From a virus (taxonomy: Duplodnaviria > Caudoviricetes), in IMG/VR virus record IMGVR_UViG_2866048730_000001, positions 32,314-96,313 of that record: a stretch of 64,000 nucleotides of DNA; one strand, 5' to 3'. Of the stretch, positions 1 to 64,000 are shown piece after piece. The position numbers were made by a program, and so were the translations under genes. The notes beneath the pieces were generated by a model. That model made no database searches. It was not told the DNA's origin and worked only from the letters and a program-made list of their open reading frames with translations. Within the stretch, counting starts at the first letter, position 1, and each line of letters opens with the position of its first letter.

Positions 1-7980: not shown

Positions 7981-8601
7981 ATGGCCAGCGACCTGCTGAT
8001 CGAGCGCCTCGACAGCACCGACCCGCGCCACCGAGCGGCGGACCCCTGGACGACCACCTACGCGGTCACCGGCAGGCGGATCACCGGCACCGTCGAGGTC
8101 GCTCCCCGGTTCAACGCACACGGCTGGGAGTTCATGCCGACCGACCTGCACGTGGCCTACGGCTGGGACAAGTACAGCCGCCACGTGGGCACCCTCCACG
8201 TGAACGGCATCCAGCTCGAAGGCGCGCTGCACATGTCCACGAAGACGCCGCCCCGCTGGGCGCTGATCACGATCCGCCGCGTCACGGAGGGTTCGTACGG
8301 CGAAGCCCCTGACGCCACCCAGCGACGCAGCCGGGAGATCCTCCAGGCCGTGGTGCAGGCGCACGTCGAGGACGAGCAGCACGCCTACGAGAAGGCCGCC
8401 CAGTACGCGCGGCACCTGCGGGCTGGTCGCCTCCATGAGCTCCGCGCCAGCGAGCGCGAGGCCCTGCGGGCACTTCGTGAGGCCCAGGCTGCGGTTCGCA
8501 CCGCGAGCGCCCGCATCGACGAGCTCGAAGAGAACTTCGACTGGGTCCTCGGCCTGCATGCACCCCAGCCCACCATCCCGGCCGTGCCGTTGGATGCCTG
8601 A
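7981..8601 (+). CDS. Phage hypothetical protein, C-terminal coiled coil
   Basis: AAGGAG RBS then ATG 7981. Confidence 0.75.
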   Translation: MASDLLIERLDSTDPRHRAADPWTTTYAVTGRRITGTVEVAPRFNAHGWEFMPTDLHVAYGWDKYSRHVGTLHVNGIQLEGALHMSTKTPPRWALITIRRVTEGSYGEAPDATQRRSREILQAVVQAHVEDEQHAYEKAAQYARHLRAGRLHELRASEREALRALREAQAAVRTASARIDELEENFDWVLGLHAPQPTIPAVPLDA

Positions 8602-8616
8602 CCCCAGGAGACAGCA

Positions 8617-9189
8617 GTGACCACCGCGATCAAGATGCCCCGGCTCATCGGACTCTCCGGTCTCGCCCAGTCCGGCAAGGACTCCGCGGCTGGCTTCCTC
8701 GCCGATCAGGGCTGGAAGCGCCGCGCCTTCGCCGACCCGCTCCGCCAGATGCTGTACTCGCTCGACCCGCTCGTGCCCAGCCCGAACGGCGACTGGCCCA
8801 TGCGCCTGCGGGCCGCCATCGACACGCTTGGCTGGGACAAGGCGAAGATCCAGATCCCCGAGGTCCGCGTGCTCCTCCAGCGCCTCGGCACGGATGCCGG
8901 CCGGGCCACCCTCGGCGAGACCGTGTGGGTCGACCAGATGTTCCGTCAGCGGGCCTCGTGGGGGCCGACCGTCATCACCGACTGCCGCTTTCCGAACGAG
9001 GCCGACGCGGTGAAGAAGCACGGCGGCCTGGTCGTCCAGATCGTCCGGCAGAACCAGAAGCTCATCCAGGACTCCGGTCACGTCAGCGAGCAGGCGCTCG
9101 CCGGATATCCCTTCGACGTCACGATCCTGAACAGCGGCACCCTGGCGGAGCTCGGCGACAGCATCCGCGCGGTTGCGGCACGAATGTAA
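8617..9189 (+). CDS. Deoxynucleoside monophosphate kinase
   Basis: IGLSGLAQSGKD P-loop, LLQRLGTDAGR, ITDCRFPNE. Confidence 0.88.
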   Translation: MTTAIKMPRLIGLSGLAQSGKDSAAGFLADQGWKRRAFADPLRQMLYSLDPLVPSPNGDWPMRLRAAIDTLGWDKAKIQIPEVRVLLQRLGTDAGRATLGETVWVDQMFRQRASWGPTVITDCRFPNEADAVKKHGGLVVQIVRQNQKLIQDSGHVSEQALAGYPFDVTILNSGTLAELGDSIRAVAARM

Positions 9190-9225
9190 GAGTTGATTCG
9201 ACCGATCCATCGAGATAGTGTGACT
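9185..9225 (+). promoter_or_regulatory. Promoter overlapped by two operator-like motifs
   Basis: TTGATT-17nt-TAGTGT; same arrangement at 62509-62549. Confidence 0.6.
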
Positions 9226-9245
9226 AGCGAAGAAAGGGGTCCCCC

Positions 9246-9695
9246 TTGACCAGCACAAACACCCTCGTTCGCACCCCTGCGATCCTGGACCAACTGCCCA
9301 TCGGTACGGAGGTCCAGGACTCGGACGGCGACAGCGGGACCAAGACCGCCGACGGCTTCACCGTCCCCGGCTGGAAGACCCCGTTGGACGCCGACTGGTT
9401 CAACTACCCCGTGACCGTCCTCAACCCGACGCCGGCCACCTCCAACCTCGTCGCTGACCTGTCCAGCGAGCTCAACCTGCACACCGTGCTCGAAGAGCTC
9501 CGACAGCTCCTCGACAAAGCCGAGGCGATGTACCAGCGCCAGGACGCCGCGATCGAGGCACTGGCCAGCCGGCCCGGTCTCAACACCGCCAAGATCGAGC
9601 GGCTCGAAGCCCGCTACGACCGCGAGGCCGCCCGGATGCTCGATGAGGTCCTCTCTGTCATCGAGACGCTCACCGACCGCCGGAGCGGCCCGTGA
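9246..9695 (+). CDS. Phage hypothetical protein
   Basis: N-terminal half homologous to 62571-63041. Confidence 0.75.
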   Translation: MTSTNTLVRTPAILDQLPIGTEVQDSDGDSGTKTADGFTVPGWKTPLDADWFNYPVTVLNPTPATSNLVADLSSELNLHTVLEELRQLLDKAEAMYQRQDAAIEALASRPGLNTAKIERLEARYDREAARMLDEVLSVIETLTDRRSGP

Positions 9696-10120
9696 GGCTG
9701 ACGCCCCGCAAGGAGGAAGTCTCCGCGATCAAGGCCGTCCTGGAGTCGCCCGACTTCGACAACGCCGACCAGATGGCCAAGGCGGTCATCAAGGAAGTCG
9801 GCGAGGTCCTCCAGATGCGCGATTGGTACGCCCTCGTCCACACCTGGAAGGACGGCAGCCGCGGCCTGAACTTCGGTCCCTTCGCCAACGAGGCCGAGAT
9901 CAAGACCTTCGCCTCGAAGATCGCCATCGGGGGCACGGGCAAGGTCGTCAAGCTCTACAGCCCCGGCGTCATGCTCGCCAATGTGAACGGCAAGAAGGGC
10001 TGGACCGGCTACTGCCAGGACCCCGACTGCGGCCACGCCCCCGCCAACCACTCTGCCGTGAGCGCCGCTCGCGGTGCCTGCCACATCCCCACCTGCCCCT
10101 GCGGGCAGTTCCGAAAGTAG
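9692..10120 (+). CDS. Phage hypothetical protein with C-terminal Cys/His motif
   Basis: Highly similar to 63038-63466. Confidence 0.85.
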   Translation: MRLTPRKEEVSAIKAVLESPDFDNADQMAKAVIKEVGEVLQMRDWYALVHTWKDGSRGLNFGPFANEAEIKTFASKIAIGGTGKVVKLYSPGVMLANVNGKKGWTGYCQDPDCGHAPANHSAVSAARGACHIPTCPCGQFRK

Positions 10121-10135
10121 ACGGAGGAACCGGCT

Positions 10136-10372
10136 ATGACGGCAAAGACCGTCGACTTCAGGGCCTGCCCGTGCGGGTCGAAGCGCGCCTACGAAGACCC
10201 CCGAGATGCCGCCAAGGCGCTCGGCAAGGCCCAGGCCAAGCGCTCCAGGATCGCCGACCGCCGGGGCACCGGCCGAGGCATCCGCCACGAGAGCCGCACC
10301 TACCAGTGCGACTACGGCATGTACCACCTCACCTCCCAGTCCCGCACCCAGTACCTGGGGGTCGCCGCTTGA
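10136..10372 (+). CDS. Small basic zinc-binding protein
   Basis: CPCG...YQC...HLT; homolog at 63483-63719. Confidence 0.8.
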   Translation: MTAKTVDFRACPCGSKRAYEDPRDAAKALGKAQAKRSRIADRRGTGRGIRHESRTYQCDYGMYHLTSQSRTQYLGVAA

Positions 10373-10629
10373 GCCCCACCGAGGCCGCCCTGGCCAACGG
10401 CTGGAGTTGGGTCCTTGGGGTCAGTGGCGAACAGACCTGCTGCTACCCGGCCGGCACCACGCTGCCGCCGGAGACCGCCGAGGAAGCCCTCGCAGAGATC
10501 GCCTGGCGGCTCGGCCTCGCGCGGCCCGACGTGGAGCAGATCCTCGACCGGATCGACCAGCTCCGCCGCGACTACCGCACCGCTCTCCGCGCCGCCGTCC
10601 TCATCACCCACGGCCCGGACGCCGGATGA
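10369..10629 (+). CDS. Phage hypothetical protein
   Basis: ALANGWxWVLGVSGE shared with 63716-64000. Confidence 0.7.
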   Translation: MSPTEAALANGWSWVLGVSGEQTCCYPAGTTLPPETAEEALAEIAWRLGLARPDVEQILDRIDQLRRDYRTALRAAVLITHGPDAG

Positions 10630-10805
10630 AGGGCGGCAGTAACAGCCTCCTCACCCCGGCCGAAGTCGCCGACTGGCTCAAGGTCAGCGAGATCACCGTC
10701 AAGAACAAGTACCGAACCTGGGGCCTTCCAGCACAGAAGGTCGGCAGGCTGCTGCGCTTTCGCGAGCGCGACATCGTGACCTACCTCGACAGCAGATACG
10801 GGTAG
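10626..10805 (+). CDS. xis: Excisionase (HTH)
   Basis: LLTPAEVADWLKVS...KVGRLLRF; directly upstream of integrase. Confidence 0.85.
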   Translation: MKGGSNSLLTPAEVADWLKVSEITVKNKYRTWGLPAQKVGRLLRFRERDIVTYLDSRYG

Positions 10806-10849
10806 CTCCAAGCAGGCCGCACCGCCCCACCGACACAGAAAGGGGCCAC

Positions 10850-12130
10850 GTGGCCACCGTCTTTCAGCCCTGCAAAGAAGAAGAGCAGGATCGTTTCTAT
10901 CCCTGCACGAAGGCCCGCTGCGGCCACAAGTGGCTCGTCCGCTACCGGGAGCCGGGCGGCCGGTCCGGGAGACAGCGCGAGAAGAGCTTCGCCAAGAAGA
11001 CCGGGCCCGACGGCGCTGACGCCTTCGCCAGCAAGGTCGAGCACGACAAGGGCATGGGCGTCTACCTCGACCCCCAGCGGGGCGCCATCACCCTCCGGGC
11101 CTACGCCAAGGAGTGGCTGGAGCGGCAGATCCTCGCGGAGGGCACCTTCCGGAACTACGAAGGCTTCATCCGAAACCACCTGATACCGCACCTCGGGCGC
11201 AAGACCCTGGCCGGCCTCGCCCAGAGCGACTTCGAGCGGTTCGTCGCCACCCTCCACCGCAAGGGCGAGGGCATGGCCGCCTCGACGATCAACGACCGCA
11301 TGAACATCCCGATCGCGATGCTCGAAGCGGCGATCGTCGAGAAGCGCATCTCCGAGAACCCGGCCAAGGGCGTCAAGATCCCCCGGACGAGCAGTATCGC
11401 CGTCGACGAGGACGAGATCCCCACCCTCGAAGAAGTCGATCTCCTCGGCAAGCACATCTCCCCGCAGTACCGCCTGACGGTCTACCTCATGGCGGGGGCC
11501 GGGCTACGGCCAAGCGAAGCTCTCGCCTTCGCCTGTGAATGCCGCCGCACCGAGTTCATTCGAATCCGCTGGCAGGTCAGCGCGAAGGCGAGCCGCGGCG
11601 ACAGCCGAACCAGGTTCGTTCCGCTGAAGCACCGCGCGGAAGGCGAGTACCGGGATATCCCGATCGCCCCGTTCCTGGACGAGGAGATCGACGCCCACGA
11701 GGAGCAGTGGGCGCCCATCCCGGTCGCCTTCAAGGACAAGGCTGGTAAGGACAGGGAGCTCGAAGTCTTCTTCGCCCCGCGCGAGCGGGGCAAGGGCACC
11801 ATGCCCACGGCCAACACCTTCGGCTACCACTTCAAGAAGGCATGCATCGCGGCCGGGCTCGTCGACTCGAACGGCAAGCCGAAGTACACCCCGCACGCTC
11901 TGCGACATTTCTTCGCCTCGACCGCCCTCGCGAACGGAATTCCTATCCACGAGGTCTCCCGATGGCTCGGACACAAGTCCATCAAGATCACCGTGGACAC
12001 CTACGGACACCTCGTCCCGGGTGCCTGGCACCGCTGCCGCGAGGTCATGCAGGCCGCCATGCGGCCGGTACCGTTGGACCTGGATCGGCCGGCACCCGGC
12101 GGTGCCGACGACTACGGCCCTGCCGCGTAG
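10850..12130 (+). CDS. int: Tyrosine integrase
   Basis: GLRPSE, HALRH, LGH and TYGH catalytic motifs. Confidence 0.95.
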   Translation: MATVFQPCKEEEQDRFYPCTKARCGHKWLVRYREPGGRSGRQREKSFAKKTGPDGADAFASKVEHDKGMGVYLDPQRGAITLRAYAKEWLERQILAEGTFRNYEGFIRNHLIPHLGRKTLAGLAQSDFERFVATLHRKGEGMAASTINDRMNIPIAMLEAAIVEKRISENPAKGVKIPRTSSIAVDEDEIPTLEEVDLLGKHISPQYRLTVYLMAGAGLRPSEALAFACECRRTEFIRIRWQVSAKASRGDSRTRFVPLKHRAEGEYRDIPIAPFLDEEIDAHEEQWAPIPVAFKDKAGKDRELEVFFAPRERGKGTMPTANTFGYHFKKACIAAGLVDSNGKPKYTPHALRHFFASTALANGIPIHEVSRWLGHKSIKITVDTYGHLVPGAWHRCREVMQAAMRPVPLDLDRPAPGGADDYGPAA

Positions 12131-12402
12131 CTGTGCTGACCTGTTCCGACGGTGCTGATTCCGTGCTGACTTGGACCCTCAGAATTGACGTTTCTGCAGG
12201 TCACAGCGTTGTGGTGGAAGTTCCGCTTCAACGTGTGATGAGTGACATAGCACGCCACTCCTGATCTGGCAAACGCGCAGGTCAGAGGGGGTCCCTCCCT
12301 TCGGGGGTGGACCCCCTTTTCATTCCCGTGCTGACTTGGTGCTGACCTGGAAGCACCCCCCATCACCCCCCAGAACCCCTTCCGTGCTGACTTGGTGCTG
12401 AC
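12131..12402 (+). other. attP-like junction: core duplicating the ychF 3' end, flanked by arm-type repeats
   Basis: TTCCGCTTCAACGTGTGA (12221-12238) = FRFNV*; TGCTGA(C/T) repeats at 12134, 12153/12164, 12329/12340, 12385/12396. Confidence 0.75.
12286..12320 (+). terminator. Intrinsic terminator after the att core
   Basis: AGGGGGTCC...TTCG...GGACCCCCT followed by T run. Confidence 0.7.
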
Positions 12403-12434
12403 CATCCGAACGGGTGATGGGCGCGGCGCTGACC

Positions 12435-12731
12435 TCAGCGGGGCTTTCGGTGTCGGCCCGTGCCTGGCGCCAGCGGCTGTCGCGCTGGGCTCGGCGTAGT
12501 CGAGGGGGACGTCTGGGCCTCGGGGTACAGGATGCGCTTGGCCTCTGCGAGGCTGGCCGCGAAGGCGTACGGCTCCCAGGAGTAGCCGTTCCATCGCTCG
12601 ATGGCCCGCGGGGCGTCGGGGTTCAGGTGCGCCCCTCTGGGGCCGTCGCCGGTGACGATGGGGACAGCGCGAAGCCGGCCGATCTTCGCTTCACGGCGCT
12701 CCGCCCACTCCTCCAGTGGCTCGTCGTTCAT
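12435..12731 (-). CDS. DUF6087-like protein
   Basis: DEPLEEWA...HLNPDAPRAIERWNG pattern recalled from Streptomyces proteins. Confidence 0.6.
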   Translation of the reverse strand: MNDEPLEEWAERREAKIGRLRAVPIVTGDGPRGAHLNPDAPRAIERWNGYSWEPYAFAASLAEAKRILYPEAQTSPSTTPSPARQPLAPGTGRHRKPR

Positions 12732-12740
12732 CCTGCCAAC

Positions 12741-13118
12741 CTAGTGGTCCCCGAGCCCTGTGACGGGCTGTCCGGTGAGACGCTGGGCGATCTGCCAGAG
12801 CATGCCGCCTCGTGAGGCTTTCATGAGCACCTTGTCGCCGGGCACGAGGATCTTTTCCAGGAAGTCGGCGGCGGTCTCGTTGTCAGCAACGAGGGCAAGG
12901 TTGGGTACGCCGGCCGCGCCCGCGTGGAGGACGAGTTGCTTCACGTTGGGGCTGTTGCCGACACCGAGCAGGATCTCGACTCCTTGCTCGGCTGCGTAGC
13001 GCCCGATCTCGCGATGGGCCTCAAGCGAGTCGTCGCCCAGTTCGAGCATCTCTCCGAGTACGGCGATCGTCCGGCCGCCGTCGGCCGGGCGCGTTCCGCC
13101 GTCTGCCTCGGTCATCAA
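12741..13118 (-). CDS. Stand-alone MurF-like C-terminal (peptide-binding) domain
   Basis: AVLGEMLELG...H..IG...KASRG; no ATP-binding domain. Confidence 0.8.
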   Translation of the reverse strand: MMTEADGGTRPADGGRTIAVLGEMLELGDDSLEAHREIGRYAAEQGVEILLGVGNSPNVKQLVLHAGAAGVPNLALVADNETAADFLEKILVPGDKVLMKASRGGMLWQIAQRLTGQPVTGLGDH

Positions 13119-13660
13119 GAGTCTCCGTTGTTTAGGGGCGCGAAGGTGATCGCGCGTCCGGTGTATGAGTGGGAGAGGCGACTGAGCGGTACCTGGTCGT
13201 TCTCCTGGCCCCAGGCCGATGGGTCGCGGAAGTGGATGGTTGGGTCCGGGCCGCTCTCGTAGCCGCGAAGGATGACGAGGTGCCCGCCCTTGCGGCCGTC
13301 CTCGGGGAATTGCTCGGTCACGGACACGATGAGCGGAGCGTCGTCGAGGCGGCCGAGCAGACCTTCAACGGGGACGGCTTCCGCCTGGGAGTGAATTCCG
13401 AGCTCGGTCGCCAGGTTCGCGATCCCCGCGTGAAGCGCTCCACGCGGGGTCAAAACCTCGTGCTTTACGGCGAGCTTCAGGAGTTCCGTCACCGTTGGTG
13501 CCTCGCACCCGTAGGCCAGCAAAACCATTCTCAGTGACGCCAGGCCGCACGCCCGGTTGGACCACTCGATCCTGTCTCCCAGTGCCCATCCTCCGTGGTG
13601 ATCCCATTCGGCGGGGGTGATGAGCTGTCGGCACATGGGGACTTCGTGGGCGCGCGGCAC
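13115..13660 (-). CDS. C39-like cysteine peptidase
   Basis: Q...ACGLASLRM, GHLVILRGY, FRDP triad layout. Confidence 0.8.
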   Translation of the reverse strand: MPRAHEVPMCRQLITPAEWDHHGGWALGDRIEWSNRACGLASLRMVLLAYGCEAPTVTELLKLAVKHEVLTPRGALHAGIANLATELGIHSQAEAVPVEGLLGRLDDAPLIVSVTEQFPEDGRKGGHLVILRGYESGPDPTIHFRDPSAWGQENDQVPLSRLSHSYTGRAITFAPLNNGDS

Positions 13661-13673
13661 AGTGGCATTGCTC

Positions 13674-14765
13674 CTACAGGGAGACGGCAGCCTCCCGCGT
13701 CACCGTGGTGCTGGAGAACACGGGAGTGGGCAGGGGGACATCGTACGGCGGCCGGGCCAGGGCCTCATGAAGCATCGCCAGCACGACATCCGTGTGCGTG
13801 AGCCCGACCATCGCCGCCCCGACCGCGAAGTTGCTGTCACGGGACATGCCCGGCGTGCTGTTGACCTCCAGCACGTACGCGTCGCCTTCCTCGGTGACGA
13901 TGAAGTCGATGCGGGCCGAGCCGCGTAGTCCGATCCCATCCCACAGCGTCCGGGCATCCCTGGCGATCCGGTTCATCGCTACGGGCTCCAGCTCGGCGCT
14001 TCGGACGGTGACGGCGCCCTTCGAGTCCACGTCGAGCTTGGTGTCGGCGTCGTAGAACTCGGCATCGGTCGCCTCGGTGGTCAGCGGCGGGAAGACGATC
14101 ACCGAGCCGCCCGGAAGCTCCAGCATTCCCACGGTCACGGGGGTACCGACGATGTAGTCCTCGACGAGCACCTCGTCACCGCTTTCGCCAGCGGCCTCCG
14201 ATAGGGCGCGGGGCAGGTTGGCCGCGTCGCGGACGAGGCTCATGCCCACGCTGGACCCGCCGAAGGGCGGCTTCACCATGACGTCCCGGGTGCCCCAGTT
14301 CACCGGCCCGCCGGACCAGACGCGCCAACCGGGCGTCGGGACGCCGAGGGTCAGCATGACCCGCTTGCAGAGGATCTTGTCAGCGGCCACCGCGGATGCC
14401 TGTACCCCGCTGCCGCAGTAGGGCACGCGAAGGTAGTCGAGCAGGCCCTGAAGACGACCGTCCTCACCGTAGGGGCCGTGCAGGTTCGAGAGGGCCACGT
14501 CGTACGAGACCAGCTCCCTGATGAAGTCGGGCTGGGTGGGGTCCAGCACGTTCCACCGCGCGCCGAGCTCTTCGAGGGCCTCGCCCAGCGCGGTCACGGA
14601 TCGCTGCTCGACTGGGCACTCGGAGTGGTAGAGCCTGTCTTCGGCGGACACCGGTCCGTAAATGAGGGCGACGCCGAGGCCCTGCCGGCCTCGCCCCCAC
14701 TCGCGGAGTTTCTCGGCGGCGTTCTGCGCCGCTTGCTTCGAGGTCGAGTCGAGAAAGACGGTCAT
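13674..14765 (-). CDS. ddl: D-Ala-D-Ala ligase-like ATP-grasp protein
   Basis: LHGPYGEDGRLQG, KPPFGGSSVG, ARIDF, LEVNSTPG. Confidence 0.9.
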   Translation of the reverse strand: MTVFLDSTSKQAAQNAAEKLREWGRGRQGLGVALIYGPVSAEDRLYHSECPVEQRSVTALGEALEELGARWNVLDPTQPDFIRELVSYDVALSNLHGPYGEDGRLQGLLDYLRVPYCGSGVQASAVAADKILCKRVMLTLGVPTPGWRVWSGGPVNWGTRDVMVKPPFGGSSVGMSLVRDAANLPRALSEAAGESGDEVLVEDYIVGTPVTVGMLELPGGSVIVFPPLTTEATDAEFYDADTKLDVDSKGAVTVRSAELEPVAMNRIARDARTLWDGIGLRGSARIDFIVTEEGDAYVLEVNSTPGMSRDSNFAVGAAMVGLTHTDVVLAMLHEALARPPYDVPLPTPVFSSTTVTREAAVSL

Positions 14766-15562
14766 GCGTATACCCCTTCGAAGGTCTGGGTGACCGGTCC
14801 GCCAACCCAGGCGGCCCGTTCCGGGCGGTCGTGGTGCGGGCGGACGGTGAGCGGTTCACCGGCCCGGTTGTGAACGGTGACCTCGCGCTTGGCGACGAGG
14901 CCGCGCATGGTGGCGACGACAACGGCTGCGACGGCCCCGCTGCCGCAGGAGAGCGTCTCGGCTTCGACACCGCGTTCGTAGGTGCGGATCTTGAGTGCCT
15001 GGCGGCCGAGGCGCTGGACGAAGTTGACGTTCGTGCCGATCGGCGCCACGTTCTTGTGGTGCCGAACGACTCGGCCGACCACTTCCGCGTGGATGGCGTC
15101 CACGTCGTCCACGACGGCGACGACGTGTTCCGTGCCGGTGTGCGCGCTGTCGAACCACGTTGGCCTGCCGTTGATGATCGTCTGTAAGACGCGGGGCTCG
15201 ATGGCGCCCACTTCGGCTGTGACCCATACGGAGTTGGTGTCGACGGTTGCCTCGTGCAGGACACCTGCCATGCGAAGCTGCATCGTCCGGAAGCCCTGAT
15301 CGCACTGGGCTGCCCACGCCGCACAGCGCAGCGCGTTGCCGCACATCGTGGCGACCGAGCCGTCCGCGTTGAAGCAGTCGACTTCGAGAACGGTCGGCTC
15401 ATCGCTGACCCGGCTGCTGATGACAAGGCCGTCCGCACCGATGCCAGTACGTCTGGCGCAGAGGCGTTCGGCCTCCTTCGGCCACTCCCTTTTGTCGGCC
15501 GGGCCGAGGTCGGTAAGCAGGACGAAGTCGTTGCCGGCCCCGTGAATCTTGCGGAAGCGCAT
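14762..15562 (-). CDS. dapF: Diaminopimelate epimerase
   Basis: HGAGNDF, GADG, NADGS..MCGN, ERG..ETLSCGSG; both catalytic Cys present. Confidence 0.92.
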   Translation of the reverse strand: MRFRKIHGAGNDFVLLTDLGPADKREWPKEAERLCARRTGIGADGLVISSRVSDEPTVLEVDCFNADGSVATMCGNALRCAAWAAQCDQGFRTMQLRMAGVLHEATVDTNSVWVTAEVGAIEPRVLQTIINGRPTWFDSAHTGTEHVVAVVDDVDAIHAEVVGRVVRHHKNVAPIGTNVNFVQRLGRQALKIRTYERGVEAETLSCGSGAVAAVVVATMRGLVAKREVTVHNRAGEPLTVRPHHDRPERAAWVGGPVTQTFEGVYA

Positions 15563-15622
15563 GGCGAAGCTCCTCGCGGCGTGAGGTGAGAAGGGTCGAG
15601 AGATACTCGGATGCGTTTTGGG

Positions 15623-15871
15623 TCAGAGAAGTTCGAGGGGCCGGTAGATAGTCCGGGGCTCGCGCATGATCACCGGGGCGCGCCCGGTGAAGTGCAGGAC
15701 GCGGTGGGCTGATGTGCCGGCGGCCCTCATGTCCCGGACTCGCTGGAACGCTCCATCGAGGTACAGGAAGTCGCCTATGCGCACATCGCCCGGCGGCCTG
15801 TTCCGCTGCTCGACTGTCCCGACAGGGGGAGTCGGCTTGGCTTGCAATTCCCCAGCCTTGCGCTTGTGCAT
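15623..15871 (-). CDS. Hypothetical protein
   Basis: TGATG-coupled chain on the minus strand. Confidence 0.6.
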   Translation of the reverse strand: MHKRKAGELQAKPTPPVGTVEQRNRPPGDVRIGDFLYLDGAFQRVRDMRAAGTSAHRVLHFTGRAPVIMREPRTIYRPLELL

Positions 15872-15957
15872 CAGCCCCTCCAGATGGCGTAGAGGAGGGT
15901 GCCGCCGAGCATCACAAGGCTGGCAAGGTAGGTGAGTTGTTCGTTTCGGGGGCTCAT
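15871..15957 (-). CDS. 28-aa single-pass membrane peptide
   Basis: MSPRNEQLTYLASLVMLGGTLLYAIWRG; 1-nt stop/start overlaps on both sides. Confidence 0.55.
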   Translation of the reverse strand: MSPRNEQLTYLASLVMLGGTLLYAIWRG

Positions 15958-16496
15958 CAGGTTCCGATCAGGAGGCTCTCCAGACGGCCGCGGAGCGGCG
16001 GCATGCTGACTTCGGACAGCGGCACCCAGGCCGCCGCGCCCGCTTCCAGCACCGACGAGCGCACGGCGCTTGCGTGTGCCCGGAAGAGGTAACGAATGCC
16101 GACCCGGAGGCGGGGGCCATACGCGTGCTGACTCGCGGGCGTCACGTCGACCAGGAAGGGGCCTTCGTTTCCGGGTTGCGTCCACACGTCCCGGATGCCG
16201 ACCTCCTCGACCAGCAGGCGGAGGGCCGCCTCGCTGAGTGAGTCGTCCTGATCCTCCGGCTCGGCCTCCGCGAGGGCGTAGCCGCCCTGGTGCCGCAGGC
16301 ACAGGACGCGGTCCCGCTCGTCGACGACGACGGCCGCCGTCATCACGAGCGGACAGCGCTGGTCGTGCGTGCAGGCTTGGCGCCGCGAGTGGTCGAGGGC
16401 GGCGTCGTACACCGGCATCAACGCCATCTGGTCGCCGGGGTGTTCGTGGAGATAGTGGGAGAGCTCCCGGATGATCTGGTCTTCCTTGACGCTCAT
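15957..16496 (-). CDS. NUDIX-fold protein with degenerate Nudix box
   Basis: TAAVVVDERDRVL...SLSEAALRLLVEEVGI. Confidence 0.75.
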   Translation of the reverse strand: MSVKEDQIIRELSHYLHEHPGDQMALMPVYDAALDHSRRQACTHDQRCPLVMTAAVVVDERDRVLCLRHQGGYALAEAEPEDQDDSLSEAALRLLVEEVGIRDVWTQPGNEGPFLVDVTPASQHAYGPRLRVGIRYLFRAHASAVRSSVLEAGAAAWVPLSEVSMPPLRGRLESLLIGT

Positions 16497-16876
16497 GGCG
16501 CGCCCAGCCCGTTGCGCTCGGTGTAGACCCAGAGCAGCCGCCGCGTGAGCGTAGCGACGTCCCGGGCGTAGAGCCACGCCCCGAAGGTCGGCGTCTCTGC
16601 GGTCGGGCGCTCCTTGGAGTCGATCAGGGTAAGACCCTTGCGGACGAGCTGCTGAACCTCGGCGTCCTCGTCCGCCCCCAGGTCCTGGTCGAGCAGGAGG
16701 TTCAGGTGTTGGACGACTGCCGGCGTGACCTCGTCGATGTCCTCGCGGGTCGTGGACCCCATCCGCATCGCGAGGATCGAATCCGTGCGTAAGGAAATTC
16801 CTTCGGTGTCGACGGGGGGATTCTCGGCCGATTCCTCGGCCGCCCCCAACGCCTTGCCGGTACTTGCCAAAGCCAT
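16493..16876 (-). CDS. DUF6415-like protein
   Basis: Size, helical pattern and position downstream of an XRE/DUF5753 module. Confidence 0.5.
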   Translation of the reverse strand: MALASTGKALGAAEESAENPPVDTEGISLRTDSILAMRMGSTTREDIDEVTPAVVQHLNLLLDQDLGADEDAEVQQLVRKGLTLIDSKERPTAETPTFGAWLYARDVATLTRRLLWVYTERNGLGAP

Positions 16877-16944
16877 CCCAGCCTCCTCCGGGCAAGTTCT
16901 GGAGCCGTGGCATCAAGCTACGGATGGAGATATCCGGAGCACCA

Positions 16945-17025
16945 CGAAATTGCCCACACTTGCCAGGAGGTAGTGAAACGTGCCGGAACTTGCCGCGCTC
17001 AAGCGGAACTTGCCCGGACTTGCCA
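16945..17025 (-). repeat. Phased (A)CTTGCC direct repeats, putative operator
   Basis: TGCC at 16951, 16961, 16981, 16991, 17011, 17021. Confidence 0.7.
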
Positions 17026-17030
17026 GTCGG

Positions 17031-17873
17031 TCACCCGAACGATTCGATGGCAGTGGTGATTATTTCCCGAGCAGCCGAGCCGAACACGGCCATCTCGTAA
17101 AGCTCGGCAAAGGTCTGTGCATACATGCGGAGTTCAGGCTCCTGCTCGACCGTAAGGTGGGCTGAGACGAGTTCGACTTTGACTGTGTGGTCGTCGAACA
17201 TGAAGAAGCCTTCGACGGGCATGAGCGGTCGCTCGATGTGGCGGGGAATGATCCCGATAGCCACTCTGGGGAGGGCCATGGCGCTGAGCAGGTAGCCGAG
17301 TTGGCCAACCATCACATCGGGGCCGCCCATCCGGTTGTAGAGGGCGCTCTCCTCCAAGAGGATGGCGAATGTGCGCTGCGTGTATACGATCTTCTGTTTT
17401 TCAAGGCGGACCTCAACAGCCGCGTCGACATCGTCGATCGTGTTGCGACGGTCGCGGATGGAGGTCAGCAACGCCTTGATGTAGGAGGCCGTCTGCACCG
17501 GTCCAGGGATCAGCCACGGCGAGTAAAAGCGGAACTGCTGAGTCCGATCCCAAAGGGGAAGGGCTGACTGTTGGGCCTGCTTGAGCCCGCCGCTCTCCAA
17601 CTGTTGCCACTGGACGTACATGCCCTCGATGCGGCGGGCAGTCTGGACGAGAAGGTCCGCTTGGTCCTCAGCACCGCATGCGCTGCACCATTCGCGAAGA
17701 TCGCGCTCCGAGGGCGCGCGTTTGGCGCTCTCGAAGCGCGATGCTTTCGATTCGTGCCACTCCAGTTTTTCAGAAAGGGCTCGCTTGGTGAGTCCGGCCG
17801 CAACCCGGATCTCTGCGAGGCGTTTCCCGAGCGCCTTGCGTGCTTCCTGGGCGCTCGAAGATGCCGATTCCAT
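17031..17873 (-). CDS. XRE-family HTH regulator with DUF5753-type domain
   Basis: LGKRLAEIRVAAGLT...SRFES; IPGPVQTASY; LLEESALY..MGG. Confidence 0.85.
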   Translation of the reverse strand: MESASSSAQEARKALGKRLAEIRVAAGLTKRALSEKLEWHESKASRFESAKRAPSERDLREWCSACGAEDQADLLVQTARRIEGMYVQWQQLESGGLKQAQQSALPLWDRTQQFRFYSPWLIPGPVQTASYIKALLTSIRDRRNTIDDVDAAVEVRLEKQKIVYTQRTFAILLEESALYNRMGGPDVMVGQLGYLLSAMALPRVAIGIIPRHIERPLMPVEGFFMFDDHTVKVELVSAHLTVEQEPELRMYAQTFAELYEMAVFGSAAREIITTAIESFG

Positions 17874-17899
17874 GGGAGTGACGGTCCTATGCGTGGTGC

Positions 17900-18412
17900 C
17901 TAGCGGGCTTCGAACTCGGCATGCGGGATCGCCCTGCGCCAGATGGCATCGAAGGCCGACTCGCAGAGCTTCGCGATCTCCGGGTCTTCGGTGATCTCGG
18001 GCTCTGTGGGTTCGCCTTCGCCGTCGAAGTGGTTCAGGTACAGCAGCCGGGAGTCGAACAGCCAGAAGTCATTGCCCGGCACGAGTAGATCCGAAGCGTT
18101 CCGCCGAGGGAGCCACCGCACCTGCTCGCCCGCCGCGATGTTGAGCCCCTCGGTCACCTCGTGCTCGAAGCGGATGTACTCGCTCACAGGCGTCGAGACG
18201 ATGCGCGCTCGACGCACCTCGACACCTCGCGAGACCGCCTCCGAGACGATCGAGTGCCATGCGGACCAGCGCTCAGCCGGGTCGATCTGCCTGCCGGCCT
18301 TCCAGTCGACGAAGGTCGAGTGCGTCTTGCTGTAGGCGTCGCGGGCTTCCAGGTGGACGGCTGTCCGCTGGCAGTCGCGGAACAGCTCTTTAAACGTCGG
18401 GGGATTCGACAC
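17900..18412 (-). CDS. DUF6879-like protein
   Basis: AVHLEARDAY, RRARIVSTPVSEYIRFE, NDFWLFD. Confidence 0.8.
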   Translation of the reverse strand: MSNPPTFKELFRDCQRTAVHLEARDAYSKTHSTFVDWKAGRQIDPAERWSAWHSIVSEAVSRGVEVRRARIVSTPVSEYIRFEHEVTEGLNIAAGEQVRWLPRRNASDLLVPGNDFWLFDSRLLYLNHFDGEGEPTEPEITEDPEIAKLCESAFDAIWRRAIPHAEFEAR

Positions 18413-18659
18413 CCTTCTCCACCTCCGGCTCGGTGTCCTTGGTAGCGGCCTCCCTGTCCTCTGCCAGGAAGAACTGCGCCATATAGCGGGGAATCTCCAC
18501 CGCCCCCTCGTGCGGGGGGAGGTTCAGCTGCTTGAGCCGCTCCTCGTCCAGGACCTTGAACCCCTGGACGAGGTACCTGTCGGTCTCGTCGTCCACGTAG
18601 ATCGTAGGCGAGTTGCCGTCAGGGCTGTTGGGGTCCTTACCGAGCATGCGCAGGGCCAT
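18390..18659 (-). CDS. Small conserved protein of the DUF6879/XRE module
   Basis: GGAGG RBS; GKDPNSPDGNSPTIY...YLVQG. Confidence 0.75.
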   Translation of the reverse strand: MALRMLGKDPNSPDGNSPTIYVDDETDRYLVQGFKVLDEERLKQLNLPPHEGAVEIPRYMAQFFLAEDREAATKDTEPEVEKGVESPDV

Positions 18660-18689
18660 GATGTCCTCCTCGGATGCGGGTGATGCTTC

Positions 18690-18750
18690 CCATGCCAGAG
18701 CTTGCCCCCGCCCCCGTTGGAACGCGAGGAACTTGCCCGAACTTGCCAGC
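18690..18750 (-). repeat. Phased TGCC repeats upstream of the regulator operon
   Basis: TGCC pairs at 18693/18703 and 18734/18744. Confidence 0.55.
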
Positions 18751-18859
18751 ACTTCACGGGCGACTGTAGGTGCGCGGAGGAGCGGGGGACGAGAAGTCGA
18801 TCAGCCGTTCGCGGAGCGCTGGATTGGCCGAATTGGACTGATCGACTTCGCGTCCAGGG

Positions 18860-19243
18860 CTATGCCGCCTCCGCCAAGCCGTCGTAGCCGTCCACGTAGG
18901 GCCTGCCGTTCAGGTGCGCGGCGATCTTTCCGACCCCACGTTCGAGCCGGTATCGGACGGCTCGGTCCGTCACGCCCTGGAGGGTGGCGGCCTCCGCGTC
19001 GGGGAGATCGGCGCCGTACCGCAGGACGATGGCCTGGCGCTCGCCGGGGGTGAGCGGTGCAGTTACCCAACCCCGCCGGATGTCGGCGAGGTGGGCGAAC
19101 AACAGGCTTGCCGTCTTCGGATCGACGCTGCCCTTGGGCATGTCGGCGTCCGGGGCCTGCAAGTTGCGGATGCCGTAGGCCGCCTCGTCATCCCATACCG
19201 CCGGAAGCAGATGCTCGACCAGGGCCCGGTCGTATCCGGTCAC
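18860..19243 (-). CDS. Sigma region-4-like HTH protein
   Basis: LTPGERQAIVLRY...GVTDRAVRYRLERG. Confidence 0.75.
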   Translation of the reverse strand: MTGYDRALVEHLLPAVWDDEAAYGIRNLQAPDADMPKGSVDPKTASLLFAHLADIRRGWVTAPLTPGERQAIVLRYGADLPDAEAATLQGVTDRAVRYRLERGVGKIAAHLNGRPYVDGYDGLAEAA

Positions 19244-19587
19244 CGGCCCCCGCTTTCGGCGACGGTGCGTGCGGCCTCGTACGACACGTGTCCGGACCGG
19301 CGCTTCGCCTCGGTCAGCCACCGGTCGCGGAGCCTCTGCGAGAGCCAGCGGTGCAGCAGTCCGGCCCCGCCCTCGGCGACGAGCTGGCGCACGTAAGCGG
19401 CGCGCTCGGCGGCGATGATGACCGATTCCTGCAAGGCGTCCTCGTACTCCAACGTCAGCCCGTAGTCGCGTGAGAAGCCCCGCGCCACGGCGCGGCAGAC
19501 GCTGTCCACCTGCGGCTCGGCCAAGACAGTCCAGTCGGCTGTGGCGGCCTGCGGTGGATGCTCGATGTCCTGGAGCGTGATGGTCAT
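19240..19587 (-). CDS. Phage DNA-binding protein, sigma region-2-like
   Basis: YEDALQES motif; coupled to the HTH gene. Confidence 0.6.
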   Translation of the reverse strand: MTITLQDIEHPPQAATADWTVLAEPQVDSVCRAVARGFSRDYGLTLEYEDALQESVIIAAERAAYVRQLVAEGGAGLLHRWLSQRLRDRWLTEAKRRSGHVSYEAARTVAESGGR

Positions 19588-20777
19588 CGAACGACCTCCT
19601 TCACCGGGACCTCGCCGTCCTTCGTGATCATGACCATCAGGCCGGGGGCTCCCCGGGTGCCGGTGCGGTGCCGCCACCACGTCGACTCGGACTCCATGGC
19701 CGGAACCTGGATGAACGTCCTCGGGCCGTCGGTGTCCACGAACTCGTGGTGCAGGTGGCCGGCCAGCAGCACGTCCGCCTGGTGCATGGCGCTGGCCTTG
19801 TTGAAGCTCTGGCCCTTCCACCACTCGAAGTGCTTGCCCGACCTCCACTGGTGGCCGTGGGCATGGGCGATCACGCTTCCCGAGCACTCGACCACGACGG
19901 TCAGCTCGTCGGTATCAGGCACGAAGAACTCCACGTGCCCGAACTCCTTCGGGGCCAGCGAGACGGCCTCCTGCACGGCAATGAGGGCGTCGGTGTCGTG
20001 GGAGTCGTCGTACCGCGTGACGCCTTTGCCGTTGAACCTGACGGCCTCGCCATGATTGCCGGGGACGGCCGCCACGGTGAGGCGCTCGACCAGCGGGGCG
20101 AGTCGCAGGACGGCGTGGGCCATCACGCGGCGGGTGAGGCGGATCTGCTCCGTCAGCGTCAGCGAGGTCCGCCAGGCGTTTGCACCGCCCTGGGACTGGT
20201 AGCCCTCGATATGGTCCCCGAGCCATGCAAGGTGGACATGCCCGATCGCGAACCGCTTCCGGTATTCGGGCAGGAGAGCTGCGGCCTTGTCGATGCAGGC
20301 GATCGTCCGCTGGAGGGTGCCGGCCACCCCGTCGCCGTCTGCCTTGCCGAACTGCATGTCTCCGAGCGCGACGATCAGGGTGTGGTCGCCCTGGCGCTGG
20401 GCGGTCGACAGGCGGGGCGGGTCGTAGCGGTCGACGAGGGCCAGGAGCTCGTCGAGGTTCGGGCGCTCGGCCTCGGGGTCCTGGCGCCGGGCGAAGGTGA
20501 AGCGCGCGGACACCCCCAGCTCGCCGTTCGGCAGAGTCCACTCGGAGCTGCGGAACGCCTTTACGTCCCAGTCGGCAGGGTCGAGCTGATGGGCGCGCAG
20601 CACGTCGGCGGCTGAGGTGTCCGGGTCCATCTCAACCGGGCCGCGCACGGTGACCTCGGCCGCGTTGCCGGAGACTTCGATCTGCCTCGTGTAGTCGCGG
20701 TCAGGGTCGGTCTGGCGGGCAGGTATGGGTGGAGGGGTGGGTGTGGCCAGAAGGTCGGTCAGTAGAGAGGTAGTCAC
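19584..20777 (-). CDS. Metallophosphoesterase
   Basis: GDMQ, GDH, GNHG, HGH, GHLH motifs. Confidence 0.85.
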   Translation of the reverse strand: MTTSLLTDLLATPTPPPIPARQTDPDRDYTRQIEVSGNAAEVTVRGPVEMDPDTSAADVLRAHQLDPADWDVKAFRSSEWTLPNGELGVSARFTFARRQDPEAERPNLDELLALVDRYDPPRLSTAQRQGDHTLIVALGDMQFGKADGDGVAGTLQRTIACIDKAAALLPEYRKRFAIGHVHLAWLGDHIEGYQSQGGANAWRTSLTLTEQIRLTRRVMAHAVLRLAPLVERLTVAAVPGNHGEAVRFNGKGVTRYDDSHDTDALIAVQEAVSLAPKEFGHVEFFVPDTDELTVVVECSGSVIAHAHGHQWRSGKHFEWWKGQSFNKASAMHQADVLLAGHLHHEFVDTDGPRTFIQVPAMESESTWWRHRTGTRGAPGLMVMITKDGEVPVKEVVR

Positions 20778-20781
20778 GGGC

Positions 20782-20988
20782 TTACGCGGTCTCCTGAAGG
20801 GATCGACGGTACGTGCGGATGGTGGACGCGGACACGGCGTGCCCATGTCTGCGCAGGACGAGGGCAAGGCGCTCGGCGGAGGAGCCGTCGAAGAGGCGGA
20901 TCATTACGGACTCGCGCTCGTCGGGTTCCAGTTCGTCGTAGATGCGCTGGAGGGTGGGGCCGGGGCTGCCGGGCAGTCCTTCGCTCAC
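20782..20988 (-). CDS. Small HTH-like protein
   Basis: SAERLA...VSASTIRTYRR. Confidence 0.6.
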   Translation of the reverse strand: MSEGLPGSPGPTLQRIYDELEPDERESVMIRLFDGSSAERLALVLRRHGHAVSASTIRTYRRSLQETA

Positions 20989-21338
20989 GCGGCCTCCCGG
21001 TCGATGGTCTCCACGGCTGCTATGGCGAGGGCGGCCAGGCGGACGAGCCCGTCACGAGAGTGCTGGGTGTCCTGCTCGGCGAAGGCTTCAAAGCAGGCCG
21101 CCAGGAGCGTGGAGTCCCAGCCGGGGGTGCTGGCGAGTTGGCGGCTCGTCTCGATCGACCGCCATCGATTCGCCTCGCGCTGGTGGTGGGCTCGCCCCTT
21201 GGTGGGGCGCTGGCCTCCGGCGAGGGGCATGGGCTTGTCCCCGAGGAGCTTGCGAGCTGCCCTCACCTCGGTGAAGATCGCCGTTGCGGGGTCGGGCCTT
21301 CGGCCTGCCGGCCGTCGCGTCGTCTTGCCCTCGGTCAC
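20985..21338 (-). CDS. Degenerate MazG-like protein
   Basis: FEAFAE.D...LVRLAALAIAAVETIDR resembles all-alpha NTP-PPase but lacks the EE residues. Confidence 0.45.
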   Translation of the reverse strand: MTEGKTTRRPAGRRPDPATAIFTEVRAARKLLGDKPMPLAGGQRPTKGRAHHQREANRWRSIETSRQLASTPGWDSTLLAACFEAFAEQDTQHSRDGLVRLAALAIAAVETIDREAA

Positions 21339-22003
21339 TGCTGGCCCTCCTCGCTGATCAGGTTGAGAAGGGCTTGCGCGCCCTCCTTCATGTAGGTCTC
21401 GGTCACATCGCCGTCGCGCAGGCGGACCCCTCGGGCTGATCGCAGAGAGCGGCAGACGCGGGTCGTGAGTTCGGCGCCAGCCTCGTCCGGGTCGGCCCAC
21501 ACCCACACTCGCGAGAAGCCTGCGAGCATCCGGCGATGGCGCGGACGCCAAAGGGCTGCCCCAGGGACCGCCACTGCGTGGAGGCCCACCCGCCGCAGGG
21601 TGATGGTGTCGAGCTCGCCCTCCGTCACGTGGATCTCGTCGCCCGCTGCGTGGATCGCGTCAATGCCGTACAGGCGTGGCGGATCGTCCTTGAGCGAGTT
21701 GTACTTGCCGTGCCCGAAGTCGCGGTGGCTGTGCGTTTCGAGGCACCTGAACCGCATGGTCAGGACGCGTCCGTCGTGCCCGAGGTAGGGAATGGCGAGC
21801 CGTCCGGCCTGGCGCTCGTGTCCAGGGAGGGGGTTAGCTACGACGCCAAGCCGGTACGTAGCCGCCTCGTCCTCGGTGATCCCGCGCCCGAGAAGGTACT
21901 GAGCGGCGTCCGCCGTAAGCGCTGCCTGATAGGCGGCGGTCGCCTCCTCCAGCATCGTCCGTTGCGAGGGCGAGAGAGGCCGCAAGGGTTCGTGCTCCGG
22001 CAA
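21335..22003 (-). CDS. DNA primase, TOPRIM part
   Basis: LAIPY, FR, TEGELD, DPDEAG. Confidence 0.85.
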   Translation of the reverse strand: MPEHEPLRPLSPSQRTMLEEATAAYQAALTADAAQYLLGRGITEDEAATYRLGVVANPLPGHERQAGRLAIPYLGHDGRVLTMRFRCLETHSHRDFGHGKYNSLKDDPPRLYGIDAIHAAGDEIHVTEGELDTITLRRVGLHAVAVPGAALWRPRHRRMLAGFSRVWVWADPDEAGAELTTRVCRSLRSARGVRLRDGDVTETYMKEGAQALLNLISEEGQQ

Positions 22004-22265
22004 AGGTGGTCTTCTCCTTCTTCATGATCAGCGTGTAGCTGTCGCCTCCCTCGCCGCAGGAGTGGCACTTCCACAGGCCACGGTCCAGGTGGTACGAGAA
22101 CGACGGCGTGTTGTCCTCGTGGAGGGGGCACGGGGCCATGCCCGACGTGCGCTCGGGGTTGTAGTCGATTTCGTAGTGATCGAGGACGGCCGCCAGGGTG
22201 GGCTTCTCGTGCTCCTGGTCCTCGAAGTCGTTCCGGAGACGCGCCAGGTTCACGGCAGCATCCAT
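21834..22265 (-). CDS. DNA primase, CHC2 zinc-finger part
   Basis: CPLHEDNTPSF...WKCHSCGEGGD. Confidence 0.85.
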   Translation of the reverse strand: MDAAVNLARLRNDFEDQEHEKPTLAAVLDHYEIDYNPERTSGMAPCPLHEDNTPSFSYHLDRGLWKCHSCGEGGDSYTLIMKKEKTTFAGARTLAASLALATDDAGGGDRRLSGSAYGGRRSVPSRARDHRGRGGYVPAWRRS

Positions 22266-22390
22266 TCGTCGAGGTCATGTACAGGGATCTCGAAGAACTC
22301 CTCCAACTCCATGAGGAGTTGGCCGTCGAAGTCGGGATCGTTGAGGCAGTCGAGGAACGCCTCGAACCCGCAGACCTCCTCGGCCGGCAT
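22250..22390 (-). CDS. 46-aa acidic peptide
   Basis: MPAEEVCGFEAFLDCLND...; TGATG coupling, fills the gap. Confidence 0.5.
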   Translation of the reverse strand: MPAEEVCGFEAFLDCLNDPDFDGQLLMELEEFFEIPVHDLDEWMLP

Positions 22391-22536
22391 CACGCGACGC
22401 GCTCCCCCCGGAAGAAGCGGGCGTACGGGTCATAGCCGATCTCGCGAAGTCCCTGGGGAGTGGTGAAGTCGTCCATCAGTTCGCCGAGTTCGCGACAGAT
22501 GCGGGCCTGCTCTTCCATCTCCTCGTACTGCCTCAC
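22390..22536 (-). CDS. Small hypothetical protein
   Basis: GTGA overlap with the resolvase gene. Confidence 0.45.
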   Translation of the reverse strand: MRQYEEMEEQARICRELGELMDDFTTPQGLREIGYDPYARFFRGERVA

Positions 22537-22925
22537 GAGTCCGTCTCCGGCGGGAGGTCGAAGAACTCCTCGACCGTGCTCAGCACGTACGCCTGGCGCC
22601 AACTCGCACCCCTGCGCCGGACGATCACAGCCACGTCTACGTCCCGCGGATCGAGGCCCCGGTGCTTCGCGTAGTTGTCGCGCTCGCGGAGGGCTTCCTT
22701 GATGAAGGTCCCGGGCTCGAACTTGGCGTTCTTGGTCTCGGTGATCAGGAAGGGGCGGTGCCGCACGGGCTGTCGGCGAATGACGTGGTCGCCCTCGTCC
22801 TCGACTCCGGTGAGCCGTAGCCGCTCGATGTCGAACCCCGCCTCGCGGAGCTGATCGCGGAACTCGGTCTCCCACCGTGCCCCTGCCCGCTTGTTCCGGC
22901 GGTTCCGCGCCGTAATGTCGTTCAA
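22533..22925 (-). CDS. Holliday junction resolvase, PD-(D/E)xK type
   Basis: KRAGARWE...DEGD...ETKN. Confidence 0.75.
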   Translation of the reverse strand: MNDITARNRRNKRAGARWETEFRDQLREAGFDIERLRLTGVEDEGDHVIRRQPVRHRPFLITETKNAKFEPGTFIKEALRERDNYAKHRGLDPRDVDVAVIVRRRGASWRQAYVLSTVEEFFDLPPETDS

Positions 22926-22937
22926 CTCTTACAATCC

Positions 22938-23849
22938 TCACTGCTTCAGGGCGTCGAGCGGCGACCACTGTCGTGGTGCGGCCGGGGGAAGGGGGGAGAT
23001 GCGAGGCTCAGGCTTGGCGAAGCGGGTGTACTCGGGCTGGCACCGCAAGGTCGCGTACCGCTTCGCGGTCGGATCGCAGGCCCCCATTCGTTGCTTGATC
23101 ACCGCGATCCGGAACTCCATCGACGTGGGGTCCAGAGCCACGGACAGCGACAGCTCGGGCTTCTCGCTCAACCCGCCCTTGACCTGGTCTCGGGAGGGCG
23201 GAGCCCACGGGTCGCTCTTCGCCTCCCAGCTTTTGTCGCTGGCGTGGTGGAGGACGATCACCGTCGCGCCGGTCGCGCGGGAGAGTTCGGTCAGGCCCGA
23301 CATCACAGCCATCTGTTCGGTGTAATCGGATTCCGCCGAGTCGAAGTCCATGAGGTTGTCGAACACCATCACGGCCGGATAGGCGTCCCACAGTTCGACG
23401 TACGCCTCCAGCTCCTCGTCCACCGCCTTCCAGGTGATCGGGCTGCCGAAGCTGAAGGTGATGTTCAGGTGCGCCAGCGCGGCGAGGTACTCCTCGCGGT
23501 ACCGGCCGCCAGCGGCCATGCCGGCCTCGACCATCGTCGTGGTGTCGCCGGTCATCATGCTGGCCAGCCGGGACGACGCCGTGAATGCGCTCATGTCCGC
23601 GCTGAAGTACAGCGTCGGCAAGTTCATCTGGGCGGCCCAGAACAGGGCCAGACCGGATTTCTGGGTGCCGGACCGACCGGCGATCATCACGACCTCGCCG
23701 TGGCGTGGGCGGCAACCGATGTTGTAGAGCGGCTCGAAGGCGTCGATCCGCGGCAGCTCCTTGCCGGACTCGGCGTGCAGGGTCAGGGATCGTGCAGGGC
23801 TGAGCAAGCGTGAGCTCCTCCTCATCACCCGCCAGGCAGGGGCGGCCAC
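22938..23849 (-). CDS. DnaB-like helicase (start may be downstream)
   Basis: GRSGTQKS, LYFSAD, VFDNL, VLHH. Confidence 0.85.
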   Translation of the reverse strand: MAAPAWRVMRRSSRLLSPARSLTLHAESGKELPRIDAFEPLYNIGCRPRHGEVVMIAGRSGTQKSGLALFWAAQMNLPTLYFSADMSAFTASSRLASMMTGDTTTMVEAGMAAGGRYREEYLAALAHLNITFSFGSPITWKAVDEELEAYVELWDAYPAVMVFDNLMDFDSAESDYTEQMAVMSGLTELSRATGATVIVLHHASDKSWEAKSDPWAPPSRDQVKGGLSEKPELSLSVALDPTSMEFRIAVIKQRMGACDPTAKRYATLRCQPEYTRFAKPEPRISPLPPAAPRQWSPLDALKQ

Positions 23850-23884
23850 GAAAGCCGCCCCTGCCCAGCGGAGGTCGGGTGCGG

Positions 23885-24322
23885 TCAGTCGAAGGACGGG
23901 GCGGCGGCCACGGCCGCGTCGACTGCCGCGTCACGCTGCTCGGCGTACGCGATGACCTTGTTGCGGATGCCCATGTCGGTGATCTGCTTCCAGACCCATG
24001 CCGGGTGGGCGCCGGGCTTGGTTGCGGGGACCTGGGTGACGGTGACGAGGACGGCGCTGCCGACGAGCGTCGCCAGGTCTCGGGCGAGGACCGTCTGTTC
24101 GATGCGCTGCCCCTTCGAGACCTCGGGCGCGAGCCGGTCGAGCTGCTCCGGGGTCTTGAAGACGGTCACATCGCACAGTGCGCTGTCCTTCGGCCCATTG
24201 GGCGTGGGGCGCTGGCGTTCGTAGTCCTTGACCTCGACGAGGATGGCCATGGCCTCTGCGGCTTCCTTCGGCTTGAACCATCCGCCGTTGGCGGTAGGGA
24301 TGTCCTTCAGGTTCAGCGGCAC
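23885..24322 (-). CDS. Phage replication protein, possibly ssDNA-binding
   Basis: Position before helicase; PSFD C-terminal tail. Confidence 0.6.
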   Translation of the reverse strand: MPLNLKDIPTANGGWFKPKEAAEAMAILVEVKDYERQRPTPNGPKDSALCDVTVFKTPEQLDRLAPEVSKGQRIEQTVLARDLATLVGSAVLVTVTQVPATKPGAHPAWVWKQITDMGIRNKVIAYAEQRDAAVDAAVAAAPSFD

Positions 24323-24440
24323 TACTGATCTCCACTCTGTCGGTGAACGGGGTAGGGGGTGCGGCGGACTGGGGCGCGGCCCTTGAGGGTGCCCGCTGCG
24401 ATGGCTACGGCGATGGCCGCGCCGAGAAGGCGGTTCTTCA

Positions 24441-24887
24441 TCACGAACCCGCCAGGGCCCGGCCTCGGGCCTTCCACGCGTCCATCACCGCCGGGTCGGT
24501 GAAGGCGTGCTGGTTGGTGGCCCACAGGCGACGGAGGTCGTCGGTGGTGGCACAAGCTGTGATCTGTTCGAGGAGCGGGTTCTCCGTCTCCTGGTGGCCT
24601 GCCGGGGGCGTGGTGCTCTGGGCGCTCTCGTTCCGCTCATCGCCCTGCGGGACGACGCGGGCGCCAGGGAAGCCCCGCATGACAGTCGAGGCGCCCTGCG
24701 CGAGCTGGTTCGCCTCTGCGACGAGCTCATGGAGAGTCAAGCCAGATACACTCTTACGATCGAAGCCGAAACAGGCGGCGATGTCTTCCTGGACCTCGGC
24801 ACTCGGCCCTCGAAACGAGAGCTGCGGGTCTTCCTGCGCTGCTCCGCACTTGATGGTGACGGTGACGGATCGGCCTTCGCCGGTCAC
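24441..24887 (-). CDS. Phage hypothetical protein
   Basis: GAAGGA RBS; located in the replication operon. Confidence 0.65.
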   Translation of the reverse strand: MTGEGRSVTVTIKCGAAQEDPQLSFRGPSAEVQEDIAACFGFDRKSVSGLTLHELVAEANQLAQGASTVMRGFPGARVVPQGDERNESAQSTTPPAGHQETENPLLEQITACATTDDLRRLWATNQHAFTDPAVMDAWKARGRALAGS

Positions 24888-24946
24888 TGATGAACCCCTT
24901 CCTTCGATGCGAGAGGTGAACCGCCCCTCGCTCTGGATACACTATA

Positions 24947-25870
24947 TCAATCGTTCGGGCTGAATGGAACCAGCGCATTCTTGATCGCCCTCGCGCGGCG
25001 GACATCCAGCGCCAGGCGCGCGGCGTCCCAGCCGACTCGCAGGTCTGCCCAGTAGAGCGTGCAGCGCGCCTCGCCCGCAGGAAGGTGGATGATCACGCCC
25101 CAGTCCTGATTCACGTTGGGGATGCGCGAGTAGGCCGTCGCGGCGAAGTTCGCCGGCACTTCACGCTTCTTCCATGCCGCCAGCTCTCCGGCATCTTCGG
25201 CATCCACGGGAAACGCCGCGTGGTCGTACAGCTCGCCCCGCGAGTAGACCGCGAGCTGCGAGGACATCTTCAGGGCCCCGTACTGGACGCTGCCGGTCTT
25301 CAGGTCGCCGATGATCAGTCCGTCGATGAGGCGCCCGTCAGGGCCGGGGCCGGTATATCGGAGCAGCCGGTCGAAGGTCCCTCCGGTGCCCAGCTCGTCG
25401 ACCACGACGAACTGTTCCATCGCCACCACATCGAACATCGCGGTGGCGGCCTTGTACGCCGCCATGTCTGCGACATCCGAAGCGGACGTGCCGAGCGGTA
25501 GCTCTCTCTCCTGGTCCACCAGCTCGGACAGGCTGTGCAGGTGGGTACCCCGCTCCCGCTTCGCGTTGGCTCCGGCGGCGGTTACCGCCCGCTCGGCGAG
25601 CCGGTCGAGGGCCGCCTTCCCTTCGCGAGTCTCGGGGTTCAAGTATTGCAAAGCGGTCAGCAGAGCGGGCTCGCGGGCCGCACCGAGGAGCGTCATGCGC
25701 TTGCCCCAGGCGGTTAGCGCGCTCTTGTCTTCGATGGCATCGATGAAGGTGGTGACCCGCGTGAGCCCGCGCGGCCTACCGCCACCCCTCGGGATGACGA
25801 GCGGGCGCCCCCAGCGGTCACGGGGTACGCCAAGGGCTCGTGCGGGGAGATCGACGAGAGTGATGGGCAA
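24947..25870 (-). CDS. PD-(D/E)xK exonuclease (RecB/Cas4-like)
   Basis: RGTHLH, GTFDR, DLKTG, QLAVYS. Confidence 0.8.
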   Translation of the reverse strand: MPITLVDLPARALGVPRDRWGRPLVIPRGGGRPRGLTRVTTFIDAIEDKSALTAWGKRMTLLGAAREPALLTALQYLNPETREGKAALDRLAERAVTAAGANAKRERGTHLHSLSELVDQERELPLGTSASDVADMAAYKAATAMFDVVAMEQFVVVDELGTGGTFDRLLRYTGPGPDGRLIDGLIIGDLKTGSVQYGALKMSSQLAVYSRGELYDHAAFPVDAEDAGELAAWKKREVPANFAATAYSRIPNVNQDWGVIIHLPAGEARCTLYWADLRVGWDAARLALDVRRARAIKNALVPFSPND

Positions 25871-25883
25871 GCGAGCTCCAAGA

Positions 25884-26150
25884 TCAGGATGTGGACTGTA
25901 GGTAGAGGCGGACCGAGTCGTCGGCAAGGAGGACGGGAACGCAGGCGTCCTGGTCCAGCAGGTCGAGGCCGCGGCTCTGGGCAGCCGCAATGATGCGTCG
26001 CAGGTGGCCGGGAGCGTGGTCAGGGCTCACGGTGATGTGGTAGTCCCAGTCGTCGTGGTCTACATGAAGCGTGACCCCAGGAAGGGAGACGAGCTCGACC
26101 GTCCTGATCGCCTCGTCCTCAGTGGCGGCCACCGGCCAGTCGTGTGTCAT
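25884..26150 (-). CDS. Phage hypothetical protein
   Basis: GGAG RBS; first gene of the replication operon. Confidence 0.65.
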   Translation of the reverse strand: MTHDWPVAATEDEAIRTVELVSLPGVTLHVDHDDWDYHITVSPDHAPGHLRRIIAAAQSRGLDLLDQDACVPVLLADDSVRLYLQSTS

Positions 26151-26439
26151 GCGCTAGCTCCCCTCTCCCCGGACTGGCATCCTCCGCGCCAGTCGATCGA
26201 ACATGCGTGCGACACCTCCAGGATCTTGCCTGGTGGTCAACAACGGGTCAACCCTTTCAAACCGTATCCGGAGTCACAGCGTCCACGTGATCGGATTTCA
26301 CGACGCGAAATGAGCCTCAATGCGGCGCTGATCTGCGGTTTCCGTCGACCTGGGCAAGATCATTTCGTGAGGTGAAAAGAGGTGCGGAGGGGTGTCCGCA
26401 GCACCCTAGAGTTGATCGCTCCAGCGACACCCACAAGGA

Positions 26440-27393
26440 ATGATCATGCGTGCAATTGTCATAGCCAGACCCGGCGGACCGGAGGTGCTTCAGGTCCAGG
26501 AAGTGCCCGCACCTGCGCCCATCGCCGGGCATCATGTGGTGAAGGTCTCACGGGCTGGGGTGAACTACGCAGACATTCACCTGCGAGAAAACGGCTACTT
26601 GACACCGGTCGAATACCCCGTCACGCCTGGCAATGAAGTCATGGGAACTCTCGCTGATGGCCGCAGGGTGGTTGCACTAAGCCGTGGTGGCGGATATGCC
26701 GAACAGGCCCTTGCGCACCGCGCAGTCACGTGGGAGGTGCCCGATGAAATCAGCGACGAGCAGGCCGTAGCCCTCGCCCTCCAGGGCCAGTCCGCCTGGC
26801 ATCTGCTGCACACGGTGCTCCAGCTCGGCAAGGGCGACTCGATTCTCATCCCTGCGGCAGCCGGTGGTGTCGGCTCCCTCGCCGTCCAGCTCGCCAAGGC
26901 TGCCGGTGCCCGCGTGATCGCCATGGCCGGCAGCCCCGAGAAGGCAGACCTTGTCCGCAGCCTGGGCGCGGACGCTGTCCTTGACTCATCCACGCATCAG
27001 GACCTGACAGCACGCATCCTCGACGCCAACGAGGGCCCTGTCACGCGCGCGCTGGAGATGACTGGCGGCGAGGTGTTCGACGCCACGCTCGCCGCCCTCG
27101 CGCCCCGGGGCCACATGGCCGTCTACGGCTGCGTCTCGGGCGACCAGCGCGAAGCCCCCGTCGCCCAACTCATGCAGGCATCCAAGACCGTCTCAGGCTT
27201 CTGGCTCCCGAACCTCTACGGGGTCCGGTATGCCTTGCGGGACTCGATGAAGGCCCTGTTCGAGGCCACCGCTCGCGGTGATCTTCGCCCGGTCATCGGT
27301 CCGTGCTACGCGCTCAGCAACGCGGCCCAGGCCCACTCAGATCTCGGAAGCCGCAAGACCACAGGTAAAGTGACGATCAAGACAACTCGGTAG
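26440..27393 (+). CDS. NADPH:quinone oxidoreductase, MDR family
   Basis: GGPEVL, GVNYAD, PGNE, GGYAE, AAAGGVG, GKV. Confidence 0.9.
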   Translation: MIMRAIVIARPGGPEVLQVQEVPAPAPIAGHHVVKVSRAGVNYADIHLRENGYLTPVEYPVTPGNEVMGTLADGRRVVALSRGGGYAEQALAHRAVTWEVPDEISDEQAVALALQGQSAWHLLHTVLQLGKGDSILIPAAAGGVGSLAVQLAKAAGARVIAMAGSPEKADLVRSLGADAVLDSSTHQDLTARILDANEGPVTRALEMTGGEVFDATLAALAPRGHMAVYGCVSGDQREAPVAQLMQASKTVSGFWLPNLYGVRYALRDSMKALFEATARGDLRPVIGPCYALSNAAQAHSDLGSRKTTGKVTIKTTR

Positions 27394-27417
27394 TAACAAG
27401 TCCGACTCGGTAGTAAC
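27385..27417 (+). repeat. 13-bp direct repeat, 20-bp period
   Basis: ACTCGGTAGTAAC at 27385 and 27405, upstream of the IclR gene. Confidence 0.65.
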
Positions 27418-27517
27418 CTCTCTGTTCGGTCCGCCTGCGGGGTAGAGCGCGCGAACCAGCCAATTCAGGTTCCCGTCGTGCCGCCGCGTGCGTGTGCGGC
27501 GGACGTTCAGGGAAGTC

Positions 27518-28306
27518 ATGGGCAAAGGAACAGCACACGGAAAGAAAGTCTTCCTGGTTCAGCGTGCATTCGCTGATCTCGAAGGAGACAGTCACGGCCC
27601 CACGGCCATCGCCAAACAAACGGATCTTGATGCGGCGACCGTATACCGCATCCTCCAGGACGGCTTGGCGGACGGCACCTTCGTGCAGGAGGCCGGGGGA
27701 CGGTACCGACTGGGGCCGGGAGCCTTCCGGCTCTCGATGCAGGCCCTGTCGCAGACGCCCGACCCCGAGGCCACGCAGGCGGTTCTCGACAAGCTCCAGC
27801 GGATGACTGGCGGCCTGGTCGCCTACTACGCCGTCGTCGGCGCCCGACGCATCTGCACCGACTACGCGATCGGCGACTTCGACCCGCGCAGCATCGGCAT
27901 CGACCCCTTCGAGCTGGTCAAGTACAGCCGTTCCCTGCGCACCGGAGCGTCGGGCAGGGTCATCCTGGCCCACATGCCGCCGCCCATCCAGGAGAAGGTT
28001 CTCGCCGAATCCGTACCTGAAGGCGTCGGCCCGGGAGTGATCCGGGACAACGAGGCCCTCATCGAGTCCCTCAAGGACATCCGGGCCATGGGATTCGCCA
28101 TCGGACGGCAGGAGTGCATGGCCGGCTGGGATTCGGTGGCCGTACCCGTCATGTGGGGGGACACCATTCACGGCTCCCTCCTGCTGTGGGTGCACGTCGA
28201 CAAAATGCCCGAGGACCCGAGCCAGCTTGTAGCCGCAACGATGACCGCTGCCGAAATGCTGAGCCGCTTGGCTTCGATGCCGTGGGCCCCCGAGTCCGTG
28301 GCCTAA
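27518..28306 (+). CDS. IclR-family regulator
   Basis: ATVYRILQ, YRLGP, GASGRVILA, SVAVPV. Confidence 0.9.
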   Translation: MGKGTAHGKKVFLVQRAFADLEGDSHGPTAIAKQTDLDAATVYRILQDGLADGTFVQEAGGRYRLGPGAFRLSMQALSQTPDPEATQAVLDKLQRMTGGLVAYYAVVGARRICTDYAIGDFDPRSIGIDPFELVKYSRSLRTGASGRVILAHMPPPIQEKVLAESVPEGVGPGVIRDNEALIESLKDIRAMGFAIGRQECMAGWDSVAVPVMWGDTIHGSLLLWVHVDKMPEDPSQLVAATMTAAEMLSRLASMPWAPESVA

Positions 28307-28310
28307 CGCG

Positions 28311-28350
28311 CACGAGCCGCTTCCCTTCGCTTATAAGGAAGCGGCTCGTG
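28311..28350. terminator. Hairpin terminator between convergent genes
   Basis: CACGAGCCGCTTCC / GGAAGCGGCTCGTG. Confidence 0.75.
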
Positions 28351-28385
28351 GCGGTTTTTGCCTGCCAAGAAACGGTAAAGGCGGG

Positions 28386-28859
28386 CTAGCTAGCGCTCTT
28401 AGTGCGCGTCGACTTGCTGCGCAGGAGTGCGGGATTGTCCGGCACTCGAATGAGATCCGTATCCCGGTCTTCTCGGGGGACGGCGTAGAAGCCGTCCTTC
28501 GTCTCGGGGTCGTAGTAGATGACGAGCTTGTCCTCTTCGAGCCACTTCTTCCAGCTCGCCAACTTGGAGGCTTCCTCGTCGTTCAGCTTTTCCCCGGCCC
28601 GCTGGCGAGCTTCACAGCGCAGCATGACGAGGTTGTAGTTCCAGCGGTGCTCCTTCGCGATCTTCCACGGAATGAGATCGGTATCGCGAACAAGCCGGAG
28701 CGGGAGATCCGCGCGATTGGCATACGTGGCCCAGTACCCGGGAGAAGTCTTGATGTTGTACTTCTCCTGGTACGTCTTGACCATCCAGGCGTACGACTTG
28801 CCTTCAAGGAGCCAGCGCTTGGCTTCGTCGTGATTCTGTACTTTGCTCCTCGGCGGCAT
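28386..28859 (-). CDS. Immunity repressor, R4/cluster A type
   Basis: LIPW...YYDP...GFYAVPRE..D.DLIRVP pattern; operator motif upstream at 28937-28951. Confidence 0.75.
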   Translation of the reverse strand: MPPRSKVQNHDEAKRWLLEGKSYAWMVKTYQEKYNIKTSPGYWATYANRADLPLRLVRDTDLIPWKIAKEHRWNYNLVMLRCEARQRAGEKLNDEEASKLASWKKWLEEDKLVIYYDPETKDGFYAVPREDRDTDLIRVPDNPALLRSKSTRTKSAS

Positions 28860-28966
28860 GTGTAGCCCTTCCTCGCGTTCGTCCTCCCTTATGCGTGACA
28901 CCCTGTGGTCGCAAGGCGCACAGCCCAACAGTGACATGTAAGAGTTGAACCAGTCAAGACGATCGA

Positions 28967-29329
28967 GTGGAGGCAATGGTTGTGGGAGATGGAACAACTA
29001 CTGTCTGTGGTGTTTGTCGCCGTCCCGGTCTGCCAGTAGTCAGGTACACCATTACAGCGGAGGACGGCCGTGAGGGCGAGGTCGACCGCTGCGCCGATCA
29101 CGCCGAACCTTTCGAGACCGCGCTGACCCAGGCCGATCGGCGGTCGACGAGCCGGGCCCGCAGGCGCACCACAGTGACGACCGTCGAGGAGATCAACAGG
29201 ACGAAGGCGTCCGAGTCGGCACCCGCACCGCAGCCCCAGAAGTCCGGCAGCGGCTCCCGCAAGCGCAGGCGTACCACGGTGACGACCGTCGAGGAGATCA
29301 ACCGCTCCAAGGAAGCCGACAAGGCGTGA
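28967..29329 (+). CDS. Phage DNA-binding protein with duplicated basic C-terminal motif
   Basis: CGVC...CADH; RRRTTVTTVEEINR twice. Confidence 0.65.
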   Translation: MEAMVVGDGTTTVCGVCRRPGLPVVRYTITAEDGREGEVDRCADHAEPFETALTQADRRSTSRARRRTTVTTVEEINRTKASESAPAPQPQKSGSGSRKRRRTTVTTVEEINRSKEADKA

Positions 29330-29340
29330 AACGCAGTGAA

Positions 29341-29373
29341 GCCCCCCGCTGACCACATGGGCCGGCGGGGGGC
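29341..29373. terminator. Hairpin terminator
   Basis: GCCCCCCGCTG / CGGCGGGGGGC between convergent genes. Confidence 0.65.
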
Positions 29374-29378
29374 TGGGG

Positions 29379-29606
29379 TTACTGCGACTCCTCCGGGGAG
29401 TCGTCCTCGCTCGGGGCAACCACGCCGAGCGCCGTGAGGATCTGGACGATGACGGCCACCTCCGGACTGTCGGCGTAGACGATGGCGGCGATGGACACCG
29501 CGACACCCACCGCGGACAGCACCGCACCGACGCGTGTGCGGTAGCGGACAGGCAGCAGGCTCACCAGCGAGATGGGCTTGGAACCGGGCATCAGCATCTT
29601 GCTCAT
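29379..29606 (-). CDS. Holin
   Basis: Two hydrophobic segments; coupled to endolysin. Confidence 0.7.
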   Translation of the reverse strand: MSKMLMPGSKPISLVSLLPVRYRTRVGAVLSAVGVAVSIAAIVYADSPEVAVIVQILTALGVVAPSEDDSPEESQ

Positions 29607-30373
29607 CAGCGACCCGCCGGAGCCATCAGGCGAGTCCAGGTCGACGGGCCCGGATAGCCGTCCGCCTCCGAACCGCTCCAGCCCTGTGCCCGCTGGAACG
29701 CCTCGGTCGCCTTGCGGTCGGCCTCGGTGAAGCGGGGGCCCGGACCCTCGGAGTAGAAGCGGCCGAGGCCGTGCGCGACGAGTCGCTTGCCCAGGGTGGT
29801 CACGGCGGGGTGGGACTGGCCGAGACGGAATGCCTGCCGGCCGGGGAACGGGGTGCTGTCTCCCCTGTCCTTGCTGCTCTTCCATGCCGGGTCCGCAGAG
29901 TCGATACCCTCGGCGAAAGCCGGATAGCCGTAGCCATACACGTACGAGCTGCGGCGCTCGCGCTTCTTCAGGTACACGCCATCGCCCTCGGCCGAGCCGT
30001 CCGCGTTGGTGTTGCCCTCGACGGTGTAGATGTACGTGGAGTCGTAGGCGTACACGATGCCGGTGTGGGTGCCGCCGCCCGATCCGTAGAAGACCTGGGC
30101 GCCAACTGCCGGATAGGCACTCCAGCGGTTACGGCTCTTGAACCACTCGACCCCCGTCGCGCACGACGCGGTACGCGGGTAGAGGCTGGCGAGTCCGGCC
30201 TTCATGGCGACCCAGGAGGCGAACACGGCGCACCAAGCCTGATTCTGGCTCCACTCCAGGCCGGGGACGGCCGGGCTGTACTTCTGCCAGTTGGTCCAGT
30301 GCCCGTTGGATCGGCCCTCGTGGTAGCCGACCTCGGCCTTGGCGATGTTGATGATGGTCTGGGCGTTGCCCAA
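29606..30373 (-). CDS. Endolysin, CHAP plus peptidoglycan-binding domain
   Basis: AWCAVF, HTGIV, VEGNT; FQRAQG...ADGYPGPSTW. Confidence 0.9.
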   Translation of the reverse strand: MGNAQTIINIAKAEVGYHEGRSNGHWTNWQKYSPAVPGLEWSQNQAWCAVFASWVAMKAGLASLYPRTASCATGVEWFKSRNRWSAYPAVGAQVFYGSGGGTHTGIVYAYDSTYIYTVEGNTNADGSAEGDGVYLKKRERRSSYVYGYGYPAFAEGIDSADPAWKSSKDRGDSTPFPGRQAFRLGQSHPAVTTLGKRLVAHGLGRFYSEGPGPRFTEADRKATEAFQRAQGWSGSEADGYPGPSTWTRLMAPAGR

Positions 30374-30449
30374 GTGACTTACTCCTTCGAGACATGGCGA
30401 AGGCCCCGTCCGGAGGACCGGAACGGGGCCAATAGGCAGCGGATTTGGC

Positions 30450-30803
30450 TCAGTTGGGGTTGGGGACAGAAGCCGTTATGTGCGAATCGAGTCGCTCGGC
30501 GACTGCGAGGCGTTCTGCCCTCTCGTGGGCAAGGTCTGTGCGCAGGGCAGTGATGTCCCGGCTGTGTTGGGCCTGGCCGTCGAGGACGCGATCGAGTCCC
30601 TGAATCACGCGGTCCACGTCATCACGGAGATTCGTGGTGTGGTCGTTGGAGACCTGCTCGCGCGCCTCCTGGGCATGCTCGCGCACCTCGGCCAGCGCAG
30701 TGCCCTGCCTCCGTACGAGCTCGACGAGGACGCCGACGAGGGCAGCGACGACGGCGCCGGCAGCCGAGACGAGAGCCACCTGCACAGAGGGCTCAAGCTG
30801 CAC
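30450..30803 (-). CDS. Membrane protein upstream of the lysin
   Basis: N-terminal TM segment; NDHTTNLRDDVD. Confidence 0.7.
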   Translation of the reverse strand: MQLEPSVQVALVSAAGAVVAALVGVLVELVRRQGTALAEVREHAQEAREQVSNDHTTNLRDDVDRVIQGLDRVLDGQAQHSRDITALRTDLAHERAERLAVAERLDSHITASVPNPN

Positions 30804-32049
30804 GGGCAAGCTCCTCGACGAGGGCCTCCAGGCGCTCGATTCGCTTGGCCTGGTCCTGCACGACCGGCAGCAGGGCGACGCCGAGCAGGTCGTAGCGGAG
30901 GGCGTCGATGCGTCCCTCCTCGTCGTACGTGACGATTTCGGGAAGTGTCGCTGCGACCTCTTCGGCGATGAGGCCGTACTCGTCCTTGCGTGACTGCGGC
31001 TTGCCCTCGGTCGGCTTCCGGTCGTAGATGCGGGGCCGCAAGGCGAGGACGGCGGCAGGGTCGATCTCGATGTCCCGGACGTTTTCCTTGTAGCGGATGG
31101 AGGACGTGTTCCGGCAGAACGTCCCGTCGCCCTCGACCCACACCGCGTACCAAGTGCCGGAACCGCTCGCGCTGTTGTTGTGCGGCATCTTCGAGCCGTT
31201 GGCCCAGGAGATCGTGCTGCCGGAGGTGAGGTACTCACCGTGCGAGTGCCCTGACGGCGGGTAGGACCCGGGCTTGTCGGAGATCTGTCCCCATGAATGG
31301 CCGTGGGACGTCGGGGGGAAGTACGACGGCTTGCCGACGACGCTGTCCCAATTGTGAGAGTGCTCAGCCGCCGGGAAGGCTGTCGGCTTCTCGGTGATCT
31401 CCCCCCACGCGTGCGAGTGCACAGACGGCCAGAACGAAGAGGGCTTGCCCGTGAGGGACGCCCACGAGACGGTCGGTGCCAGATCGGCCCAGGTCGAGCC
31501 ATCCCACCACTCCCACCGAGCCAAGGAGTTGTTGAAGCCGAGCTGCCCCTTGCGCGGAGAGGACGGGCGGGTGGACGTGGCCCAGACGCCGACCCGGTGG
31601 CCGACAACGGGACGCGTCGCCGAGACATCTGCACTCGTGATCGTCGTGACGTTGGCAGCCACGGTGACGTTCGCGAGCGCCATCTCGTATATGCCGGTGT
31701 CGGTCTGACTGAGGGCCGGGGGAGCGGTCGATCCCACCGAGCCCGCCTTAACGGCAAGCGTGATCGAGTTGGAGGCAGGATCGAGCCGCAGGACCACCCG
31801 GTCGACCCGCGTGCTCGTGCCGGCCGCAGGAATGGTCAGCGCCTCGGCCGCAGTGGACTGCACCATGTGACCGCGCAGGATCGCAAGACCGGGCTGCACG
31901 TTCACGACCATGCCGTTGCCCGCGCTGACCTGGAATCCGGGACTGTCGTACGCGGCGACGACGCCGGAGTCCTGGAACTCCCGAAAGAGATAGCCGTATT
32001 GGCTCTCCGTGACGACCTGAGAGTCGAAGGGGAAAGACGTGATTGCCAA
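30793..32049 (-). CDS. Tail fibre with HxHxW repeats and C-terminal intramolecular chaperone
   Basis: Repeats HSHxWxxIxxKP; SSIRYKENV...GLIAEEV. Confidence 0.85.
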   Translation of the reverse strand: MAITSFPFDSQVVTESQYGYLFREFQDSGVVAAYDSPGFQVSAGNGMVVNVQPGLAILRGHMVQSTAAEALTIPAAGTSTRVDRVVLRLDPASNSITLAVKAGSVGSTAPPALSQTDTGIYEMALANVTVAANVTTITSADVSATRPVVGHRVGVWATSTRPSSPRKGQLGFNNSLARWEWWDGSTWADLAPTVSWASLTGKPSSFWPSVHSHAWGEITEKPTAFPAAEHSHNWDSVVGKPSYFPPTSHGHSWGQISDKPGSYPPSGHSHGEYLTSGSTISWANGSKMPHNNSASGSGTWYAVWVEGDGTFCRNTSSIRYKENVRDIEIDPAAVLALRPRIYDRKPTEGKPQSRKDEYGLIAEEVAATLPEIVTYDEEGRIDALRYDLLGVALLPVVQDQAKRIERLEALVEELARAA

Positions 32050-32068
32050 GAAGAGGTGTTCCTTTGCG

Positions 32069-34240
32069 TCAGAGGGCCGGACCCACGTCCTCGATCCACA
32101 ACTCCGACCCGGCTCCGGTGAGGTAGCGGACCTGCCCGTAGGTGGCCGCCGCGCGTCGGGCGTTCAAGAAGACACCGATGGTGGTTAGGCCGGCCGGTGC
32201 TCCGTTGAGGTGGAAGGTGGCGGACAGTCCGGAGGAAGAGTCCGAGTCATCGTTGAAGCAGGTGGTCAGCATGTCGCCGAGGGCGGGACTGGACGCGGTG
32301 ACAGAGGTCCCGGAGGCCCAGCGAGCAACGGTGTATGCGGACTGCTTCGCATACCGGGTGCCCGACCCCGAGTCACCCGTGCCGTCCGTGTCGACCGAGC
32401 TGATGCGCAGCCCGAAGCGGTACATGCGGCGGGCTTCGGCCGGGAAAGTCCAGTAGTAGATCAGGGTGGGGGTGTCGCCCACGTAGCCCGAAGCGTTCAG
32501 GGGTGCGAGGGCAATCAGGCCGCGCGCGGTGTTGTCGCGAAAGGCGGTCTGTCGCCAGGGTGACCAGCCGGACGAGGGGGAGCCGCCGCGGACCCACTCC
32601 TCATGCGGTTCGGCGCCGCCGTGGGTTCGGGACCAGCGCTGCGTGGTGTAACCGGTAGTCGTGCCGGTGGTCCATACGTAGCCGCTCATCGGAGCGAAGC
32701 TCCAGCCCCCGGCCTTCGATGCGGCCGAGTCGAGGTACAGGCGCGAGTCCTCGTACGGGTAGGCGGTCGGGTCGGTGGCCTGGTTGATGGTGTCGGCCGA
32801 GAGGATCTGCTTGTACGTGATCATGCGCCAGGGACCCCAGCCGGTTCTGGCGTTGCCACCCCGCACCCACTCCTCGTGCGGGGTCGTGGCGGCGTGGACG
32901 CGACTCCACGTCTGAGAGGCGTCGCCCCACGGCTCTTTGCGCGTGGTGACGTGCCCGTACTTCCCTCCGAAGTCCCAGCCACCTGCCGTGGCCTGCTCGG
33001 CGGACAGGATCATGATGCTCGCGCCGTCGGGATAGGCGGTGGGCGGGCTGGCCTGCGTGAAGGACTCTGGCCACACCTCCCTGGGGCCGGGCGGAGACGC
33101 CTCGGCCGTCCGTTCCAGGGCGGAGACGCGTGACTGCGTGGTAGCCGCCTGCGCGGTGGCTGCCGCGTTCGGGTCGAACGGGCTGGGATCGCCGAGCAGA
33201 GTGCCGACGTGGAAGCCGTCTTCCCCGGCCTTGATGACCAGGCCCGTAACGGGCGCGGTCAGCTCCTGGCCCCCGGCGACGATCGTGACGCGGTCGCCGA
33301 GTCGCCAGTCGACGCCGAACTCCATAGGGGAGTCTTCAACGGGAACGGCTTGTACGGCGGTTGCAGTCTTGCCCGCCTCGGCCAAGACCTCGTTGCCAGC
33401 CTGAGTGAGCTCCTTCTCGTCGTCCGTGTTGCGCTGGTCGACGAACCTCTCGATGCGGCGTCCCCAGTCCGTCTCGGCGCTGATGGACGTGGTGTTGTCG
33501 ACAGGGATGAGCGTCCGGTCTTCCTGTTCGCCCTGGCCCGCGACGATGACCCGGGTGGCACCGGGCGTCGACACCGAGACGCGCTGTCCGGCGAGCGTGC
33601 CGGCCAGGACGTCGAGGCGTACCTCCCGCGTACGGTCGGCGACCGCGTACGTCTCGAACACGAGCTGACTGGCACGCTGGACGATGCGGAAGCCGAGCCC
33701 TGCCACGCTCGCGATCTCGGTGAGCAGCTCGCCCAACGTGGGGAATCTCGCGCTCTTCTTGACCATCGGGCCCCGGCCCGGGTTCGGCCCCATCACCAGG
33801 TTTCCCCGACGCCGGGCGGCCGGGGCAGCCGGACCACAGTTGGCGTTGACGTAGCCGTGCATCACGGTCTCGGCCGCCCCACTGCGCTCGTCGTGCCCGG
33901 TTGCCTGCTTGCCCACATCGGGATTGGTGGGCTCGGGCCAGGCGAGCATGTCGGACAGGATCACCGTGTCGGATACGCCCTCGAACGCGATGCTGCCGCG
34001 CCGGTCCTCGGGGGTGGCCGCGTACTCGGAGGAGACGACGGGGCCGGACATGAGAACGTCGTCGTGCCCGGTGATGATCAGACCCGAACCGGGAGTGCGC
34101 AGGGTATCCGCGAGAGGGTGCTCCGATGCCAGGGTCAGCTTCCAGGTGCCAACGTTGTTGAACGTGTCGGTCACTTCGAGCGCCAGGTCTTCGGGACGTA
34201 TCAGGCCGAGTCGGGTGAGGTTCTTGTCGCGGACCTCCAC
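32069..34240 (-). CDS. Minor tail protein (Gp37-like) with two C-terminal repeats
   Basis: Follows distal tail gene; duplicated HEEWVRGG...GWxPWR unit. Confidence 0.85.
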   Translation of the reverse strand: MEVRDKNLTRLGLIRPEDLALEVTDTFNNVGTWKLTLASEHPLADTLRTPGSGLIITGHDDVLMSGPVVSSEYAATPEDRRGSIAFEGVSDTVILSDMLAWPEPTNPDVGKQATGHDERSGAAETVMHGYVNANCGPAAPAARRRGNLVMGPNPGRGPMVKKSARFPTLGELLTEIASVAGLGFRIVQRASQLVFETYAVADRTREVRLDVLAGTLAGQRVSVSTPGATRVIVAGQGEQEDRTLIPVDNTTSISAETDWGRRIERFVDQRNTDDEKELTQAGNEVLAEAGKTATAVQAVPVEDSPMEFGVDWRLGDRVTIVAGGQELTAPVTGLVIKAGEDGFHVGTLLGDPSPFDPNAAATAQAATTQSRVSALERTAEASPPGPREVWPESFTQASPPTAYPDGASIMILSAEQATAGGWDFGGKYGHVTTRKEPWGDASQTWSRVHAATTPHEEWVRGGNARTGWGPWRMITYKQILSADTINQATDPTAYPYEDSRLYLDSAASKAGGWSFAPMSGYVWTTGTTTGYTTQRWSRTHGGAEPHEEWVRGGSPSSGWSPWRQTAFRDNTARGLIALAPLNASGYVGDTPTLIYYWTFPAEARRMYRFGLRISSVDTDGTGDSGSGTRYAKQSAYTVARWASGTSVTASSPALGDMLTTCFNDDSDSSSGLSATFHLNGAPAGLTTIGVFLNARRAAATYGQVRYLTGAGSELWIEDVGPAL

Positions 34241-34262
34241 GGTCAGGTCTTGCAGTCGCAGG

Positions 34263-35108
34263 TCAGATCACCATCCATTTGCGGGGGCGCCAGGAGCACA
34301 CGATGCGGGAATCCGCGGTGGTGTCGAGCATCCTGACGCTTGCGGTCGAGGTGCCGGGCGGCACCGTCCAGAAGCGCGGAGCCGCCGCGAGGTCGGCGTA
34401 CCGGTTGACGTTCTTGCCGTCCCGCACCGAACCGTTGCGGGTATCGACGATCAGCCGCTCGCCTATTGCGAGAGTGCCCTGCCAGCGCAAGGTCTCGCCG
34501 GTCGGCGCCATGACCGTCAGGTCCCGGCCCGGCCCGTACACCTCCCAGACCGGATAGGCCGGCACATCGCCCGTGTTGTCGAGCTGCACATCACCGATCG
34601 CCTGCGAGGCCGCGAGAGGCAGTGATGCCAGGCTGGACAGGAAGGGCCTCTTGCCGGGGTCGCCTCCGACCGACTGGGTCGAGACGCTCGATGCGACGAA
34701 GTATGGGTCAGGGGCGCGGAAGGTGATCACGGTCTGAAGGCTGCTGGTGCCGTCGTCGGTGATGTCGCCGCCTCCGGTGCGGTAGACCGACGTGGACCAC
34801 CGGACCCCCTGATCGTCAACGAGGACGAGTTGGCATTCGCCTGCGACAGCTTGGGCGAGCCGGGATACCAGCTCGGACAGATGGCTGCGGTCGCGGCCGA
34901 GGATGTCGAGCGGGATGTCCAGGTCTCGGGGCTGGACGCGTTGGCCGCGCCACCGGGCGCCGTCTCCGGCACCGCTGAGCCACTGGACGTCTACTGCCGG
35001 CAGGCCACGGCCGGTCATGCCAGCCGTGGCCTGAAACCCAAAACCTGTCATTGCCTGCCCGTTGAGGTCGAGCGCATCGCGCTCGGTCTCCAGCAGGAGT
35101 GCAGTCAC
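34263..35108 (-). CDS. Distal tail protein
   Basis: Follows tape measure; APDPYF, NTGDVPAYPVW. Confidence 0.85.
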   Translation of the reverse strand: MTALLLETERDALDLNGQAMTGFGFQATAGMTGRGLPAVDVQWLSGAGDGARWRGQRVQPRDLDIPLDILGRDRSHLSELVSRLAQAVAGECQLVLVDDQGVRWSTSVYRTGGGDITDDGTSSLQTVITFRAPDPYFVASSVSTQSVGGDPGKRPFLSSLASLPLAASQAIGDVQLDNTGDVPAYPVWEVYGPGRDLTVMAPTGETLRWQGTLAIGERLIVDTRNGSVRDGKNVNRYADLAAAPRFWTVPPGTSTASVRMLDTTADSRIVCSWRPRKWMVI

Positions 35109-38100
35109 TCACCACCCCACCATTCGTGCGCGGTGGGACGCCGCGAACAGCTCCTCCTGGGAGCTGAGCGAACTTCCCGCCGCTGCGTAGTAGTTGAGAA
35201 CCTTGGTCACGCCGCCGCCCCCAGTGGGGCCGAGACCGCCTGCGATGGCGGCGGACGCCGACCGCGCCGCGTTGGCGTAGTCGGCGGAGCTGGGGCGAGC
35301 GGTAATGGCGTCGACCGCCTTGGCCACCCGCCCGGATTCGCCCTCGATGCCCTGGGCGAAGCCCTGGCCGACGTAGCTGCCGAGCTGGGCGAAGACGCGG
35401 CTCGGCGAGTGGATGCCGAGGCTCTTCTTGATGGCGGCCACCATCGAGTCGGCGATCTGGAGCATCTGCTTCTCGATCGCCGCTTGCTGGCTCTGGAGGC
35501 CCTTCACGATGCCCTCGGCTATGTGGACGCCGTTGGCGTACATCGCATCCGAGGCGGTCGCTCCGGCCTGACTGGCGTACTTGGCGAGTTCGGCCTGAAG
35601 ACGGTTGACCTCGGCGATGCCGTTCTTGCCGGCCGCCGCGATCGACTCCGCCGCAGCCAGGCCCGCATCGGGTCCGGCCGAAGCGATCTGGTCCATGGCC
35701 GTCTGGCCAAGGCCCATGTCCTTCAGCTTCTTGAGCGCGGTGGCGAACCGTTTCGCCTTGTCGATGGCCGCCTGAAGGGCGCTCGTGATCCCGTTGAAGG
35801 AGGAGCTCTTCGCCTTGGTCACATCGCCGGTGTCGATGATCCGGTCCGTGACCCGCTGCGCGTAGGAGGCTGCTTCCTCGCGCATCTTGTCGAGCTTGTC
35901 GCGGGCGGCCTTGAGCCGGTCGGCCCCGGTGTCCCACTGGGCAGCCAGCTTGAGCATGGCGGTCCGGTCGGCGTTGATCCGGTTCTTCAGGCCCTGGGAG
36001 GCGTCGTTCGGGATCTTCTCCGTCAGCTCATTGAGGGCTTCCTTGACGCTGGAGAACTCCGACTCCAGACCCTTGACGAGGCCCTGGATGATGAGCCGTC
36101 CGGCGTCGTACAGCAGCACCGCGTCCTTGGGGGCCGGGCCCTTCCAGTCCGTGAGCTTGCTGGTCAGATCGCCGAGCTTGTCCTTCACCGCGCCGAACAT
36201 CGACGAGATGCCGCTGATGAGGCCGCGGATGAGCGACTTACCGGCGTCGACGAGCGTGGAGCCGAGGCCGCTCAGCGCGTCCTTAGCCTTGCCGGGCAGT
36301 TCCTTGACGAAGCCGATCGTCTCGGTGATGCCGGTCGAGATGGCGCGGCCGAGGGCGGACATCGCCCTACTGGCGACGTCCTTGATCGCTGACCATCCGG
36401 CCGAGAACAGGCTGCCGAGCCCGGACATCATCGAGCGGCCGAGGTCGGCGAGGAACGAACCAAAGGAACTGAAGCCCGACTTGATCGCGCTCCACGCGGC
36501 CTCGCCGAATCCCTTGACGGCCTGCCAGCCGGACTTGAAGGCTGCGCCGATGGCTTTGAGGCCCTTGCCAGCCGCGCCGAGGATGCCGATGCTCAGGAAT
36601 GTCTCGAAGGCTCCGAGGATCGTGTCCCAGATGCCCTTGACGAAGCTCCAGATGCCGGACCAGAACTGCGACCAGCCCTCCTTCAGGGTGCCGAAGTTTC
36701 CGGTGAAGAGCCCTTCGATCAGGCCCCACGCGATCTTCAGGACGCCGACGATGGTGTCCCAGACACCCTTGACGATCTCGACGAGTCCCTCGAAGACGAG
36801 TGCGACGCCGTTGACGGCGTCTACCAGGCTCTTGGCCAGCAGCTCGACGATGAACTGGATGACCGGCACGAGGACGGGCATCAAGATGTTGACGACCTTG
36901 AGCAGGGCGTCGAACACCGGCTGGAGTGCTTCGAGCAGGCGCTGAATCGCGTCAGCCAGCGGCGGAAGAACCGACTGGATGACCTCGCTCAGCATCGGCA
37001 GGAGCGGCTGGATGACCGCCGTGATGATCTGAAGCGCGGTAGCGATGATCGGCTGGAGTGCCGTGAGCACCTGCTGAAGGGCCGCCGACAGCACGGGCAG
37101 GATCGGCGCCAGCGCGGATGCCAGGGTCGAGACGAGCGGTGCGAGCGCGGCGAAGATCTGCGCGAAGAGCTGCGCGATGATCGGCAGGATCGGCGCGAGC
37201 GCGCTCACGAGCTGGGCGATGACCGGAGCCATCGCCGTGACGATCTGCCCGAACGCTTCCGCGATGGTCGGCAGGACGCCGCTCAGCGTCTGGAAGGCAC
37301 TGTTGAGCGCCTGGCCGATCACCGGAACGAGCTGCGTGAGGACGGGCGCGAGGGTCTGGATCGCCTGCGTCAGCGCACCGCCGAGGAGCTGGATGATCGG
37401 GGTGATCGAGGGGGCGAGCGCCGTGAACGCGTTCGCCAGCGGGACCAGTGCGGCTGCGATCAGCGGACCGAGCATTGCGGCGAACGCGCCGATCACCTGC
37501 ATCAGCGCGCCGAGTGCCTGGCCGAGCGGGGCCATCGCCGGGGCGAGCGCTTCGACAGCGGCCTGGATGCCGCTGAACATCGCCTTGACGCCCTCGGTCA
37601 CAGCTGGCTGCGCCAGTGCCGAGGCGACCGCGTCCAGGGCGGTGCCGATGACCTCGCCGACTTGCGGCAGGAGCTCGGTCAGGAGCTGCCCAAGCTCCGA
37701 GAAGAGGTTCTTGACCGCCGGGCCCGACTGGGTGGCGATGGCGTTCATCGCCGTGTGGGCTGCGGCAAAGACGTTGGTCAGGCCGGTCTGGAAGCCCTCG
37801 CTGTCCACGGTCGCGTGGATCTTTTCGAGGGTGTCGGCCATCATGCCGAGCGAGGAGCCGCCCGCAGCTTCGGCTGCGCGACTGATGCCGGCAAGAATCC
37901 CGCCGACGTTGTAGAGGACCGACCCCAGATCCTTGAGGGATTGGATTCCCTCGTCGATCCAGCCCTTGAGCTTGCCGTTCCCCTCGCTCTTGGTGAGGAA
38001 GGCGGAGAAGCGCTCCGAGATGTCGACAAACCACTGGGCCAGCGACGGCAGATAGCTCGTGCCGACCTTGCCGAGGACGGCGATGATGTTCGCGAAGGCG

Positions 38101-39206
38101 CCCGTACCGTTGGTGGCGATGTCGATCGACTTGGAAAGGTCGACGAACATCTGGTTCAGCGCGGGGTCCAGGGCGCCCTGGAGGCCCTTGGCGAAGGCGC
38201 CGAAGAACTGGCCGAGCTCGGTGGCCGTCTGCCGGACGCCCGCCGTGAACTTCGGGAGGAGGCCATCGACGAGCTCCTGAATGGGCTTCTTGGCCTGCTC
38301 CCAGAACTTCGCCGAGATCGCGTCCTGGAGACCGGACAGGGCACCCTTGACCTCGGGTAGAACCTTGTTGAAGTCGCGGAAGGCCGCGATGGTGACACCG
38401 AGGCCGACCGCCATGCCGCCGAACAGGCCGGGCAGGAGAAGGCTCGTGGCGCCGATCGAGGCGAGAGAGCTCGACAGGGCGGCGAGGTTGCTCGCGGCAG
38501 ACAGGCCCCACCCAGCGAGGCCGGCAATCGCGAGGGAAAGCGAGCCGATGATCGGCACGCTCTTGTCGAGGTTGCGCAGCGTCCGACCGAGCCGCTCGAA
38601 GATGTTGTTCAGCACTCGCGCGCCGGACAGAGCGGCGAGCGCAGTGCCGACCTTCGCCACGGCCGTGTTGTCCAGGTCGGGGACGATCGGCACCGTGCGC
38701 GGACGGGTCAGCACCTGAAGCCGGGCCGAGATCCGCGCGCCGAACCCGTTGGCGAGGTCCGGCTCGACCTTGATTTTCAGCGGGCTGATGTCGTCGGCCC
38801 AGTCGCGCAGCTTGCGCTTCACGTGGTCGGCGGACTGCTCGTCGAGCTCCAGCTCGACCTTGCCCGTGGTTTTGAGGTCGTTGACCTTGAAGTCAACCTT
38901 CTGGCTGTTCGCCCGGCGCTGTAGCTCCTTGGCGGCGTTCCGTACGGCGGTCGCCATGCCATCGGTGGAGATGGTCGTGTAGAAGCGGATCTTGCGGGCG
39001 TCGGACTGCTTGTTGCGCTTGTTGATCTTCCGGAGCTCTTCGACGAACTCCTTCGACGCGCCGCTCATGTCGATCGTCGTCGACACCTTGAGCTTGTCGA
39101 GCTGCTGCTCGATACGGTCGAGCTGCTTCTCCGCATCCCGCCTGAATTCACGGGTGTCGGGGGAGACCTTGACGGCGACACGGCCGATGATCTGGCCCGC
39201 TGACAA
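35109..39206 (-). CDS. Tape measure protein
   Basis: 1365 aa, Ala/Leu/Gly-rich repeats, LGIHSPSRVF. Confidence 0.95.
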   Translation of the reverse strand: MSAGQIIGRVAVKVSPDTREFRRDAEKQLDRIEQQLDKLKVSTTIDMSGASKEFVEELRKINKRNKQSDARKIRFYTTISTDGMATAVRNAAKELQRRANSQKVDFKVNDLKTTGKVELELDEQSADHVKRKLRDWADDISPLKIKVEPDLANGFGARISARLQVLTRPRTVPIVPDLDNTAVAKVGTALAALSGARVLNNIFERLGRTLRNLDKSVPIIGSLSLAIAGLAGWGLSAASNLAALSSSLASIGATSLLLPGLFGGMAVGLGVTIAAFRDFNKVLPEVKGALSGLQDAISAKFWEQAKKPIQELVDGLLPKFTAGVRQTATELGQFFGAFAKGLQGALDPALNQMFVDLSKSIDIATNGTGAFANIIAVLGKVGTSYLPSLAQWFVDISERFSAFLTKSEGNGKLKGWIDEGIQSLKDLGSVLYNVGGILAGISRAAEAAGGSSLGMMADTLEKIHATVDSEGFQTGLTNVFAAAHTAMNAIATQSGPAVKNLFSELGQLLTELLPQVGEVIGTALDAVASALAQPAVTEGVKAMFSGIQAAVEALAPAMAPLGQALGALMQVIGAFAAMLGPLIAAALVPLANAFTALAPSITPIIQLLGGALTQAIQTLAPVLTQLVPVIGQALNSAFQTLSGVLPTIAEAFGQIVTAMAPVIAQLVSALAPILPIIAQLFAQIFAALAPLVSTLASALAPILPVLSAALQQVLTALQPIIATALQIITAVIQPLLPMLSEVIQSVLPPLADAIQRLLEALQPVFDALLKVVNILMPVLVPVIQFIVELLAKSLVDAVNGVALVFEGLVEIVKGVWDTIVGVLKIAWGLIEGLFTGNFGTLKEGWSQFWSGIWSFVKGIWDTILGAFETFLSIGILGAAGKGLKAIGAAFKSGWQAVKGFGEAAWSAIKSGFSSFGSFLADLGRSMMSGLGSLFSAGWSAIKDVASRAMSALGRAISTGITETIGFVKELPGKAKDALSGLGSTLVDAGKSLIRGLISGISSMFGAVKDKLGDLTSKLTDWKGPAPKDAVLLYDAGRLIIQGLVKGLESEFSSVKEALNELTEKIPNDASQGLKNRINADRTAMLKLAAQWDTGADRLKAARDKLDKMREEAASYAQRVTDRIIDTGDVTKAKSSSFNGITSALQAAIDKAKRFATALKKLKDMGLGQTAMDQIASAGPDAGLAAAESIAAAGKNGIAEVNRLQAELAKYASQAGATASDAMYANGVHIAEGIVKGLQSQQAAIEKQMLQIADSMVAAIKKSLGIHSPSRVFAQLGSYVGQGFAQGIEGESGRVAKAVDAITARPSSADYANAARSASAAIAGGLGPTGGGGVTKVLNYYAAAGSSLSSQEELFAASHRARMVGW

Positions 39207-39209
39207 GGG

Positions 39210-39922
39210 CTACCTCCGAGAGAAGTGCTGATAGAGCTGGGCCACGGTGGCGGGCCGCTTGCTGGCCTTCTTCGCCTTGGCCTTTGCCTGCGGGCGGGGA
39301 AACGGCGGGATCTTCGGAGCCTTGCCCTTGCCCCACTGGCCGGTGGCTCGCGTGTTGGAGTTGATGGCGTCGAAGAGATCGGCGGCCAAATGTCGGTCCT
39401 GGCCCCAGCCGAAGTGCTCTCTGCCGCCCGACGCGAGGGCGACAGTCAGAGAGGTGTCGGGCAGCCTCTGCACGAGAAGGAGGACGAGAGCGGGCGAGGG
39501 TCCGCGGCCTGCGATTACCTCGGCGAGGTCGACGCCGTAGTAGAAGCGCAGGTCGGCATACAGGCCCTCGCCGTAGTCGTCGATCAGGCGGCAGAGGCCG
39601 AGGCTTCCCCCACCTGAGCGCCCTTGCCGTACCGGTCGAAGATCTCGGCCAGGACGGCGAGGTCACCGCCTACAGCCTTGAGGAGCTTGTCGGCCGCCGT
39701 CGCGTGCTCGGCGACCAGGCGGATCGCCTCGGACAGCAGCTCCTCCTGGTCCGCGTCCTCACCGCCCATGTCGTCCTGGAGCTGCGAGAGCTTGGTGCGG
39801 GTGTCCTTGGGGAGGCGGAGAGGGTTGAGCAGGCGGACCGTTTCGTCGCCCAGCTCGATGTCGGTCGAGCCGTATCGCGCCTCGGCGGCGTTGCGGATGT
39901 CGTCGAGGGAGAAAGATGCCAT
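39210..39922 (-). CDS. Tail assembly chaperone pair with -1 frameshift (short form 39584-39922)
   Basis: Slippery GGGGGAA at 39611-39605; -1 frame reads GSLGLCRLIDDYGEGLYADL into the 39210 stop. Confidence 0.85.
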
Positions 39923-40022
39923 GGGGGTGCGGACCTCCGAGGTCGAGTGCAAGAGGGGGGCGGACCCGGGGGAAAGCCCGGCGTGAGCGGGTCCGCGCGC
40001 TCACGCCGGGACGCAGGGGAGC

Positions 40023-40763
40023 TCAGGCGGCTGAGCCGGCGACCCACTTGGAGCCGTCCCAGAACGCCTTCGAGGAGTCGCCGAGGCTCACGTACTGGCC
40101 GGTGGCCCACTTCGCGGTGGGCGTGGCGATCACAGACGCCAGGGCGGCGAGGTCGGCCGGGGCGACAGCTCCGGTCGGGATGAAGGAGCCGGGCGTGCCG
40201 GCCGAGGCGCCCGTGGCGACGGTGCCGCCGAGCGGGGTCACGGCGTACGTCCAGGAGTTGGCGCCGTAGACCATCGGCTTGACGCCCAGGGGGAGACCGG
40301 CGAGCGACTCGGTGTCGCCGATCGCCATGTCGTCGGCCCGGTAGATCTCGGCCTTCGGGGCATAGACGGCGAAGTGCGACTCGCCGTCAATGAAGATCGC
40401 CATGAATGCGGCCTGAGTCGGCTGCGGGTCGGCAGGAACACCGATCGAACCGTCAGGCAGGAGCGGGGCGTTGGCGCCGAAGTACAGACGCAGTGCGGCC
40501 GTGTCGAACTGGTTCAGGGTGAACGTGATGGACTCGGTCCGCGCGCTGTACTTCGTGCGCAGGGACTTGTTCTGAAGCGTGCCGATCGTGGTCGCCTCGC
40601 CGCCCTCGGAGGTGATGCCGAAGACATCCTCAAGCGAGGTGTGTCCGACGTTCTGCCAGGGGGAGGTGGGCACGAGAAGGTCGCCGGGCATGGCGGTTCC
40701 GACCGGGGCGGTCAGATAGTTGCCATTCCCAACGACGAGGGTTGCATTGTCGTTGAGCGCCAA
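40023..40763 (-). CDS. Major tail protein
   Basis: WQNVGHTS motif; position upstream of chaperones. Confidence 0.88.
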   Translation of the reverse strand: MALNDNATLVVGNGNYLTAPVGTAMPGDLLVPTSPWQNVGHTSLEDVFGITSEGGEATTIGTLQNKSLRTKYSARTESITFTLNQFDTAALRLYFGANAPLLPDGSIGVPADPQPTQAAFMAIFIDGESHFAVYAPKAEIYRADDMAIGDTESLAGLPLGVKPMVYGANSWTYAVTPLGGTVATGASAGTPGSFIPTGAVAPADLAALASVIATPTAKWATGQYVSLGDSSKAFWDGSKWVAGSAA

Positions 40764-40840
40764 AGAGAAACGTTTCTCCTAGTTCGCGCACGCCAGAAAC
40801 CCCTATCGCCATATGCGTGTTGGGGTGCGTGCGGGATGGA

Positions 40841-41338
40841 TTACGGGAGGGGGAAAGGGCGCGTCCGCGGCTTGCGGATCTGGATGTCGTACACCGACTC
40901 GTAGCGCCACACGCCCGTGGGTAGATCCGCGTACTGCACGGGCCCGGTTGCCGTGGCCCAGTCGCTCGCCCGACGAGGGGAGGAGTTCATGTCGACCCGG
41001 GTGATGTGGCCCCGGCCAGGCACGACTTCATGGTTGAGCCAGGAGTCCCGCAGGACCACGCGCACGGCCTCGGACAGAATCGCAGCGTCGGAGTCGCCGT
41101 CCGGGTCCTCGGCGAAGCAGTTCACGACAACGCGGGCCGCGTCCGTGAAACGCGTGTCGGCCGCCCACTGGCCAAACGTGGGGTCACGGCGCACCAGTAC
41201 CAGCGGGAACTGTTCGTGGCGGTCGATGAGGGACTTCACTCTGATGCCCGGCAGGCCCTTGCGGAGGATCGCAAGGAGCAGGTCTTCGACGGGCGACAGT
41301 TCGGCCAGGGCCTTGATGTGATCAGGTATGCCGGCCAC
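40841..41338 (-). CDS. Tail terminator
   Basis: Size and synteny. Confidence 0.7.
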   Translation of the reverse strand: MAGIPDHIKALAELSPVEDLLLAILRKGLPGIRVKSLIDRHEQFPLVLVRRDPTFGQWAADTRFTDAARVVVNCFAEDPDGDSDAAILSEAVRVVLRDSWLNHEVVPGRGHITRVDMNSSPRRASDWATATGPVQYADLPTGVWRYESVYDIQIRKPRTRPFPLP

Positions 41339-41722
41339 TTAGTCGAGCTTCACCTTGCCCTTCCGCTTCTTGGGCAAATTCGAGGCGGTAGCAAGGATGT
41401 ACAGGCCGTCCATCGCCGGGAGCACGTCCAGGTACTTCCCGCCGTCCCTGTCCTTGCGGACGATGACGGATTCCGCCCGGCCGTACTCAATGGACAGGGC
41501 AGCCTTCTGGCCGCGATCATCCGAGAGAATTACGTACCGGTTGTTGTCGCCTGCCTCGACGTCGATTTCGGCGTGACCGTCCGCACGGTGCTGCACGAGG
41601 ATCTCCTCGGCGCGCACGGCGATCTCGAAGGCGCGGGCCGTCAACTCGGCCTGCACGCCCTCGTTCACGGCGACGTACTTTTCGATCTTCCGGCCATTGA
41701 CGCTCTGGTAGACCTTCGCCAT
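41339..41722 (-). CDS. Neck/minor virion protein
   Basis: AALSIEYG...GLYIL; synteny. Confidence 0.7.
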   Translation of the reverse strand: MAKVYQSVNGRKIEKYVAVNEGVQAELTARAFEIAVRAEEILVQHRADGHAEIDVEAGDNNRYVILSDDRGQKAALSIEYGRAESVIVRKDRDGGKYLDVLPAMDGLYILATASNLPKKRKGKVKLD

Positions 41723-42060
41723 CAGGGCCGCTCCCGGATGTCGATCGACCAGTGCCGAGTGCGGCGGTCGCCGTGGTGATACGCGGGCGGCGAGACGATG
41801 TCCCACTGGCGGCCCGCGTACTCGACGCGAGACCATAGAGAGACGCCTTCTAGATGTGCGTCCACGATCATCCGCGTCACGTTGATCTCCTGCTGGCCGG
41901 GAACTTCGGCGCGGGCCGAGCGCTGGGGGACGAACGCTGCTCGTACCTCGATAGGACCGTGCGGGTCGGCCATGGTGACCGTGTTGCCGCGTGAGTCAGT
42001 GACCTCGACGGTTCGCCAGACGCGGGCCTTCTGGCCGCGCCGTCGCTGGATGCTCACCAC
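41722..42060 (-). CDS. Head-to-tail stopper
   Basis: DSRGN...SRVEY..WDIV..P; synteny. Confidence 0.75.
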   Translation of the reverse strand: MVSIQRRRGQKARVWRTVEVTDSRGNTVTMADPHGPIEVRAAFVPQRSARAEVPGQQEINVTRMIVDAHLEGVSLWSRVEYAGRQWDIVSPPAYHHGDRRTRHWSIDIRERP

Positions 42061-42512
42061 GGCCCCCTGTCGTTGGAGAACAGGGGGAAGGGAGCGCCGT
42101 CGTAGTCGACGGGTACGAGCCCCGCGCGGCTGGGCCGGTCGCGTGAGTCCCAGGCAGAGACGACCACGCTCGTGAGGGTCGGGCGAGTGCCGGCTAGCCC
42201 TTCGAGGAGTTTGATCTCCTCGCGGGTGAAGTACACGGACCCGGCGTCGCGGCCGTGGGCATCGCTCCAGGCGAGCGTCTCGTCACCGGCCCGGCTCTGC
42301 GTATAGCCGTGCGGGTTGCGTAGGTAGCGCGCTGCGGCTTTGAGGACGAGGGTGCGTACCAGCCGGGGCGGGTGCTCCTCGGGCCAGTCGCGGCCGTGGG
42401 CGGCGGCCAGGTCGGAGGCATCCTCCAGGGCACCGGCCGCGATGCGGAGCTCATCGTCGTCGAGCTCCCAGTCGAGACGAGTCTTGAGCCCGTCAAGGGT
42501 GGCGTACGCCAA
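42054..42512 (-). CDS. Head-to-tail adaptor
   Basis: AYATLD...LEDAS...RNPHG; follows capsid gene. Confidence 0.8.
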   Translation of the reverse strand: MAYATLDGLKTRLDWELDDDELRIAAGALEDASDLAAAHGRDWPEEHPPRLVRTLVLKAAARYLRNPHGYTQSRAGDETLAWSDAHGRDAGSVYFTREEIKLLEGLAGTRPTLTSVVVSAWDSRDRPSRAGLVPVDYDGAPFPLFSNDRGPW

Positions 42513-42587
42513 CCGACGACCTCCTTTCGCAAAGGCCGGCGGGCCGCGCGCCTGGGTCTCCAGGTCACGCGGCCCGCTGTGTCGCGA

Positions 42588-43670
42588 TCAGGCGTTGGCC
42601 GGGTCGGTCTCGGCCGCCGGGCCGGTCGGGGTGAAGACCTTCGCGGCGGAGACGCCGGTGATGGTCGCGAGTTCGGAGCCCACCTCGGGGTAGTCGCTCT
42701 TGCCATCGAGCTGGAGCTTGATCCCGCGCACGAAGTGCTCCTGCGTGGAGATGACTTCCTTCTCCTTCGCCGGGTCCCAGCCGACGAGCACGTCCTTGAC
42801 CGAGCGGAAGCCCTGGTAGCAGTTGACGATGCTGCGGTCCTGGAAGTATTCGCTGTCGTAGTCCCGCAGCCAGCGCAGGGCCAGGCCCTCAAAGCTCGTG
42901 GTGGCGCCGAACGGAACAGACTGCGGCACCGAGGGAGCCGCCGACGCGAAGATGAAGCCGGACTGGGCGAAGGCGAACGCAGAGTCAGCCGGGATAGTCT
43001 GATCCACGATGAACCGGAACCCGTAGCGGTTGCCGAGCGTGGCGTTCACCAGAGCGGATTCCGCCTGCCCGTCACCGACGTTGGAGGCAAGGTTCAGATC
43101 AGGGTCGGACAGCAGGACGGTCTCGAAGTCCGATCCGACGACCATGTACCGGTTGCCCTCGGGCACGTTGAACTTGTTCATCACGCGCCGGGCCTCAATG
43201 ATCGCCTTGCGCATGGACTTCTCGGCGTTGCCGACCGTTACCGCGTAGGGCTGGTCGACCAGGGTCTTCACCGCCCGGCGGGCTAGGCCGCGCGCAATCG
43301 CCTTCACCTGCGGGCGTAGGAGCTTGCCCCACTGGTGGATGTCGAAGTCGGCCTGCTCGTCCGTGAGCTTCACACCGTTGTAGACGTTGCCGCCGAAGGT
43401 GACGGGGATGGTCCGCTCGGCGTACTCGTCGAACACGACACGCTGACGGGCGCCCGGCGTGGAGCTGCCCGCAGAACCGGAACGCCACTCGTAGTCGTGG
43501 AAGGGCAGGACACCCTCGACCGTGACGTTGATCGTGTCGTTCTTGGCGCCCTTGAAGCGGTCCACGCCCTCCTTGGTGAAGAGGTTCGGCACGAGGAGCT
43601 CCTGCTCCAGCATCCCGATAGCGGTGTTGATCAGCTTCTCAGGCTTGACTACCTGATGCTCGGCTGTCAC
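42588..43670 (-). CDS. Major capsid protein
   Basis: 360 aa between scaffold and adaptor; AGGAGG RBS. Confidence 0.88.
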   Translation of the reverse strand: MTAEHQVVKPEKLINTAIGMLEQELLVPNLFTKEGVDRFKGAKNDTINVTVEGVLPFHDYEWRSGSAGSSTPGARQRVVFDEYAERTIPVTFGGNVYNGVKLTDEQADFDIHQWGKLLRPQVKAIARGLARRAVKTLVDQPYAVTVGNAEKSMRKAIIEARRVMNKFNVPEGNRYMVVGSDFETVLLSDPDLNLASNVGDGQAESALVNATLGNRYGFRFIVDQTIPADSAFAFAQSGFIFASAAPSVPQSVPFGATTSFEGLALRWLRDYDSEYFQDRSIVNCYQGFRSVKDVLVGWDPAKEKEVISTQEHFVRGIKLQLDGKSDYPEVGSELATITGVSAAKVFTPTGPAAETDPANA

Positions 43671-43687
43671 TAAGCCTCCTGGGGCAT

Positions 43688-43713
43688 AAAAAAAGCCCCC
43701 GGAAACCGGAGGC
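43688..43713 (-). terminator. Intrinsic terminator between scaffold and capsid genes
   Basis: GCCTCCGG-TTT-CCGGGGGC then T7 on the minus strand. Confidence 0.7.
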
Positions 43714-43739
43714 GTAGCTAATGGGGGTGAGGACTCAGA

Positions 43740-44237
43740 TCAGCGACGGGTGAGACGCGCGAGCTTGCGCGGGTCCATCTCTCCGTCTCCGTCGTCGGGC
43801 GTCAGGCCGCCACCGAGCGACGGGGGAAGCGGGGCCGGGACGTACTTGGCCAGCACCTTCGCGTGCGCTTCGAGCGCGGCCTCGTCCTCGCCGCGCAGCG
43901 CGTCCGCGAGATCGTCGGGGAGCTCGTGCCGGCGGGCGACGCTGGACCGCAGGATGGAGCGCTCCAGCTCGGCGTTCTGCGCCTTGAGCTCGGCGACGGC
44001 CGCCTCGATCTCCGCTGGGTCCTTGGCCTCGCCGAGCTTGGACTCGGCGTCCCGCAGACGAGTGCGGTAGTTCGCGGCTTCGCCGCGAACCTTGGCCAGC
44101 TCCTTGCGCGCCCACTCGGGGAGGGCGTCTTCGCCGGACGGCTCGGCCGTCTCGGTAGACACGGGCTGGTCGGCCGCCGAGGTCTGTTCCTGCTCGGGCG
44201 TGGTCGCCTCGGCCTGGGTGCTGGTCTCTTCGGTCAC
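43740..44237 (-). CDS. Scaffolding protein
   Basis: LPEWARKEL...EAANYR, coiled coil. Confidence 0.85.
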   Translation of the reverse strand: MTEETSTQAEATTPEQEQTSAADQPVSTETAEPSGEDALPEWARKELAKVRGEAANYRTRLRDAESKLGEAKDPAEIEAAVAELKAQNAELERSILRSSVARRHELPDDLADALRGEDEAALEAHAKVLAKYVPAPLPPSLGGGLTPDDGDGEMDPRKLARLTRR

Positions 44238-44240
44238 GGG

Positions 44241-45365
44241 TCACGCCTCCTGGGTCGTGTTCGTGGTCTGCCGCGCCTCCTGGGCTGCGGCTCGTTGCTT
44301 CTGGCGGATGAACCGGCGCCAGACGCTGATCGCGTCCTTGCCGGTGTGGCCCCTCGTGACCTTTGGCCACAGAGCCTCGTACTGCCGCGACAGCGCGGTC
44401 AACTCGCTCGACTGGTACTGATCCCGGTTCCAGACCGGCATCGCGTAGCAGTGGCAGTTGTCGTGATACTTGTCGCCGTCTGCAAAGGTGGCGGCCGACT
44501 CGCTCTTGTAGACCGGGCCTCGGCTGATGAGCATGGCGCACCATCCGCACGGGGTGCCGGTACGCGACAGCCGGATGTACCCGAGGGTTCGCCGGTCACG
44601 GCGCATGTGCGTCCAGTTCGAGGACCGGGCGCCGTTCATCGCCATCCGTGAGGCCGCGGCTGCCTGCCGGGCTCCTGCTTGCCGGTGTGCTTCCGCGCGA
44701 GCGGCATCGGCGGCCTTAGCTGACTGCTGGTCGTCGACCTCGGCGAGTCGCCTGTTCAGGTTCTGCGTGCCGAGGGCATCGAGCACCGTGCGGAGCTCCA
44801 ATTCGGCCGCGCGCTCGATGCGCTCCTCTTCTTCCCGGAGCCCCTCCAGCTCCTCGACGAGGATCTTCTCCCAGTCGTCGTCACCGTCGTCGAGCTCCTG
44901 GTGCTCGTCCTTCTCCGTGGCCGCCGGGACGCCCTCCTCCACAGGGTGTGGATCTTTCCCGCGTGGTTGCGAGGCTTCCCCGGACTTGCCGGTCGCGCCC
45001 TCGTTCGCACGCGGGGTGGAGGGGCTGGAGGTGCCGGCCAGCACAGCGAACTCGCGGCGCAGATCGCCGAGCGTGACGTGCTCCGGTTCCGGGTGGTACG
45101 GGTCGGCGACCGTCGTACCGGTCTGAAGGGCGCGGGCGAGCCGAAAGTAGGCGCGGGCCAGATCCCGCGCTTGGCGCCTGCGGCCCATGACCAGAGAGAT
45201 CGCCCGCCGCAGCCAGCCGCCTGCGGTGGCGGCCCGCAGATCGGCCGGCACGTCCGCCCAGAGGGTCAGCGCCTCGGCCGTGGTCTGCACGCCGATCTGC
45301 GTCAGGGCTACGTGGAAGGCCGCCGCCACCTCGTCCGTCTCGGCCTGCCTGGCGGGGCGCGTCAC
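44241..45365 (-). CDS. Capsid maturation/MuF-like protein
   Basis: CGWCAMLISRGPVY, YHDNCHC. Confidence 0.8.
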   Translation of the reverse strand: MTRPARQAETDEVAAAFHVALTQIGVQTTAEALTLWADVPADLRAATAGGWLRRAISLVMGRRRQARDLARAYFRLARALQTGTTVADPYHPEPEHVTLGDLRREFAVLAGTSSPSTPRANEGATGKSGEASQPRGKDPHPVEEGVPAATEKDEHQELDDGDDDWEKILVEELEGLREEEERIERAAELELRTVLDALGTQNLNRRLAEVDDQQSAKAADAARAEAHRQAGARQAAAASRMAMNGARSSNWTHMRRDRRTLGYIRLSRTGTPCGWCAMLISRGPVYKSESAATFADGDKYHDNCHCYAMPVWNRDQYQSSELTALSRQYEALWPKVTRGHTGKDAISVWRRFIRQKQRAAAQEARQTTNTTQEA

Positions 45366-46789
45366 GCCGCAGCCTTCTCGATGGGCGCCGCGTCCTCGGG
45401 GGTGGCACGGTTGAGGGCACCCGCGAGCTGCCCCACCGAGTCGTCGTCCTCGCGCATCTGCTCCCAGTCCTCCAGCTCGGTTTGCGTGACGCCCGGGACG
45501 CGCCGCCACAGGCCGCGTTCGGGGATGCCGAGTTGAGTACGGAGCTTGCCGAGGGCGTCTGCGGACTGGGCGAGACTGCGCGACTCCATGTCGCGCCAGA
45601 CGACCTCGCCGCGGAAGTCCTCGGCGGAGGATGCGTTGCCGGCCAGTTCGCCCGCGAGTCTGAAGACCCTCTCCCAGGACTCTCCGAAGCCCGTGCGGAC
45701 CTCGGAGATCATCCGGCTGAGGGAGACTTCTGCGGCTTGAAGGGCCTCCGCTGACAGGTTGGCGATCTGTCCCAGGATCGTCTGCGGGGGCACCTGGGCA
45801 AGGGCGCTGAGGTGCCGGATGCTCATTTCGATGCTGTCGATGAAGCCCCCGAGCGGGGTTTCGTCAAGTGAGCCGAACTTGACGTCGGGGTCCTCGGCGA
45901 AGAGGAAGCGGCGGCTGTTGTGGTTGATCCTCACCGGGATCGGGTTGCCCTGGGCGTCGAGCACCGGCTCGCCCGTTTCCGGGTCGCGCTGGACCGGCGG
46001 GGCCATGCCCGTGACCGTCCGTACCTTCGTGCTGCCGTAGGACTGGGCGAGCAAGAGGTCGAACACCGTCTGGTTGATGCGGTCCTGGACACAGATCATC
46101 GGCTCGATGACGCCGAGGGTTCTTCCCTCCAGGTCGACCCAGGCGGCGAAGCGCGTGACCGGGCACTCCGAGGAACCGTGAAGAGTGCCGCCCTGGAGGC
46201 GCACCGACTTCTCATCGCTCAGCGACCGGAAGGTGACCACGTACTCCCGCTTGGCATCCCACAGCCGGGCGGTGCCCGGCTGGTCGCCCTGCGGCCACGT
46301 CGTCACGGTCAATGCCGCATGGGGTGTGTGGTCGTTCGCCGGGTCCTCATAGAGAGCGCTGGTCTTGAGGGCGGAAAGCCCCCTGGTGATTACGTCGCCG
46401 GAGCGGCCTCGCTCCGTCATGGTGAACGCGTGCCCGTACGTCAGCGCGCCCCGGTAGACGGCGGCCTGGCGGCCGTCGAGACGGGACCTCTGCCAGTGCT
46501 CCCACTCGGGAGTCTCTGAGTCAGGCTCGGACGTAGCGGAGGTTCCCGAACCTGGACGATAGCCGTCCACGTAGAGGGCCTGGGCCGGGGTCGAGACAAG
46601 CAGGGGCATCCAGTTCGACACCGCGCGCCGCGCCAGCAGCCTGTACTCGTCATCGGCCTGGGGCGGCATGTAGGGGTCCGAGTGCCGACCGTGAAGGTAG
46701 TCATCGATGCGACGCAGACGGTCGCCGTCTCGATGCAGGATGGCCAGGAGTTCTTGTGCGAGCGCGAGGGGCGAGGCAGCGAAGACCAC
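45362..46789 (-). CDS. Portal protein
   Basis: 475 aa after terminase; NLSAEAL, FGESWE. Confidence 0.9.
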   Translation of the reverse strand: MVFAASPLALAQELLAILHRDGDRLRRIDDYLHGRHSDPYMPPQADDEYRLLARRAVSNWMPLLVSTPAQALYVDGYRPGSGTSATSEPDSETPEWEHWQRSRLDGRQAAVYRGALTYGHAFTMTERGRSGDVITRGLSALKTSALYEDPANDHTPHAALTVTTWPQGDQPGTARLWDAKREYVVTFRSLSDEKSVRLQGGTLHGSSECPVTRFAAWVDLEGRTLGVIEPMICVQDRINQTVFDLLLAQSYGSTKVRTVTGMAPPVQRDPETGEPVLDAQGNPIPVRINHNSRRFLFAEDPDVKFGSLDETPLGGFIDSIEMSIRHLSALAQVPPQTILGQIANLSAEALQAAEVSLSRMISEVRTGFGESWERVFRLAGELAGNASSAEDFRGEVVWRDMESRSLAQSADALGKLRTQLGIPERGLWRRVPGVTQTELEDWEQMREDDDSVGQLAGALNRATPEDAAPIEKAAA

Positions 46790-46823
46790 AACATCACCGC
46801 CTCAGATAAACTATGTCAATCGA

Positions 46824-48474
46824 TCAAAGGAAATAGCCCCGCCCGGTACGCGTACGGGTCTTCCGGCCTCGGGCTCGGAGATCGAAAAGGGCTTCGTGGG
46901 CAAGCATCAAAGCCGCGTAGGCGTCGACCTTTCGCGGAGACTCGCGTGATTCCTTGCCAAAGCTCAGGCCGTAATTGTTGGTACGACGTCGCGCATTCAA
47001 AACATGGCGGCGCAACTTTCGGTCGCCGTCGTGGACGATTTTCCGGTCGAGGATTGAACGGAGTAGCCGCTCGTGCGCCATGGTCGACGCCTTCAGGCTG
47101 GTCCTCATGTCCCAGCCGATTGAGTCCTTTCCCGGAGCCTTGACGGCCAGACCCTCGCCGTACGTCGCGGACCACTCAGAGATGTACGACTCCCAGAGAG
47201 CCACGTCCGCGTAGAAGCCCTGCACGCTGAAGGTGGAGAACGCCTCGTGCACTGCGCTGTCCACCCGGTCACGCGGGACTTCCCACTCCTTGCTGGCCGG
47301 GCCGTCCGGCTTCTCCCAAAGGCCCAGCACGCAGGCGAATCCATCGCTGACGCGGAGTGCGCACAAAGCAGTCGAGTCATCGCGGAGGCCGCCGTCGAAG
47401 CCCAACACGATTTCGTCACCGGGCTGGAGGACCTTCGAGTCGTCACGCAGGACGTCCCAGTCGGCTGGGCTGTACACCGCATCTTCGGACGCCACGATCT
47501 GGTTCAGCCACATCCGGCGCGAGCGCGACGGCGCGATGGTCGTGTCCAGGATGGACTGGAGGATCGTCTCGACCCTCAGCCACACCGCGTCACCGCGAAT
47601 CCGCGGCAGGACGATCCGAACTGCCTCGGGAGTCAACGGTGTTGCCGGATGGGCCTCGATGCTGTCGTACATGAAGCCGACGTCCGCAGCGCGGCCTTCG
47701 AGGATCTTCTCGTATGCCTCGCGCATCTTCTCCGCGACGGAATCCTCGCCGGGGAGGTAGGCGTTTGTGATCGCCAGGTAGCGCGAGTCCTTCTTCGTCG
47801 CGTTGCCGTCGATCGTCTCGTACATGCGGTCGCCGTTGTTGCCGGTCACCCAGTGGTGCGTCTCGTTGAGCACCGTGAACGTGACTCGGCCACCCTCAAG
47901 CGCGCGGAACGACGATGTGACCGCTTCGAGCCTCTGCCGGCCACCATTCGCGCGGATCAACTCGGCCCCGGCCTTGATGCCGTACGTCTCGATGAGCTTG
48001 TCCGACATCAGCGACGGCATCAGTGTCATCGTGTTGCGCGTCTGGTCGCGACTGACGGCCGCGATCTGGACCCAAGCCTGGGGGTGCGGAACGCCGACCG
48101 GCTGACCGTCCTTACCCCAGTGCGAGAAGCGGGAGGGGCCGACGAACTCGACCAGGGAAATGACCGCGAGGAGCGGGTCCTTGCCCTAAGCCCCAGCCCT
48201 TCAGGCGTTGGAGGACTCCCTTGCGGTGGATGAAGCGGCCGTTCTCATCGACCGCGTACCACCACAGAACGAAGCGGAGCTGCTCGCGCGTGAAGCGCCA
48301 GGGACCACTGTCCTCGGCTCTGAGGAACTCGGCGCACCAACCGGCGATCTGCCAACCGAGCGTGCGCTCGGGGAGCTTCCAGGAGCCGTCCGGCTCCTTC
48401 GTCCATGTTGGGCCCAGGAACGACGGTTCAAGGGCCTCGATCTCTACTGCTGTGAGGGCTGGAATGGGACTCAC
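46824..48474 (-). CDS. terL: Terminase large subunit, two frames joined by a predicted 7-nt translational bypass
   Basis: Removing 48183-48189 restores QRLKGWGKDP and one continuous ORF with NETHHW and GFDGG..DDSTAL. Confidence 0.88.
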
Positions 48475-48513
48475 CTCCTCCCCGAAGTCGGGCCGCCGGG
48501 AGAGCGGCTCACC

Positions 48514-48942
48514 TCACTCGGCGAGCCCCAGTTCCTTCCGGTAGTCGGCGATGGCGAGCACAGCCGCGGACTGCTCCTCGGGCTCAGGCTCATGCAGCTC
48601 GATACGCACGCGGCGGCGGTCGCCCTCGGTGACGAGGAGGCGCTCGAAGGCGGAGTAGATCGTCTGAAGCATCTGGCCGCTTCGCTTGCCGGCCTTCTTG
48701 TAATACGACAGGTCTTCGCACAGTGAGTAGGCGAAGGCCCAGTCGCTGTTCTGGTAGAAGTCCGACTGGCCCGAGGACTTCAGGGCGTCCCAGAGGCGCT
48801 TGGCGATGGGGTGCCAGTTCCGGTCGGCATTCGGGACTTTCACGTCGCGCATGAGGCCCTTGGTCACGGCCTGGACGTCGGCTCCCTTTCGGGAGCGTGG
48901 GCGGGCGAGATCCGCCTCGCGGTTTGGTACGGGGCCCGGGAT
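48514..48942 (-). CDS. Terminase small subunit-like protein
   Basis: PGPVP...WHPIAKRLW...SDWA...TEGDRRR; first canonical start 48867, probable ATC start 48942. Confidence 0.7.
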   Translation of the reverse strand: MPGPVPNREADLARPRSRKGADVQAVTKGLMRDVKVPNADRNWHPIAKRLWDALKSSGQSDFYQNSDWAFAYSLCEDLSYYKKAGKRSGQMLQTIYSAFERLLVTEGDRRRVRIELHEPEPEEQSAAVLAIADYRKELGLAE

Positions 48943-49034
48943 CTCACACCTCCACAGTCAGAAGGCCCCCGAGGGAAGGGGGGTCCTCGGGGGCCGGCGC
49001 GGCTCAACAGGCATGGGCCTGGAGCTCTGCGCGG

Positions 49035-49346
49035 TCAAAGCAGGCCCGGGTGTCTTTCTGTCCGGCGGAACCTGCGTCTGGCATGTCGGCGCGCGGCAGC
49101 TTGAGCCGCAGCCCCTTCACGCGAGCTCTTGACCCGGTGATGCCACCCGCAAAGGGATGTCAGGTTGGCCTCTCGATGGTCGTCACCGGGTTGTATGTGG
49201 TCGACATCCGTTGCGAGCTCGGAACATCGCACGCCGTACTGATCTCTGGCTGTGCACCTATGTCCGTCGCGCCGGAGGATGCGAATCCTGATCTGGGGCC
49301 AATTCGCTGGAAGTCGGGCCCTTCGGTCTGAGGTAGACCAAGCCAT
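49035..49346 (-). CDS. HNH endonuclease
   Basis: RDGHRC, VDHI, NLTSLCGWHH..KS. Confidence 0.88.
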   Translation of the reverse strand: MAWSTSDRRARLPANWPQIRIRILRRDGHRCTARDQYGVRCSELATDVDHIQPGDDHREANLTSLCGWHHRVKSSREGAAAQAAARRHARRRFRRTERHPGLL

Positions 49347-49680
49347 AAGCCCTCCAATCGCTGACCAAAAAGCCGGTGGTTGCAGCGGCGGAAAGGGATT
49401 GGAGACTTCATTCTGTGGGCCCCGGAGGGGCCCAATTAAGAAAGCGGAAATCCTTAGCGGCAGCGCCTTCTACTTATATATACGGAGAAGGCGGAGCGAT
49501 CCGGAAAGACTCCTCGATGTGACGCCGGTCACGCAGGGGGCGTCTCCCGGGCCCTAGGTTCAAGTCTTGCAAACGAGTGACACTATGTCGTACGTTGCGC
49601 AGGACAGAACGTAAACGGCCCCGGGTCACAGGTGCGCGAACACCTACCCGGGGCCGTCCACCGAGAGGGGTTGGCTCTCG

Positions 49681-50625
49681 ATGCGAGTGCATCGTAACCG
49701 GCACGACCGCGCCTTCGTGGTCGTGCCCAACGCCGCAGCCAGACACGAGCGGTTGTCGCTCACCGCCGTGGGCCTTCTGGTCCGGCTGCTGTCCATGCCG
49801 GACGGCGCCAAGGCCACAATCGACACCGTCACGGAGCAGGTCTCCGAAGGTCGCCGAGCCGTGGCCAAGGCATTCAGCGCCCTGGAGGACGCGGGCTATC
49901 TGCGCCGGGAGCGCGGCCAGGACCCCGAGACGGGCCTGTGGGGCACGCAGACCCACGTCTCCGACCTGCCGATGAACCGCATTCCGACGGTCGGTGCACC
50001 GAGGCATCGGAACGTCGGCGATCTCCCCAAGGGGGATAAGAACCAGGAAAAGAACCTCCTCCCCGACCCCTCCACCGAGGCCCAGGCCGAGAAGGCTCCC
50101 AAGGCCGACGCGGAGGAGGATGAAGCCTCCGGCGAGAAGAACGCCCAGACCGCCCCGGCTGACGCCGAGACCGGCCGGGCAGCTACAACCCTCGCCCACC
50201 TCGGCGCCATCGACAGCCGCCTCAAGCTCAGCACGAACGAGGTACTCCGCCTCGCGCCCCTTGCCGCCGAGTGGCTCGCCGAGGGCCACAGCACCATGAA
50301 GATCACCGCCGTCCTCAGCGCGCGCCTCCCCGAACGAGTCGACTCCGCTGCGGCCCTGGTCGCCTACCGCCTGCGCAACCAGATGCCGGCCAAGCCCACG
50401 CCCAAGGCACCCCCGGCGCCGGACACACGCGACCGCTGCGACGTCTGCCGAGCCCCCTTCCCCCAGGGCCGCCAAGGCGACCTCTGCGGAGCCTGCCGAG
50501 AAGAACTCGACCGAGCCGCCGCCTTCCTCGCCGCCGACCCGGAGTTGCCAACCACCGAGCCCGCCCAGACGGACACCCCTGCCAGCCGAGGCCGTGCTCT
50601 GTGCCGCGCCGTCCTGGCTGCCTGA
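49681..50625 (+). CDS. Replication-initiator-like HTH protein
   Basis: FVVVPN...LSLTAVGLL...LEDAGYL; C-terminal CxxC pairs. Confidence 0.7.
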   Translation: MRVHRNRHDRAFVVVPNAAARHERLSLTAVGLLVRLLSMPDGAKATIDTVTEQVSEGRRAVAKAFSALEDAGYLRRERGQDPETGLWGTQTHVSDLPMNRIPTVGAPRHRNVGDLPKGDKNQEKNLLPDPSTEAQAEKAPKADAEEDEASGEKNAQTAPADAETGRAATTLAHLGAIDSRLKLSTNEVLRLAPLAAEWLAEGHSTMKITAVLSARLPERVDSAAALVAYRLRNQMPAKPTPKAPPAPDTRDRCDVCRAPFPQGRQGDLCGACREELDRAAAFLAADPELPTTEPAQTDTPASRGRALCRAVLAA

Positions 50626-50654
50626 CCGCCGCCGTGCTACCGAAGGGAACCCAC

Positions 50655-51470
50655 ATGCTCATGCCCTGGTACGCCCGCGTGGTCTTCACCGCTGGCCGCC
50701 CGTTCGTCCTCATCGCCGCCCTGGTCATGTCCGTGCCGGGCGAGGTCCGGATGGCAGAACTGGCAGGCTGGCACGGATGGTTCACCTGGCTCATGCCGGT
50801 GTGCGTCTCCGCCTACGCCGCCTGCGCTGCGGTCATTTCCGAGGTGCGCCGCCGTGCCGATTTGCCCGGCCGCGTCACTGCCACCATTGGCGCCGGCATG
50901 GCGCTCGGCCTGGCACTGGCAGCACAGGTTGTGGCACACCTGATCGACCGTGGATACATGGTGAGCTCTGCCGTGCTCGTTGCCGTCGTGTCAGCCGTGC
51001 CTCCGCTCGTCGTGGCGCACATGCTCCACATGGCAGCCACCCCGGGCGCCGAGATCACGGCCGCCCAGAAGATGCGTGATCTGGAAGCGACGGCCGAGTA
51101 CCTGGCCGGTGAACTGACAGACGCCCTCGACCTGGCAGGTCGCTGCCTCGTGTCCAAGAGTCACGGCATCGTGAACGAGTACGAGGAGCTGGCCGAGGCC
51201 GCCGGGGAGCTGGCAGACGGATGCGACGGGCTGACAGAAGAGATTGACGACGAGTTGGCGGAAGCCGAGCAGGCAGAAGGCAAGCCGCGCCTCGGCGGCG
51301 TTCGTCAGGGTGGTCGCGGCCGGAAGGCAGTGCCGCTGACTGTCGTGAAGGAAACCGTCGCGGCGATGAAGGCCGAGGGCGCCAAGGTGTCCGGGCCGAC
51401 GCTGGCAGAGCGTCTGGGCTGCTCGGTCCGGTCTGGGTATCGGTACCTCGGCGAAGTCCGGCCCGCGTAG
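50655..51470 (+). CDS. Four-TM membrane protein with C-terminal HTH (Spd/DUF2637-like)
   Basis: Four hydrophobic helices, coiled coil, LAERLGCS.RSGYRYL. Confidence 0.65.
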   Translation: MLMPWYARVVFTAGRPFVLIAALVMSVPGEVRMAELAGWHGWFTWLMPVCVSAYAACAAVISEVRRRADLPGRVTATIGAGMALGLALAAQVVAHLIDRGYMVSSAVLVAVVSAVPPLVVAHMLHMAATPGAEITAAQKMRDLEATAEYLAGELTDALDLAGRCLVSKSHGIVNEYEELAEAAGELADGCDGLTEEIDDELAEAEQAEGKPRLGGVRQGGRGRKAVPLTVVKETVAAMKAEGAKVSGPTLAERLGCSVRSGYRYLGEVRPA

Positions 51471-51603
51471 GCAGGACCCGACTCTCGCGCCGACTCTCTC
51501 TCTGGGCAGGGCGGCGCGAGAGTCCTCGTCGGCTAGCCGGATGGCGCTGAGCTATCGCCATCGCCGGAATGGATCATTCCGCATGCGTGGCAGAATCGCA
51601 GTC

Positions 51604-51984
51604 ATGAATGCGAACGACTGGAAGCTGAGTGTGACGGGGGACAACTGCCCGGAGTGGTGTTCCGCGGACCACGCCGATGAGGACCCGGAGCACGACTCGG
51701 TCTTCCACGAGTCTGCCCCTGTCGCCGTCGAGTTGCCCCCGCTGATCAACGGAGAACGCCTCCGCCTCGCGTTCGTCACCACCTCCAGCGAGGCATACCG
51801 GCTTCCGGGCGAAGGCCGCAGCCCCGCTCGGGTAGACCTCGGTACGGAGTCCGACCGGGAAGGCGCGGTACACGACTACGTCCCGGTCTCCTCCGCCGAG
51901 ACGCTCGACAAGCTGATCACTGACCTCCGGCACGCCGTCAGCACGCTGGAGCAATGGCGGGACCGCCTGCCCGCCGCCGCCTGA
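51604..51984 (+). CDS. DUF6907-like protein
   Basis: CPEWCSADH...FH motif. Confidence 0.6.
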   Translation: MNANDWKLSVTGDNCPEWCSADHADEDPEHDSVFHESAPVAVELPPLINGERLRLAFVTTSSEAYRLPGEGRSPARVDLGTESDREGAVHDYVPVSSAETLDKLITDLRHAVSTLEQWRDRLPAAA

Positions 51985-52311
51985 CGACGCATCGATTGCC
52001 GACTCGCGACGGCCCTCCTGGCGCGCATTCCTGTGCAGTTTCAGGGCCGCCGCGAACTGGCTCTTCGTGCCGTTGACCTGCGCTGACGCCAGGCGCGGTA
52101 GAGCGTGCGGGACCTTGGAACCGTGGCGCAATTCGAGCTGCTATGACAGGGCGGTCCGCGCGCGTGTGTACCGGGGGTCATCCCCCACCCCTGCGCCGGG
52201 GGGTCGCGCACGTACGCGTATGCCTGCACCACGCACACCCCCCGCACCCCCCAAGGCAGTACCCCAGAACGCCCACCAAACAGCCTCTGACCTGCGCTTT
52301 CGAGTCAGGGT

Positions 52312-52576
52312 TTGCAAGAGTTGAACCGGATGGGCTAGCTTTCTGCCTGTCGCCGCAACGGGACGCCAGCCGCAAGGCAGGCAGACCAGAGCGGGGGCGG
52401 TCGCTCGAAGCGATTGCAAGAGTTGAACCAACGGCTTGGACTCGCTAGAGTCGGAGCCAACGCCACACCAACCACTGAGAACGGGCCGCATGAGCGGCGC
52501 CGCCGGATGGCGGGGGAGGCGGAAGGTTCAGCCGCGATTGATAGAGTTGAACCGAACGGCGAAGATCCGCTAGGGT
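52312..52576 (+). promoter_or_regulatory. Three operator motifs and two tandem promoters of prophage B
   Basis: TTG(CA/AT)AGAGTTGAACC at 52312, 52414, 52538; TTGAAC-17nt-TAGAGT(52446) and TTGAAC-18nt-TAGGGT(52571). Confidence 0.65.
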
Positions 52577-52582
52577 CGGAGC

Positions 52583-53173
52583 CACAGCCGCCCGGTCCAC
52601 CGGGCAGGCACTCGAACTCCCTGCCTGTTGGCCTACATGCCGCAGCGCGGGCAGCACGACCGCCGTCCCGATACCGCCGTGAGGCAGGCGTCGGGGGTGA
52701 AGGAAGGGCGACCACGGCCCGAAAGAGAGCGCGAACGTAGGTAGGGCATCCTGCCGCTTGATGGGAGCGCGATCGGACGGCACCGAGAACCCCTTCGGGT
52801 ACAGCCACCCAGGTGTAAGGAACGCTGCCCGTACCGGTCTATCCAGCCGGTAGCAGTCGGGCGCCGCATTCAACTGGCTCAACTCGCTGTGCCGTCCCAT
52901 GGGATGCCCTGTGGTGCGGTGGACAGGAGGTCAGGTGGATCGGTCGGCAGGAATGTGACTGGCGTGTGTCAGGGCTCACCGTCCATCGGACGGCCGGAAA
53001 CGGATCGGGAACCTCGAAAACGAGGTGAACGGAACGCGGTACGGCGCGAGGGTGGACGGTGAGACGAGGTACGAGCGAGCCTCACCCATCAATCGCTCAC
53101 GTTGAACATTCGGCCCGCGAGGGCCGAGCCTCCCGGACGCCACAGGGCGTAGGTGCAAAGCCGCCGGGAGGCG
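52583..53173 (+). ncRNA. Candidate large structured RNA / leader, copy B
   Basis: Homologous helices to 186-785 with covariation; ends are estimates. Confidence 0.6.
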
Positions 53174-53292
53174 CCATGATCGCGAAGCGTATGTAATAGT
53201 TGAACTGCGCTCCTGGTCGTGTTCTACCGGCTCGCCATCTGGCGGGGCGGCCTGCAAGGCGGGCGGTGCCCGCCGCAACCCGAAGGAGAAAC

Positions 53293-53571
53293 ATGAACAT
53301 CGCTACGCAGGGTGTGTCCCTGGCGAAGGCGTCGGACCTGACGGCCGGCCTGTCCGTGGATGCCCAGCTCCAGAACCTCCAGGAGCGCGTCTGGATGCTG
53401 GCGCGAGAGCTCGACGCGGTGAACGCGGAGCTTGCTGTCCGTAGGGACATCGAATTGGAGCTGGTCCGCTTTTCGTTCGAAACGGCGGTCGAGAACGAGG
53501 TGTTGCGCGACACGGTGGAGGTGCTGTCGGTGAGCCTCGGCCTGGAGCTCGGGCTGACGCTGCACGCCTGA
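53293..53571 (+). CDS. Phage hypothetical protein
   Basis: Homolog of 892-1143. Confidence 0.8.
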   Translation: MNIATQGVSLAKASDLTAGLSVDAQLQNLQERVWMLARELDAVNAELAVRRDIELELVRFSFETAVENEVLRDTVEVLSVSLGLELGLTLHA

Positions 53572-53608
53572 CGTCCGTCCGTTTGTAATAGTGTATCTAG
53601 CCGTAAGG

Positions 53609-54421
53609 ATGCTCATGCAACACGGACTCGACGCACCATCCGACGAGACGCTGGCGACCTACGCCGCCCGGCTCGAAGACGACTGCTACGCCTGGCCCTC
53701 GTGGTACACCGGCCGGTTCTCCGTAGACGACCTGCCCACCCACGTGGAGATGTTCACGTGGAACGACGACAGAGCGGGCTGGATCGGGGACAAGAGCAAC
53801 TTCGAGGTTGCTCGTGACGCCATCCGCACCGCCGCCGACGAAGGCCGCGAAGACACGAGCGTTTCCGACGAGCACGTCTACGAGTGCGGGGGAGGGTCGA
53901 GCGCCTGGGACACGGCCCAGCTCTTCGTCCAGGTCTACGAGCAGATCTGTCCCCTCGACTGCCTCGGCACTCACACCGAGGACTGCAAGCCGGATTGCGA
54001 CCCGTACGAGGACGAGTGCTACGGCGCCGAGTGTGAAGGCGACTGCCACGGGCGCCGCACGTACACCGCAGCGTTCCATGAGGCCGTTGCCCTGGCGGAG
54101 TTCGTCAAGAACGATCACCCGTTCCTCGACGAGGACGACTACTACGACCAGCGTCGCGAGGTGTTCGAGAAGAACCTCGATGAGGCCCTCGAAGACGTCG
54201 CGCTGCACTACCCGTACGACACCGACGCCGACCACCAGAGCATCGTCGAGCACGCCTCCGAGCGGCTCTGGGACCTGTCCGACAACGAGCCGGACGGCTA
54301 CGCGGACTGGGACGACGTCCGCGACGCGTACGACTACGGCCGCGGTGAGCACTTCCTGAATCTCGGGCGCGAGTTCATGCGCAACGAGATTCCCGGTCAG
54401 CTCGCCCTCATGCCGGCCTGA
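53609..54421 (+). CDS. Acidic phage hypothetical protein with Cys-rich insert
   Basis: Homolog of 1227-2033. Confidence 0.85.
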   Translation: MLMQHGLDAPSDETLATYAARLEDDCYAWPSWYTGRFSVDDLPTHVEMFTWNDDRAGWIGDKSNFEVARDAIRTAADEGREDTSVSDEHVYECGGGSSAWDTAQLFVQVYEQICPLDCLGTHTEDCKPDCDPYEDECYGAECEGDCHGRRTYTAAFHEAVALAEFVKNDHPFLDEDDYYDQRREVFEKNLDEALEDVALHYPYDTDADHQSIVEHASERLWDLSDNEPDGYADWDDVRDAYDYGRGEHFLNLGREFMRNEIPGQLALMPA

Positions 54422-54482
54422 CCCTTCCCCCCTGAACCGCCACCCCTCCCTGCCTTCCCCTCTCGGGGAGGGGTGGCTCGTC

Positions 54483-54818
54483 ATGCGAATGCGAGGACAC
54501 ATGCGTACCGCCACCCGTCCCTACGAGGTGCGTGTCTGGAACGAGATCGCCGACTTGCTTGGCCTGTGGGAAGTCCAGCAGGACCAAGACGGCCAGTTCG
54601 TCGTCACCCACGACCACCGCGAGGAGACCCGCTTCGAGACCGAGGGCGACGCCTTGTCGTTCGCCCGGCTCGGCGCCGAGGCCCTCGTCGAAACTTCCCG
54701 CCGCGACTGCCCGTGCGAGGACGACCCCGAATGCGGCGTCTGGGAGCCCCACGGCATTTCGGCCCAAGAGGTCGAGGGAGAGCTCTCCCTGATCACCCCG
54801 CCCCTGCTCTGCCTGTAG
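54483..54818 (+). CDS. Phage hypothetical protein
   Basis: ORF in operon, absent from A; start may be 54501. Confidence 0.6.
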   Translation: MRMRGHMRTATRPYEVRVWNEIADLLGLWEVQQDQDGQFVVTHDHREETRFETEGDALSFARLGAEALVETSRRDCPCEDDPECGVWEPHGISAQEVEGELSLITPPLLCL

Positions 54819-54844
54819 ACACCCACCACCAGGAGCAACACATC

Positions 54845-55279
54845 ATGCGTGCCTTCAAGCGTCTCGACACGGTCTTCGCGACCACCAAGTCTCTGCTCAG
54901 CCACATGCCGGCCGTCTGGTCACGGCTGAGCTGCGCCCTGAATCCGTGGGGTGCCCTTCGGGCGGAGCGGGAGGCAACGGTTCTCTATCTGACGTATGCC
55001 GCCGACACGGTCGACATCATCGAGACGCGACTCGATCAGTACCGAGATGCGGCCTGCGAGTTCGCCTCCCTGTTCAACGACGGCATGTTGGCGAGTCATG
55101 TCGCGGAGCGCTTCACCTGCTCAGAGGCAGAGGGGATCGCCAAGTTCTTCCGCGCTGTAGAGCACCCCGACGTCGCCGATCTCTGGCTGGAGTGCCACGC
55201 CGAGGGCGACGACGACGAAGACGACCTGCACTACCAGGGTGAGCGGTCCGAGCCTGTCGAGCTCGTTCTCGCATCCTGA
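54845..55279 (+). CDS. Phage hypothetical protein
   Basis: Homolog of 2135-2524. Confidence 0.8.
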   Translation: MRAFKRLDTVFATTKSLLSHMPAVWSRLSCALNPWGALRAEREATVLYLTYAADTVDIIETRLDQYRDAACEFASLFNDGMLASHVAERFTCSEAEGIAKFFRAVEHPDVADLWLECHAEGDDDEDDLHYQGERSEPVELVLAS

Positions 55280-55297
55280 GCCGGAAGAGAGCCTCAC

Positions 55298-55618
55298 ATG
55301 TCCGAGTGTGACTTCTGCTGCCTGCCCGGCGCCCGCTGGCTGTACATCCCCCAGGACCGCGCCACCGTCGCCCTGATGTCCGACAACGGCGTGGTAACCC
55401 CGCTCCCGAACGACGGCCGATGGCGTGCGTGCGACCTGTGCTCCGACCTCGTCGACACCGACGACATGGAACGCCTGGTCTCCCGCTCCCTGATCACTCT
55501 GCGCATCCTCGGCGCACCCGTCCCAGATGGCGGCTTGGAGCTTGAGCACATGGCCATGGTCGTCATGGCCAACTTCGCCACCGTGCTCGCCGGTCGACCC
55601 ACCAAATCCCCTTTCTAA
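55298..55618 (+). CDS. Zinc-binding hypothetical protein
   Basis: CDFC...WRACDLC. Confidence 0.7.
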   Translation: MSECDFCCLPGARWLYIPQDRATVALMSDNGVVTPLPNDGRWRACDLCSDLVDTDDMERLVSRSLITLRILGAPVPDGGLELEHMAMVVMANFATVLAGRPTKSPF

Positions 55619-55654
55619 TCCGCGAGTTCACCCGCAACAACGTTGGAGCGTCAC

Positions 55655-56002
55655 ATGAAGTACCCCCGCACGCCAGAGGCAGAGAAGGCTGCCCGCGAGG
55701 TCGTCAACCGTTACGTCCGTCAGGGCGACATGCGCCGGGCCGACGCCAACCGGATCATGCGCGACGGCCTGCCGATCATCCTGAACGGCTTCGCCGAGGC
55801 CCGCATCAAGGGCAAGCCCGAGGCCGCCATCACCGCCGACCTTGAAGCCGCTCTCGCCGAGGCCAAGCAGCGTCAGGCCACAGCCAGGACCGCCACCCGA
55901 CGCCACATGGCGCTGCTGGACCTGTCCACCGCAGAGTTCGCCATCGCGGCATGGGAGGGCGTACGCCGCGACCTCGCCAACCACCTCGCCGCCCACTCCT
56001 GA
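55655..56002 (+). CDS. Phage hypothetical protein
   Basis: GGAG RBS then ATG 55655. Confidence 0.7.
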   Translation: MKYPRTPEAEKAAREVVNRYVRQGDMRRADANRIMRDGLPIILNGFAEARIKGKPEAAITADLEAALAEAKQRQATARTATRRHMALLDLSTAEFAIAAWEGVRRDLANHLAAHS

Positions 56003-56012
56003 CCGACGCAAA

Positions 56013-56075
56013 GGCGAAACCTCCGAAAGGAGGTCGGCGGGAGGCGGTCCCTCCCCCCTGACGATGCCAGCCCGC
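56013..56075 (+). ncRNA. Type II hammerhead ribozyme HH7 (extra U)
   Basis: GGC-GAAA-CCUCC(GAAA)GGAGG-UC, cut after 56035-bulged stem I-CUGACGA-U-GCC. Confidence 0.85.
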
Positions 56076-56097
56076 ATCGCTCGCAAGGAGTAACACC

Positions 56098-56286
56098 ATG
56101 ACGCGAATCGGCCCAGTGGCCCTCGACGCCCTGATGGTCGTCGCCCTCACCAGCGCCTTCTGGGTCCTCGTCGGTGAGGACCCAAGCACCGCGCAGTTCG
56201 CGGCTTCGACTGTCGGCGCGTTCCTCGTCCTGGAGGCGGTCCGGTCGCTGCGTCAGTACGTCGACCGTCGCACCGACGAGCGCTAA
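56098..56286 (+). CDS. Small two-TM membrane protein
   Basis: AAGGAG RBS; two hydrophobic segments. Confidence 0.7.
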   Translation: MTRIGPVALDALMVVALTSAFWVLVGEDPSTAQFAASTVGAFLVLEAVRSLRQYVDRRTDER

Positions 56287-56348
56287 TTCGTCCCGTCGCC
56301 GGGCCGGACGAACGGTCCGGCTGCCCCAGATCCTCAGCAAGGAGCAAC

Positions 56349-56891
56349 ATGCCCACCCTGTCCACTGCCATCCGGCCGACCGTCTGGATCGGCTGCCTTG
56401 CCTGCTACAACGCCGGTCGCCTGACCGGGGATTGGTACGACGCTGACATAGCGAACCTCGTCACCCCCGAAGACCTTCACGGTCGGCCGACCCTCCACGA
56501 GGAGCTGTGGGTCATGGACCACGAGGACTTCTGCGGCGCGCTGGAGGGCGAGTGCTCGCCGTCCGAGGCGGCCGAGATAGCCGAAGCCCTTAGCGAGCTC
56601 ACCCATGATGAGGCCGCCGCCTTCTCCGTCTGGGTGCGGGAGTGGGGCGAGTCCGGCGACCGCTCAGGGTGGGTCGACCGCTTCCGCAGCGAGTACCGCG
56701 GATTCCACGACAGCGAAGGGCACTTCGCCCAGGAGTGGGCCGAGGAAACCTCCGAGCCGGAGAACCGGGCCCGCATGTCGGTCTGGCCCTTCAACGCGAT
56801 CGACTGGGACTACGCCGCCCAGGAACTGTTCAGCGGCGGCTTCCATGCCGAGGAAGTGCTCGGCGGCGTCCACGTCTTTTGCCCGCGATGA
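56349..56891 (+). CDS. ardA: Antirestriction protein ArdA
   Basis: Same motifs as 4352-4903. Confidence 0.85.
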   Translation: MPTLSTAIRPTVWIGCLACYNAGRLTGDWYDADIANLVTPEDLHGRPTLHEELWVMDHEDFCGALEGECSPSEAAEIAEALSELTHDEAAAFSVWVREWGESGDRSGWVDRFRSEYRGFHDSEGHFAQEWAEETSEPENRARMSVWPFNAIDWDYAAQELFSGGFHAEEVLGGVHVFCPR

Positions 56892-57214
56892 ACACCGAAG
56901 CCTGTGTCGAGTGCGGGGACGTGCCCGAGCTGCTCGACGAAGACCTGACCTGCGGATTCTGCCGCATCAGCCTTTACCTGAAGGACTCCTTGATGAACAT
57001 GACCGTGAAGTTCCCCGTCGAGACCGTCACGCATGGTGAGATCGAGATCGACATCGACGTGCCCGAGGAGTTCCTCGACGAGGACGGCGAGCTTCGCGAC
57101 GAGGACGGTCTTCGCGACTGGCTCAACGACAACGAGCACGAGTGGTACGAGCTGGACCCCGTCTTCGAGGAGATCCAGTCGAAGGAAGTCATCGAGATCG
57201 CCAACGCCTTCTGA
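56888..57214 (+). CDS. Very acidic small protein
   Basis: Homolog of 4884-5228. Confidence 0.7.
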   Translation: MNTEACVECGDVPELLDEDLTCGFCRISLYLKDSLMNMTVKFPVETVTHGEIEIDIDVPEEFLDEDGELRDEDGLRDWLNDNEHEWYELDPVFEEIQSKEVIEIANAF

Positions 57215-57498
57215 TGACGAACATCCCCATGACCGACCGGATCAAGCACCTCGTCAACGAACTGGACGAGGCAGTCAAGACCATGCGCCAAGAGCCCGAG
57301 GACGGCCGCACCTGGTCCTGGGAAGACGAGCACGTCGCGGGACTGAACCTCGCCGATGCTGCCGAGGCCCTGATCCTCGCGCTCCCCGCCGCCATCTGGC
57401 CGCCCTCCTGGTTCAAGGAGGAGCCCGAGCAGGCCCGTCCCCTCACCCCCTACGAGAAGCAACTCGTCGACGAGCTGCTCGAACAGCTCGGTTCCTGA
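57214..57498 (+). CDS. Phage hypothetical protein
   Basis: TGATG coupling. Confidence 0.65.
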   Translation: MTNIPMTDRIKHLVNELDEAVKTMRQEPEDGRTWSWEDEHVAGLNLADAAEALILALPAAIWPPSWFKEEPEQARPLTPYEKQLVDELLEQLGS

Positions 57499-57549
57499 CC
57501 ACACCACCACGTTCACGGCGCCCGCCCCTGCGCGGGCGCCGACCGAAGG

Positions 57550-57873
57550 ATGCCCATGAGCGTCATGCAGTGCCGCGAGTGCGACCTCGCCCCGTACGCC
57601 GTCCGTCCCGACGCCCACTTCGCGTGCGACGAGTGCGGCCACCGGCTCGACAGCCGCGACTTCTACCTCGACCCGGATGAGGTCTGGTCCGTGGACGAGA
57701 CCGGGACCGTGCACGTCTTCCTCACCCCGGCCGCCTGCCTCAAGTGGCTCGACGACATCGCCGACCTGCACACGGGGGACTGGGCTACGGCTCAGCAGGC
57801 GCTCTGGCAGTACCGCCGCGCCACCGCCGGGCTCGTCGAGTCCCTCCGTGCCGGCCTGCCCCTCCCCGCCTGA
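57550..57873 (+). CDS. Zinc-ribbon hypothetical protein
   Basis: CREC...CDECG. Confidence 0.7.
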   Translation: MPMSVMQCRECDLAPYAVRPDAHFACDECGHRLDSRDFYLDPDEVWSVDETGTVHVFLTPAACLKWLDDIADLHTGDWATAQQALWQYRRATAGLVESLRAGLPLPA

Positions 57874-57894
57874 ACCACCCCAAGGAAATCGACC

Positions 57895-58443
57895 ATGAAC
57901 TACGACGCCACGTATGCATTCCCCGAGGGCGACCTGTACGTCACCATCCTCCCGGCAGTCACCAAGCAGGAGCGATGGGGCGACCAGGACCTGACGCTTC
58001 CCGAAGCCCGTATCGGGATCAGCTCCTCGCGCGACGAGAACCACGAACCGGGCTACGTGAAGATCCGCGGACGCGCGTACCGCGTCGCTTCCCGTCGCGA
58101 GCGGGCGCACGTCCGACGCGAGGCTCTGCTCCGTCGCAACGACCCGGACGCGTCTCTGTGGACCTACCAGAGCCCCCTTCGGCGCTGGGAGTTCACCAAC
58201 GACCGCGACCAAGAACTCTCCCACGGCACCGCCGCGAGGGAGCGACTCAGCGCCATGGTCAGGGAGGCCGCCGACCGCTTCGAGGCCGAGCATCCGGGAT
58301 GGAAGCTCATCAGCGAGCGCCTGGAGCTGGAGGACGATCTACGCAGCGCCGAGGTCGGCGTGGCCATAGCCCGCGACGACCTCGCGAAGGCCGAGGCCCG
58401 CGTCGCCTACGTGGCCGATCGTCTCGCGGCCCTCTCTGCCTAG
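57895..58443 (+). CDS. Phage hypothetical protein, C-terminal coiled coil
   Basis: AAGGA RBS. Confidence 0.75.
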   Translation: MNYDATYAFPEGDLYVTILPAVTKQERWGDQDLTLPEARIGISSSRDENHEPGYVKIRGRAYRVASRRERAHVRREALLRRNDPDASLWTYQSPLRRWEFTNDRDQELSHGTAARERLSAMVREAADRFEAEHPGWKLISERLELEDDLRSAEVGVAIARDDLAKAEARVAYVADRLAALSA

Positions 58444-58450
58444 GCCCGCC

Positions 58451-58651
58451 GTGACCACCCTGACCCCACCCACCAACGTCGTGCGCTGCGTCAAGTGCAT
58501 TGGCCCCATACGCCACATCGACCGCAAGCCCTACGAGTGCGCCGACTGCGGCCGAAATGTCTCCATGGCTGACGGCCTGATACGAGTCGGCTACCACTGG
58601 GAGATCGTCAACGACTGGCTCACCAGCGTCGAGACTGTGGACGTGGACTGA
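58451..58651 (+). CDS. Small zinc-ribbon protein
   Basis: Homolog of 5382-5645. Confidence 0.75.
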   Translation: MTTLTPPTNVVRCVKCIGPIRHIDRKPYECADCGRNVSMADGLIRVGYHWEIVNDWLTSVETVDVD

Positions 58652-59943
58652 TGTCTCTCACCCGCCTCGACACAGCCGGAGCGCTCGGCACCCCCGAACA
58701 GCTAGACCTCAGTGGCAAGACGCCCGAAGAGCTGGAAGAGATCGCCGCACCCTGGCCGGTCCACTGGCTCTTCCCGCCAAAGCCGGGAGACCCCGATCGC
58801 GTCATCAACCTATTTGCGGGCCCCGGGGGTTGGGACGTGGGTGTGCGCGACGTACTCCAACACGACCTCGACACCGTCGGCGTCGAAATGCACAAGGATG
58901 CCTCAGCCACCGCCCGCGCGGCAGGGTTCCGGCGGATCGTCGCCGACGTCCGCTCCCTCGACCCGAAACACCCCGCGCTGCGCTGGGTCCGTGGGCTGAT
59001 CGTCTCGGCCCCGTGCCAGTGCTGGACCCCGGCCGGCAAGAGGGCCGGGCAGGACCCGCGGAATCAGGACCTGCTGCTCGACGTGTTCACCGCAGCCTTC
59101 GAGGCGACGTTCGGGCACTGGCATGACAGCGCTGAATGTGGCCCCTGCGATGAAGCCGACATCTGCCTGATCTGTAGCGACCCCGACTGGGACGGCTACT
59201 CCGGCTTCACCGGGCCCCTGCTCACCCTCGACGAAGTGCGGGCCCCGATTGCCGAGATGACCGACGAGCGGATCGGCCTGCTCGCGGAGGTGCTGATCTG
59301 GGCTCTCACCCTGACCGCCCGGTGGGACAACCTCCGCTGGCTGGCCATGGAGCAGAGCTCGGCCTTGCCAGAGAACATCCTCGACGGAATACGTGAGGAA
59401 CTCTGGTCGGCGGACTGGTGCAGCGCGGAGTATCGCGTCCTGGACGCCGTGGACTACGGCCTCGCCTCACGTCGCAAGCGTGTCTTTCTCATGGCCGCCC
59501 GCCACTCCTACGTCGACATGAGCGCCCTCACCCCCAAGACCCCCCTCCCGACCACGACCGCTGCCGAGGCCCTCGACTGGCCCGCCGGCATCCGTGTCAA
59601 CACCCGGGGCGTCAGGCGGACGGCCGGAGGGAACTGCTGGAGCGCGGACAAGGCCGCCACAGGCATCACCTCGAAGATCCGCGGGTGGTACTGGGAGCAC
59701 GACAAGGACAGGAAGTTCAGCCTCGACGAGGCCGCGCTCCTGGTCGGCTTCCGCCCCGGCTATCCGTGGACCGGCTCCCGGTCGAGCTGCACACAGCAGA
59801 TCGGCGACGTGGTCGCTCCTCCGATGGGCGCCGTCGTGATTGGCAGCCTCCTGTCCCAGCACTGGGAGGACCAGCTCCGGCAGTACCTCGCCGAGATCTA
59901 CAACCACGAACCCGTACGGCCTGAGCACGCGCTCGCGGCCTGA
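58651..59943 (+). CDS. DNA (cytosine-5) methyltransferase
   Basis: LFAGPGG, PCQ, RKRVF; homolog of 6107-7357. Confidence 0.88.
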   Translation: MSLTRLDTAGALGTPEQLDLSGKTPEELEEIAAPWPVHWLFPPKPGDPDRVINLFAGPGGWDVGVRDVLQHDLDTVGVEMHKDASATARAAGFRRIVADVRSLDPKHPALRWVRGLIVSAPCQCWTPAGKRAGQDPRNQDLLLDVFTAAFEATFGHWHDSAECGPCDEADICLICSDPDWDGYSGFTGPLLTLDEVRAPIAEMTDERIGLLAEVLIWALTLTARWDNLRWLAMEQSSALPENILDGIREELWSADWCSAEYRVLDAVDYGLASRRKRVFLMAARHSYVDMSALTPKTPLPTTTAAEALDWPAGIRVNTRGVRRTAGGNCWSADKAATGITSKIRGWYWEHDKDRKFSLDEAALLVGFRPGYPWTGSRSSCTQQIGDVVAPPMGAVVIGSLLSQHWEDQLRQYLAEIYNHEPVRPEHALAA

Positions 59944-59959
59944 TCACCGAAGAGAGAAC

Positions 59960-60373
59960 ATGCGCGCCAACCTCCTGCTGATGCACTACGCCCGTAGCCC
60001 CCTCGACTGCCCCGCCTGCGAAGCCGACCGGCTCACATCGATGGCTGACGCCCGCATAGCCATCTGCGTCGCTTCCGGTGTGGCGATCGAGGACATCGAT
60101 CCCGCCACCGGATACAACCACTCCCGCGCCGCGTACGACCGTGCCCGTGCCTCCTGGATCGATGTGATCCGCCAGCACGGTGCGAGCGAGTTCCACGAAG
60201 TCCGCGACATCGCATGGGCCCGTGGACTGTGGGCCGAGAAGCGCCCCGAGTTCGTCGAGGGCGACGACTGGCTGACCGAAGCACTCGATGCGCACAAGGA
60301 GTTCATCGCCTCCCTCGGCCACCCCTGCCGCCGGACCTCCTGCCTTGTCCACTTCCCCGCCCCGACCCTCTGA
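59960..60373 (+). CDS. Phage hypothetical protein
   Basis: ORF in operon. Confidence 0.65.
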   Translation: MRANLLLMHYARSPLDCPACEADRLTSMADARIAICVASGVAIEDIDPATGYNHSRAAYDRARASWIDVIRQHGASEFHEVRDIAWARGLWAEKRPEFVEGDDWLTEALDAHKEFIASLGHPCRRTSCLVHFPAPTL

Positions 60374-60388
60374 TCTGCAAAGACCAAC

Positions 60389-60958
60389 ATGGACAACATC
60401 ATCGCGACCACGACCGACAACCGCTTCCGCGTGCGCCTGGTCCCCGACGAGTACGCCCGAAACCCGCGCGAGGACTTCGACCACCTGGCTCACGTGATCA
60501 CCATCGACACCCACCTGGGCCAGTACGCCCACATCGACAAGGACGGCGGGCCGTTCGCCGAAGCCTGGGACCGCGTGAGCTGGAACCGGTGGAGGGGTGT
60601 CGCGATCTTCACCCGTTGGGCCCGCATCTTCCACGGCGCCATCGTCATCGAGTCGCGGCCGGCACGCGGCCCCGTCTCCCTGTGGTACCTGCTGCGTGAG
60701 GACGCCGAAGACCTCGGGATGCTGCCCGAGGCATACCTCGACGCCGAGCGCACCGAGTACGAGGCGTGGGCCGAGGGCGACGTGTACGGCTACATCGTCG
60801 AAGAGGCCGTCGACTGGCTGCGGGCGGACGCGGACGACACCATGTCCACCTGGGAAGAAGTCGACTCCTGCTGGGGGCACTACGGCTATGGCTGGGCCGC
60901 CGCCCAGGCCCGCGCCGCACTCGAAGCCCATACGAGCAAGACGATGCTCGCCGCGTAA
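60389..60958 (+). CDS. Phage hypothetical protein
   Basis: WAEGDVYGYIVE...DSCWGHYG motif. Confidence 0.75.
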   Translation: MDNIIATTTDNRFRVRLVPDEYARNPREDFDHLAHVITIDTHLGQYAHIDKDGGPFAEAWDRVSWNRWRGVAIFTRWARIFHGAIVIESRPARGPVSLWYLLREDAEDLGMLPEAYLDAERTEYEAWAEGDVYGYIVEEAVDWLRADADDTMSTWEEVDSCWGHYGYGWAAAQARAALEAHTSKTMLAA

Positions 60959-60994
60959 TTCAGACCCCATTGATAGAGTTTACCTAGGAGTGAC

Positions 60995-61294
60995 ATGACT
61001 GCCAGTGCCACCACCAACTCGACCGGCTCGGAGCCGAGCCCGCGGATGCGGAAGGTCGCGGACGTGAAAGCCGGCCAGCGCGTCAAGGCCACCGGCAAGG
61101 ACACCAGGGGGTACACCGTGACCCGGGCCGGCCGCCTTCTGGCCGCGCCCAAGCGCGTGATGGCCCAGGACTGGGACAAGCGCATCAAGAAGTGGCGCCT
61201 GCATATCTCCGACGAGCCTGGCGCCATGCCCGCCCACCGCAACTCCCTGTCGCTTCCCATGGGCGCTGAAGTCGAGCTGCTCCCCGAAGCATGA
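60995..61294 (+). CDS. Phage hypothetical protein
   Basis: AGGAG RBS. Confidence 0.7.
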   Translation: MTASATTNSTGSEPSPRMRKVADVKAGQRVKATGKDTRGYTVTRAGRLLAAPKRVMAQDWDKRIKKWRLHISDEPGAMPAHRNSLSLPMGAEVELLPEA

Positions 61295-61647
61295 GGCACC
61301 AGCTCCGTAAGCGGCCCGAGCAGCGCCTCCAGTGTTTGCGCTGCCGGGCCGCCTTCATCGACGAAGCCTCCGCCAAGCGTTCGACATCCCCGTGCCCCGG
61401 CGAGCCGCTGGTGCACGGGTTCCTCGGGCAGCGTGAGCACATCGTCTACCCCACGTGGGCCAAGGACCGGTCATGCGAGGCGTGGGGCTGCCCCGACCCC
61501 GACCCATCCCACGCCTGGCACGGTCCGGACCCCTACTGCGACGAGAGCCCGTGTCCGACGTGCCTGCACGACTGCGACTGCGACGTGTGCGAGGGCCACG
61601 TCCGCGCGCCCGGCCTCTACCGCCTCATCGACAGCCGAGAAGGCTGA
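61291..61647 (+). CDS. Cys-rich hypothetical protein
   Basis: ATGA coupling; many Cys. Confidence 0.6.
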   Translation: MRHQLRKRPEQRLQCLRCRAAFIDEASAKRSTSPCPGEPLVHGFLGQREHIVYPTWAKDRSCEAWGCPDPDPSHAWHGPDPYCDESPCPTCLHDCDCDVCEGHVRAPGLYRLIDSREG

Positions 61648-61673
61648 CCACCCATCGGACAAGGAGTAACGGA

Positions 61674-62513
61674 ATGACCAGCACGACCGCCAAGCACCAG
61701 GACTTCGCCGACTGGATCAACCGCAAGGCCGTCCATGCCGGCCACCCGGTGAACGTCCCCCGGGCCAGCGGCGCCGCCAAGGTTGCCGCGGCCGTGGGAA
61801 CGACCCGCTCGTCCGTCGAGCGCATCCTCGCCGGGCACGGCATGCCCGCCTACCGGTTCTGGCCCCGGTGGGCCAAGGCCCTGAACGTCGAGTACATCGA
61901 GTTCGAGAGGCGGGCCAGCGCCGCCCTGAATGAGCGGGCGGAAGGCCCTACTGGCGAGCCGAGGCTCATCGGCCTGGCGGGCGCGGCCGGGGCAGGCAAG
62001 GACGAAGTGGGGCGCGCGCTCGCTGTAAAGGGCTGGAAGCGCAGGGCCTTCGCCGACAAGGTGAAGGACTTTCTCTACGTGATGAACCCGCTCCTCCCGG
62101 ACGAGGAAGACAACGGCGCGTACTCGCTGGCGGCTGATGTCGACGCCTTCGGGTGGGACGAGGTGAAGAAATACCCGGGCGTCCGCGAGCTCCTCCAGCG
62201 GTGTGGCACAGAGGCCGGCCGCCACATCCTCGGCCCCGATGTGTGGGTGAACGCCCTCTTCCAGGGTGAGGGGGAGTGGGACGCGCCGGTCGTCATCACC
62301 GACGTGCGCTTCCCGAACGAGGCGCGGGCCATCAAGGACCGGGGCGGCCTCGTAGTCGAGGTGCGCCGCCCCAAGCAGATCCTGATCAATGGGGCGGACC
62401 ACATCAGTGAGAACGCGTTGAAGGACTGGGACTTCGACGTCATCGTGCTCAACACGGGGACGATCGAGGATCTGCACAAGTCTGCGACGTGCCTCCTCCC
62501 CATCCGAATGTAA
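61674..62513 (+). CDS. HTH-fused deoxynucleoside monophosphate kinase
   Basis: N-terminal KVAAAVGTTRSSVERILAG; IGLAGAAGAGKD; ITDVRFPNE. Confidence 0.85.
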   Translation: MTSTTAKHQDFADWINRKAVHAGHPVNVPRASGAAKVAAAVGTTRSSVERILAGHGMPAYRFWPRWAKALNVEYIEFERRASAALNERAEGPTGEPRLIGLAGAAGAGKDEVGRALAVKGWKRRAFADKVKDFLYVMNPLLPDEEDNGAYSLAADVDAFGWDEVKKYPGVRELLQRCGTEAGRHILGPDVWVNALFQGEGEWDAPVVITDVRFPNEARAIKDRGGLVVEVRRPKQILINGADHISENALKDWDFDVIVLNTGTIEDLHKSATCLLPIRM

Positions 62514-62549
62514 GAGTTGATCCGACGAGGCCATTGAGATAGTGTCACT
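62509..62549 (+). promoter_or_regulatory. Promoter overlapped by two operator-like motifs
   Basis: TTGATC-17nt-TAGTGT. Confidence 0.6.
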
Positions 62550-62570
62550 GGTGTCGAAGGAGGAGAGCCC

Positions 62571-63041
62571 GTGACCAGCACGACGACATACCGCATCGGC
62601 CACCCGGTGGTCCTCGATGAACTGCCAGCCGGTACAGAGATACGCGACGCGGACGGGGACACCGGCACGAAGGTGCAAGACGGAGCCTGGAAGGTGATCG
62701 GCTTCCCGGTGGCACTGGACCCGGACTGGTTCAGATTCCCCGTCGAGGTCGTCAACCCGACCCCCGAGACAGCGTTGCTGGTAGCCGACTTCGCCGGCCT
62801 GCACCGGCTGCCCGACCTCATGGCCGAGCTCCGCAGCGTCGTCGCTGATATCCGAACGCTGCGCACGAGCCAGGAGGACAAGCTCGACGAGCTCCGCGAC
62901 GAGAACGGCGACGTCCCCAGCGGCAACCTCCGGCGCTGGGACGAGCTCCGGTACGACATCCACGTGGAGCAGGACTCCGACAAGCTCGCAGCCGTTCTGC
63001 GCCGACTGGAGCAGCTCGTCGACACCGAGGGCAGCGAGTGA
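62571..63041 (+). CDS. Phage hypothetical protein
   Basis: Homolog of 9246-9695. Confidence 0.75.
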   Translation: MTSTTTYRIGHPVVLDELPAGTEIRDADGDTGTKVQDGAWKVIGFPVALDPDWFRFPVEVVNPTPETALLVADFAGLHRLPDLMAELRSVVADIRTLRTSQEDKLDELRDENGDVPSGNLRRWDELRYDIHVEQDSDKLAAVLRRLEQLVDTEGSE

Positions 63042-63466
63042 GGCTCACCCCCCGCAAGGAGGAGGTCGAGGTGGTGAAGGCGCTCTTGGAGGACCCCTCC
63101 TTCGAGAGCGCCGATCAGATGGCCAAGGCGCTGATCAAGGAGATCGCCGAAGTCCTCCAGATGCGCGACTGGATCGCGCTCGTCCACACCTGGAGTGACG
63201 GAAGCCGCGGGCTGAACTGGGCGCCATTCGGCAATGCCGCCGAAGCCGAAGCCTTCGCGAAGAAGGTCTCGATCGGAGGGTCCGGCCGACTGGTCAAGCT
63301 CCACAGCCCCGGGGTCATGCTCGCCAACGTCGGCGGCAAGAAGGGCTGGAAGGGCTACTGCCAGCATCCCGACTGCGGCCATGCCCCCTTCACCCACTCG
63401 GCAGCAAGCGCCGCACGGGGCGCTTGCCAGATACCCACCTGCCCGTGCGACCGATTCCGCAAGTAG
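63038..63466 (+). CDS. Phage hypothetical protein
   Basis: Homolog of 9692-10120. Confidence 0.85.
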   Translation: MRLTPRKEEVEVVKALLEDPSFESADQMAKALIKEIAEVLQMRDWIALVHTWSDGSRGLNWAPFGNAAEAEAFAKKVSIGGSGRLVKLHSPGVMLANVGGKKGWKGYCQHPDCGHAPFTHSAASAARGACQIPTCPCDRFRK

Positions 63467-63482
63467 AGCAAGGACACCGGAC

Positions 63483-63719
63483 ATGACCATCAGGGCCGTC
63501 AAGTTTGTGAGCTGCGAGTGCGGCCACGGCCGCGCCTACCAGGACGAGCACACCGCCGCTAAGGCACTCGGGAGAGCCCAGGCGAAGCGTGACCGAGTCG
63601 GAGAACGCAAAGGCCACCGTCGCGGCTTGTATCGGGAGAACCGGTACTACCAGTGCGAACACGGTCTTTTCCACCTGACCGCGCTGTCCCGCTCCGAGTA
63701 CCTCGGAGCCGCCGCGTGA
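63483..63719 (+). CDS. Small basic zinc-binding protein
   Basis: Homolog of 10136-10372. Confidence 0.8.
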   Translation: MTIRAVKFVSCECGHGRAYQDEHTAAKALGRAQAKRDRVGERKGHRRGLYRENRYYQCEHGLFHLTALSRSEYLGAAA

Positions 63720-64000
63720 AGCACAGCGAGAAGGCGCTCGCGAACGGCTGGGGCTGGGTCCTCGGCGTCTCGGGCGAGGAGTGCCGGGTGTACTCGCGCC
63801 CCGCCCAGCAGGCTCCGGCGGAAGACCCGGCGGAGCTGCTCGGACGGGTCACGAAGCTCCTCGGCCTCGACGACCCGTCCCAGGTGCCGGCCGCCATCCG
63901 AACGCTCCAGGAAGACCGCAAGAAGGCCCTTGCCTCGGCGGCGACCGCCTGGAATGCCGTTCACGAGCTCACCCGGCGACCTTCCGGGGGTAAGGCGTGA
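63716..64000 (+). CDS. Phage hypothetical protein
   Basis: Homolog of 10369-10629. Confidence 0.7.
   Translation: MKHSEKALANGWGWVLGVSGEECRVYSRPAQQAPAEDPAELLGRVTKLLGLDDPSQVPAAIRTLQEDRKKALASAATAWNAVHELTRRPSGGKA

Follow-up and report, generated by a model that had tools for sequence, protein, structure and literature searches.

Within the window, by which we mean the whole 64,000-nucleotide stretch that was analysed, a run of four coupled cell-wall enzyme genes lies on the minus strand. In the direction of transcription they encode a DapF-type epimerase, a Ddl-like ATP-grasp ligase, a C39-like cysteine peptidase and a fragment of MurF, referred to here as MurFc (Table 1). According to the coordinates, both the DapF/Ddl and the C39/MurFc gene pairs overlap by 4 nt, while the gap between the Ddl and C39 genes is 13 nt; the GC3 of the four reading frames is 0.79-0.89. 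All four genes are confirmed at the coordinates given in the first-pass annotation, which had also placed the cassette beside an att site. The latter is borne out by a hybrid junction at 12152-12403, where the arm found after the integrase of prophage B is joined to the arm found at the left end of prophage A, at the ychF 3' end: positions 12152-12236 match the sequence after the prophage B integrase (L144), and positions 12219-12403 match the prophage A left end adjoining ychF (L145; 86% over 185 nt). The junction is ~340 nt from the cassette. Two R4-like prophages lie here in tandem, and the second one carries the cassette. A scan for sigma-70-like promoters, a type of scan that is uninformative for Streptomyces, returned none.

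The conserved unit extends beyond the four enzyme genes and reaches upstream to ~18.66 kb. A module of ten genes is common to about 55 of 80 related loci, consisting of a small protein, a DUF6879 protein, an XRE/DUF5753 regulator, a DUF6415-like protein, a degenerate NUDIX protein and an 82-aa protein, followed by the four enzymes. The small protein at the upstream end is 75-76 aa long in loci L001 and L002. A literature search found no paper on the DUF6879 family, an ESM Atlas search with the DUF6879 protein gave nothing above chance, and domain searches gave no family match for the 82-aa protein. The catalytic box of the NUDIX-like protein is probably degenerate, with RE changed to RL in 53 of 54 sequences and the second E of EE retained in only 31 of 54. 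Two overlapping open reading frames (15871-16302 and 18524-18757) were rejected as genes; judged by GC3 they are wrong-frame shadows, and their matches across loci came via DNA conservation. Three distinct regulator blocks have been exchanged onto the same enzyme block.

Table 1. Features of the cassette, its upstream block and the adjoining att junction (positions in the window).
Feature	Position	Strand	Support and remarks
Hybrid att junction, prophages A/B, non-coding	12131-12740	no strand	sequence matches; no coding GC3 signal
MurFc, 125 aa	12741-13118	-	Mur_ligase_C
C39-like peptidase	13115-13660	-	Pfam Peptidase_C39_2, C39
Ddl-like ATP-grasp ligase	13674-14765	-	Pfam Dala_Dala_lig_C/N
DapF-type epimerase	14762-15562	-	HMM and residue checks; first of the four coupled genes
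82-aa conserved protein	15623-15871	-	GC3 0.80; kept in 53-56 loci; dN/dS 0.32
Divergent NUDIX-like protein, 179 aa	15957-16496	-	NUDIX 22.1 bits (cutoff 21.1); true frame by GC3
127-aa protein, weakly DUF6415-like	16493-16876	-	DUF6415 E=0.015, below cutoff; kept in 56-57 loci; dN/dS 0.42
XRE-family HTH_31 + DUF5753 regulator, WhiJ-like	17031-17873	-	profile match; kept in 60-62 loci; dN/dS 0.14
DUF6879 protein	17900-18412	-	PF21806 191 bits; kept in 63-64 loci; dN/dS 0.15
Small conserved protein, about 75-90 aa	18390-18659	-	GC3 0.83; start uncertain, ORF open to 18752; kept in about 60 loci

The epimerase matches TIGR00652 over residues 1-265 with 190.6 bits (cutoff 114.65). Both catalytic cysteines had been recognised at first reading, and the alignment agrees: the equivalents of C73 and C217 (E. 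coli / H. influenzae DapF) are C74 and C206, which are invariant in 77 of 77 sequences. The residues of DapF that contact DAP are N11, N64, N75, N157, N190, E208 and R209. The equivalents of N11, N64, N75, N190, E208 and R209 are invariant in the cassette proteins; N157 is replaced by T in all 77, and P158 by E in 75 of 77 (E or D overall). The protein is 35-38% identical to two other DapF-like genes of the same genome. DapF also occurs in the cassettes of Nocardia and Actinocorallia, and as these are meso-DAP genera, an extra supply of meso-DAP seems needless there.

The ligase falls below every NCBIfam cutoff for Ddl and Van proteins (best NF002378, 190.4 bits against 243) and shares 34% identity with the Ddl that the genome itself encodes. 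The equivalents of E15, S150, K215, R255, D257, E270 and N272, representing the ATP-grasp catalytic residues and the D-Ala1 site, are invariant in 79 of 79 cassette ligases. The position of DdlB Y216 is occupied by L in 77 of the 79, and that of DdlB L282 by N in all of them, the same two positions being Y and M in the genome's own Ddl and Y and L in a solved Ddl. Y216 sits in the omega loop and position 282 lines the D-Ala2 site; both D-Ala2-subsite positions are altered in the cassette ligases (K-L / S-N type pocket). Compared with housekeeping Ddl, the cassette enzyme is of the short DdlB type and differs by Y216L and L282N. Ligases whose only product is D-Ala-D-Ala have both S150 and Y216 conserved, and changing these residues shifts the specificity (PMC7691350).

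The peptidase is a stand-alone protein of 181 aa that matches Peptidase_C39_2 (33.8 bits, cutoff 24), and Q12, C38, H127 and D146 are invariant in 88 of 88 C39-like sequences. The AF2 model (pLDDT 92) has a papain-like fold with a Gln/Cys/His/Asp site. The best Foldseek matches are C39 double-glycine peptidase domains (TM about 0.65/0.82), followed by phytochelatin-synthase-like proteins and PeiR, and an ESM Atlas search returned 'C39 family' clusters only. The C39 domains of the ABC transporters ComA, PCAT1 and LahT are thus alike in structure and in the Gln-Cys-His-Asp site, but the cassette protein is soluble and stand-alone, adjoining a Ddl-family ligase rather than forming the N-terminal domain of an ABC exporter, and a transporter is absent from the module. 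Nor was a gene for a double-glycine precursor seen. Inspection revealed no signal peptide in the protein, and the enzyme appears to be cytoplasmic. To our knowledge this cysteine peptidase has no D,D-peptidase relative, the nearest folds cleaving leader peptides or gamma-glutamyl bonds.

The fourth gene had been described as the C-terminal domain of MurF only, which the profile match and comparison with full-length proteins confirm. MurFc joins the first ~15 aa of MurF, in frame, to the final ~105 aa of its C-terminal domain, leaving no ATP-binding middle domain; Mur_ligase_C scores 35.5 bits, and TIGR01143 reaches 60 bits against a cutoff of 288.6. MurFc probably folds as a MurF C-domain, its AF2 model (pLDDT 87) fitting such domains at 1.6-2.7 Å over about 105 residues (Foldseek). 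The motifs R.IAVLGEM.ELG and KASRGG.LWQ are conserved, and dN/dS is 0.18. An older form of the cassette, found at about 15 loci, has a full-length MurF that passes TIGR01143 with 428-434 bits. In a quick tree all short forms group in a single clade that lies within the long forms (SH-aLRT 95), and the alignment shows them to be the product of a single in-frame deletion of full-length cassette MurF. As a derived deletion under purifying selection, MurFc is neither an original design nor junk, and it represents a clean case of the leftover domain of a deleted enzyme staying under selection.

A gene-neighbourhood search, the check proposed in the first-pass annotation, found the order DapF-Ddl-C39-MurF(c) retained in at least 66 loci, with different regulators, which is far beyond chance. 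The carriers belong to Streptomyces, Kitasatospora, Actinacidiphila, Kribbellaceae, Nocardia and Actinocorallia, and distant metagenomic bacteria share a Ddl-C39-MurF core. Among 45 loci of distant C39-like homologues (25-54% identity), 22 have at least one of two partner genes, Ddl-like just upstream or MurF-like downstream, and most ligases of those loci carry the K-L ... (S/G)-N signature. The Ddl-C39-MurF core is ancient. The idea of a one-off repurposing by this prophage has to be abandoned, as the cassette is widespread, mobile and older than its present carrier. All genes are under purifying selection, with dN/dS 0.18-0.27 at dS about 0.6-0.7 for the four enzyme genes. Recent duplication of host genes was also considered as a source and rejected, because identity between the cassette enzymes and their host counterparts is no more than 34-38%.

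The distribution of the cassette is sporadic, with 7 carriers among 300 family genomes, and the flanks of 76 loci fall into at least 40 types. It occupies an att-proximal cargo slot here and in 7-9 related prophages, and lies inside the structural block of another prophage in L098. Genes lying next to it include those of CBASS, of an OLD/UvrD pair and of a Cap4 nuclease, as well as one caspase-like and one NACHT gene; many copies are found in an ordinary chromosomal context. In a few loci (L021, L085, L070, L079, L082) Ddl or DapF is frameshifted, or a C39 remnant stands alone. Among INPHARED phages, tblastn with the ligase gave matches of only 25-36% identity in non-Streptomyces records, several of them annotated as ddlB or D-ala D-ala ligase, and three scans of IMG/VR contigs with C39 and ligase patterns found no relative. 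At first reading the combination was not recognised as any described system, and two further searches agree with this. PADLOC-DB 2.0 recognised no system among ten module proteins, nine of them being without a match and the regulator HTH giving weak matches only, and a literature search for DapF/Ddl/MurF combinations with a mobile element or defence returned nothing relevant.

The first-pass annotation had offered either remodelling of the stem peptide or synthesis of a small D-amino-acid peptide. These are still the two leading biochemical readings, now applied to a unit that is larger than was thought, is not a one-off, and contains a derived MurFc. We tentatively favour, at somewhat less than an even chance, a Van-like alternative dipeptide branch that makes D-Ala-D-X. 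Streptomyces has an LL-DAP pool, from which a DapF-type epimerase can produce meso-DAP. The cassette epimerase would provide more of a D-configured substrate, our best guess being meso-DAP from this pool. The ligase, which keeps the D-Ala1 site and the ATP machinery, would use the smaller or polar residues of its D-Ala2 pocket to make D-Ala-D-X and not D-Ala-D-Ala. The C39-like peptidase may remove the competing normal dipeptide or trim normal precursors, in a role like that of VanX or VanXY. In the older form, the dedicated MurF would load the new dipeptide onto UDP-MurNAc-tripeptide. Since most Streptomyces copies have no catalytic MurF, incorporation into the wall would not be encoded by the cassette itself; in this short form the host MurF would do the loading, and MurFc, translationally coupled to the peptidase, might be a dipeptide-binding helper or adaptor. 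The XRE/DUF5753-DUF6879 control block would drive the cassette from its cargo slot next to att in the prophage. We infer that in a lysogen the D-Ala-D-Ala terminus of wall precursors may be changed, with altered sensitivity to agents that recognise or target this terminus.

The closest parallel is found in the VanC, VanE and VanG types of glycopeptide-resistance operon (VanT, the VanC D-Ala:D-Ser ligase and VanXYc). Like the cassette, these are mobile and accessory, and combine an enzyme that supplies a D-substrate with a cytoplasmic peptidase and a Ddl-family ligase whose second-substrate pocket is altered. The logic of VanC is that of racemase, ligase and D,D-peptidase (PMC4790382). As to components, logic is all that is shared with VanC-type operons. 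VanT is a PLP serine racemase whereas the cassette has a PLP-independent DapF-type epimerase; VanX, VanY and VanXYc are zinc peptidases and the cassette enzyme is a papain-fold cysteine enzyme; the NCBIfam models of Van ligases remain far below their cutoffs on the cassette ligase, with its pocket residues L and N; and the module has neither VanRS-type domains nor a membrane sensor like VanS. In vanHAX clusters with murF2, the alternative ligase has its own MurF, and the long-form cassette likewise has a dedicated MurF beside such a ligase, but the cassette has no VanH or VanX homologues, and here its MurF is cut to a C-terminal fragment. Such a murF2 is mentioned for the vanHAX clusters of glycopeptide-producing actinomycetes (PMC4790382). 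The housekeeping D-Ala-D-Ala branch (Ddl and MurF, with DapF in the lysine/DAP pathway) consists of the same families with the same catalytic residues; the cassette copies are set apart by their low identity to those of the host. We know of no case of dcw genes clustered with a cysteine peptidase.

Several observations weigh against a dipeptide branch. The identity of X is a guess, and the N157T/P158E change of DapF is invariant; the peptidase is a cysteine enzyme whose nearest folds are not D,D-peptidases; a catalytic MurF is missing from most Streptomyces copies, and a VanS-like membrane sensor from the module; and some distant Ddl-C39 loci, where a permease, an MFS exporter and a further ATP-grasp ligase are present, look more like metabolite production. 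The latter are the starting point for an alternative in which a free D-amino-acid dipeptide is made, for example a DAP-containing antimetabolite or signal, and nothing enters the wall. The C39-like enzyme would then be a hydrolase for maturation or self-protection, or a transpeptidase, and MurFc would bind the dipeptide. The short-form cassettes, being without catalytic MurF, would fit such a pathway, as would the phytochelatin-synthase-like transpeptidases among the nearest peptidase folds. A DapF homologue acts as a racemase in D-cycloserine biosynthesis (7vdy match), and in the distant loci L100-L102 the same ligase type and a C39-like gene are accompanied by another ATP-grasp ligase, by an amino-acid permease and a transporter of the MFS, and by a His_Phos enzyme. 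We nevertheless consider a small-peptide pathway unlikely, as transporter and other tailoring genes are absent from the Streptomyces module, the ligase retains its D-Ala1 site in full, and linkage with a MurF that passes the model recurs, both in the older form of actinobacteria and at many distant loci.

A different proposal concerns purpose and can be compatible with the biochemistry of a dipeptide branch. The cassette might serve anti-phage defence or superinfection exclusion, its cytoplasmic regulators switching it on at infection, so that wall-precursor synthesis is perturbed or re-routed and adsorption, lysis or growth is blocked, either by abortive infection or by a change of receptor or lysin target. 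The cargo slot next to att in this and related prophages, the position in the structural block in L098, the CBASS, OLD/UvrD, Cap4, caspase-like and NACHT neighbours, the sporadic occurrence in many flank types and the swapped regulator blocks all point in this direction. We give it a small chance, however, since resistance and metabolic cargo also travel in such islands, many copies have an ordinary chromosomal context, no PADLOC model matches any cassette enzyme, and the cassette was not found in INPHARED phages or the scanned IMG/VR contigs. Far less probable is a bypass of the D-cycloserine type or a boost of precursor supply, where the ligase would be an additional enzyme for D-Ala-D-Ala, or one that the drug does not inhibit, and flux support would be left to the other genes. 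D-cycloserine is itself a Streptomyces product, which would speak for such a bypass. Mobile Ddl variants on integron cassettes do give high D-cycloserine resistance, but in those ligases S150 and Y216 are retained and the only product is D-Ala-D-Ala (PMC7691350), whereas the cassette family has lost Y216 and L282 throughout. A precursor boost would also leave the cysteine peptidase, the selected truncated MurF and the invariant pocket changes unexplained. Finally, the shortened MurF and the few loci with frameshifted Ddl or DapF or a C39-only remnant might suggest functionless, decaying leftovers of captured host wall genes. This we regard as hardly credible, being contradicted by the dN/dS values of all four enzyme genes, the invariant catalytic residues and the gene order retained across loci.

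If the cassette is indeed a dipeptide branch, the D-Ala-D-Ala end of wall precursors could be reprogrammed in a second way that evolved independently, by means of a two-cysteine epimerase, a cysteine peptidase and a Ddl subfamily that is new, all of them already mobile on prophages and islands of antibiotic-producing soil bacteria. A bolder version, which we regard as doubtful, is that K-L/N ligases, together with the C39-like proteins beside them, make up a system that is undescribed, spans phyla, adds a non-canonical terminal residue to the stem peptide (in actinomycetes possibly the D-centre of meso-DAP, via the cassette DapF) and is spread by prophages and defence islands for protection against phages or wall antibiotics, with MurFc as a new substrate adaptor for a cysteine D,D-peptidase. 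A dipeptide branch would bear on the origins of glycopeptide- or D-cycloserine-type resistance, on the role of the many unexplained Ddl and MurF paralogues beside C39-like genes in other phyla, and on the benefit that Streptomyces lysogens may derive from prophage cargo.

Four tightly coupled genes resembling peptidoglycan enzymes had been proposed at 12741-15562 by the first-pass annotation, and their gene coordinates, family matches and GC3 (0.79-0.89 in all four frames) bear this out. The cassette lies entirely on the minus strand, with overlaps of 4 nt joining DapF to the Ddl-like ligase and the C39-like peptidase to MurFc, a MurF-like protein that is, as annotated, a C-terminal part only. 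Six additional genes lie upstream on the same strand. One of them encodes a NUDIX-like protein with a probably degenerate NUDIX box, in which RE has become RL and the second E of EE is retained in 31 of 54 sequences. ORFs at 15871-16302 and 18524-18757 were rejected as genes, being wrong-frame shadows (GC3 0.56 and 0.67, respectively) that nonetheless match relatives by tblastn because the underlying DNA is conserved.

Features of the module and the two prophages, with defence-type neighbours of related cassettes
Feature	Position	Strand	Remark
MurFc, 125 aa	12741-13118	-	matches only the end of Mur_ligase_C/MurF
C39-like peptidase, 181 aa	13115-13660	-	Peptidase_C39_2
Ddl-family ATP-grasp ligase	13674-14765	-	
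DapF-type epimerase	14762-15562	-	TIGR00652, 190.6 bits (cutoff 114.65)
82-aa protein (p82)	upstream of DapF	-	
Divergent NUDIX-like protein	15957-16496	-	true frame
127-aa protein (p127)	upstream block	-	weakly DUF6415-like
XRE HTH_31/DUF5753 regulator	upstream block	-	
DUF6879 protein	upstream block	-	
Small protein	upstream block	-	
Tyrosine integrase	10850-12130		end of prophage A
Repeats of ~52 nt	1144-1195, 2053-2104, 4270-4321, 7900-7951, 56013-56064		
Defence-type neighbours	L002:15707-19601; L096:15019-20439; L097:6246-7436		directly beside cassette

The window holds two tandem prophages, A and B (1-12430 and 12430-64000; also L144, the sequence after the integrase of B, and L145, the left end of A), each of ~53 kb, related to R4-like Streptomyces phages and both inserted at the 3' terminus of ychF. 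By megablast, the replication-to-endolysin region is 75-78% identical to phages that include Loofah, Paedore and R4. A second copy of the early operon (80-10000) lies at 52.4-63.3 kb with 70-80% identity, and the integrase of prophage B, just beyond the window end, is 84% identical to that of A. A hybrid junction fills the 600-nt gap (12131-12740): the left part matches the sequence that follows the integrase of B, and the right part matches the left boundary of prophage A where it meets the ychF 3' end (86% over 185 nt). Prophage B therefore has the cassette as its first cargo, at a distance of ~340 nt from the att arm, in agreement with the annotated position beside the att site. Cargo at this slot differs between the prophages, as the equivalent position in A (L145:18026-19166) carries a NUDIX hydrolase (60.7 bits) and an AAA_28/thymidylate-kinase-like gene, without a wall cassette. 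The cassette is single-copy in the genome, and no relatives were found among phages in INPHARED and IMG/VR. Also observed were a GC-rich repeat family (core GAAAC...CTGA(C/T)GA) between early-operon genes of both prophages, and a tandem 87-nt repeat (70% identity, 37096-37269) within a 1365-aa gene (35109-39206) that is probably the tape measure.

A gene-neighbourhood search showed that the set is co-conserved. With the C39-like protein as query 80 loci were returned, about 55 of which keep the whole ten-gene module in the same order, while about 15 have a long form, which lacks the XRE/DUF6879 block and has a full-length MurF next after DapF, Ddl and C39. Hosts of the long form are Streptomyces, Actinacidiphila, Kribbellaceae, Nocardia, Actinocorallia (two loci with an additional MurC-like ligase) and Spongiactinospora. 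Ligase clusters at 55-95% identity number more than 100 and come from Streptomyces, Kitasatospora, Actinacidiphila and Actinocorallia. In a sample of 300 species genomes from the family, just 7 contain the ligase. The enzymes are accompanied by at least three regulator blocks: the XRE/DUF6879 set, a divergent NsdA-family TPR regulator, and an HD and 378-aa HTH gene pair with a HATPase_c_2 protein. The short module is mosaic. Compared with the window, locus L044 has 89-98% identity in the left part and 65-84% in the right, and L020 shows the reverse. When L044 is set against L020, L016 and L017, some loci have a regulatory half near-identical to that of the window and an enzyme half that is not, and others the opposite, which implies that the two halves recombine. 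The flanks at 76 loci represent no fewer than 40 unrelated types; seven to nine loci have the same R4-like prophage genes beside the cassette, and in L098 it sits inside another prophage, with capsid genes on one side and tail genes on the other. In six loci (L070, L079, L082, L078, L087 and L095, including Planomonospora) the C39-like gene occurs alone with a mere ligase stub, which points to cassette decay or an independent peptidase role.

The short-form protein (113-125 aa) aligns with the first ~15 and last ~105 residues of the long-form MurF, which itself passes TIGR01143 (428-434 bits versus 288.6). An in-frame internal deletion thus removes the N-terminal domain, the ATP-binding domain and the first strand of the C-domain. 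A quick tree of the ligases unites the 65 short-form rows in one clade (SH-aLRT 95) that branches from within the long forms, and so a single deletion would be the simplest account of MurFc. Its predicted structure (pLDDT 87), a four-stranded alpha/beta unit, can be superposed on MurF C-domains, it has a conserved C-terminal motif of its own, and its median pairwise dN/dS is 0.18. Taken with the deletion pattern and the clade, this identifies MurFc as a selected, derived protein and not debris. The corresponding values, all taken at dS ~0.5-0.9, are 0.18 for C39, 0.24 for DapF, 0.27 for Ddl, 0.14 for XRE, 0.15 for DUF6879, 0.27 for NUDIX, 0.32 for p82 and 0.42 for p127, and contradict the notion that the cassette is decaying.

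Both catalytic cysteines noted in DapF are invariant among cassette relatives, as are the equivalents of N11, N64, N75, N190, E208 and R209; T replaces N157 throughout, and P158 is replaced by E or D. The C39-like protein has Q12, C38, H127 and D146 in 88 of 88 sequences, shows no signal peptide on inspection and has no transporter. Its model (pLDDT 92) is nearest to C39 double-glycine peptidase domains, followed by phytochelatin-synthase-like enzymes, papain-like toxins and pseudomurein endoisopeptidase. The ligase keeps the equivalents of E15, S150/S151, K215, R255, D257, E270, N272 and S281 (DdlB numbering), with Y216 replaced by L in 77 of 79 and L282 by N in 79 of 79; the corresponding residues are Y and M in the genome's own Ddl and Y and L in a solved Ddl. 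Position 282 (R322 in VanC2) is presumably the other D-Ala2 determinant. S150 and Y216 mark ligases that produce D-Ala-D-Ala exclusively, and altering them gives depsipeptide activity (PMC7691350).

As the most economical account we tentatively favour, at somewhat less than even confidence, a putative alternative dipeptide branch. VanC-type operons (PMC4790382) would share its logic of a D-substrate supplier, a re-tooled ligase and a peptidase directed against the normal product: here the DapF-type epimerase, the Ddl-family enzyme with altered Y216 and L282, and the C39-like protein, with the cassette's own MurF completing the branch. Smaller or polar residues at the two ligase positions would fit a bulkier, polar D-residue. 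As DapF adjoins the ligase, our best single guess for this residue in LL-DAP organisms such as Streptomyces is the D-centre of meso-DAP, a guess weakened by the occurrence of DapF-bearing cassettes in meso-DAP genera. The C39-like protein would be the peptidase of the branch, and MurFc may be a peptidase-coupled adaptor or a dipeptide binder.

That the enzymes instead make a free dipeptide metabolite seems to us unlikely, and a bypass of D-cycloserine less likely still. Some cassettes adjoin defence-type or conjugation genes, the former comprising, across L002, L096 and L097, CBASS (SMODS, Cap2-like E2/ThiF, SAVED), an OLD-TOPRIM and UvrD pair, a caspase/EACC1 pair and a Cap4 nuclease; others sit among ordinary chromosomal genes. 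A purpose in defence or superinfection exclusion, which is compatible with the biochemistry of a dipeptide branch, is given a low probability. The first-pass annotation did not recognise the combination as a described system, and our database and literature search likewise gave no PADLOC model, Pfam/NCBIfam system name or publication. By its logic the cassette may be a variant of Van-like reprogramming.

A profile search with the C39-like protein gave 538 representative relatives. The neighbourhoods of remote members were inspected together with 42 metagenomic loci. In 22 of 45 loci the C39-like gene has a Ddl-family gene immediately upstream, a MurF-like gene immediately downstream, or one on each side; most of these ligases share with the cassette a K-L (or I/M/Q) and (S/G)-N signature, and none of these loci yielded DapF. 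In one metagenomic group (L100/L101:672-8259 and L102) a K-L/N-type Ddl and the C39-like protein occur with another ATP-grasp ligase, a His_Phos enzyme, an amino-acid permease, an MFS exporter and a YqcI/cupin protein, and the group looks like a small-peptide biosynthetic cluster. The pair of K-L/N ligase and C39-like peptidase, often with MurF, is thus ancient; DapF was added in actinomycetes, and in one Streptomyces lineage MurF was truncated and the XRE block gained.

Follow-up and report, generated by a model that had tools for sequence, protein, structure and literature searches.

The gene for the large terminase subunit (TerL) of an R4-like (Arquatrovirinae-like) prophage is interrupted by a 7-nt coding gap led by the rare codon TTA, and the ribosome very probably crosses this gap by programmed short-range translational bypass, that is, by a ribosome hop. 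Translational bypassing is among the rarest departures from normal decoding. The gap lies on the minus strand of the 64,000-nt stretch of DNA that we analyzed (hereafter the window), which spans positions 32,314 to 96,313 of the IMG/VR record IMGVR_UViG_2866048730_000001. Until now, the evidence for it in Streptomyces terminases came from three genes (3 of the 100 screened; Antonov et al. 2023, RNA Biol, PMC10732093) and from experiments with low yields. To these, the window locus contributes a clean and read-verified case from a complete genome, and its relatives provide a natural mutational series at a single codon that, on sequence evidence alone, favors hopping over +1 frameshifting.

The coding gap in the terminase gene

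Read on the minus strand, the interrupted region is AAG (48201-48199) GGC TGG GGC (48192-48190) TTA (48189-48187) G (48186) GGC (48185-48183) AAG (48182-48180) GAC. The first part of the TerL gene (48190..48474, minus strand), the equivalent of phiHau3 g6, starts with GTG at 48474 and runs for 95 codons to the take-off codon, ending in ...RLKGWG. The second part (46824..48182, minus strand), equivalent to phiHau3 g7 plus g8, extends from AAG at 48182 over 452 codons plus the stop codon at 46826-46824. Between them lies the gap TTAGGGC (48183..48189, minus strand), whose TTA is in frame with the GTG at 48474 and heads the insert. The GGC take-off codon for glycine (48190..48192, minus strand) would occupy the P site as UUA arrives in the A site, and the frame entered at the landing GGC is open from 48185 with no stop until 46824. 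If the TTA is instead decoded as leucine, the upstream ORF (48474..48112) reaches a zero-frame TAA (48112..48114, minus strand) 25 codons past take-off and encodes 120 amino acids, 95 native and 25 out-of-frame. A preliminary description of this DNA had placed the take-off GGC, the TTA, the single G and the landing GGC at the same positions and had predicted the stop at 48112 upon decoding of TTA; both agree with our reading. It had also proposed that hopping restores KGWGKD exactly, for which the three sequence elements are seen and the comparative data presented below are strongly supportive.

In an alignment with the uninterrupted TerL gene of phiScoe54, the window gene has exactly 7 nt extra. 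The same 7 nt are absent from 22 other gapless sites (23 gapless sites listed in all), and the insert falls inside the KGWGKD motif. The identity of the gene is evidenced by both parts matching the PHROG terminase large subunit family phrog_9 (E 2.5e-17 for part 1 and 5.8e-60 for part 2) and by the intact portal ORF directly downstream (45362..46789, minus strand; phrog_104, E 3e-119). The N-terminus of part 1 closely resembles the phiHau3 g6 sequence printed in PMC10732093. No Pfam family was found for either TerL part or for the phiScoe54 TerL, and searches of PDB sequences, run with a single protein and with a profile of 15 sequences, returned chance matches only. A structural model of a gapless relative matches HK97 TerL (6z6d, E 2e-9) and also T4 gp17 and Sf6 gp2; this AlphaFold model is of poor quality (pLDDT 57, and under 50 at the motif) and served only for recognizing the TerL fold, not for placing the P-loop. 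Across 15 gapless TerL proteins with identities as low as 44%, KGWGKDP does not vary, nor does it differ in sequence or length at any of the 46 listed sites. In the model a strand (87-89) precedes and a helix (95-106) follows the G-x-G-K-D pattern, with pLDDT below 50 there, and KGWGKD is the putative Walker A motif (P-loop) of the TerL ATPase.

Next to TerL on its upstream side, where relatives have the small terminase subunit, lies a gene (48514..48867, minus strand) that matches phrog_226 (labelled minor tail protein, E 4e-34). The phiScoe54 gene at this position is annotated as terminase small subunit, and from its position the window gene probably has the same function. The left end of the phage genome carries an HNH endonuclease gene (49035..49346, minus strand; phrog_333, E 3.1e-36). 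An HNH gene is found upstream of TerL in the gapless phiScoe54 and the gap-bearing GreenWeasel alike and is thus not gap-specific.

In the host, TTA accounts for 96 of 1,205,843 codons (0.08 per 1000, counted in long high-GC3 ORFs), and tRNA-Leu(UAA) of the bldA type is encoded by one gene (C1 2809879-2809962). No tRNA gene was found in the prophage region. Three host genes encode tRNA-Gly(GCC), which reads GGC and GGU, so that the identical take-off and landing codons (GGC/GGC) have a common tRNA. The only in-frame TTA in the arm of virion genes, from 48474 to 29606, is the one in the gap, exactly at the frame break. Together with the rarity of TTA in the host, this makes chance a poor explanation. 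Two further genes of the window, both at the cargo/lysogeny end of the prophage, contain an in-frame TTA without a frame break (14762-15562, minus strand, codon 126; 16493-16876, minus strand, codon 29) and are possibly ordinary bldA-dependent genes.

The local RNA fold in the 141 nt around the gap is not more stable than that of shuffled sequences (z = +0.27), hence the stem-loop stimulator proposed in the literature is unsupported at the window locus. A G-rich Shine-Dalgarno-like string (AAGGGCUGGGG) precedes the gap, but since the KGWG codons impose it on gapless genes as well, it is uninformative either way. The second published bypass site of this gene family, described below, is likewise preceded by a G-rich string, here of Glu-Gly codons, and such strings may help explain in part why these two sites are used.

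Reality of the insert and state of the gene

The chance that the 7 nt are a spurious insertion from sequencing or assembly is negligible. Logan contigs of two separate runs (2018, 330x; 2025, 193x), either of which may be the source of the assembly, have 0 differences over 47973-48700, insert included. A third contig, from a run of another organism (run X4; 55.7 kb, ~93% identical), keeps the 7 nt amid 72 substitutions over 974 nt, its sole indels being two 1-nt deletions upstream of the start codon. Only fragments came from run X3, a sediment metagenome, and none of them spans the gap. Furthermore, 56 other sequences carry a gap at the same codon. A more serious alternative, though still an unlikely one, is that the insert is an inactivating mutation that killed TerL in a defective, non-inducible prophage and that its likeness to a bypass site is inherited and unused. 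The prophage is one of two in tandem, and one related carrier of a TTA gap (L013/L030) is clearly a decayed gene with several further frame breaks, so carriage of a gap alone is no proof of function. The window gene, by contrast, has no other frame break or stop and aligns over residues 5-548 of the phiScoe54 TerL, the portal and the long virion ORFs next to it are intact, and the precise design of the insert, a rare codon with a matched landing codon, counts against such a mutation. The pattern of substitutions also speaks against inactivation. Of 65 substitutions in the run X4 contig, the 40 listed fall mostly in third positions, counted in the g6 frame before the gap is reached and in the g78 frame past it, which implies that the frame under selection switches at the gap. 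Compared with the gap-bearing genes L008, L012, L021, L017 and L019 (dS 0.38-1.3), dN/dS is 0.10-0.22 over the 90 codons before the gap and 0.04-0.14 over the 96 codons after it; values above 1 for the g7 part against L025, L026 and L024 were left out because an indel put the ungapped comparison out of register. The gap string itself is kept in L017 at dS 0.38-0.73 and in the 93%-identical strain. Judged by these comparisons, both TerL halves are under purifying selection, each in its own frame, and the window TerL does not look like a dead gene.

Gaps in related terminase genes

The preliminary description had suggested aligning related terminase genes in search of matched codons around TTA, and such a search yields gaps at the same codon in 18 genomes and 38 IMG/VR contigs. 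The scan of species-representative genomes used a TTA-led insert at the KGWG codon as its pattern. All 18 matches are true TerL sites with TTA-led gaps, found in Streptomyces, Kitasatospora, Lentzea and Salininema, and the gaps measure 7 nt (five strings), 8 nt (TTACCGGC) or 10 nt (TTACCCCGGT). In IMG/VR, 38 of 39 matches are true sites with gaps of 5-12 nt: 21 are TTA-led (5, 7, 8, 10 or 11 nt), 14 are TGA-led (6 to 12 nt) and 3 are TAA-led (9 nt). In total, 29 different gap strings of 5-12 nt, led by TTA, TGA or TAA, occupy the KGWG codon. The string of the window, TTAGGGC, recurs at the loci L017, L018 and L064. Most gaps place a Gly codon (GGN) directly before AAG, with exceptions such as TTAGC and TTATAGC that end in AGC. 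The isolated phages BroPlease and GreenWeasel (Hautrevirus) depend on DNA packaging for their propagation, and both have 10 nt extra at the same place when aligned with phiScoe54.

Gap length depends on the leading codon. None of the 13 TTA-led strings is a multiple of three in length, though the search patterns would have caught such strings, as opposed to 8 of 17 stop-led gaps. The likely reason is that an in-frame insert with a decoded TTA would add residues to an invariant loop. The constrained features of the series are thus the leading slow codon, the Gly landing codon and the restriction of sense-led gaps to lengths other than multiples of three.

A sample of 400 genomes of the window's genus, in which the insert was left unconstrained, contained 21 gapless and 6 gapped P-loop sites. 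Three of the latter are TTA-led, 2 are stop-led (9 nt) and 1 is CCA-led. The two stop-led gaps belong to one Streptomyces genome with two otherwise intact TerL genes (L025, G351:C1:50035-50063, minus strand; L026, G351:C18:24845-24873, plus strand), where GGT TGA CCC GGC and GGC TAA CCC GGT contain 9-nt gaps that keep the frame. The CCA-led case (L027, G090:C107:1142-1168) is a 7-nt gap at the same codon, GGT CCA C GGT, on a contig of 1287 nt, and a zero-frame TAA follows two codons after the gap. One further match of the genus sample (G193) was rejected as a TerL gap, being a chance match with no tblastn match to TerL; two other pattern matches (G306 and G265) were left out as presumed chance.

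In a quick IQ-TREE tree, the window gene falls in a clade with a P-loop gap in 11 of 13 rows; as the gapped rows were gathered by the gap itself, counts of gains and losses are indicative only. The 10-nt string TTACCCCGGT is identical letter by letter in L009/L028, L023, L014, L022, L020, L011, L016, L001 and L002, from Streptomyces, Kitasatospora and Lentzea, whose TerL proteins share just 45-50% identity. Such identity points either to a constrained gap sequence or to gaps passed on through local recombination.

The host genome carries two related prophages in tandem. The TerL of the neighboring prophage (L005/L006) is 83-89% identical to the window TerL and has an intact KGWGKD, yet it contains a 7-nt gap of its own, TCC TTA G TCC (G000:C1:4464385-4464376, minus strand), directly before TFTVLNETHHW and ~4.45 kb before window position 1. 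By its sequence context, this gap occupies the other published bypass site. The window TerL has no gap before TFTVLNETHHW, the g7/g8 site. None of the TerL genes described in PMC10732093 is interrupted only at the second site. The two prophages of this lysogen therefore have gaps at complementary sites ~300 nt apart, and a single crossover between them could give a gap-free or a doubly gapped terminase gene.

Gaps of the same design are found at two other codons before the Walker-B-like LNETHHW, with the take-off and landing pairs TCC..TCC, TCT..TCC and CGA..CGC, each read by one tRNA. The host has tRNAs for the pairs GGC/GGU, UCC/UCU and CGA/CGC. In the genus sample, 3 of the 21 genes without a P-loop gap are interrupted at the second site by a TTA gap of 7 nt, the order being CGA, TTA, one base and CGC. 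The pattern for the second site in IMG/VR was less specific: 8 of 52 resolved sites are true gaps, and the rest are mostly gapless genes that matched via a GGTAAG string. The arginine take-off codon, the third in this gene family, is found as CGA TTA C/T CGC one codon before the serine site in L032, L033 (G147) and L035 (G233), a TerL lineage just ~50% identical to the window TerL.

Hopping, its alternatives and its possible role

Proposals of UUA-led bypass in terminase genes go back to Smith et al. 2013 (J Bacteriol 195:4924), who, as reported in PMC10732093, described two 10-nt UUA-led gaps in the phiHau3 TerL (g6/g7/g8) and one gap in the TerL of the prophage StrepC.1. Antonov and colleagues added a 7-nt gap in a Streptomyces catenulae prophage as the third case; StrepC.1 and the S. 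catenulae prophage each have one 7-nt gap (g6/g78; PMC10732093). For phiHau3, a full-length product was reported in Streptomyces, and in E. coli, with UAA replacing UUA, the junction peptide was detected by mass spectrometry, the efficiency of bypass being low (PMC10732093). The preliminary description was correct in citing the phiHau3 terminase as a published case of bypass. As in phiHau3, StrepC.1 and S. catenulae, the window gap is TTA-led and lies in the same gene family at the same codon after KGWG. It shares its length of 7 nt with StrepC.1 and S. catenulae, and with the phiHau3 class the matched landing codon and a Streptomyces host with rare TTA and bldA. Unlike phiHau3, the window gene has no second gap, the second published site being occupied instead in the separate tandem prophage. 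S. catenulae NRRL B-2342 was recovered in our genome scan (L019), and its gap string differs from that of the window (TTATAGC versus TTAGGGC). Streptomyces sp. C does not appear as a record name among the genome-scan matches. On sequence grounds, the window locus is distinct from the S. catenulae locus; it could in principle be that of StrepC.1, which was compared by its description. The window gap is a further case of the published UUA-led TerL bypass and not a new kind. What is new here is the series of relatives, by whose sequences TerL gaps are commoner and more varied than reported.

In the mechanism that we propose, translation would start at the GTG at 48474 and proceed until peptidyl-tRNA-Gly(GCC) sits on GGC 48192-48190 as the very rare UUA enters the A site. 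Decoding of UUA would be slow because the single bldA tRNA-Leu(UAA) is its sole decoder. The peptidyl-tRNA would then unpair, the mRNA would slide by 7 nt and the tRNA would re-pair with the identical GGC at 48185-48183. Decoding would resume at AAG 48182 and yield a TerL of 547 amino acids with KGWGKD intact. Ribosomes that decode UUA instead would run out of frame to the stop at 48114-48112 and release the 120-aa fragment. Since decoding of UUA gives only this fragment, the fraction of hopping ribosomes would set the amount of terminase. We infer the hop in this host, its efficiency and any dependence on the level of bldA tRNA.

A programmed +1 frameshift at or next to UUA would produce a TerL with two extra residues (KGWG-L-G-KD or similar). 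As the insert has a length of 3n+1, one +1 slip restores the frame, and a hungry A-site codon, which the UUA would provide, is the classical trigger of +1 shifts. Nevertheless, we rate this mechanism as very unlikely. Shifted by +1, the take-off GGC becomes GCU, on which tRNA-Gly(GCC) would re-pair poorly, and the two-residue insert would fall in a motif of constant length (46 sites). Moreover, a +1 shift, unlike a hop, can repair neither the 5-, 8- and 11-nt TTA gaps of the relatives nor their 6-, 9- and 12-nt stop-led gaps. In the case of phiHau3, +1 frameshifting was not formally excluded in Streptomyces, but recoding was not lowered when a +1-frame stop was put into the gap (PMC10732093). 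Taken together, the gap lengths, the codon pairs read by the same tRNA and the GCU mismatch favor peptidyl-tRNA detachment and re-pairing, that is, the hop. It is extremely improbable that the terminase is a split enzyme, assembled into an active form from two separately translated ORFs, even if the pieces of the BroPlease and GreenWeasel genes are annotated as separate genes in databases. The break lies between the G and the K of the G-x-G-K-D loop, there is no start codon between the gap and that lysine, and the earliest ATG of the frame that follows lies at 48029, 51 codons into it. A split would also leave the position of the break and the matched codons without explanation.

The hop proposed at the window locus resembles that of T4 gene 60 in that peptidyl-tRNA-Gly moves from a Gly codon to a matching Gly codon, in that the A-site codon is slow or non-decodable and in that an essential phage gene is affected. 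It differs in the length of the gap, 7 nt as opposed to 50 nt, in the codon after take-off, a rare sense codon as opposed to a stop codon, and in that neither a take-off hairpin nor a nascent-peptide signal is evident. Nor was any connection with a mobile nuclease seen, as the HNH gene near the window TerL is also syntenic in gapless relatives. Short-range tRNA hopping at stop or hungry codons was reportedly described in E. coli by Weiss, Gallant, Lindsley and colleagues (refs 47-52 of PMC10732093). These short hops likewise span a few nucleotides between matched codons and are provoked by an empty A site, and a natural form from IMG/VR, GGT-TGA-GGT (L086), has the same arrangement. Unlike in those low-level, engineered or starved systems, the arrangement in the window is a conserved part of an essential gene. 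Like +1 frameshifting of the prfB type, the window gap involves a slow codon in the A site and, upstream of it, a G-rich Shine-Dalgarno-like sequence. It lacks, however, a slippery P-site codon, and the relatives' gaps of 5, 6, 8, 9, 11 and 12 nt exclude +1 shifting as a common mechanism.

According to the published hypothesis, the hop is favored and packaging allowed when bldA tRNA is scarce, and packaging is shut off later (PMC10732093). The rarity of TTA in the host and its single bldA gene fit the idea of a scarce charged tRNA, with the timing of bldA as a hypothetical element. Gaps led by TGA or TAA cannot sense bldA, which weakens a strictly bldA-specific reading as a general explanation and challenges bldA sensing as the reason for the gaps. 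Judging by these stop-led equivalents, what the design requires is a slow codon in the A site, not UUA in particular. A broader reading, which we put forward tentatively, is that the window gap is one allele of a general, fast-evolving hop element rather than a bldA sensor as such. In such an element the A site would be taken by a slow codon of any kind (UUA, UGA or UAA), followed by a short spacer, C-rich in most cases, and by a landing codon that shares its tRNA with the take-off codon. Elements of this type may be present at three codons in the ATPase motifs of TerL, in between about a fifth and a third of the terminase genes of R4-like prophages. If this is true, they would be selected for limiting TerL synthesis to a small, fixed fraction, or they may persist for another reason, such as the protection of a conserved DNA target, and the UUA-led forms would add sensitivity to growth phase on top. 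The natural series supplies ready-made constructs for asking whether the level of bldA tRNA gates packaging. As to the spacer, the base before the landing codon is mostly C in the relatives and G in the window, where it creates an overlapping GGG triplet at +6 (48186-48184), a near-cognate landing place that would hold ribosomes in an unproductive frame.
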